Below, piece by piece: positions 1-32,000 of a stretch of DNA of 32,000 nucleotides. The translations under genes and the position numbers were made by a program. The notes beneath the pieces are model-generated. The model was not told the DNA's origin. It searched no databases and worked only from the letters and a program-made list of their open reading frames with translations. This DNA is from Candidatus Methylomirabilis limnetica. GTDB lineage: Bacteria; Methylomirabilota; Methylomirabilia; Methylomirabilales; Methylomirabilaceae. The DNA is taken from positions 1-32,000 of the forward strand of contig NZ_NVQC01000008.1 of the NCBI RefSeq assembly GCF_003044035.1. The letters are read 5' to 3'. Every line of letters begins with the position of its first letter. Within the stretch, counting starts at the first letter, position 1.

Positions 1-249
1 AACCCCGACGAGCTTTCAGAAACTGAGATCGAGGCCTTGTGGGCCGAGGAAGCAGAGCACCGTTTGGATGAATTGGAACAGGGATTGGTGACCGAGAGCC
101 GGGCCGAGGACGTGCTTCGCCGAGCGCGGGCCGCTCAACGCAACGTTAGGGGTATCAACACAATGCGATTGCTGACCCGGTTGGGGGCACGTATTAAAAA
201 TAGGGACAGACACTATTATCGTAACAATTCGTGGTGTTCGCGGTTATGA
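1..249 (+). CDS. Partial addiction-module antitoxin-like protein (Unstab_antitox / TIGR02574-like). The 5' end is cut by the window edge and the 3' end probably runs into a repeat insertion.
   Basis: Frame 1 reads NPDELSETEIEALWAEEAEHRLDELEQGLVTESRAEDVLRRARAA. This matches the xxWAEExxRRLxExxxGxxxxxxxEDV pattern I recall for this antitoxin family. The ORF then reads through into the dispersed repeat that begins near 196, so the native stop and any downstream toxin seem lost. Confidence 0.4.
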   Translation, partial: NPDELSETEIEALWAEEAEHRLDELEQGLVTESRAEDVLRRARAAQRNVRGINTMRLLTRLGARIKNRDRHYYRNNSWCSRL

Positions 250-408
250 TCGTGCCTGCCACGGATTACCCTAATCGTTGCACCCAGCCACCCGTATCCT
301 GTGAGGCAACGAGGGAATGATCGTCAGGCGATCTTTCGGAACGACAGCGATTCGAAGGCACACGATGACAGAGCAGCTACTGGAAGAGACGGGTTCATCT
401 GGGAGGTG
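196..408 (+). repeat. Partial copy of the TIR-type repeat (family R2) with a Y1/RayT-like transposase N-terminal remnant
   Basis: About 80% identical by eye to 952-1167. It starts with the same aaaatagggacagacact terminus. An internal frame reads LPRITLIVAPSHPYPVRQRGNDRQAIFRNDSD, resembling the LPRxxxPGxPHHVxQRGNxRQxIFxxDxD N-terminus of IS200-like/REP-associated tyrosine transposases. I found no matching right-hand inverted repeat. Confidence 0.5.
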
Positions 409-508
409 CTTGAGGCCAGCGAGCCTGTTGCGGAGGTAGTCCTTCAGCTTCAGCTTCATCGGGACAGGGTCATTCGTAGGATCAAGGCTCGGATGCTCTC
501 AGCGCCCG

Positions 509-622
509 CCGATCCATCTTTCCTGCCCAACCATCGCCAGTCCCTGCTTTTCGATGTCAAATACCCATTGACAAGCAAAAATGCCTTCCTATCCTTTCAG
601 CCATCGAAAGCAATGCCTTATC
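509..622 (+). promoter_or_regulatory. Orphan duplicate of the promoter/5'-leader module found upstream of the haloperoxidase-like gene
   Basis: About 114 bp aligns by eye with 10513-10625. It contains TTGACA (568-573), a 16-nt spacer and TATCCT (590-595), plus the shared downstream string cgaaagcaatgccttatc. No gene follows; repeat R1 starts at 671. Confidence 0.35.
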
Positions 623-670
623 ATCACCATAAAGACGCCGAAGCAATAGCCGGCTCCCCTCACCTTGTAA

Positions 671-940
671 GTGTAGATTACACCCCCGTAATGTGGACTC
701 CCAAGAAGGCGGATGAGTAGTGGTGATCTAGGTGCGCAAGCGCGGCATTTCCGAAGGACGTTTGCGACAATACGGCCCGAAGAGTGTGTTTGCGGTTCGC
801 TACCCTTTGCCAACTCGTCTTGGAGTTTCCTGAACCTTCAGGACATTCTGCCCACGCTAACCTGCACGAGTCTCGGAACTCGTGGCAGTTTTCAATCGGG
901 ACAGGTGGCCGTTTTGCGATCGGAATGGGTGGCAACTTTG
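671..940 (+). repeat. Dispersed repeat R1, copy A (270 bp, identical to copy C)
   Basis: Base-for-base identical by manual comparison to 12722-12991, and about 90% identical to 10104-10343. ORFs in several frames on both strands look non-coding. Confidence 0.9.
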
Positions 941-954
941 GAAAATAGTGGAAA

Positions 955-1246
955 ATAGGGACAGACACTAGTATCGCAACAATTCATGGTGTTAGCGGTC
1001 ATGATCGTGCCTGCCACGAATTACGCAAACCGTTGCATCCGGCCACCCGTATCATGTGGGGCAACAAGGGAATGATCGCCAAGCGGTCGCTCGGAACGAC
1101 AGAGCTTCGAATGCGCACGATGACAGAGCGGTCACTGCGAAGAGACGGGTTCATCTGGGATGTTGCGCAGGACACTGGACGAGTACTACACGTGTGGCAG
1201 AGGGGAAGATCAAGCAAGGATTTCAATAAAGAGTGTCTGTCCCTAT
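955..1246 (+). mobile_element. MITE-like non-autonomous element (family R2) bounded by 15-bp perfect terminal inverted repeats, with a decayed Y1/RayT-like transposase N-terminus
   Basis: The left end atagggacagacact (955-969) is the exact reverse complement of agtgtctgtccctat (1232-1246). An internal frame reads GHPYHVGQQGNDRQAVARNDRA, a YHVxxRGNxRQxIF-type motif. The element has no intact ORF. Confidence 0.55.
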
Positions 1247-1472
1247 ATCACGAAGGCCCGAACGGGTGAAAGGGTCAGTAAACCCTGTGCCCAGTGTGCA
1301 GAAAGCTGGCGGAAGCGTAGCTGCTCGAAAGAGCGATGTGCAGGGTGGATAGAGGAGTCCGAACACCCGGTCGGCAGTCTTGCCGAAGTAATCAACCGAA
1401 CCGCCGTATACGTGGTCCATATGTCCGGTGGTGTGGAGGGGAGAGGCCGTGAGGCCTCCCCCTATCCCGATT

Positions 1473-1967
1473 ATGTGTCAGCCGAATGAAGTTGTTCGCG
1501 CAACACCTGCCGCCAAATCTTCGGGAGCACTGACCGAGATTCAGCAGATGCAGTTGGAGTGTTGGACGATGTTCCGGGATCGACTGCTGGAAAAGAAGGT
1601 TCTTCTATTGGTGCAGACTCCCGGACCGCAATACTGGCTTGAGATAGCGCTCGGTCGATCGAATATATTTCTTTCGAATATTCTTGATACCTATGCTGGT
1701 CGGATCGGGATCCGGATATACAGAGGCAATCGAATCGCGGAGGCAGCACTCGCTCAGTTGGAGAAAGATAAAGATGCCATCGAAAAGGAAATCGGTGAGA
1801 AACTGTCCTGGAATCCGACTCCGGAAAAGCGCGACAAAATAATCGGCCTGTTCAGGAACGCGGATGTATCGAATCGAGATGCATGGCCAGAGTACTGTGA
1901 CTGGCTGGTGGATTGTGTTGGGGAATTCCATCAGGCGTGTGTGTGGCGAATCAAAGCCCTCACGTGA
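1473..1967 (+). CDS. DUF4268-like domain protein (start uncertain; alternatives at 1428 and 1548)
   Basis: The ORF ends 46 bp before the SbcD-like gene on the same strand. The sequence pattern CWTMFRDRL...YWLEIALGRSNIFL...IGIRIY...LEKDKDAIEKEIGEKLSWNP...W resembles my recollection of DUF4268. The assignment is from memory only. Confidence 0.45.
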   Translation: MCQPNEVVRATPAAKSSGALTEIQQMQLECWTMFRDRLLEKKVLLLVQTPGPQYWLEIALGRSNIFLSNILDTYAGRIGIRIYRGNRIAEAALAQLEKDKDAIEKEIGEKLSWNPTPEKRDKIIGLFRNADVSNRDAWPEYCDWLVDCVGEFHQACVWRIKALT

Positions 1968-2013
1968 GATGAAGGTGCGGCAACTCATGAATAGATTCCG
2001 GGATCTGTAGGGC

Positions 2014-3273
2014 ATGCGGTTTCTTCATTGTGCGGATATCCACCTCGACAGTCCTCTACGTGGTCTGGAGCGCTATGAGGGTGCGCCCGTGGAGGAGGTA
2101 AGGGGCGCGACCCGGCGCGCGTTCGAGAATATGGTTCAATGCGCTCTCCGGGAGCGGGTTGATTTCGTTGTCATCGCCGGAGATCTCTACGACGGAGATT
2201 GGCCGGACTTTAATACAGGACTTTTCTTTGCGAAGGGAATGGCGCAGCTCGGGGAGTCGGGCATCGCTGTCTATGTGGTCCGAGGAAACCACGATGCGGC
2301 GAACAAGCTGACGCGATCGCTTCCGCTACCCAAGAATGTCTACTTGTTCCCGGACAAGGATCCCAAGACACTGACCGACGACAACCTCGGCTTGGCGGTC
2401 CACGGGCAAAGTTTCACGACGGCAGCCGTTCTGGACGATCTTGCTGTCGATTACCCTAAAGCGGTACCGGGGTGTTTCAACCTCGGGGTGCTACACACAT
2501 CGCTGAACGGTAGGCCAAGTCATGACAACTACGCGCCGACCACGGAGTCGATTCTCAAGTCCAAGGGCTACGATTACTGGGCATTGGGGCACGTCCATGC
2601 AAGGGAAATCGTGTCTAAGGATCCGTGGGTGGTGTATCCCGGCAACCCTCAGGGCCGGCATATTAGAGAGCAGGGTGCGAAGGGCTGCGAACTGGTGACC
2701 GTGGAGGAGGGAAGCATCGCCACAGAGGCGATTGAGCTGGATGTCTTGCGCTGGACTGAGCTCGTGGTCGACGTCGCGGGACTACCGGATCTCGATGCGC
2801 TGCTGGATCGAGCCGCGGCCGGCGTGAGAACTGAACTGGCACACGCTGATGGGCGAATCTTGGGCCTTCGGTTCCGGTTGCAAGGGGTAGGTCCCGTGCA
2901 TCGCGCAGTGTCCGCACAACCGGACGTAGTTGCCGAGCAGTTGCGCGCCGTCGCGCTCGAGGTCTCTGGGGGTAATGCCTGGCTGGAGAAAGTCGACATC
3001 CGTGTGCGACCGGTCGTCGATTTCGATCAGCTCGCGATCGGCGACGATCCCGTTGGGCTGCTGGTCCGGGAACTAAGATCTCTCGCCCGGAATCAGGACG
3101 TATTGGCCTCGCTAGCCACTGAGGCGTTGAAGGAGTTGAGGCAGAAGCTCCCGGCTGAGTTGGTTCAGGATGAGGCCTTGCGGCTCGATGCGCCGGAGGT
3201 ACTACAAGATCTACTGGGCGAGGCTGAGGCTGAATTGCTGGCCCGTCTGGCTGGCGAAAACGGTGCGCCATGA
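2014..3273 (+). CDS. SbcD/YhaO-like DNA-repair exonuclease (calcineurin-like metallophosphoesterase)
   Basis: The N-terminus MRFLHCADIHLDSPL, together with VVIAGDLYD, VVRGNHD and GHVH, gives the Mre11/SbcD phosphoesterase motifs I-IV. The stop overlaps the next start (ATGA at 3270-3273). Confidence 0.85.
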   Translation: MRFLHCADIHLDSPLRGLERYEGAPVEEVRGATRRAFENMVQCALRERVDFVVIAGDLYDGDWPDFNTGLFFAKGMAQLGESGIAVYVVRGNHDAANKLTRSLPLPKNVYLFPDKDPKTLTDDNLGLAVHGQSFTTAAVLDDLAVDYPKAVPGCFNLGVLHTSLNGRPSHDNYAPTTESILKSKGYDYWALGHVHAREIVSKDPWVVYPGNPQGRHIREQGAKGCELVTVEEGSIATEAIELDVLRWTELVVDVAGLPDLDALLDRAAAGVRTELAHADGRILGLRFRLQGVGPVHRAVSAQPDVVAEQLRAVALEVSGGNAWLEKVDIRVRPVVDFDQLAIGDDPVGLLVRELRSLARNQDVLASLATEALKELRQKLPAELVQDEALRLDAPEVLQDLLGEAEAELLARLAGENGAP

Positions 3274-6200
3274 AGTTCACGCGCATTTACCTGAAGGCAT
3301 TCGGACCTTTCCGCGACCGCGTGATCGAACTGCCGAATCATACCGGCAAGAATTTTCATGTCGTCTTCGGGCCAAACGAAGCCGGCAAGTCCACGACGCT
3401 GCGGGCGGTGACCGGGTTCCTGTTTGGCATTCCCGAACGGACCGGCGACGCTTTTCTCCATGACTACACCGCGCTGCGAGTGGGCGCGACCCTGCTCATG
3501 CCCGACGGCAGCCGCCTATCGGCGATGCGCCGCAAAGCCCGCAAGAGCACTCTGTTTGCCATCGACGAAGAATCCGGCGCCGAGACGACGGACCGGCCGC
3601 TGCCTGAGGGGGCGATTGCGGGGCTCCTCGGTGGGCTCGACCAGGCGCTCTACCAGACCCTTTTCGGGCTGGATCTGAATGGTCTCGTTATCGGCAGCGA
3701 CGAATTGTTGCGCGGTGAAGGTGACGTGGGCCGGAGCCTGTTCCAGGCCGCTGCAGGCCTGGCCAGTCTGCGCACCCTGATGGCAGGTCTGGAGAATGAA
3801 GCCGCAGGCGCCTTCAAGCCCCGTGGTTCGACGGGCAGGCTCAACCGTGCGCTGAACGAGTTCGATGAACAGAAGCGCGCCCTGAAAGATGCGACGATTC
3901 GCTCCTATGCGTGGGAGAACATTGAACGGAAATACCGCCACGCGGACGCCACACACGCGCAGATGCGCGAGGCTTTGAAGAACACGCGTACTGAACGCCA
4001 ACGCCTGGAACGCGTCCGGGCCAACTTACCTCTGGTTGCCGAGCGCATGGCAAAGCAAGCGGAGTTGGCGACACTCTCCAGCGTTCCACGTCTCGCACTG
4101 GACGCGGCGCAGCGCCGTGTCACCGCCCAGGAACGCCTGCGCGGTGCAGAGGAAACCAGGGCCGCAGCAGAGACACTACTCACACAGTTGAAGGCTGAGC
4201 TGGAAGGTCTGATCGTCCGTCGCACAGTGCTGGAGCGCGCGAGCGCCATTGAACAGGCGTTTCATGGGCTGGGCGCGTATCGCGTGGCGCACGACACGCT
4301 CCCGCGCCTCACTGCCGAGCGCGGTGCGCACACGGACAGGATGATCCAGCTGCTTCAGGAAATCGAGCCGGCCTCTGCGGTGGACCAGGCAGCGGCGCTG
4401 TTGCCTCAGGAAACCTTCGTCGCCCGCGTGCAATCACTCGTCGAAGAGCACGCGCGTCTCACCGAACGCGACGAACAGCTCGACGCGCAGGTCCGCGCGA
4501 AGGAGGCCACCATCGAGCGCCTCGGCGAGCGTATGACGTCACTTCCAGAGCCCGCACCGGTGGACGAACTAGAGGCGTCTCTAGTCGGCGTGGCTAATGT
4601 GGCCGATCTGGACATCAGGAAGCGCAAGCTCGCTCGCGATATCGCCGAGCTGGAAGCCAAGCTGCAACGTGACACGACGGCGTTGTGGGGCGGCAGCGTG
4701 TCCGATCTTATTGGACTGGCTGTGCCGCTGCCCGAGACGGCCACGGCTTTCGAGGGGGAATTCGCCTCCCTCGCCCAGGATGAGCACCTTGTGGAAGAAA
4801 GAGTGGCTGCGCTCATCCGTGATCTCGAAGAGCGTCGCCGTGAACTCAAGGTGCTGGCCGCCACGGGCGAGGTCGTCACACAGGCCGAAGTCGTTGTGGC
4901 GCGTGGCGAGCGGGACGAACGATGGTCGCAGATGCGCCGCACGTACATCGAGCGGACCATAGAAGCGGCCGAACGTCCGACTGGCCATCAGACCCTGCAA
5001 TCAGTCGCACGCACATTCGAGGAAGCGATCAAGGAAGCGGACCGCCTGGCAGATCTGTTGCACGCCGATACCCAGAGAGCAACGAACTTGGAGGCGACGC
5101 GCCAGCGCATCACCGACATGCGGTCCGAAATGCAGCGCAACGAGGGGCAGCGTGAGATCCTTGCCGGCCGGCGACAGGAGTTGCAGCGCCGCTGGGAGGC
5201 GCTCATCGCGCCCCTGCGTCGTTCGGAACTGCCCCCTGCGGCCCTACGCGAGTGGCTGTCGCGCCACCAACGCCTGGTGGATAAACAGGGCGACCTGGAC
5301 AGGTTATGCCTCGAGCGGGATGCAGTCGCTGCCGACCTCTCACAAGCGAGGGCCGCTCTGGACAGGGCGCTTGTGGCCTGCGGACTTGTTGGCTGCACGG
5401 TAGAAGAGCCCGTAGCGGGTGCCCTTGCACGTGCCAATCAGGCCATGAATACCGCCAGGAGCGCGAGGGAGGAACGAACCTCCGTGGCCGCTCTCATTCA
5501 CGCGGGGAAGGCGGAGCTGCGGGACCTGCAGAATCAGCGGCAGCAAGCAGCGGTGAGGATTGCCGAATGGGGGCAGGACTGGCGCGCGGCAGCGGAACGA
5601 CTGAGGCTCGCGGCGAATGCTCTCCCGTCCGAGGCAAAGACCAGACTTGATCAGTTCTCCCGTTTGGCGACGACCCTTAGCGAACGAGTCAAGCTCGACA
5701 AGGAAATCAGCAGCCATCACGCAGTCCTCAATGCCTTTACGGCCAGCGTCACTGAGATTGGACAGGCGGTTGAGCAATCTTCAGACGGCCATGACCCGGA
5801 TGCCCTTGCCGTACGCCTCTACGCCGATCTGCGCGACACTCGCACGACGGAGACGAAGCGACAGCAAGTGGCAAACGACATCGACCGCGAAACCCGGACG
5901 CTTGCCCAGGCCGAGACCGCCGCGCAGCACGCGAGGAAGCAGCTGGACGAGCTCGTTCAGCAAGCGGGATGCATGGTGGCGGACGAGTTGCCCGACATCG
6001 AAGCAAAGGCAACACGAAAGCAGATCTTACAGCAGCGACTGCTAGAAATCGATGAGCAGCTCGTCCAACAGAATGCCCGCCTCATTGACGACGTAGTGCG
6101 TGAAGCGGATGGGTTCAGCCTCGACGGCCTCGTGCAGCAGATCGCGGACTTGGCAACGCAGACGGAAGAATTAGAGCTGCAGGTTGATGCTTCCCAGGGC

Positions 6201-6788
6201 GCGCTATTCGGTGCCAAGCAGCAACTGGACGCGATCGATGGTAGCCCCGCCGCCGCCGAAGCTCAGCAGGCCTTATCGGCGATCTCGGCACGAATTGCAA
6301 AGGAAGCTCGCTCCTACGCGCGGGTTCGGCTGGCGGGAGCTGTGCTGAGTCGAGTGGTCCAAGTCTACCGCGAGCAGCATCAAGGGCCGCTACTTCAGCG
6401 GGCTGGAGAGGTCTTCGCCAGGATTACCTTGGGAAGCGTTTCGGGGCTGACGGTCGATTATGAAGGTGACAACCAAGTCCTGCTCGGTGTTCGACCGGAC
6501 GGCGCCCGTGTTTCGGTAGCAGGTATGAGCCAAGGGACGCGCGACCAGCTGTTTCTTTCGCTGAGGCTCGCGGCGATCGAGCAGCACATAGATGGACGCG
6601 GCCCGATGCCCGTCATTGTTGACGATCTACTCGTGCAGTTTGATGATGATCGCGCGGTTGCAACCCTAAAAGTGCTCAGCGAACTGAGCAAGAAGACCCA
6701 GGTCCTGTTTTTCACGCATCACAGGCATTTGGTTGAGCTTGCGCGATCCCCAGATCTGGCCTTGGCTATCTTGGTTCATAACCTATAG
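3270..6788 (+). CDS. YhaN/SbcC-like AAA ATPase with a long coiled coil (COG4717-type)
   Basis: Walker A is present as FGPNEAGKSTTLRAV near the N-terminus. About 900 aa of Ala/Glu/Arg/Leu/Gln-rich coiled coil follow. The C-terminal part has the signature-like MSQGTRDQLFLSLRLA and Walker B PVIVDDLLVQFDD. It is translationally coupled to the SbcD-like gene. I saw no CxxC zinc hook. Confidence 0.85.
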   Translation: MKFTRIYLKAFGPFRDRVIELPNHTGKNFHVVFGPNEAGKSTTLRAVTGFLFGIPERTGDAFLHDYTALRVGATLLMPDGSRLSAMRRKARKSTLFAIDEESGAETTDRPLPEGAIAGLLGGLDQALYQTLFGLDLNGLVIGSDELLRGEGDVGRSLFQAAAGLASLRTLMAGLENEAAGAFKPRGSTGRLNRALNEFDEQKRALKDATIRSYAWENIERKYRHADATHAQMREALKNTRTERQRLERVRANLPLVAERMAKQAELATLSSVPRLALDAAQRRVTAQERLRGAEETRAAAETLLTQLKAELEGLIVRRTVLERASAIEQAFHGLGAYRVAHDTLPRLTAERGAHTDRMIQLLQEIEPASAVDQAAALLPQETFVARVQSLVEEHARLTERDEQLDAQVRAKEATIERLGERMTSLPEPAPVDELEASLVGVANVADLDIRKRKLARDIAELEAKLQRDTTALWGGSVSDLIGLAVPLPETATAFEGEFASLAQDEHLVEERVAALIRDLEERRRELKVLAATGEVVTQAEVVVARGERDERWSQMRRTYIERTIEAAERPTGHQTLQSVARTFEEAIKEADRLADLLHADTQRATNLEATRQRITDMRSEMQRNEGQREILAGRRQELQRRWEALIAPLRRSELPPAALREWLSRHQRLVDKQGDLDRLCLERDAVAADLSQARAALDRALVACGLVGCTVEEPVAGALARANQAMNTARSAREERTSVAALIHAGKAELRDLQNQRQQAAVRIAEWGQDWRAAAERLRLAANALPSEAKTRLDQFSRLATTLSERVKLDKEISSHHAVLNAFTASVTEIGQAVEQSSDGHDPDALAVRLYADLRDTRTTETKRQQVANDIDRETRTLAQAETAAQHARKQLDELVQQAGCMVADELPDIEAKATRKQILQQRLLEIDEQLVQQNARLIDDVVREADGFSLDGLVQQIADLATQTEELELQVDASQGALFGAKQQLDAIDGSPAAAEAQQALSAISARIAKEARSYARVRLAGAVLSRVVQVYREQHQGPLLQRAGEVFARITLGSVSGLTVDYEGDNQVLLGVRPDGARVSVAGMSQGTRDQLFLSLRLAAIEQHIDGRGPMPVIVDDLLVQFDDDRAVATLKVLSELSKKTQVLFFTHHRHLVELARSPDLALAILVHNL

Positions 6789-6830
6789 CGAGCGCAATAA
6801 TGCGTATTGCGTTCATTTTCGTTGAGGGTC

Positions 6831-7050
6831 GATACCCCGCGGCTTGCCGCGAGTTCGTCATACCGGCGGAAGCCGGTATCCAGCGGGCCCGACTGGATTC
6901 CCCCGTATCAAGTACGGGGCAGGCCCCGTATCAAGTACGGGGCAGGCCCCGTATCAAGTACGGGGCAGGCCCCGTATCAAGTACGGGGCAGGCTCGTCAA
7001 GCACGGAATGACGGGCCAGAACAGAAGACGATACCCCGCGGCTTGCCGCG
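6831..7050. repeat. Composite REP-like palindromic element cluster bounded by a 21-bp direct repeat
   Basis: gataccccgcggcttgccgcg occurs at 6831-6851 and 7030-7050, and each copy has a cgcggc-tt-gccgcg hairpin. A further hairpin is ataccggc-ggaa-gccggtat at 6860-6879. ORFs across the region translate as VIPAEAGIQ / IPRGLPRGGFI, strings typical of spurious REP translations. Confidence 0.75.
6901..6992. repeat. Four perfect tandem copies of a 23-bp unit (ccccgtatcaagtacggggcagg), each a 7-bp-stem hairpin
   Basis: The unit starts at 6901, 6924, 6947 and 6970. The stem is ccccgta/tacgggg with loop tcaag. A degenerate fifth unit follows at about 6993-7015. Confidence 0.9.
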
Positions 7051-7057
7051 GGGAGGC

Positions 7058-7198
7058 TTCATTGAGATCGAGACACTTGAGGGAATCAAAGTTCTTCAAT
7101 GGGTGCCATCGTCAGCAGTCAACTGCCTTATCGGTCCCGGTGATTCAACCAAAACGACAGTGCTCGACGCCGTCGAACTATGCCTGAATCCCAGGTCC
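7058..7198 (+). pseudogene. N-terminal fragment of an OLD-family/RecF-like AAA ATPase (truncated, degenerate P-loop)
   Basis: The frame reads FIEIETLEGIKVLQWVPSSAVNCLIGPGDSTKTTVLDAVELCLNPRS. This follows the IxIxNFRxIxxLxxxxxxxxNxLIGxNxxGKSxxLxAIxLxL pattern, but the Walker A Gly is replaced (GDSTKT). Similarity ends after about 47 aa. Confidence 0.45.
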
Positions 7199-7334
7199 TA
7201 CATCTCTCCCGCACCCGGCAGGCCGGGTCGTGCCTCCTGCCGGTACTTCGGCTCCCAGCTCGCCAAGACCTTGCGGATCGTTTTGCGCGTATGGCCGTCT
7301 CCCGCGCGATCCGACGAATACTCTTCGTGTACAC
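7199..7334 (-). pseudogene. IS21-family (IstA-like) transposase N-terminal HTH remnant, frameshifted and truncated
   Basis: Two minus-strand frames join to give (V)YTKSIRRIARET / GHTRKTIRKVLASWEPKYRQEARPGLPG. This resembles the HTH ...IARxxGxSRNTVRKxLxxxEPPxYxR... of IstA. A 1-nt loss in a G run (gagacgGCCatacg) would explain the frame change. There is no catalytic domain. Confidence 0.4.
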
Positions 7335-7517
7335 CCGAGCAGCCGTCCTGATGAGCTCGTACTACTCCTTCCCTCACACTCCTCTCCCTCCCTGTCTCCT
7401 GTGTGATCTGGCTCGAACACACGAGAAACAGCGATCGTATCAGGGTGGGTTCCTTTTGCTCGATCATTCCCGCTTGAGGTGGGTCCCTTTTACGTTAGCG
7501 AAATCATATGCTATAGT

Positions 7518-7577
7518 GAATTTCGACCTGCATGACACTAATCTAGGGATTTTCGACTAGGGAAAAGGATTCTCGAC
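7518..7577 (+). promoter_or_regulatory. Three direct repeats GAWTTYCGAC immediately upstream of the Fic start; possible operator sites next to a TATAGT -10-like box (7512-7517)
   Basis: The repeats are gaatttcgac (7518-7527), gattttcgac (7548-7557) and gattctcgac (7568-7577), spaced 30 and 20 bp apart. The last one ends 2 nt before the ATG at 7580. Confidence 0.3.
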
Positions 7578-7579
7578 CG

Positions 7580-9160
7580 ATGAAGCTTAACCCGGCTCCT
7601 ATCACGGTCTTCCAGGAAAAGACCGTCCCTAACGGCACCAGACTGGCCGGCTGGGCGGCGCTCGTCCGTGCGCTTGCTATTCCGGGGCCGGTCCGGCGGC
7701 CGAGTTGCGTATCGGAGCAGCACGTTCGTGGCAGCCATCGGGAAGAGGGAGTCTGGGCCATTTTTGATAAACGCTACTGGCCGGGCGATACCTTTGCCGA
7801 TCACCTGAGTTTTGCGCTCCGCCATGAAGACATTGATCTCCTGATCCTCAAGCGGATCTTCGAGGTGGTGCCGCAGGCGGAGATCGAGGCCATTGTCCGT
7901 ACCACGCCGACCGGCATTCCGGCGCGTCGCGCGTGGTATCTCTACGAAACCCTGACCGGCCGAACTCTTAACGTGGAAGATGCGCCGAGCGCCACGGCCA
8001 TCGATCTTCTTGACCCCAAGGCGTACTTCACGGGCAAGCCGCGTCTCTCGAAGCGGCACCGCGTGCGCGACAATCTCCTGGGTACCGGTCGATTCTGCCC
8101 CATCATCCGGCGTACCAAAGCGCTCACGGAATTCCTGACACTCGACCTTGCCGCCAGGGCAAGGGAAATCGTGGGGCGTACCGGCGCCCACCTGGTTGCG
8201 CGTGCCGCCAGTTTCATGCTGCTCGCCGACAGCCGGGCCAGCTTCGAGATTGAGGGCGAGCGCCCGCCGCGCAACCGGCTGGAGCGATGGGGGAGGGCGG
8301 TCCTGCAAGCCGGAAAGAACTGCCTCACGCTCGATGAAATCATCCGTCTTCAGCGCGTCATTATCGAGGACACGCGATTCGTACGCGCCGGTCTGCGTCC
8401 CGACGGCGTCTTTTTAGGCGGACGGGACCACGACGGCGACCCGCTCCCGGAATTCATCGGCGCAAGGCCTGATGATCTGGACAATCTCATGGGCAGCTTG
8501 CTGGAGGCGAACGACCGCATGCGCGATGACGGCATTGACCCGGTGCTGAAGGCGACGGCCACCGCATTCGGCTTCGTCTATGTCCATCCGTTCCAGGACT
8601 GCAACGGGCGTCTGCATCGCTGCCTGATCCATCACGTCCTCTCCGAGCGGAGATTTACGCCGCCGGGGATGGTATTCCCGGTTTCCTCCGTGATGCTGGA
8701 CCGCATCGATGATTACCGCGCAACGCTGCAGGCCCATTCCGGACCGTTGATGCCTTTCATCGAGTGGCGGTCCACACCCGAGCGCAACGTCGAGGTCCTC
8801 AATCAGACCGCCGACCTCTACCGTTATTTCGATTGCACGGAAGAGGCGGAGTTTCTGTATGCATGCGTTGCACGCACCGTCGAGCACGATCTGCCGCGCG
8901 AGATCGACTATCTGCGCCGTCACGACGAAGCGACCCGCCGGATCATGGACGCGGTCGAAATGCCGGACCGAGTTGCTGAAAACCTAGCACTGTTCATCAG
9001 ACAGAACAATGGTACTCTGTCCAGGAAGCGCCGCGAGGGCGACTTCAAGAAGCTGCGCGAAGAGGAAGTGGCTTTCATCGAAGGCATCGTCCACGAGACC
9101 TTCGAGGGCTTCGATCAGGGTTCCGGCCGTCATGGCATCGGAGCTGACACGAAGTCGTAG
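7580..9160 (+). CDS. Fic-domain protein (probable AMPylase-type) with an intramolecular inhibitory motif
   Basis: The Fic core is HPFQDCNGRLHR, against the canonical HxFx(D/E)GNGRxxR. An upstream SFEIEG matches the (S/T)xxxE(G/N) alpha-inh motif. The single long ORF of 526 aa has no competing frame. Confidence 0.88.
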   Translation: MKLNPAPITVFQEKTVPNGTRLAGWAALVRALAIPGPVRRPSCVSEQHVRGSHREEGVWAIFDKRYWPGDTFADHLSFALRHEDIDLLILKRIFEVVPQAEIEAIVRTTPTGIPARRAWYLYETLTGRTLNVEDAPSATAIDLLDPKAYFTGKPRLSKRHRVRDNLLGTGRFCPIIRRTKALTEFLTLDLAARAREIVGRTGAHLVARAASFMLLADSRASFEIEGERPPRNRLERWGRAVLQAGKNCLTLDEIIRLQRVIIEDTRFVRAGLRPDGVFLGGRDHDGDPLPEFIGARPDDLDNLMGSLLEANDRMRDDGIDPVLKATATAFGFVYVHPFQDCNGRLHRCLIHHVLSERRFTPPGMVFPVSSVMLDRIDDYRATLQAHSGPLMPFIEWRSTPERNVEVLNQTADLYRYFDCTEEAEFLYACVARTVEHDLPREIDYLRRHDEATRRIMDAVEMPDRVAENLALFIRQNNGTLSRKRREGDFKKLREEEVAFIEGIVHETFEGFDQGSGRHGIGADTKS

Positions 9161-9171
9161 GGACCAACCTC

Positions 9172-9411
9172 ATGGACGTATTGACTCTTAACGAGGACGA
9201 GGAAAAAGAGCGCTGCCGGTCGCACAGGCTCTACTGGAAAGAGGCGGTTCGGTGCGAAGAGGCCAAGGCTTATCTCGCCGGCTGTGTGATGCTGGGGTCT
9301 GCACTGGAGACGCTGTTGGTCTTGATGGTGAACGTCTTTCCAGAAGAAGCGGCAGCCACCGGTCGGCTCCCCAAGAAGGACGGCACAGATCAACGCAGAA
9401 AAGCGGTTTGA
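9172..9411 (+). CDS. Hypothetical small protein, possibly a 3'-truncated remnant
   Basis: This 79-aa ORF starts 12 bp after the Fic stop, and its own stop abuts the next ATG (9413). I recognise no motif. The hydrophobic core is AYLAGCVMLGSALETLLVLMVNVF. Confidence 0.3.
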   Translation: MDVLTLNEDEEKERCRSHRLYWKEAVRCEEAKAYLAGCVMLGSALETLLVLMVNVFPEEAAATGRLPKKDGTDQRRKAV

Positions 9412-9412
9412 G

Positions 9413-9832
9413 ATGCTGAGGGACTTCAAGGAAGCCGCCGTCCTGGACTGGGAGACGGGCCTCGTCTGGGAGCAGTCGCCGGAGAACTCCAAGAGCAACC
9501 CCACCTTTGTCCAAAACTGGCACAACGCGCAAGCGAGTTGCAACTTTAGGACGGTGGGTGGGCGGAAGGGGTGGCGGCTGCCCACGATCCAGGAACTGGC
9601 GAGCCTCGTGGACCCGACACAATCCAGTCCTGCGCTTCCCAGAGGCCACCCATTCAGCAATGTGCATTCGTCCCCTTACTGGTCGGCGACTACCAACACT
9701 ATCGATTCCAGCTTCGCGTGGGACTTGGACCTCGACTCTGGCAACGTGTTCAACCTCGGTAAGACGGCCGTGATCCACGTCTGGTGTGTGCGCGGGGGCC
9801 AGGGGTCGATCCTCAGTGATTCGGTGATTTGA
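9413..9832 (+). CDS. DUF1566 (Lcl C-terminal / C-type-lectin-fold) domain protein lacking a signal peptide; candidate DGR variable protein, probably 5'-truncated
   Basis: The motifs are DWETGLVWEQ ... NWHNAQASC ... GGRKGWRLPTIQELASLVD ... YWSATT ... HVWCVRGG, which are the hallmarks of DUF1566. The ORF begins directly at the domain with no leader. Confidence 0.65.
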   Translation: MLRDFKEAAVLDWETGLVWEQSPENSKSNPTFVQNWHNAQASCNFRTVGGRKGWRLPTIQELASLVDPTQSSPALPRGHPFSNVHSSPYWSATTNTIDSSFAWDLDLDSGNVFNLGKTAVIHVWCVRGGQGSILSDSVI

Positions 9833-9975
9833 GGCATTTGATGATTTCGGCTGTGGTCCACCCCTCATCCCTTCCATTGCTCGACGGAGTTCGTCGAAGT
9901 CTCCCCTCTGAGGGGAGAGGGTGTCGCCCTGAGGGCTCAGCCCGAAGGGTGAAGTTGAGGGGCGAACGATTACAG

Positions 9976-10038
9976 ATGCCCCGGTACGAGCATCTCCCGA
10001 TCTACAAGAAGGCGATGGACCTGACGCCAATCCTCTAG
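9976..10038 (+). pseudogene. 20-codon stub resembling the N-terminus of a DGR accessory variability determinant (Avd, four-helix-bundle / 23S_rRNA_IVP family)
   Basis: The stub reads MPRYEHLPIYKKAMDLTPIL then stop. The xLPIyxKaxDL start is what I recall for Avd proteins, and its position just downstream of a DUF1566 gene fits target-avd-TR-RT order. It is cut off about 65 bp before repeat R1 copy B. Confidence 0.35.
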
Positions 10039-10103
10039 GCTCACGCCACCTGAGCCCCGTAGGTATGAGAGACCTCATTTCGAGTTGGGCTCCCAGCTCT
10101 GAA

Positions 10104-10365
10104 GTGCAGATTACACCCCCGTAATGTGGGCTCCCAGGAGGGCGGAGAAGTAATGGTGATCTAGGTGCGCAAGCGCGGCATTTCCGAAGGACGTTTGCGA
10201 CAATACAGTTCGAAGAGTGTGTTTGCGGTTCGCTACCATTTGCCCAACTCGTCTTGGAGTTTCCTGAACCTCCAGGACATTATGCTCACGCTAACCTGCA
10301 CGACTATCGAAACGCCTGGCCGAGTTCAATCGGAATGGGTGGCGGATTCGATCATAATACGCAGA
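10104..10365 (+). repeat. Dispersed repeat R1, copy B (diverged, about 90% identical, with a 24-bp internal deletion relative to A and C)
   Basis: It aligns by eye with 671-940 and 12722-13010. It lacks gacaggtggccgttttgcgatcgg. Its 3' tail (gatcataatacgca) is shared with copy C but not with copy A. Confidence 0.85.
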
Positions 10366-10569
10366 ATACACCTGGGATGAATACATACAGTCATAACACA
10401 TTGTGAAACAAAGGCATGCAGGGGAGGTCTGTCTGAATTGTGCTCAACAATGCCCTCTTGCCGGGTGACGCGACCAAAAGATGAGCTGATTTCTCAAAAG
10501 AGCGGCCGTCGACCGATCTTCTCTCCCCAACCCCATCGCCAGCCCCTGTTTTGCGCTGCACAATATTCA

Positions 10570-10598
10570 TTGACAATCAAAAACAGCCTTCCTACACT
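10570..10598 (+). promoter_or_regulatory. Sigma70-like promoter candidate for the haloperoxidase-like gene
   Basis: TTGACA (10570-10575), a 17-nt spacer and TACACT (10593-10598) lie about 105 bp upstream of the ATG at 10703. The module is duplicated at 568-595. Confidence 0.4.
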
Positions 10599-10702
10599 TC
10601 TGACTACCGAAAGCAATGCCTTATCCAAAAAAATCAAACTCACCCGGATAACAAAGATCTGTGGTGGAAACGCTGAAACGCTCTTCTAGGGGAGACTTCA
10701 CA

Positions 10703-12493
10703 ATGAACGACTCTAAGCATCAAGCGGGCGGAGGCTCCAACAAAGAATTACCCGGTTCTGAAACCGAGACCGGGAAGCTCAGCAGAAGAAACTTTCTAAA
10801 GGGCGCCGCAACGGTAGCGACCGTAGTCGCGGCAGTTCCCCTTCAACCTTTGCTCGGCGAAAGAGGGCCAGTCGCCGAGGCGTCGGTTGTAGACTATGAG
10901 TCTTCGCAACGCGCGAATGACAGCTTCAATTACCGCAAAAGCACGGCCCAGGCCGAGAAGATCAACGTTCCGGTTCAACCAGACAATGGCGATGCGTCGA
11001 GATTCACAGACTTCAGCGGCAGCTATAGCAAAGCCCTGTTACACGACGGCCTCGGCGTACCGATTGCTGTTGCCTTCCGAAGCCTGACCCATGCCCTACA
11101 GACTGGAGAGTTCGAAGACTTCGAAAACATCATTGTTGGGAACCCCGGCGGGGGACCCAACTCGAAGGAGAATGGCCCACAGGTTGCGCTTGCATTTGAC
11201 CTGGAAGGCCTCGACTCACATTGTACGGTCATCCCGCCGGCGCCGAGTGTTGCCAGCGCGCAGACGGCGGCCGAGCAGGTCGAGCACTACTGGGCGGCTC
11301 TGCTGAATGACGTGCCGTTCACCCAATACTCCACAAATTCGCTGGTCGCTCAAGCTGTGAACGACATGAACAATCTGTCATTCGTCAGCAGTGCCGCGAA
11401 TAATCAGTTCCCGTTCCCCGTCACACCACAGAATCTGTTCCGCGGGCAGTTCGTTCCTGGCGACGGTAATGTCCTGGGCCCGTACGTCTCGCAGTTCATG
11501 CTCCAGCCGACCTTCTTCGGCGCTCAGCCCCTCAGTCAGCAGTACCAAACGTTCCTTCCGGTGGGGGGCGGTGGGAGCGAGTTCATGACCACGGTTGGCG
11601 AGTACCAACTGGTCCAAAACGGCGGAGACTCGGGACGCCAACTGGCCTTTGACAGTAGATTCCGGTACCTCCGGAATGGCCGAGACCTCGCCGCATATAC
11701 CCATGTGGACGTGCTCTACCAAGCATACTTCGTCGCCTTCCTCGTAATGGCTGGGCTAAACACACCACCGAACCCTGGTAACCCCTATATCGGCTCAACG
11801 ACGGAAAAGGCCTTCGCCACCTTGGGAGGGCCAGACGCTGCGGGGACGCTCGCTGAAATGGCCACGCGAGCACTCAAAGCTGCCTGGTTCCACAAGTGGA
11901 TCAAGGATCTGCGGCTGCGGCCGGAGGAGTATGGGGCGCTGGTGCATGCGAGACTTACTAACTCTAGCCCATCTCCCCAAGCGGCGGCGGCGCTGCACGG
12001 GGACGTCCTGAACTCAGCGGCGCTTCCCATCATTCAATCGACCTACGGCAGCTACTTGCTACCACAGGCATTTCCAGAGGGTTCGCCGACCCATCCCTGT
12101 TACCCGACGGGCCACGGAACGGTCGGCGGTGCGTGCGTCACGGTGCTCAAATTCTTCTTTGACTGCAATCAGAAGCTCCGTCCGTTGCTCGCCAACGCCG
12201 GCCGGGACTTGGTCGTGCCACGTACAAATGGTCTCTTGCTCAATACTTACGCTGGTGCGGACGGAAACAATTTGGATATCAACGGAGAACTGAACAAGCT
12301 GGCGTACAACATCTCGTTTGGTCACGGGATCCACGCCGGCATCCACTTCCGCAGTTCGACCTACTGGTCGATGCTGCTGGGCGAGCAGGTTGCACTCAGT
12401 ATCCTGCAGGATCGGGCCAGGTCCTATAACGAGCCATTCACTGTCAACATAACGAAATTCGACGGAACGACGGCAACCATCACCAACCAATAA
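10703..12493 (+). CDS. Tat-exported vanadium-dependent haloperoxidase / PAP2 (acid phosphatase) superfamily protein
   Basis: The twin-arginine signal is SRRNFLKGAATVATVVAAVPL. PAP2-like motifs are KDLRLRPEE, CYPTGHG and GHGIHAGIHFRSS. I prefer the ATG at 10703, which has GGGGAGA 8 nt upstream, over the GTG at 10661. Confidence 0.7.
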   Translation: MNDSKHQAGGGSNKELPGSETETGKLSRRNFLKGAATVATVVAAVPLQPLLGERGPVAEASVVDYESSQRANDSFNYRKSTAQAEKINVPVQPDNGDASRFTDFSGSYSKALLHDGLGVPIAVAFRSLTHALQTGEFEDFENIIVGNPGGGPNSKENGPQVALAFDLEGLDSHCTVIPPAPSVASAQTAAEQVEHYWAALLNDVPFTQYSTNSLVAQAVNDMNNLSFVSSAANNQFPFPVTPQNLFRGQFVPGDGNVLGPYVSQFMLQPTFFGAQPLSQQYQTFLPVGGGGSEFMTTVGEYQLVQNGGDSGRQLAFDSRFRYLRNGRDLAAYTHVDVLYQAYFVAFLVMAGLNTPPNPGNPYIGSTTEKAFATLGGPDAAGTLAEMATRALKAAWFHKWIKDLRLRPEEYGALVHARLTNSSPSPQAAAALHGDVLNSAALPIIQSTYGSYLLPQAFPEGSPTHPCYPTGHGTVGGACVTVLKFFFDCNQKLRPLLANAGRDLVVPRTNGLLLNTYAGADGNNLDINGELNKLAYNISFGHGIHAGIHFRSSTYWSMLLGEQVALSILQDRARSYNEPFTVNITKFDGTTATITNQ

Positions 12494-12502
12494 CGACAGC
12501 GC

Positions 12503-12534
12503 GGAGGGCGGCCCGGGCAAACGGGACGCCCTCC
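12503..12534 (+). terminator. GC-rich hairpin 10 bp after the haloperoxidase-like stop (no U-tract)
   Basis: The hairpin is ggagggcg-g-cccg [ggcaaa] cggg-a-cgccctcc, a 12-bp stem with one mismatch. It is followed by attcagttg, so it is not a canonical intrinsic terminator. Confidence 0.4.
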
Positions 12535-12721
12535 ATTCAGTTGAGACCAGTAATACTTCGGATAAATTCGTGTGGGATTCGTAGATCGTTCCTGTCTTGC
12601 TGCCTCCCCTTTACTGTTTAGATTGATCGAATTCGGCAATGACTGGCGCGTGATCTAAAGGACGTTCCCAAGTGCTAGGTTGGTGGTGCTCTCGCAGGAA
12701 CCGCGCCTGCCACCGAGTGGA

Positions 12722-12991
12722 GTGTAGATTACACCCCCGTAATGTGGACTCCCAAGAAGGCGGATGAGTAGTGGTGATCTAGGTGCGCAAGCGCGGCATT
12801 TCCGAAGGACGTTTGCGACAATACGGCCCGAAGAGTGTGTTTGCGGTTCGCTACCCTTTGCCAACTCGTCTTGGAGTTTCCTGAACCTTCAGGACATTCT
12901 GCCCACGCTAACCTGCACGAGTCTCGGAACTCGTGGCAGTTTTCAATCGGGACAGGTGGCCGTTTTGCGATCGGAATGGGTGGCAACTTTG
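12722..12991 (+). repeat. Dispersed repeat R1, copy C (identical to copy A)
   Basis: It is identical to 671-940 by manual comparison. It lies 223 bp upstream of mpa in the same orientation. Confidence 0.9.
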
Positions 12992-13097
12992 ATCGGAATA
13001 CGCACCCACCAGAAGGGGAGTGATATTGTAAGCATCCAGAAGCCTAAGATAGGCTATGGAAGCGGATTATTCCGGTGTGCTTTTCAGGAAAAAAGAC

Positions 13098-13128
13098 TTG
13101 ACAGCCTTATAATCGTTAGTAGTATAAA
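13098..13128 (+). promoter_or_regulatory. Sigma70-like promoter candidate for mpa
   Basis: TTGACA (13098-13103) is followed 16-19 nt later by overlapping TAGTAT/TATAAA boxes (13120-13128) in an AT-rich patch. It lies about 90 bp upstream of the mpa ATG, which has an AAGGAGG RBS. Confidence 0.4.
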
Positions 13129-13213
13129 AGTAAGATTATGAGGCGCGTTTCCCTTGGATGACGTAGCGCGACGATGAGCAGAGGGACCAAGGGCGCAAGG
13201 AGGTCAGGCGACA

Positions 13214-15037
13214 ATGAATGACCCTGAAAAGGGCCCGGCAAGGTTAAGCTCTCTTAGAAAGACTATGCGGAAGCTTTCCGAGCAGCTTCCAGGGAGCGAT
13301 ACGACGTTCCACCGTAAGCTTTCTCAATACGAGGATGAGATCGAGGTCCTCCAGGCGCAAGTGAAGACGCTCGAAGAGGAGGTTTATCACCTCCGGCGAC
13401 GACTGGACCAAGCCCCGAAAGAGTTTGAATTTCTTCGGTCCAAACTCGACCAATCCCGCGAACAGTTGGGTCAGGCGCATCATCAGAACCAGCGGATGGT
13501 TCAGACCTTGCAGCAAGCGAAAGAGCAGATAGAGGGGCTTCGTGAGGAGGTAGAGAAGCTCTCTGCCCCGCCGAACCCGTACGGGATCTTCGCGGCAATG
13601 AACCCTGACGGGACGGCAAACATCTATACGGGTGGCCGCAAGATGAAGGTCAACCTCCATCCGGCGGTGCAATCCGAAACGCTTCGTAAGGGCCAGGAGC
13701 TGATTCTGAATGAGGCGTTCAATGTGATTGCGGCTGCAGGCTTCGATGAACAGGGTGAGGTCGTGACCCTGAAAGGCCTGCTCGATGAAGGCCGGGCTAT
13801 TGTCACCCTGCGAGCCGATGAGATGCGAGTGGTAGAGCTGGCCGATCCATTACTACAACTCTCTCTCAAGGTGGGTGATCATCTGCTTCTCGACCCGCGG
13901 TCCGGGCACATTCTGGAGAAGTTACCCAAGAGCGATGCCCAGGAGTTTTTCCTTGAAGAGGTTCCAGGCATCGGCTATGAGGCCATCGGTGGGCTCGGTC
14001 CCCAGATCGAGATGATCAGAGATGCCATCGAGCTGCCTCACCTGTACGTAGACTATTTCCGGGAACACCAGCTCCAGCCTCCGAAGGGGGTATTGCTCTA
14101 TGGGCCTCCAGGTTGTGGTAAGACTTTGATTGCGAAGGCTGTCGCGCACTCCCTGGCCGAACAACTGGCCAAGAAGACCGGGCAGGCGGTGAAGGGCTAC
14201 TTTCTGAACGTCAAGGGTCCTGAGCTGCTGAACAAGTATGTCGGCGAGACGGAGCGGCAGATCCGGGAAATCTTCAGCAGGGCCAAGGAGAAGGCCACCG
14301 AGGGGTCGCCGGTGGTCATCTTCTTCGATGAGATGGACTCGCTCTTCCGGACTCGTGGTTCTGGTATCTCCTCGGATATGGAGTCCACGATCGTCCCGCA
14401 ATTCCTGGCGGAGCTGGATGGCGTAGAGGGGCTCAAGCACGTTATCGTCATCGGGGCCACGAACCGGCAGGACCTCATCGACCCGGCGGTACTGCGTCCG
14501 GGACGCTTTGATGTCAAGATTAAGATCGACCGGCCCGACCAGAGTGTGGCCGATGAGATCTTTTCGAAGTATCTGACACCTGAGCTGCCGTTCGCAGCTA
14601 CGGAGATCAAGGCCCATGGGACACCTGAAAAGGCAGCAGCAGCCATGATTGAGGCGACTATTCAGCTTCTGTACGCCGCAGTCCCGGAGCACCGCTTTCT
14701 GGAGGTCACCTACGCCTCCGGTCAGCAGGAAACGCTCTACTTTAAGGACTTTGTCTCAGGGGCGATGATCGAATCGATCTGTACAAGGGCCAAGAAGCGG
14801 GCGGTCAAAAGGATGATCGCGACGGGCGTCAAGGGCTTGACGGTTGAGGACCTGCTCGATGCAGTCCGGACCGAGTTCAGGGAGAATGAAGATCTTCCAA
14901 ATACCACCAATCCGGACGACTGGGCCAAGATTGCCGGGCGGCGGAGCGAGCGTATTGTCAATGTTCGGACAGTCTTTGACCGTGAAGAGAAGCGGTCCCG
15001 CAAGGTTGAAACAATCCCAACCGGTCACTATCTGTAA
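13214..15037 (+). CDS. mpa: Proteasome-associated AAA ATPase Mpa/ARC
   Basis: There is an N-terminal coiled coil (EIEVLQAQVKTLEEEVYHLRRRL...). Walker A is GPPGCGKT, Walker B is VIFFDEMD, and the second region of homology is GATNRQDLIDPAVLRPGRFD. The C-terminus TGHYL corresponds to the GQYL proteasome-docking motif. Confidence 0.95.
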   Translation: MNDPEKGPARLSSLRKTMRKLSEQLPGSDTTFHRKLSQYEDEIEVLQAQVKTLEEEVYHLRRRLDQAPKEFEFLRSKLDQSREQLGQAHHQNQRMVQTLQQAKEQIEGLREEVEKLSAPPNPYGIFAAMNPDGTANIYTGGRKMKVNLHPAVQSETLRKGQELILNEAFNVIAAAGFDEQGEVVTLKGLLDEGRAIVTLRADEMRVVELADPLLQLSLKVGDHLLLDPRSGHILEKLPKSDAQEFFLEEVPGIGYEAIGGLGPQIEMIRDAIELPHLYVDYFREHQLQPPKGVLLYGPPGCGKTLIAKAVAHSLAEQLAKKTGQAVKGYFLNVKGPELLNKYVGETERQIREIFSRAKEKATEGSPVVIFFDEMDSLFRTRGSGISSDMESTIVPQFLAELDGVEGLKHVIVIGATNRQDLIDPAVLRPGRFDVKIKIDRPDQSVADEIFSKYLTPELPFAATEIKAHGTPEKAAAAMIEATIQLLYAAVPEHRFLEVTYASGQQETLYFKDFVSGAMIESICTRAKKRAVKRMIATGVKGLTVEDLLDAVRTEFRENEDLPNTTNPDDWAKIAGRRSERIVNVRTVFDREEKRSRKVETIPTGHYL

Positions 15038-15044
15038 TGTGTGC

Positions 15045-15172
15045 GTTCAGCGATTAGCTTTCAGCTAAAACCAGAGCTTGCGAGAAACAGCTCACAATTC
15101 CTAAGATGAGGATGTGAGCAGAGATCTTGAGTTGTCTTGTCTTGCTGACCGCTGATTGCTGACGGCTGAACG
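15045..15172. repeat. Heptad-palindrome intergenic element E1 (mpa-dop spacer)
   Basis: The left arm is gTTCAGCga TTAGCtt TCAGCta (15045-15067). The right arm is GCTGAcc GCTGAtt GCTGAcg GCTGAac (15144-15171). The arms are complementary in the 5-mers and mismatched in the 2-nt spacers. Confidence 0.6.
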
Positions 15173-15193
15173 CTTACCCTGCGACGAGGACAC

Positions 15194-16678
15194 ATGGCGA
15201 TCGAAAAGATCATGGGGACCGAGACCGAGTTGGGGATCAGTGCCAGGGATCCTGCCGGTTTCGACCCCGTGTCCGGATCTAGCCTGTTGATTAATAGTCA
15301 TCGCCCCATCGCTGAGGTGAGGACGATGTGGGACTATGTGGGCGAGAATCCGCTCCTCGATGCCAGAGGATTTGAGGTAAGTGGGGATCACGAAAGGCCA
15401 AGCCAGGCGGATAATCGGACCATCAACAAGCCACTTCGAAACGGCGGCCGTCTCTATGTTGACGGGGCCCATCCCGAATACTCCACGCCGGAATGTACCA
15501 ACGCCCGAGATCTGGTCTGTTACGAGAAGGCCGGCGAGCGGATCTTCGAATTGTGCCTGGCCTCAGCCAACCTGACCCTTCCGGAGCGGCAGCGGATCGT
15601 CATCTATAAGAATAATAGCGACGGAAAAGGGAATAGTTACGGCCATCACGAGAACTACTTGATGGAGCGGCGGGTTCCCTTCGACCAGATCGTCCAGGGA
15701 TTTGCTCCTTTCTTAGTGACCCGTCTGATCTTTGCGGGCGCGGGCAAGGCCGGGGCCGAAAATGGCGCTGACCCTTGTCACTACCAGATCTCTCAACGGG
15801 CCGATTTCTTTGAAAGCTTTATCGGCCTCGACACCATGGCTAAGCGGCCAATCATCAACACCCGCGATGAGCCCCACGCCGACGAGGAGAAGTACCGCCG
15901 CCTGCACGTCATCGTCGGCGACTCCAACATGTCGGAGGTCGCGACCTACCTGAAGGTCGGGACGACCGCCATTGTCCTGGCCATGATAGAGGACGGCTTC
16001 ATCAAGCGCGACCTTACCCTCGAGGACCCCGTGCGGGCCATCAAGGAGATCTCCCACGACGTGACCTGCCGGCGCCGCGTGCGGCTGAAGCGCGGCAAGG
16101 AGTTCTCAGCCATCGAGATCCAGCGCGAGTACCTGGACCTTGCCCGCGAGTACTACCAGGACCGGGAACGGAGTCCCCAGGTGGCCGACCTCCTGGAAAG
16201 GTGGCAGCATGTCCTGGACCAGCTCGCTCTTGACCCGATGACCCTGCACCGCGAGCTCGACTGGGTCATCAAGCACGCGCTCATCACCTCCTACATCAAC
16301 CGCAAGGGCTGCTCTTTCGATGACCATCGCGTCTTCATGCTGGACCTGCAGTACCATGATCTCCGTCGGGACAAGGGACTCTACTTTACCCTCGAGCGCC
16401 AGGGATATGTTGAGCGGATCGTCACCGACGAGGAGATTCTCCTCGCCATGAAGACCCCTCCTCCGGATACCCGGGCCTACTTCCGCGGGATGTGCCTCCA
16501 GAAGTATCCCGACGAGGTCTATGGGACGAGCTGGAGTTCGGTCGTTTTTGATACCGGAGAGGCTTCGGTAAAACGAGTTCCCATGGTCGATCCGTTGAGG
16601 GGCACGCAGAAGTTGACGGCCGAGGTACTGGAACGCTCTGATACTGCCGCGGAGTTATTGGAGAACATCGCGGTCTAA
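15194..16678 (+). CDS. dop: Pup deamidase/depupylase Dop
   Basis: It is a member of the carboxylate-amine ligase family with PafA (GTETELGIS, NGGRLYVDGAHPEYSTPEC, HENY). Relative to the 452-aa paralog at 18362 it carries the roughly 35-40 aa Dop-loop-like insertion (WDYVGENPLLDARGFEVSGDHERPSQADNRTINK). Its 494 aa fit Dop rather than PafA. Confidence 0.9.
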   Translation: MAIEKIMGTETELGISARDPAGFDPVSGSSLLINSHRPIAEVRTMWDYVGENPLLDARGFEVSGDHERPSQADNRTINKPLRNGGRLYVDGAHPEYSTPECTNARDLVCYEKAGERIFELCLASANLTLPERQRIVIYKNNSDGKGNSYGHHENYLMERRVPFDQIVQGFAPFLVTRLIFAGAGKAGAENGADPCHYQISQRADFFESFIGLDTMAKRPIINTRDEPHADEEKYRRLHVIVGDSNMSEVATYLKVGTTAIVLAMIEDGFIKRDLTLEDPVRAIKEISHDVTCRRRVRLKRGKEFSAIEIQREYLDLAREYYQDRERSPQVADLLERWQHVLDQLALDPMTLHRELDWVIKHALITSYINRKGCSFDDHRVFMLDLQYHDLRRDKGLYFTLERQGYVERIVTDEEILLAMKTPPPDTRAYFRGMCLQKYPDEVYGTSWSSVVFDTGEASVKRVPMVDPLRGTQKLTAEVLERSDTAAELLENIAV

Positions 16679-16706
16679 CGCAAACGCGCTCCATTGATGG
16701 ATACTG

Positions 16707-17528
16707 ATGCCCTTACTTGCCGACTTTATGGATCCTGGATCGAGCTTTTTTGACCTGCTTCGGCAGAGTCGGTCGGATCTTCTACCACAGATGCAGATCA
16801 AGCTAGAAGGACTTTCGCAAGCCGAGAACCGGGAGCTGAAGGAGAGCCCTCACGGAACCACCATCCTGGCCCTGAAGTACCGGGATGGGGCGATCATCGC
16901 TGGAGATCGGCGGGCGACCGAGGGTTTCCAGATCTCGTCGCGACGAATCGAGAAGGTGTTCAAGGCGGATGACCACTCAGCCATCGCCATTGCGGGCGTC
17001 GCCGGTCCATGCATCGAGATGGCCAAACTGTTTGAAGTTGAACTCAGCCACTATGAAAAGCTGGAGGGTGTGACACTTTCGTTGGAGGGAAAGGCGAATA
17101 AGTTATCGCAGATGGTCAAGGCCAACCTCCCGATGGCGATGCAAGGACTGGTGGTGATCCCTATCTTTGTCGGTTACGACGTAAGAGGCGGTAAGGGCAA
17201 GATCTTCAAATACGACGTGACAGGCGGCAGGTACGAGGAAACAGATTACTATGCCACAGGCTCCGGCGGGAAAGATGCCCGTTCCACCATGAAGAAGCTC
17301 TATCGGACCGATTTGACCGAGGAGGAGGCGATAGCAGTCGGGCTGGAGGCGCTGATTGACGCAGCAGAGGAGGATGTCGGGACCGGTGGTCCGGACTTTG
17401 TTCGTGGAGTGTTTCCTACGGTCAAGCTGGCTGTCATGACGGGCCTGCAGGATGTGCCGGAGGCCCGCATCAGGGAGATCTGCCAGGCTATCATAGATCG
17501 CCGCAGGGAAGTCGAGCGAGGAGCATAA
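16707..17528 (+). CDS. prcB: 20S proteasome beta subunit PrcB (with propeptide)
   Basis: The propeptide contains SSFFDLLRQSRSDLLP, which I recall as similar to the M. tuberculosis PrcB propeptide. The predicted cleavage site and catalytic Thr1 are at HG/TTILALKYRDGAIIAGDRRAT. Confidence 0.95.
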   Translation: MPLLADFMDPGSSFFDLLRQSRSDLLPQMQIKLEGLSQAENRELKESPHGTTILALKYRDGAIIAGDRRATEGFQISSRRIEKVFKADDHSAIAIAGVAGPCIEMAKLFEVELSHYEKLEGVTLSLEGKANKLSQMVKANLPMAMQGLVVIPIFVGYDVRGGKGKIFKYDVTGGRYEETDYYATGSGGKDARSTMKKLYRTDLTEEEAIAVGLEALIDAAEEDVGTGGPDFVRGVFPTVKLAVMTGLQDVPEARIREICQAIIDRRREVERGA

Positions 17529-17532
17529 GCTG

Positions 17533-18222
17533 ATGGCGCTTCCCTATTATGTTTCGCCAGAGCAGATGATGCAGGATAAGGCGGAGTACGCCCGGAAGGG
17601 TATCGCCAAAGGGAAGTCGATTATCGTTTTAGAGTATGCTGACGGAATGCTGCTGATGGCCGAGAACCCCAGCGCCTCGCTCAACAAGATCTCCGAGATT
17701 TACGATCGGATCGCCTTTGCCGGCGCCGGGAGGTACAGCGAGTTCGAGAATCTGCGCAAGGCGGGGATTCGCTATGCGGATATGAAGGGCTTCGCCTATG
17801 ATCGGGAAGATGTAACGGCCAAGTCGCTCGCCAATGCCTACTCTCAAACCATCGGGAATGTCTTCAGCGAAGCCATGAAGCCGCTGGAGGTGGAGATCCT
17901 GGTGGTGGAGGTGGCCGATGGAGGGCTCCCCAACGAGGTGTACCGGATTGCCTTCGACGGTAGCATCGGCGACGAGAAGGGGTTTGCCGCGATCGGGGGG
18001 CAAGCCGAAGAGCTCCGGCTGCACCTGAAAGACAGCTACGAAGCAGGGCTTGATCAGAAGGCTGCTCTGAGGCTGGCTACGCAGGCGCTAGAAGCCGTGA
18101 GCAGTGCGAAGGTCAAGCCGCAGAGCCTGGAGGTGGCGGTTCTGGAGCGCAGTCGGATCGGTCGGAAGTTCCGTCGTCTTTCCCACAACGATCTCATGGC
18201 TATCCTCACGAATACCGATTAG
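17533..18222 (+). CDS. prcA: 20S proteasome alpha subunit PrcA
   Basis: MALPYYVSPEQMMQDKAEYARKGIAKGKS ... IYDRIAFAGAGRYSEFENLR is a bacterial alpha-subunit pattern. The gene starts 4 bp after prcB and has a GAGGAG RBS. Confidence 0.95.
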   Translation: MALPYYVSPEQMMQDKAEYARKGIAKGKSIIVLEYADGMLLMAENPSASLNKISEIYDRIAFAGAGRYSEFENLRKAGIRYADMKGFAYDREDVTAKSLANAYSQTIGNVFSEAMKPLEVEILVVEVADGGLPNEVYRIAFDGSIGDEKGFAAIGGQAEELRLHLKDSYEAGLDQKAALRLATQALEAVSSAKVKPQSLEVAVLERSRIGRKFRRLSHNDLMAILTNTD

Positions 18223-18361
18223 TACTTGATGGGCATCCTATACTCTACGTCATTCTCGCTCCCCTCGCGTCATTACCGAAAGTCCTCCCCCTAGCTTCTC
18301 CTGGCCAAATTCGATTGACCATCGCAGGCCCTTCCGATAGGATCGAATTGGAGCAATTGCA

Positions 18362-19720
18362 ATGCAAGAACGTATCCTTGGGCTGGAGAGCGAATACGGT
18401 CTGATCTCCTCCTCGGGCGGGGGACGGGTGAGCTTGTCGGTTGAAAGCGCCTTGGGCTATCTCTTTGAGAAGGTGGTGTCACGCCAGCGCGGGACAAATG
18501 ACTTCCTGAGAAACGGCGCGCGCCTCTATCAGGATACCGGCTGTCACCCTGAGTACGCGACCCCAGAGTGCGATAACTCGCGGGACTTGGTTATCCACGA
18601 CAAAGCGGGCGAGCGGATCGTGGAGGAGTTGCTACTGGGTGCCGAACAGAAGCTCCGCGAAAACGGCATCTACTGCGATATCTACATCTTCAAGAATAAT
18701 ACCGACTCGGTCGGGAATACGTACGGCTGTCACGAGAACTACCTGGTGCAGCGCGATGTGAGCTTCCACAAGCTCGCAGAGCAATTGATCCCATTCTTCG
18801 TCACGCGCCAGGTATTCGCGGGCGCAGGTAAGGTACTCCGAACGCGAATGGGGAACCACTACTATATCTCACAGCGGGCGCAGCACATCTATCAGGAGAT
18901 ATCGGGTGCGACGACCAGTTCACGCGGTATCATCAACACCCGCGATGAGCCCCACGCCGACGAGGAGAAGTACCGCCGCCTGCACGTCATCGTCGGCGAC
19001 TCCAACATGTCGGAGGTCGCGACCTACCTGAAGGTCGGGACGACCGCCATTGTCCTGGCCATGATAGAGGACGGCTTCATCAAGCGCGACCTTACCCTCG
19101 AGGACCCCGTGCGGGCCATCAAGGAGATCTCCCACGACGTGACCTGCCGGCGCCGCGTGCGGCTCAAGCGTGGCAAGGAGTTCTCGGCCGTCGAGATCCA
19201 GCGCGAGTACCTGGACCTTGCCCGCGAGTACTACCAGGACCGGGAACGGAGTCCCCAGGTGACCGACCTCCTGGAAAGGTGGCAGTATGTCCTGGACCAG
19301 CTCGCTCTTGACCCGATGACGCTGCACCGCGAGCTCGACTGGGTCATCAAGCACGCGCTCATCACCTCCTATATCAACCGCAAGGGCTGCTCTTTCGATG
19401 ACCAGCGCGTCTTCATGCTGGACCTGCAGTACCATGACATTAAGCGAACCCGCGGACTGTACTACCTCATGCTGCAGGGTGGGCTGATCGATCGGGTGAT
19501 CACAGAGGGTGAGATCGAGACGGCCATGACGACGCCGCCGCAGACGACCAGGGCCAAGGTGCGAAGCGATTTTATCAAATACGCGACAGAGAGGAACAAG
19601 TCATATGATGTGGGCTGGAGTTACCTGAAGCTGAACGATCGGTATCAGCGTACCATCCTATGTAAGGATCCGTTCAAGGCCTGGGATCCGCGTGTGGATG
19701 AGCTGATCGGTTTGTCGTAA
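18362..19720 (+). CDS. pafA: Pup-protein ligase PafA
   Basis: It is 452 aa and lacks the Dop loop. Motifs are LGLESEYGL, NGARLYQDTGCHPEYATPEC and CHENYLV. It sits after prcBA, as in actinobacterial loci. Confidence 0.9.
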   Translation: MQERILGLESEYGLISSSGGGRVSLSVESALGYLFEKVVSRQRGTNDFLRNGARLYQDTGCHPEYATPECDNSRDLVIHDKAGERIVEELLLGAEQKLRENGIYCDIYIFKNNTDSVGNTYGCHENYLVQRDVSFHKLAEQLIPFFVTRQVFAGAGKVLRTRMGNHYYISQRAQHIYQEISGATTSSRGIINTRDEPHADEEKYRRLHVIVGDSNMSEVATYLKVGTTAIVLAMIEDGFIKRDLTLEDPVRAIKEISHDVTCRRRVRLKRGKEFSAVEIQREYLDLAREYYQDRERSPQVTDLLERWQYVLDQLALDPMTLHRELDWVIKHALITSYINRKGCSFDDQRVFMLDLQYHDIKRTRGLYYLMLQGGLIDRVITEGEIETAMTTPPQTTRAKVRSDFIKYATERNKSYDVGWSYLKLNDRYQRTILCKDPFKAWDPRVDELIGLS

Positions 19721-19737
19721 TGGTCATGTATGGCAGG

Positions 19738-19806
19738 CTTAGCTTTCAGCGACCAGCCCTTCAGCACGTTTCGGTATGGCTGTTGATAGCTGATAGCTAA
19801 CAGCCG
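19738..19806. repeat. Heptad-palindrome intergenic element E2 (pafA-pepA spacer)
   Basis: The left arm is TTAGCtt TCAGCga CCAGCcc TTCAGC. The right arm is GGCTGtt GATAGCT GATAGCT AACAGCC. Confidence 0.5.
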
Positions 19807-19891
19807 CATTACGAGAGGGAGGGGTGGTAGCCGCCATTCCTCCAGTATGTGTGACTCTGACGTGGGCGTGGCATTTGAAAGGAGTGATCGA

Positions 19892-21412
19892 GTGAAGGTA
19901 GAGATCAGGACACAGGATCTACTCTCCTATGAAGGAGACGCGCTTATCGTGAATCTCTTCGAGGGGGTAGGGCATCCTGGCGGGGCGACAGGAGCAGTGG
20001 ACCAAGCGCTTGGAGGGTCCATCACCGCCGCCATCCGTCGCCAGGAGTTCAAAGGCAAACTGCATGAACGGCTCCTGCTGCATACCTTTGGGCAGCTTCC
20101 GGTCGTCCAGGTACTGGTGATCGGGCTGGGCAAGCAAGAGGAGTTCACCCTCGATCGTGTACGCTCGGCCTCGGCGGAGGCGATGCGCCAACTGCGTGCG
20201 GTTGGGGTGCGAAAGGTGGCATCCATCGTCCACGGCGCCGGTATCGGTGGCCTGCAGGCAGATCAGGCGGCGTGCGCCGTGACGGAGGGGGCATTGTTGG
20301 GCCTCTACCGGTTTGACAGATATAAGAAGCCGGAGGAGAACGGGCAGAAGGTCGTCCAAAAGCTGACGCTGCTGGAGTGCGACAGGGCCAAGGTTCCAGC
20401 AATGGAGGAGGGGGTGCGTCGCGGCCGGATACTGGCCGAGGCTGTGAGCTTTGCCCGTGACTTGGTGAATGAGCCGGGGAACATCCTGACCCCCTCTGAA
20501 CTTGCGACACGGGCTAAGAAGATGGCGAGCGGGTTGGGTCTCACCATCAAGATCCTGGAGCGCGCCGACATGAAGAAGCTTGGCATGGGGGCGCTTCTTG
20601 GGGTGGCTCAGGGCAGCCAGGAGCTCCCGAAGCTCATCGAGGTGAGCTACAAGGGGAGAAAAGGGAAGGGGACGGGTCCGCGTCTCGGCCTGGTGGGTAA
20701 GGGGGTGACCTTCGATTCTGGAGGCATCTCGATCAAGCCGAGCGAGGGGATGGAGGCGATGAAGGGTGACATGGCTGGCGGGGCGGCGGTCCTAGCAGCT
20801 ATCAAAGGGATTGCGGAACTGAAGCTCCCAGTGAATGTGACGGCTATCGTGCCGGCGGTAGAGAACCTTCCAAGCGGGACAGCCCAGCGCCCTGGCGATA
20901 TCGTCAAGGCCATGAACGGCAAGACGATTGAGGTCATCAATACCGACGCTGAAGGGCGGCTAATCCTGGCGGATGCTCTCTGTTACGCCTGCGACAGAGA
21001 CCTTACCCATCTCGTTGATGTGGCCACACTCACTGGCGCGGTTGTCATCGCCCTTGGGGCAGTACGGACGGGTGCCTTTACCAATGACGCCGAACTGCTG
21101 CGGCAGGTGAAGGAGGCGAGCGAGGCGGCCGGTGAGAAGATTTGGGAACTGCCCATGGATGATGAGTATGCCGAACAGATCAAGAGCGACTACGCAGATA
21201 TGAAGAATGTCGGCGGGCGAAAGGCCGGGCCGATTACCGGCGCGAAGCTTCTGGCGAACTTTATCGGCAAAACCCCATGGGTTCACCTGGACATCGCCGG
21301 GACCGCGCAAACCGAGAAGGAGAACGGGTATCAGGTGAAGGGGGCAACCGGGGCCATGGTCCGAACCCTGATCTATTTGGCGATGAGCTTCGCCGGGTCT
21401 GGTAAGGGGTGA
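19892..21412 (+). CDS. pepA: Leucyl aminopeptidase (M17 family)
   Basis: It has the NTDAEGRLILADAL signature, VGKGVTFDSGGISIKP and MKGDMAGGAAV. I prefer the GTG at 19892, which has GAAAGGAG 8 nt upstream, over the ATG at 19847. Confidence 0.92.
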   Translation: MKVEIRTQDLLSYEGDALIVNLFEGVGHPGGATGAVDQALGGSITAAIRRQEFKGKLHERLLLHTFGQLPVVQVLVIGLGKQEEFTLDRVRSASAEAMRQLRAVGVRKVASIVHGAGIGGLQADQAACAVTEGALLGLYRFDRYKKPEENGQKVVQKLTLLECDRAKVPAMEEGVRRGRILAEAVSFARDLVNEPGNILTPSELATRAKKMASGLGLTIKILERADMKKLGMGALLGVAQGSQELPKLIEVSYKGRKGKGTGPRLGLVGKGVTFDSGGISIKPSEGMEAMKGDMAGGAAVLAAIKGIAELKLPVNVTAIVPAVENLPSGTAQRPGDIVKAMNGKTIEVINTDAEGRLILADALCYACDRDLTHLVDVATLTGAVVIALGAVRTGAFTNDAELLRQVKEASEAAGEKIWELPMDDEYAEQIKSDYADMKNVGGRKAGPITGAKLLANFIGKTPWVHLDIAGTAQTEKENGYQVKGATGAMVRTLIYLAMSFAGSGKG

Positions 21413-21483
21413 GCGCCTGCAAGATTGGGGGGAACGATTCGCCGCGGCTTATCCAGGCTACACGCGCTCAATATTCCTGTATG

Positions 21484-21576
21484 GTCATTGCGAGGAGCAA
21501 AGTGACGAAGCAATCTTATTGTGATCCATGCGAGAGAAGCGAGATTGCCGCGCTCCTTTCAGTCGCTCGCAATGAC
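21484..21576. repeat. REP-like long imperfect palindrome between the convergent pepA and asnC-like genes (possible bidirectional terminator)
   Basis: gtcattgcgag pairs with ctcgcaatgac (11-bp outer stem) and gcaatct pairs with agattgc (inner stem). Spurious translation gives the familiar VIARSKVTKQS / SVARNDT strings. Confidence 0.6.
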
Positions 21577-21595
21577 ACTTTAGTGTGTGCTTGCC

Positions 21596-21826
21596 TTAGA
21601 CGGCGACGCAGGTCACGGTCCTTGTGACACCCTTCAAGGTGCGGATTTTCGAGAGGACAACCGCCCCGACCGTGCCGATGTCAGTTGCTTCAACGCACGC
21701 GATCACATCGTAGGGTCCGGTCACGGCGTGAGCCGACTTGACCCCTTTTATCTTCTGTAGCGCTTTCACAATAGTGGCCGTCTGCTCCGACGCGCCTTCG
21801 ATCAGGACATACGCAGTGGTTGTCAT
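21596..21826 (-). CDS. Stand-alone Lrp/AsnC-type ligand-binding (RAM) domain protein
   Basis: MTTTAYVLIEGASEQTATIVKALQKIKGVKSAHAVTGPYDVIACVEA...TVTCVAV is the typical AsnC_trans_reg fold pattern without an HTH. I chose the ATG at 21826 because AAGGAGG lies 7 nt upstream. Confidence 0.75.
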   Translation of the reverse strand: MTTTAYVLIEGASEQTATIVKALQKIKGVKSAHAVTGPYDVIACVEATDIGTVGAVVLSKIRTLKGVTRTVTCVAV

Positions 21827-22116
21827 AACGCATCCCTCCTTTTGGATAACCAAGCGTTAACGTGGGGTTATGATGAAAGAACCAGATCTTTCCGCCGGCA
21901 ACGTCGATCCAGGAACATCTGGCTATCCTTATGCCCTGGTCAGTAGCTCAATCTGGCGAGCGGACAATCGTGACTCGACGTATGTATACGATAGATGCCG
22001 GCGGTACACAAGCAGAAAAATACGCCGACCTGCCAAGGCGCATGAGAGCGCAATGGGGTATTTCGTTGCGTTTAGGCGCTCTTATCGGGTCTCGCTCTCG
22101 AGCTGATCTTGCACAC

Positions 22117-23325
22117 ATGGATCGACCAGGCGAGAGAGAACCCATAATCCTGTCAGGCTCAACCCATCGGGGGCGAGAGAGCTCTATCGACGAAACGATT
22201 TCCAGCTTTAATTTCTTCGTTGCCTCCCTTGCCAATTTTTTCTTTTTCGCCAGTCTCAATGCCTTCAGCTTACTTCCCCTTTACATCAAGACCCTCGGGG
22301 GGACCGAATCGCAGATCGGTTGGATCATGGGGAGCTACAGTCTGACGGCTATTCTTTGGCAGCCGCTGGCAGGCGCCTTCGTTGATCGCTTCGGGCGCAA
22401 GCGATTCCTCCTGCTGGGATCGGCATTAGGGTTGCTGGCCTCGGTCGGCTTTGCCTTCTCGACGCAAATGGATGCGCGATTTATTTTCTTTCGCATCCTG
22501 CAAGGTATCGGGTACTCCACCTTCTATATCGCCAATCTGACCCTGGTGGCTGAAATCGTTCCGTCGCACCGTCGCGGGGAGGCGGTGGGGCTTTTCGGCA
22601 TCTCCGGACTCATTACGATCGCTCTCTCTCCCGCCCTCGGGGAGATCGTGATCCATCGTGCGGGGTACTCGGCTTTCTTCTTAGCCGCCGCTGTGGCCGC
22701 GGCGGGCTGTCTTCTGACAAGCCTGGCGTTCCGTAATCTCTCAGCGACGCCCCTCAAAGCTGTCTCTTCCGGCCCCTCTTTCCTGATCCCATCAGCGCGT
22801 ATCCTTCCTCCAATTCTCCTCACGCTGGTGTTCGGTTTGGTCTCTGGGACGGTGTTCGTATTCCTACCGACCTATGCGATGCAGGCTGGGTTGTCGCGTA
22901 TCGGTGGGTTCTACGTCGCGTACAGCGTGGCTGCGATCGGCATCCGGTTGACCTGTGGCAGACTGTCTGATAGATGGGGGCGTCAGCGCGTCATCCTTCC
23001 CTCCCTACTGCTCATGGGATCCGGCACGCTAGGCCTTGTCTGGCTCGTCTCTCCTGTTGGTCTGCTGCTGGTTGGGACGCTAACGGGAATGGCTCACGGC
23101 TTACTTTTCCCAGCCCTGAGTGCCTACGCAATCGACCTCGCAGACTCGGAGGAGCGCGGACGCTCCATTGGCGCGTTCACTACCGCAATGTTGTTGGGCA
23201 ACGCCCTGGCGTCGTTCATATTCGGAATGGTCGCAGAGCAGTTCGGCTACCCGATGATCTACCTCTTGACTTCGGGAATTGTTGCGATTACGTATTTTGT
23301 ATTTCTTCGTTTTCACAGGGCGTAG
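22117..23325 (+). CDS. MFS transporter (start uncertain; the ORF opens at 21931)
   Basis: About 12 hydrophobic segments are present, with an MFS motif-A-like GAFVDRFGRKR after TM2 and a second-half repeat LSDRWGRQR. The region upstream of 22117 is non-hydrophobic and Arg-rich. Confidence 0.8.
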   Translation: MDRPGEREPIILSGSTHRGRESSIDETISSFNFFVASLANFFFFASLNAFSLLPLYIKTLGGTESQIGWIMGSYSLTAILWQPLAGAFVDRFGRKRFLLLGSALGLLASVGFAFSTQMDARFIFFRILQGIGYSTFYIANLTLVAEIVPSHRRGEAVGLFGISGLITIALSPALGEIVIHRAGYSAFFLAAAVAAAGCLLTSLAFRNLSATPLKAVSSGPSFLIPSARILPPILLTLVFGLVSGTVFVFLPTYAMQAGLSRIGGFYVAYSVAAIGIRLTCGRLSDRWGRQRVILPSLLLMGSGTLGLVWLVSPVGLLLVGTLTGMAHGLLFPALSAYAIDLADSEERGRSIGAFTTAMLLGNALASFIFGMVAEQFGYPMIYLLTSGIVAITYFVFLRFHRA

Positions 23326-23525
23326 TATAAAGGCGTATACGCTGCGTAGCTCTCTACCATTATCTGAAAGTAACCCGAACATTGCCGTGGCTCACAGCTT
23401 CGAAAGCGGTAGGCGAACGTGGTTATACTCGATGTCCACGATCTCTACGAGATAGATAAGGGTCACAACGAAACTCCTCATCGGTCCGATAGACGGGCGG
23501 GGTGTGAGGCCTGAAGCGAGGTGAT

Positions 23526-24437
23526 ATGGGTTTCATTAGCTCATTATTTAAGTGTGGTGGGAAGTCCGGCAGGAAGCTCATCGAGGCCTCTAAATCAGGA
23601 GGCACCAAAACAGTCAAGAGCCTGTTAGCTGCAAGCGCTGATACGAACGCGAGGGATAAACATTACTGGACGGCCTTGATGCATGCGTCTTGGCATGGGC
23701 ATGTCGGGGTTACAGAGCTGTTACTCAATCAAGGCGCCGAGGTGAACGCGACGGATAAAGATGGCTGGACCGCCCTGATGCGGGCGTCTTGGCATGGCCA
23801 TACCGAGGTTGCAGATCTACTGCTCAAAAAAGGCGCCGAGGTGAACGTGGGCGAAAAACATGGCTGGACCGCCCTGATGCGTTCGTCTGGGCATGGGCGT
23901 ATCGGGGTTACAGAGCTACTGCTCAATCAAGGCGCCGAGGTGAACGCGAGGGACAAGCATGGCTGGACCGCCCTGATGCATGCGTCTGGAAATGGGCGTA
24001 CCGGGGTTGCAGAGGTGTTACTCAATCAAGGCGCCGAGGTGAACGCGACGGATAAAGATGGCTGGACGGCCCTGATGCGTGCGTCTTGGCATGGCCATAC
24101 CGAGGTTGCAGATCTACTGCTCAAAAAAGGCGCCGAGGTGAACGTGAGGAATAATAGTGGCGGGACGGCCCTGATGCGTGCGTCTGAGAAAAGGCATTCC
24201 GAGACTGTAGGGTTGCTGCTCAGTCAAGGCGCTGAGGTGAACGCGAGGGACGAGCATGGCTGGACGGCCCTGATGCGTGCGTCCGAGAAAGGGCATTTCA
24301 GGGTTACGGTCATGCTGCTCAATCAAGGCGCTGAGGTGAACGTGAAGGATGATACCGGTGGGACGGCCCTGCTGCGTGCGTCTGGGAATAGGCATTCTAC
24401 GGTTGCTGAACTGCTGAAGAGGCACGGGGCGTCCTAA
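23526..24437 (+). CDS. Ankyrin-repeat protein, array member 1 (303 aa, about 8-9 ANK repeats)
   Basis: The 33-aa repeat DGWTALMxASxxGHxxVxELLLNQGAEVNAxD recurs throughout. The N-terminus is MGFISSLFKCGGKSG. Confidence 0.9.
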   Translation: MGFISSLFKCGGKSGRKLIEASKSGGTKTVKSLLAASADTNARDKHYWTALMHASWHGHVGVTELLLNQGAEVNATDKDGWTALMRASWHGHTEVADLLLKKGAEVNVGEKHGWTALMRSSGHGRIGVTELLLNQGAEVNARDKHGWTALMHASGNGRTGVAEVLLNQGAEVNATDKDGWTALMRASWHGHTEVADLLLKKGAEVNVRNNSGGTALMRASEKRHSETVGLLLSQGAEVNARDEHGWTALMRASEKGHFRVTVMLLNQGAEVNVKDDTGGTALLRASGNRHSTVAELLKRHGAS

Positions 24438-24627
24438 GAACACGACGCCTGGTTTCGCGCATTGAACTTTCTAAATCGGGCGATGCTCCTGACTCTCGCG
24501 GGCCCTATCTAGAGGGTCTCAAGGTGTGGAACGGTTGCCTCGAATCCGGTGTTCTGGCAAGGATCGGCTGAAGCTGCTTACTGGACGAGATGGACGCACT
24601 GGGGTGTAGTATTTAAAAGGAGGCTAT

Positions 24628-25533
24628 ATGGGTTTCTTAGGCTCATTATTTGGGGGTGGTGGGAAACTTGGGCTCATCGAGGCGTCCAAATCTGGAGACA
24701 CCGAAAAAGTCAAGAGCCTGTTAGCTGAAGGCACTGACGTGAACACAAGGGATAGGGAGGGCTGGACAGCCTTGATGCATGCCTCCAGGCACGGGCACGC
24801 CGGGGTTGTAGAGCTGCTGCTCAATCAAGACGCCGATGTGAACGTGATTGACAACAATGGCTGGACGGCCTTGATGCATACCTCCTGGAATGGGCATACA
24901 GGGATTGCGGGGTTGCTGCTTCATAAGGGCGCTGATGTGAACTTAGGCGATAAACATGGCTGGACGGCCATGATGTATGCGTCCGAGAATGGGCACATCG
25001 GGGTTATAGAGCTGCTGCTCAAGAACGGCGCTGACGTGAACGCCAGGACTAATAATGGCGGGACGCTCCTGATCATCGCGTCTACAGAAGGGCATACCGA
25101 GATTGTCGATCTGCTGCTTAAGAACGGCGCTGAGGTGAACGCGAAGGCGAATGATGGCGGGACAGCTCTGATACGTACGTCTGCAGAAGGGCATACCGGG
25201 ATTGTCGATCTGCTGCTTAAGAAAGGCGCTGAGGTGAACGCGAAGGATAAAGAGGGCTGGACGGCCCTGATGCGTACGGCTTCGGAAGGGTATATCGGAA
25301 TTGTGAAGCTGCTGCTTAATGGCGGCGCTGACGTAAACGCAACGGCCAATGATGGCGGGACGGCCATGATGCATGCCTCCTGGTATGGGCGTTTCGTGGT
25401 CGTGGAACTGCTGCTCAATAACGGCGCCGAGGTGAGCGCGAAGGATCGAAGGGATTGGACGGCTGAGTCGTATGCGGCTGGGAATGGGCATCAAAACATT
25501 GTTGATATGCTGGAGAGCCGTAAGGCACGCTAG
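24628..25533 (+). CDS. Ankyrin-repeat protein, array member 2 (301 aa)
   Basis: It has the same 33-aa repeat. The N-terminus is MGFLGSLFGGGGKLG, and AAAGGAGG lies upstream. Confidence 0.9.
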   Translation: MGFLGSLFGGGGKLGLIEASKSGDTEKVKSLLAEGTDVNTRDREGWTALMHASRHGHAGVVELLLNQDADVNVIDNNGWTALMHTSWNGHTGIAGLLLHKGADVNLGDKHGWTAMMYASENGHIGVIELLLKNGADVNARTNNGGTLLIIASTEGHTEIVDLLLKNGAEVNAKANDGGTALIRTSAEGHTGIVDLLLKKGAEVNAKDKEGWTALMRTASEGYIGIVKLLLNGGADVNATANDGGTAMMHASWYGRFVVVELLLNNGAEVSAKDRRDWTAESYAAGNGHQNIVDMLESRKAR

Positions 25534-25723
25534 GGGCAAGACGTCGGTGTCACCCATGACAATGCCTCAATTGGGCGATGCGCGCATCCCGCGCAGGCTC
25601 CATCGATAAGGTCTCAAGACGTGAGGCGGCCGTCTCTGATCCGGTGTCCTGGTATGGGATCGACCGCAGCCGTTTGCTGGACGAGATGGACGGGCTGGGA
25701 TGCGGGAGGTGAAAGGAGGTCGT

Positions 25724-26536
25724 ATGAGTTTCCTTAGCTCATTATTTGAGGGCGGCGGGAAGGGTGGTCACAAGCTTATCGAGGCGTCTAAATCTGGAGA
25801 CACCGAAACAGTCAAGAGCCTGCTCGCCGAAGGCGCTGACGTGAACGCAAGGAATAAAGATGGCGTCACGGCCTTAATGCAAGCGTCCGAGCATGGGCAC
25901 GCCGGGGTTACAGAGCTGTTGCTCGCTCATGGCGCTGACGTGAACGTAAGTAATAAAGATGGCGGCACGGCCCTGTTGCTAGCGTCAGAGCATGGGCACG
26001 CCAAGGTTGCAGAACTGTTGCTAGCTAAAGGCGTTGACGTGAATGCGCGGGATAAAGATGGCTGGACAGCCCTGATTCTTACGTCCTGGCGTGGGCACGC
26101 CAAGGTTGCTGAGTTGCTGCTCAATCACGGCGCTGACGTGAACGCGAAGACTACGAATAGAGTCACTGCTCTGATGCGTGCGTCCGAGAAAGGGCACGCC
26201 GACGTTGTGGGGGTGCTGCTAAATAAAGGTGTTGATGTGGAGGCCAGAGCTGGTGATGGCGCAACTGCCCTCCTACGCGCATCCTGGTATGGGCACGCCG
26301 GGATTGTGGGGTTGCTGCTCAATCAGGGCGCTGATGTGAACGCGAGGGACAATAGCAACGGGACCGCCCTGATACGTGCGACTTGGCATGAGCATACCAG
26401 AGTTGCAGAGCTGCTGATCAACAAAGGCATTGATGTGAATGCGGAAGATAATATGCATGCAACAGCCTGGATGTATGCGTCGCGCAATAAGCTTTCCAAG
26501 ATTGCCAAACTACTGGAGAGACACGGGGCGCACTAA
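25724..26536 (+). CDS. Ankyrin-repeat protein, array member 3 (270 aa, one repeat shorter)
   Basis: It has the same repeat. The N-terminus is MSFLSSLFEGGGKGG. I chose the ATG at 25724 by homology with its paralogs and because AAAGGAGG lies 6 nt upstream; the ORF itself opens at 25700. Confidence 0.88.
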   Translation: MSFLSSLFEGGGKGGHKLIEASKSGDTETVKSLLAEGADVNARNKDGVTALMQASEHGHAGVTELLLAHGADVNVSNKDGGTALLLASEHGHAKVAELLLAKGVDVNARDKDGWTALILTSWRGHAKVAELLLNHGADVNAKTTNRVTALMRASEKGHADVVGVLLNKGVDVEARAGDGATALLRASWYGHAGIVGLLLNQGADVNARDNSNGTALIRATWHEHTRVAELLINKGIDVNAEDNMHATAWMYASRNKLSKIAKLLERHGAH

Positions 26537-26729
26537 GAACAAGACCCCGGGCTTCCCAAATAATGAAATCTCTAATTGGGCTATGCGCTTTACTCTCGCA
26601 GGCCTTATCTAGATGGCCTCAAGGTGTAGGACGGCCGCCTCGAATCCGTCGTCCTGGCAATGGATCGGCCTCGACCGCTGTGCTGGACGAGATGGACGGG
26701 CTGGGGTATGAGGTCTAAAAGGAGGTTGT

Positions 26730-27641
26730 ATGGGTTTCCTTAGCTCATTATTTGGGGGTGGTGGGAAACTTGGCAGCAAGCTCATCGAGGCGTCCAAATC
26801 TGGAGACACCGAAAAAGTCAAGAGCCTGTTAGCTGAAGGCGCTGATGCGAACGCGATAGATAGGGATGGCTGGACAGCCCTGATACATGCGTCGTGGGTC
26901 GGACATCTCGCGGTTGTCGAAGCGCTGCTCGACCGTGGCGCTGATGTGAACGCGCAGGATAAGAATGGGGGGACGGCGCTGATACGGGCGGCTTGGAAAG
27001 AACACGCTCGAGTGGTGGAGATGCTTCTTAGTAAAGGTGCTCAAGTTGACGTAAAGGATAAAGACAGCTTTAGCGCGCTGATGCGTGCGGCATGGAATGG
27101 CCGTTTCGGAGTGATAGAGATGTTACTCAATAACGGGGCGGTTGTGGATGCGAGGGACAAATTTGGTTGTACAGCCCTCATACGCGCGTCGTTGAACGGA
27201 CATACCAGGATTGCAGATCTCCTGCTCAATCGAGGCGCGGACCTGAACGCGCTGGATCAGCATGGCGGGACGGCGCTGATACATGCCGCTGCGCATGGAC
27301 ATACCGGGGTTGCAGATCTCCTGATCAATCGAGGCGCGGATCTGAACGTACGAGATCAATACAACAGGACGGCGCTGATACGGGCCGCTGCGCATGGACA
27401 TACCGGGGTTGCAGAGCTCCTGCTAAATAGAGGCACGGATCAGAACGCGCGAGATCAACATGGCGGGACGGCGCTGATACATGCCGCTGCGCATGGGCAT
27501 ATCGGGGTTGCAGAGCTCCTGCTCAATCGAGGTGCGGACCTGAACATGTGGGATTCCGATGGCGGGACGGCCTTGGAGCGCGCAACTTTGAATGGGCACG
27601 CTAAGGTGTTGGAACTGTTGAAGAAGTACGGGGCACAGTAA
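26730..27641 (+). CDS. Ankyrin-repeat protein, array member 4 (303 aa)
   Basis: It has the same repeat. The N-terminus is MGFLSSLFGGGGKLG. Confidence 0.9.
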   Translation: MGFLSSLFGGGGKLGSKLIEASKSGDTEKVKSLLAEGADANAIDRDGWTALIHASWVGHLAVVEALLDRGADVNAQDKNGGTALIRAAWKEHARVVEMLLSKGAQVDVKDKDSFSALMRAAWNGRFGVIEMLLNNGAVVDARDKFGCTALIRASLNGHTRIADLLLNRGADLNALDQHGGTALIHAAAHGHTGVADLLINRGADLNVRDQYNRTALIRAAAHGHTGVAELLLNRGTDQNARDQHGGTALIHAAAHGHIGVAELLLNRGADLNMWDSDGGTALERATLNGHAKVLELLKKYGAQ

Positions 27642-27650
27642 GATTAAAAG

Positions 27651-27774
27651 CAGCGATTGGCTATCAGCGGTCAAGGGATAGGAGTATAGGCTGAAGACTG
27701 AAGGATCCTCACAATCTTCCGCCTTCAGTCTATTTACCTTCGGCCTTCAGCTTGGTGCTGACTGCTGCCAGCTA
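27651..27774. repeat. Heptad-palindrome intergenic element E3 (between ank4 and ank5)
   Basis: The left arm is CAGCga TTGGCta TCAGCgg TCAAG. A central second palindrome is ggctgaagactgaagg ... ccttcagtct ... ccttcggccttcagc. The right arm is GCTGAct GCTGcca GCT. Confidence 0.5.
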
Positions 27775-27795
27775 TTTTCTAAGAAGGGAGGGTGC

Positions 27796-28707
27796 ATGGG
27801 TTTCCTTGGCTCACTATTTGAGGGTGGTGGGGGGCTTGGTCGTAAGCTCATCGAGGCGTCCAAATCTGGAGCCAGCGGAAAAGTCAAAAGTCTGTTAGCT
27901 GAAGGCGCAGATGCAAGCGCGATGGATCAAGAGGGCTGGACCGCCCTGATGCATGCGTCCTGGCATGGGCATACCGAGGTTGCGGCGCTGCTGCTCAATA
28001 ATGGCGCTGCTGTGGGCGCCATGGCTAATAATGGCGGGACCGCCCTGATACATGCGTCGTGGCATGGGCATGCCGGAATCGTAGAGCTGCTGCTCAATAA
28101 GGGCGCTGATGTGAACACGAACGATCAGGATGGCTTTACGGCGCTTCTGCATGCATCTGAGAAAGGGCATACCGAGGTTGCAGAGCTGCTGCTCAATAAG
28201 GGCGCTGATGCCCACGCCATGGCTAATAATGGCGGGACGGTCCTGATGTTCGCGTCCGGGGAAGGGCATACCAGGATTGCAGAGCTGCTGATCAAACAAG
28301 GTGCCGACGTGAATGCAAGCAATAAAAATGGCTGGACCGCCCTGATGCGTGCGGCTGAGGGTGGGCACACCAAGGCTGTAGAGCTGCTGCTAAAACATGG
28401 CGCTGACGTGAATGCAAGCAATAAAAATGGTGAGACGGTCCTGATGCGTGCGTCCACGAATGGGCGTCCCAGGGTTGCAGAGCTGCTGCTCGATAAAGGC
28501 GCCGACGTGAATGTGAGGGATATTAATAGCGTAACGGCCCTGATGTATGCGTCTGCGGGTGGGAATGCCGGGGTAGTAGAGATACTGCTGAGTAAAGGCG
28601 CTGATATGAACGTCACGTCTAGCGATGGTGGGACGGCCCTCATGTATGCAACGAGGAATGGGTGTGACAGCGTTGTTGAACTGCTGGAGAAGCACGCGAA
28701 GCACTGA
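27796..28707 (+). CDS. Ankyrin-repeat protein, array member 5 (303 aa)
   Basis: It has the same repeat. The N-terminus is MGFLGSLFEGGGGLG. Confidence 0.9.
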   Translation: MGFLGSLFEGGGGLGRKLIEASKSGASGKVKSLLAEGADASAMDQEGWTALMHASWHGHTEVAALLLNNGAAVGAMANNGGTALIHASWHGHAGIVELLLNKGADVNTNDQDGFTALLHASEKGHTEVAELLLNKGADAHAMANNGGTVLMFASGEGHTRIAELLIKQGADVNASNKNGWTALMRAAEGGHTKAVELLLKHGADVNASNKNGETVLMRASTNGRPRVAELLLDKGADVNVRDINSVTALMYASAGGNAGVVEILLSKGADMNVTSSDGGTALMYATRNGCDSVVELLEKHAKH

Positions 28708-28867
28708 GAAAAGGTCTATTGCGTCCGTCGCGTCGATTGCGTTTTTTGCGTTAAACGGTGCGAGGATCATCCCTTTCGGTAAACGCAATCAGGATGGATG
28801 GCACCACATGCGGCTGCTTGTCGCATAAGATGAACGACCTGAGGTGTAAGATCTGAAAGGAGGTACG

Positions 28868-29782
28868 ATGGGTCTCTTTGGCTCATTATTTGGTGGGGGA
28901 GGTGAGAAGCCTGCCGATAGGCTCATTGAGGCGTCGAAGTCCGGAGACATTGAAAAAGTCAAGCGCCTGCTGGCTGAAGGCGCTGATGTGAACGCGAGAG
29001 ATGCAGATGGCTGGACGGCCCTGATACATGCGTCCTGGCACGGGTATACTCCGGTTGTGGAGCTGCTCCTGAATAAAGGCGCCGATGTGCATGTAAGGGA
29101 TAATAAAGGCTCTTTGGTGTTGATATATGCGTCTTGGAGAGGGCATGCCCCGATTGTCGAGCTGCTGCTGAATAAAGGGGCTGATGTGTATGTGAGGAAT
29201 GAAGATGGCGGGATAGCCCTGATGCATGCGTCCAAGCACGGGTATGCCGGGGTTGTGGAACTGCTGCTGAATAAAGGGGCTGATGTCAACGCGAGGGATC
29301 GCGAGGGCTGGACTTCCCTGATGCGAGCGTCCTGGTACGAGCATGCTCCGGTTGTGGAGCTGCTGCTGAATAAAGGCGCTGATGCAAACACAAGGGATCA
29401 GAATGGCGGAACACCCCTGATGCATGCGTCCAAGCACGGGTATGCCGGGGTTGTGGAACTGCTACTGAATAAAGGTGCCGATGTGAATGCCAAGGCGGGT
29501 AATGGCGCTACCGCCCTGGTGTATGCATCTGAGTATGGGTATGCCGGGGTTGTGGAACTGCTACTGAATAAAGGTGCCGATGTGAATGCCAAGGCGGGTA
29601 ATGGCGCGACCGCCCTGATGCTGGCGTCTGGGAATGGGCATGCCGGGAGCGTAGAGGCACTTCTCACTCATGGCGCTGACGTGAAGGCGGAGGATCATAA
29701 TCACCAGACGGCCTGGATGTACGCCTCTACTCACGGGCATACTAAGGTGGCTGAACTGTTGGGGACGCACGAGGCGCACTAA
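28868..29782 (+). CDS. Ankyrin-repeat protein, array member 6 (304 aa)
   Basis: It has the same repeat. The N-terminus is MGLFGSLFGGGGEKP, and GAAAGGAGG lies upstream. Confidence 0.9.
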   Translation: MGLFGSLFGGGGEKPADRLIEASKSGDIEKVKRLLAEGADVNARDADGWTALIHASWHGYTPVVELLLNKGADVHVRDNKGSLVLIYASWRGHAPIVELLLNKGADVYVRNEDGGIALMHASKHGYAGVVELLLNKGADVNARDREGWTSLMRASWYEHAPVVELLLNKGADANTRDQNGGTPLMHASKHGYAGVVELLLNKGADVNAKAGNGATALVYASEYGYAGVVELLLNKGADVNAKAGNGATALMLASGNGHAGSVEALLTHGADVKAEDHNHQTAWMYASTHGHTKVAELLGTHEAH

Positions 29783-29795
29783 AATTGAAAGAAAC

Positions 29796-29880
29796 GTTCA
29801 GCTATCAGCTATCAGCCCTTACCGGTACGTCTCCTGTTTGTACCTGAATCCGACACCTGACCGCTGACTGCTGCGAGCTA
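29796..29880. repeat. Heptad-palindrome intergenic element E4 (after ank6)
   Basis: The left arm is gTTCAGCta TCAGCta TCAGCcc (29796-29817). The right arm is CTGAcc GCTGAct GCTGcga GCTac (29857-29880). Confidence 0.6.
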
Positions 29881-30046
29881 CTTTCGGCTCCTCTTCCAAA
29901 GGTGCCAGAGCGATTGAAGGTCTGCACAGCAGTTATAGAGGTTGCCGATATCGCCCCAGAACGTCCGGTAGCCATTGGCTAAATACCTCGTGAGGGTCTG
30001 GACAGAGAAAGTACCAGGGTTGGAGGAGGGGTAAGTGAAAGCGGAA

Positions 30047-30961
30047 TCAGAGATGAGGGGAAGCGTGCGGAGGGGCGGGGGCGCCGATGAATTTGAGAAA
30101 GGCGTTGCAGATGGGTGAGCGTGAGCGGTGGCGGTGGGTGATGAGGTAGAACTCTCTGGTCAGCTTCAGGCCTGCGACGGGAATAGCGTTGAGTTCGTGG
30201 TGCCTGATGTCGCTCGCGACCGCGAGCCTTGAGATAATAGCGATACCGCCGCCCGTTTTGACCGCTTGCCGGATCGCCTCGTTACTTCCCATCTCCCCGA
30301 TCACCCTGAAGGCGCCCATCGATAGATTGTGCTGCTCCAGGGCCTGCTCCATAATCTTGCGCGTTCCAGAGCCTCGCTCCCGAATGAGAAATGGCTGGGT
30401 CGGCAGCTCGCTTGCCTTAACGCTGCTCCGGGACGCCCAGGGGTGCGTGGGTGGTACGACTAAGACCATCTCGTCTTCGGCAAATTTCTGGTACTCAAGC
30501 CTGCCATCGTCGAATTGTGCGCCAACGGCGCCGACCTCATACGCGCCGTCGATTACTGCCTCGATGATCTCTTTCGAGTCAGAGACCTTGAGGACGACAG
30601 AGATGTCCGGGTACTGGGCTCTGAACCGTCCGATCAGGGGCGGCAGTAGATAGCCGCCAGGGATGCTGCTGGCGCCGAGCATCAGTTCTCCCTTCAGCCC
30701 TCCCTTGAGCTCGTCGAGGGCCTGTTGGGCTTCCTGGCGGAGAGCCAGGATCCGCTTGGCATAGCGATACAGCAGGTTGCCAGCCTTTGTTGGGGTGGCC
30801 CGGTGTCCGAGGCGATCTAGGAGCCGGACTCCCGCCTCTCCTTCCAGTTTCTTGATGTGGCCACTAACCGTGGGCTGGGTCAGGTAGGCCGCCTTGGCTG
30901 CCTTCGAGAAGCTTCCTGTTTCGACGATTCCGCAGAACAGTTCGAGGACGTGGATATCCAT
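30047..30961 (-). CDS. LysR-family transcriptional regulator
   Basis: The N-terminal wHTH is MDIHVLELFCGIVETGSFSKAAKAAYLTQPTVSGHIKKLE. It is followed by a LysR substrate-binding-type domain, for 304 aa in total. Confidence 0.93.
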   Translation of the reverse strand: MDIHVLELFCGIVETGSFSKAAKAAYLTQPTVSGHIKKLEGEAGVRLLDRLGHRATPTKAGNLLYRYAKRILALRQEAQQALDELKGGLKGELMLGASSIPGGYLLPPLIGRFRAQYPDISVVLKVSDSKEIIEAVIDGAYEVGAVGAQFDDGRLEYQKFAEDEMVLVVPPTHPWASRSSVKASELPTQPFLIRERGSGTRKIMEQALEQHNLSMGAFRVIGEMGSNEAIRQAVKTGGGIAIISRLAVASDIRHHELNAIPVAGLKLTREFYLITHRHRSRSPICNAFLKFIGAPAPPHASPHL

Positions 30962-30971
30962 GATGGGTCTT

Positions 30972-32000
30972 CTACCTTCTGCGCGGGCAGGCGCCGATCG
31001 CCTCTTGATACAGTTGGAGATAGTTCTGAATCTCCCGTTCCCTGGAGAACTCTCGCTCGATCTTCTCCTTCCCGCTCTTCCCTAGCGCGTAGCGGAGGCG
31101 AGGTTCGCTGATCAACCGCTCAGCCTTGCGGGCGAACTCCGCCTCCGAATCGAAGAGCAGCCCATCGACCCCATCTTGCACTACCGATCGATTCCCCTCG
31201 ATGTCCCTTGCCAGGACGGCTCGCCCGCAACTCATCGCCTCCAGGATGCTATTGGCCATGCCGCCTTCGGATAGCGACGTATTGATCACCACATCTACGG
31301 ACGTAAGTATGGCGCAGACCTGCTCGTGAGGTACCGGCCCCAGGTAGAAGGCCCATGGATAGTCGCGCAGAAGTTCCTGCAATCTGACCCCTTCCGCCGC
31401 CTCAATGATCGGTCCAACGAAGACGGCCTTGACCTGGGGATACCGTATTCTGAGCGCGTCAAGTGGCTTCAGGCAGAAGGTGACATCTTTTATACGCCGG
31501 ATGCCTGAGGGGATGCAGAAGATCAGATCGTCCGGCTGAAGACCCAGGTGCTGTCGGAGATCGAATGGCGTCTCCTGGCAGCGAACCGTCTGGCCGATCA
31601 CTCGTATTCGGTGTTCTACCTCGGGCAGTTCTCCGACGAGCTTGACCCGCATAACGTCGTGAAAGACTACGATACGCGTTGCCCGTTGAAGAATATTCAT
31701 GACCCCTGTCCTCCGGTGAGGATCGAAGAGATCGGTGTTCACATCAGTTCCGGTGACGGTGAGGATCGAGGGGATGTCAAGCCGGAACGCGGCGTCCGTC
31801 ACGATCTGCCCCGAGGAGCTGACATGGAATCCATGGACCAGATCAGGTGTGAATTCTTCCAGTGCCTGCAGGATCTCGCCTGGCGAGATCTCATTCTCCA
31901 GGGACCAGACCCGGACGACCACACCCTGATCTCGCACCCCCGACTCGATACGCTGGACCGTGATCGAATTACCTCGGACGGAGGGGAAATAAAAGGGAGT
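30972..32000 (-). CDS. Glycosyltransferase (GT4/GT1-like), with its 5' end beyond the window
   Basis: The C-terminal half has the EGGMANSILEAMSCGRAVLARDIEGNRSVVQDGVDGLLFD motif (the E-x7-E region of retaining GT-B enzymes). The frame stays open upstream of the first Met to the window edge (…PSVRGNSITVQRIESGVRDQG). Confidence 0.75.
   Translation of the reverse strand, partial: TPFYFPSVRGNSITVQRIESGVRDQGVVVRVWSLENEISPGEILQALEEFTPDLVHGFHVSSSGQIVTDAAFRLDIPSILTVTGTDVNTDLFDPHRRTGVMNILQRATRIVVFHDVMRVKLVGELPEVEHRIRVIGQTVRCQETPFDLRQHLGLQPDDLIFCIPSGIRRIKDVTFCLKPLDALRIRYPQVKAVFVGPIIEAAEGVRLQELLRDYPWAFYLGPVPHEQVCAILTSVDVVINTSLSEGGMANSILEAMSCGRAVLARDIEGNRSVVQDGVDGLLFDSEAEFARKAERLISEPRLRYALGKSGKEKIEREFSREREIQNYLQLYQEAIGACPRRR

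What the first reader, a model, noticed from the sequence alone, without database searches (positions are those of the whole stretch)
23526..29782. Six tandem paralogous ankyrin-repeat genes sharing a conserved MGF(L/I)xSLFxGGGK N-terminal leader
Gene starts at 23526, 24628, 25724, 26730, 27796 and 28868 give periods of about 1.0-1.1 kb. Each unit encodes a 270-304 aa protein made almost entirely of 33-aa ANK repeats (GWTALMxASxxGH..V.ELLL..GA.VN). All six begin with a near-invariant short hydrophobic peptide followed by a Gly-rich linker and LIEASKSGDTEKVKSLLAEGADVNA. That leader is not part of an ANK repeat, and it has been kept through six duplications while the repeat surfaces diverged. 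This suggests a targeting function: an amphipathic membrane anchor, a secretion signal, or a eukaryote-like MGxxxS N-myristoylation site as used by some injected effectors. Two caveats apply. The residue after Gly2 is Phe in 4 of 6 copies, which the classical NMT consensus disfavours, and copy 3 has Ser2. A diversifying array of binding scaffolds with a common address tag resembles an effector or immunity-type repertoire. It is unusual next to housekeeping proteasome genes.
Basis: partly seen in the sequence, partly recalled or inferred. Interest (0 to 1): 0.66.

Follow-up and report, generated by a model that had tools for sequence, protein, structure and literature searches.

The report
Ankyrin gene array with MinD-like tag
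A groundwater NC10 (Methylomirabilota) bacterium keeps six different ankyrin-repeat binding proteins in a row, each starting with the same 12-residue floppy hydrophobic tail that closely resembles the short membrane-sticking tags of the bacterial proteins MinD and MreB, so they are most likely membrane-tethered adaptor proteins and not injected effectors.

Summary
Six + strand genes sit at exactly the stated starts. Each encodes 270-304 aa of ankyrin (ANK) repeats and has a strong Shine-Dalgarno site 4-6 nt before the ATG. LIEASKSGDTEKVKSLLAEGADVNA is an ordinary N-terminal capping ANK repeat.

The array and its leader recur in 43 unique proteins from at least 10 related NC10 contigs, always between an MFS transporter gene and a LysR gene. 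More distant NC10 genomes have the proteasome genes but no array there.

The leader core GFLSSLFGG is identical at 7 of 9 positions to the E. coli MinD membrane-targeting sequence (K)GFLKRLFGG. It also parallels an MreB N-terminal helix. Positions 3, 4, 7 and 8 are hydrophobic in 43/43. AlphaFold leaves residues 1-11 disordered.

- Only 4/43 fit the myristoylation pattern.
- Sec, Tat and lipoprotein signal features are absent.
- Binding-face positions differ between paralogs (24% identity) but are conserved between orthologs (80-88%, dN/dS about 0.3). That indicates stable specialisation, not an arms race.
- Leader codons are frozen in rare AT-rich forms, which is only partly explained.

Best reading: weak, avidity-dependent membrane tethering of six specialised ANK adaptors (confidence about 0.45, untested). 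This is a new variant of known kinds, of moderate interest.

The parts
23526..24437 (+). ANK copy 1 (303 aa): leader MGFISSLFKCGG, N-cap, 7 internal repeats, C-cap
   Evidence: ORF; Pfam Ank_2 9e-81; ortholog L086_8710 85% identical
24628..25533 (+). ANK copy 2 (301 aa): leader MGFLGSLFGGGG
   Evidence: ortholog L086_10001 85%
25724..26536 (+). ANK copy 3 (270 aa, one repeat fewer): leader MSFLSSLFEGGG, with Ser2 in place of Gly2
   Evidence: SD site directly before 25724; public gene call of 270 aa; ortholog L086_11102 93% identical and has Gly2
26730..27641 (+). ANK copy 4 (303 aa): consensus leader MGFLSSLFGGGG; the copy modelled with AlphaFold2
   Evidence: AlphaFold2 mean pLDDT 95.1, 18 helices = 9 repeats, residues 1-11 pLDDT<50; orthologs 93/92/82/77% identical in L086/L082/L089/L085
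27796..28707 (+). ANK copy 5 (303 aa): leader MGFLGSLFEGGG; fastest-diverging orthogroup
   Evidence: best matches elsewhere are only 64-73% identical (65% to the collinear L086 copy), with dS about 0.6 against L086
28868..29782 (+). ANK copy 6 (304 aa): leader MGLFGSLFGGGG; the only window copy that fits the classical myristoylation pattern
   Evidence: Pfam Ank_2 2e-68; ortholog L086_14242 94%
26730..26765 (+). Leader-coding segment of copy 4 (codons 1-12). The equivalent 36 nt start at 23526, 24628, 25724, 27796 and 28868. It is written in frozen rare AT-rich codons (GGT TTC CTT AGC TCA TTA TTT)
   Evidence: Across family members: TCA 37/38 Ser, TTA 33/40 Leu, TTT 43/43 Phe, GGT 38/41 Gly. 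GC of codons 2-8 is 36% vs 57-59% elsewhere
26718..26725 (+). Shine-Dalgarno site AAAGGAGG of copy 4; equivalent sites lie 4-6 nt before each of the six ATGs
24438..24627 (+). Type A spacer (about 190 nt), homologous to spacers 25534-25723 and 26537-26729 and to spacers in L001/L081/L082/L086; presumably promoter/5'-UTR
   Evidence: Alignments; RNAalifold gives little covariation (4/41 pairs, covariation term -1.44); no Rfam hit
27642..27795 (+). Type B spacer carrying a dispersed palindromic intergenic element (arms CAGCnATnAGCTnTCAGC / GCTGAnnGCTGAnnGCTG); also found after copy 6 (29783-29900)

Best explanation
Each gene encodes a cytoplasmic nine-repeat (copy 3: eight-repeat) ankyrin solenoid. 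Its concave binding face is specific to that paralog. Its first 12 residues (MGFLSSLF-GGGG) form a flexible tail that acts as a short, weak membrane-targeting sequence of the MinD/MreB type. On contact with the inner face of the cytoplasmic membrane, residues 2-9 are proposed to fold into about two helical turns, with Phe3, Leu4, Leu7 and Phe8 inserted into the lipid. The Gly4 hinge would leave the ANK solenoid free to bind its partner. A single tag of this size binds weakly, so stable membrane association would need avidity: several tagged ANKs on one multivalent partner, oligomerisation, or high local copy number. The six paralogs would then be a fixed set of membrane-proximal adaptors, each recruiting a different conserved partner. 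Shown here: the anatomy, the conservation pattern, the sequence match to the MinD tag, the disorder of the tail, and purifying selection on each paralog's binding face. Inferred: membrane binding itself, cytoplasmic location, the avidity requirement, and the adaptor role. The partners are unknown.
For: (1) The consensus leader (M)GFLSSLFGG shares 7 of 9 residues, in the same N-to-C order, with the experimentally used E. coli MinD membrane-targeting sequence KGFLKRLFGG (PMC5471200). (2) In 43 unique family members, positions 3, 4, 7 and 8 are hydrophobic in 43/43 and F8 is invariant. Positions 5 and 6 are small or polar in 43/43. This i, i+1, i+4, i+5 pattern puts all four hydrophobic residues on one helical face. 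The substitutions seen are conservative (F/L/V, L/F/I, L/I/F/M) and arise through varied codons at positions 3 and 4, which indicates protein-level selection. (3) The leader is followed by a Gly-rich hinge and Lys13. AlphaFold2 leaves residues 1-11 unstructured (pLDDT<50) and undocked, while the ANK body has mean pLDDT 95. (4) An independent analogue: a Nitrospirota MreB in L025 starts MGLIGSILGWFS ahead of the MreB domain. The nine-residue N-terminal helix of E. coli MreB is necessary for membrane binding and suffices as a double copy (PMC3163269). (5) One copy of the MinD or MreB tag is too weak alone and needs dimerisation or polymerisation. (6) The leader has lower non-synonymous divergence than the gene body. 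Paralog pN is about 0.07-0.26 (mostly 0.07-0.20) against 0.25-0.28 for the whole gene. Leader identity is 77% between paralogs and 94% between orthologs. (7) The alternatives fail: myristoylation pattern 4/43; no signal-peptide or transmembrane features (N-terminal 19-mer Kyte-Doolittle mean at most 0.95, longest hydrophobic run 5).
Against: There is no experimental evidence. The polar face is Gly/Ser, not Lys/Arg as in MinD. As a result the Eisenberg hydrophobic moment is unremarkable (0.24 vs 0.55 for MinD, and 31% of shuffles reach it), and there is no electrostatic attraction to anionic lipid. Only 2 K/R occur in residues 1-8 across 43 proteins, and Glu9 is common. Eight residues is at the lower limit for a membrane helix. 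The MinD tag is C-terminal and this one is N-terminal. Part of the conservation is at nucleotide level (frozen rare codons; leader dS about 0 between orthologs), so peptide function is not the only constraint. I could not test whether the tag occurs on non-ANK proteins (searches were uninformative).
Confidence: 0.45

Rival explanations
1. The leader is a short linear motif that binds a protein, not lipid. Candidates are a common docking groove on a shared partner, the ANK groove of a neighbouring paralog (chain formation), or a hydrophobic disordered N-terminal degron or initiation site for an AAA+ protease such as ClpXP, Lon, FtsH or the adjacent Mpa-proteasome. Under the degron version all six adaptors would share one turnover control.
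For: The tail is disordered, hydrophobic, tethered by a Gly hinge and conserved at protein level. Its amphipathicity is weak for a lipid binder. The array lies 2.1 kb downstream of Mpa-Dop-PrcBA-PafA and an M17 aminopeptidase. Gly2 would permit removal of Met1 (established methionine-aminopeptidase specificity, from my own knowledge).
Against: No known degron or docking consensus was matched. AlphaFold2 does not dock the tail on its own ANK surface. Proteasome adjacency is confined to this lineage, and more distant NC10 genomes have the proteasome genes without the array. The near-identity to a validated lipid-binding tag is more specific than any protein-motif resemblance.
Confidence: 0.2
2. 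The conservation is mainly at RNA/DNA level. SD plus ATG plus AT-rich codons 2-8 would form a translation-initiation or regulatory cassette copied with each duplication, possibly homogenised by gene conversion, and the encoded peptide has little function of its own.
For: Rare codons are frozen: TCA 37/38 (normal usage 3-8%), TTA 33/40 (3-4%), GGT 38/41 (8-18%), TTT 43/43. GC is 36% against 57-59%. Leader dS is about 0 between orthologs and 0.13 between paralogs, against 0.5-1.0 elsewhere. Native starts are on average 2.4 kcal/mol less structured than synonymous recodings (Wilcoxon p=1e-8). RNAalifold predicts an SD/codon 2-4 hairpin. L081 copies share linker residues, which suggests local gene conversion.
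Against: The amino-acid changes that do occur are all conservative, and they use different codons at positions 3 and 4 (TTC/CTC/GTC/TTA; CTT/TTT/TTC/ATT). That is the signature of selection on the peptide. The Gly hinge is conserved as protein but uses mixed Gly codons. SD accessibility is no different from recoded controls (0.343 vs 0.341, p=0.68). The folding-energy effect is modest (mean z 0.88). A pure RNA constraint would not reproduce the MinD peptide.
Confidence: 0.15
3. The proteins are effectors delivered into a eukaryotic cell (a protist grazer or host), where host N-myristoyltransferase acylates Gly2 of the MGxxxS motif and sends them to host membranes. This is how some type III effectors work.
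For: MGxxxS is present in most members: G2 in 41/43 and S6 in 38/43. ANK repeats are typical eukaryote-like effector domains (from my own knowledge). Copy 6 and three relatives fit the classical pattern.
Against: Phe follows Gly2 in 36/43, a residue the classical pattern excludes, and only 4/43 pass. Gly2 is replaced by Ser (window copy 3) or Arg (L089). The invariant Leu7-Phe8 is unexplained by this model. No secretion-system gene lies in the window or in 10 kb flanks of related loci. The sources are groundwater-type metagenomes, and one sample has about 656x coverage. Binding faces are under purifying selection with collinear orthologs, unlike arms-race effectors.
Confidence: 0.05
4. The leader is an unconventional export or lipidation signal, and the ANK proteins act outside the cytoplasm, as many related bacterial ANK proteins do.
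For: More distant ANK relatives of the same GWTALMxAS type carry classical Sec or lipoprotein signal peptides directly before the N-cap, at the position the leader occupies here (L092, L093, L104, L115/L119).
Against: The leader has no basic n-region, an h-region of at most 5 residues, no cleavage or lipobox motif and no twin arginine. The ANK fold starts at residue 13. No known export signal is this short.
Confidence: 0.05

Closest known systems
E. coli MinD C-terminal membrane-targeting sequence (KGFLKRLFGG)
   Same: The core G-F-L-x-x-L-F-G-G is identical at 7 of 9 positions. It sits at a chain terminus on a flexible tether. The expected behaviour is a short lipid-inserting helix whose single-copy affinity is weak.
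   Different: It is at the N-terminus here, not the C-terminus. The two polar-face residues are Ser/Gly, not Lys/Arg, so it is less amphipathic and uncharged. It is attached to ANK scaffolds, not to a dimerising ATPase. No common descent is implied.
[quoted passage not shown]
   Same: About nine residues at the extreme N-terminus, ahead of the folded domain. L025 MreB MGLIGSILGWFS parallels MGLFGSLFGGGG. Membrane binding by this class of tag works through avidity.
   Different: MreB gains avidity by polymerising. No oligomerisation is known or predicted for these ANK proteins.
Consensus-type ankyrin repeat proteins (designed DARPins; ankyrin-R/B membrane-binding domain)
   Same: Canonical N-cap, 33-residue repeats and C-cap. 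TM-score 0.90-0.94 to a 12-repeat DARPin and to AnkB/AnkR repeats. Variable positions 2, 3, 5, 13, 14 and 33 coincide with the designed-ankyrin binding face.
   Different: TALM replaces the eukaryotic TPLH motif. The face is Trp-rich (12% Trp). There is an extra 12-residue leader. The genes are bacterial and arranged in a tandem array.
Bacterial periplasmic or lipoprotein ANK proteins with Sec signal peptides (e.g. those encoded in L092, L093, L104, L115)
   Same: The same GWTALMxAS repeat type and the same N-cap directly after the N-terminal extension.
   Different: Those carry full-length signal peptides or lipoboxes. The NC10 family has only the 8-residue hydrophobic tag plus Gly4.
Eukaryote-like ANK effector repertoires of intracellular bacteria and N-myristoylated type III effectors (from my own knowledge, not tested here)
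   Same: Multiple ANK paralogs per genome, and an MGxxxS-like N-terminus.
   Different: No secretion system in the neighbourhood, free-living NC10 lineage, purifying selection, and the myristoylation pattern is failed by 39/43.

Membership tests
Ankyrin repeat proteins (Pfam Ank / Ank_2) | Tandem 33-residue repeats scoring above the curated Pfam thresholds | tested here: met
   Ank_2 267 and 227 bits (cut-off 27.3) for copies 1 and 6. All six align throughout.
Ankyrin repeat proteins (Pfam Ank / Ank_2) | Helix-turn-helix solenoid fold with N- and C-terminal capping repeats | tested here: met
   AlphaFold2 mean pLDDT 95.1, with 18 helices in 9 pairs. Foldseek TM 0.90-0.94 to DARPin and AnkB/AnkR. 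DARPin N-caps align from residue 11.
MinD/MreB-type short membrane-targeting sequence | Terminal peptide of about 8-12 residues with hydrophobic residues at i, i+1, i+4, i+5 on one helical face | tested here: met
   Positions 3, 4, 7 and 8 are hydrophobic in 43/43. 7/9 identity to GFLKRLFGG.
MinD/MreB-type short membrane-targeting sequence | Clearly amphipathic, with a basic polar face that attracts anionic lipid | tested here: not met
   The polar face is Gly/Ser. muH is 0.24 vs 0.55 for MinD, and 31% of shuffles reach it. Only 2 K/R occur in residues 1-8 over 43 proteins.
MinD/MreB-type short membrane-targeting sequence | Unstructured in solution and joined to the folded domain by a flexible tether | tested here: met
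   Residues 1-11 have pLDDT<50. The Gly-rich hinge 9-12 is conserved (G at positions 10-12 in 32-35 of 43).
MinD/MreB-type short membrane-targeting sequence | Demonstrated binding to membranes or liposomes | not testable with these tools
   Needs localisation or liposome assays.
N-myristoylated proteins/effectors | Gly2 obligatory, plus the pattern G-{EDRKHPFYW}-x(2)-[STAGCN]-{P} (PROSITE PS00008, recalled from memory) | tested here: not met
   Gly2 in 41/43 (Ser and Arg exceptions). 36/43 have the excluded Phe. 4/43 pass.
N-myristoylated proteins/effectors | Access to a eukaryotic N-myristoyltransferase (a delivery system and a host) | tested here: inconclusive
   No secretion-system genes in the window or in the flanks of related loci. 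The whole genome was not examined.
Sec / Tat / lipoprotein signal peptides | Basic n-region, hydrophobic h-region of at least 7-10 residues, and a cleavage site, lipobox or twin-arginine motif | tested here: not met
   Longest hydrophobic run is 5. N-terminal 19-mer Kyte-Doolittle mean is at most 0.95. No RR and no conserved Cys. The fold starts at residue 13.
Diversifying (arms-race) effector or immunity repertoire | Ongoing positive or relaxed selection focused on the binding surface, with rapid copy turnover | tested here: not met
   Ortholog dN/dS is 0.33 on the face vs 0.32 on the framework (window vs L086), and 0.19 vs 0.23 (vs L089/L085). Orthology is collinear at 85-94% for 5 of 6 copies. 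Some turnover exists: copy 5 diverges, and copy content differs in L081/L082.
PADLOC defence candidates (PDC-M72A, 'Ankyrin', MzaA) | Full-length match to the defence protein model plus its partner genes | tested here: inconclusive
   Matches cover only the ANK-repeat portions of the models (e.g. profile positions 200-364 of 392). No partner genes were identified.

The most novel reading that the evidence does not exclude
The 12-residue tag is a dedicated address label. It would place a fixed set of six (4-7 in relatives) specificity-diverged ANK adaptors on the cytoplasmic membrane of this NC10 lineage, forming a bacterial analogue of the eukaryotic ankyrin membrane skeleton that organises distinct membrane protein complexes. 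The frozen rare codons would add a shared translational control. A more exotic alternative, not excluded, is that at least the MGLFGS-type copies are acylated effectors aimed at protist grazers.
Probability: 0.12. Interest if true: 0.7.

Novelty: new variant of a known kind. Interest (0 to 1): 0.42.

Why it matters
Bacterial ankyrin-repeat proteins are mostly discussed as secreted, eukaryote-directed effectors. Here a free-living NC10 lineage maintains, under purifying selection, an ordered set of different ANK scaffolds that all carry a MinD/MreB-like terminal tag. If the tag does tether them to the membrane, this would be a simple modular way for a bacterium to recruit several different partners to the membrane. 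It would also supply a naturally occurring minimal N-terminal membrane tag that lacks the usual basic face. The prediction is directly testable with leader-GFP fusions and liposome assays. The frozen rare codons at the start of every copy are a separate small puzzle about translation-initiation constraints.

Tried and rejected
(1) The HMM search of the 1.84-billion representative library with the N-terminal profile was swamped by giant multi-repeat ANK proteins, because the N-cap part of the profile matches every repeat. It gave no information on the leader.

(2) Leader-only searches:
- A 52-aa concatenate of four leader variants found 114 word candidates, none at E<=10.
- The native 40-aa N-terminus returned a single 45-aa fragment.
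So I could not determine whether the tag occurs on non-ANK proteins.

(3) The cluster look-up of the ANK proteins found that the exact sequences are not indexed.

(4) My first face-versus-framework analysis used a repeat register shifted by one residue. I detected this because the 'face' composition came out as Gly/Thr/Asp. Those numbers are withdrawn and replaced.

(5) Hydrophobic moment as a test of amphipathicity was not significant.

(6) A structured 5'-UTR RNA in the type A spacers is not established: no Rfam hit, no tRNA-like gene, and little covariation.

(7) SD sequestration or exposure as the reason for the frozen codons is rejected: there is no difference from recoded controls.

(8) A functional link to the Pup-proteasome operon is not supported by synteny outside the lineage.

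(9) The lipobox idea for copy 1 (LFKCGG) is rejected, because the Cys is absent from its orthologs.

Full report
**Observation.** The six ORFs exist at exactly the coordinates given:

| Copy | Coordinates | Length (aa) |
|---|---|---|
| 1 | 23526-24437 | 303 |
| 2 | 24628-25533 | 301 |
| 3 | 25724-26536 | 270 |
| 4 | 26730-27641 | 303 |
| 5 | 27796-28707 | 303 |
| 6 | 28868-29782 | 304 |

All are on the + strand. They are ANK proteins by a wide margin and are 52-58% identical to one another. Every ATG is preceded by an AAAGGAGG-type Shine-Dalgarno site 4-6 nt upstream. The reading frame is closed by a stop 6-9 codons upstream in most family members. Independent public gene calls on a 106-kb contig carrying the same genes give the same six lengths. 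The shared N-terminus is therefore not a start-codon artefact.

**Leader boundary.** It is in fact a normal N-terminal capping repeat. Designed-ankyrin N-caps align with the query from residue 11. AlphaFold2 (mean pLDDT 95.1, pTM 0.89) places the first helix at residues 13-24 and builds nine helix pairs. Residues 1-11 are below pLDDT 50 and undocked. The non-ANK part is only MGFLSSLF plus a GGGG hinge.

**Organism and context.**
- Upstream lie Mpa/ARC (13214-15037), Dop, PrcB, PrcA, PafA (18362-19720), an M17 aminopeptidase and an MFS transporter (21931-23325).
- Downstream, on the opposite strand, lie a LysR regulator and a glycosyltransferase.
- PafA is 93% identical to that of a groundwater Methylomirabilota (NC10) MAG and about 80% identical to other NC10 genomes.
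- In the close clade (PafA at least 92%: L001, L081, L082, L086, L089) the ANK array occupies the same slot, between the MFS gene and LysR.
- In the more distant NC10 genomes (L002-L009), PafA and PepA are present but no ANK array follows.

The array is thus a lineage-specific insertion. Its closeness to the proteasome genes is conserved synteny within one lineage, not evidence of a functional link.

**The family.** A metagenome scan seeded with the N-terminal alignment, plus regex and ORF inspection, recovered 43 unique leader-bearing ANK proteins. They sit in arrays of four to six copies. The leader profile is:

| Position | Residues (count of 43) |
|---|---|
| 1 | M 43 |
| 2 | G 41, S 1, R 1 |
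| 3 | F 36, L 6, V 1 |
| 4 | L 21, F 18, I 4 |
| 5 | G 22, S 20, R 1 |
| 6 | S 38, A 3, Q 2 |
| 7 | L 40, with I, F, M once each |
| 8 | F 43 |
| 9 | E or G in 38 |
| 10-12 | G in 32-35 |
| 13 | K 30 |

The hinge is nine residues long in 35/43. More distant ANK relatives of the same GWTALMxAS type either carry full Sec or lipoprotein signal peptides at this position or have no extension. None has this leader.

**What the leader resembles.**
- The consensus (M)GFLSSLFGG shares 7 of 9 residues, in the same order, with the E. coli MinD membrane-targeting sequence KGFLKRLFGG (PMC5471200). The two differences are the polar-face residues (K,R to S/G,S).
- The hydrophobic positions 3, 4, 7 and 8 are hydrophobic in all 43 proteins, and positions 5 and 6 are always small or polar. 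In a helix this places all four hydrophobic side chains on one face.
- My motif scan also picked up a Nitrospirota MreB (Pfam MreB_Mbl 3e-150, domain from residue 13). Its N-terminal extension MGLIGSILGWFS parallels MGLFGSLFGGGG of copy 6.
- The nine-residue N-terminal helix of E. coli MreB is necessary for membrane binding and sufficient as a double copy (PMC3163269).
- A single E. coli MinD tag is likewise too weak alone and works after dimerisation (PMC8155659).

By analogy, a monomeric ANK with one such tag would bind the membrane only weakly, unless it is clustered by a multivalent partner. That step is inference.

**Weaknesses of the membrane reading.** Because the polar face is Gly/Ser, the Eisenberg hydrophobic moment is small (0.24, against 0.55 for MinD), and 31% of shuffles reach it. 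There is almost no positive charge in residues 1-8, and Glu9 is common. The tag is therefore a short hydrophobic patch more than a classical cationic amphipathic helix. Nothing here demonstrates lipid binding.

**Alternatives tested.**
- *N-myristoylation.* Only 4/43 N-termini satisfy the classical pattern, 36/43 have the excluded Phe after Gly2, and Gly2 itself is replaced twice.
- *Signal peptide or transmembrane segment.* The longest hydrophobic run is five residues, the N-terminal 19-mer Kyte-Doolittle mean is at most 0.95, and there is no RR or conserved Cys.
- *Defence-system membership.* PADLOC matches cover only the ANK-repeat parts of the models.

**Selection on the repeats.** In the 33-residue repeat frame, between-paralog variability peaks at positions 2, 3, 5, 13, 14 and 33 (0.74-0.83). 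These are the canonical binding-face positions. Variability is also high at 10, 17, 18 and 26, while the framework positions are conserved.

My first pooled analysis used a register shifted by one and is withdrawn. With the correct register:

| Comparison | Face identity | Framework identity | dN/dS face vs framework |
|---|---|---|---|
| Paralogs within the window | 23.7% | 59.0% (Fisher p=9e-64) | 0.71 vs 0.40 |
| Orthologs, window vs L086 | 80.1% (87.8% without copy 5) | 87.3% (90.9% without copy 5) | 0.33 vs 0.32 |
| Orthologs, window vs L089/L085 | 64.7% | 76.2% | 0.19 vs 0.23 |

Orthology is collinear: 85, 85, 93, 93, 65 and 94% identity to L086, against 93-97% for the flanking housekeeping proteins. 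Paralog dS is 0.4-1.3.

So the duplications are old. The binding faces diverged long ago, and each is now maintained. This is the signature of stable specialisation for different partners, not an arms-race repertoire. There is some turnover: copy 5 is divergent, and L081 and L082 differ in copy content.

**An unexpected nucleotide-level constraint.** The leader codons are frozen in rare, AT-rich forms:

| Residue | Codon, count | Normal usage |
|---|---|---|
| Ser6 | TCA 37/38 | 3-8% |
| Leu7 | TTA 33/40 | 3-4% |
| Phe8 | TTT 43/43 | not rare (37-56%) |
| Gly2 | GGT 38/41 | 8-18% |

Codons 2-8 are 36% GC against 57-59% elsewhere. Leader dS is about 0 between orthologs and 0.13 between paralogs. 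Native initiation regions are on average 2.4 kcal/mol less structured than synonymous recodings. SD accessibility is unchanged, however (0.343 vs 0.341, p=0.68), and the SD/codon 2-4 hairpin predicted by RNAalifold has no covariation support.

The constraint is therefore only partly explained. It means peptide function is not the sole reason for the conservation. Even so, positions 3 and 4 vary in codon and residue while always staying hydrophobic, and the Gly hinge uses mixed codons. Selection on the peptide is therefore also evident.

**Spacers.** Each gene has its own spacer. Type A (about 190 nt; 24438-24627, 25534-25723, 26537-26729) is conserved among paralogs and genomes, but has no Rfam match and little covariation. 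Type B (27642-27795, and after copy 6) carries a palindromic element that also occurs in the Mpa-Dop and PafA-PepA gaps. It is a dispersed intergenic repeat, not part of the ANK system.

**Verdict.**
A targeting-type tag is plausible, and of the options offered the membrane anchor fits best (about 0.45). The rivals are a protein-binding or degron motif (0.2), a mainly RNA-level cassette (0.15), myristoylation (0.05) and unconventional export (0.05).
- The ANK bodies are ordinary consensus-type solenoids.
- The combination of a conserved tandem set of specialised ANK scaffolds with a MinD/MreB-like N-terminal tag did not turn up in my literature searches. It rates as a new variant of known kinds, of moderate interest.

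Noticed in passing
window 23529-23549, 24631-24651, 25727-25747, 26733-26753, 27799-27819, 28871-28891 (codons 2-8 of each ANK gene): The leader codons are frozen in rare AT-rich forms across 43 family members: TCA 37/38, TTA 33/40, GGT 38/41 (plus TTT 43/43, which is not rare). GC is 36% against 57-59% elsewhere. Lower local RNA folding explains this only partly, and SD accessibility not at all.
   Followed up: partly
window 15048-15168, 19782-19806, 27651-27790, 29792-29873: A dispersed palindromic intergenic element (arms CAGCnATnAGCTnTCAGC / GCTGAnnGCTGAnnGCTG) lies just after stop codons in the Mpa-Dop, PafA-PepA and ANK4-ANK5 gaps and after ANK6. There are 13 motif matches against 1.1 expected. 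It is REP/MITE-like, and could act as a terminator or mRNA stabiliser.
   Followed up: partly
window 12494-19846: Mpa, Dop, PrcB, PrcA and PafA are all present, but no ORF ending in GGQ or GGE (Pup) was found anywhere in the window. The dop stop (16678) and prcB start (16707) leave no room at the usual pup position. The 125-aa ORF 12764-13141 upstream of mpa has no Pfam match.
   Followed up: partly
window 1428-9160: The upstream region looks like a defence island. It has a DUF4268 protein (matches PADLOC PDC-S11), a metallophosphatase plus a 1172-aa AAA_27/SMC-like ATPase (SbcCD-like, weak LmuB match), a GajA-N-terminal-like fragment (6800-7351), and a 526-aa Fic-domain protein (7580-9160) that matches the candidate defence protein PDC-S24 over its full length (E=2e-186).
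   Followed up: no
L025 13689-14714: A Nitrospirota MreB carries the N-terminal extension MGLIGSILGWFS, nearly the same pattern as the ANK leader MGLFGSLFGGGG. It is an independent example of this kind of short N-terminal hydrophobic tag.
   Followed up: yes
window 25724-26536; L001 5989, L084 196, L085 353, L089 7116: The copy-3 orthogroup varies in repeat number (270 aa in the window, L081, L082 and L086; 237 aa in L001, L084, L085 and L089). In the 237-aa forms the hinge is acidic (ESDEKP/ASDEEP) instead of Gly-rich.
   Followed up: no
L091 10001-10129: A truncated family member begins ...FEGGGKPAEKLIEASKSG, with no start codon or hydrophobic leader in frame. It is probably a pseudogene or an assembly break.
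   Followed up: no
window ANK genes, repeat positions 5 and 13: The binding face is unusually Trp-rich: W is 12% of face residues, and the consensus is GWTALMxASWHGH. This hints at aromatic-mediated recognition of the unknown partners.
   Followed up: no
L081 4222-10900: Copies within L081 share linker residues (KLGNK in several paralogs) that differ from those of their orthologs in other genomes. This suggests local gene conversion or recent duplication at the 5' ends.
   Followed up: no
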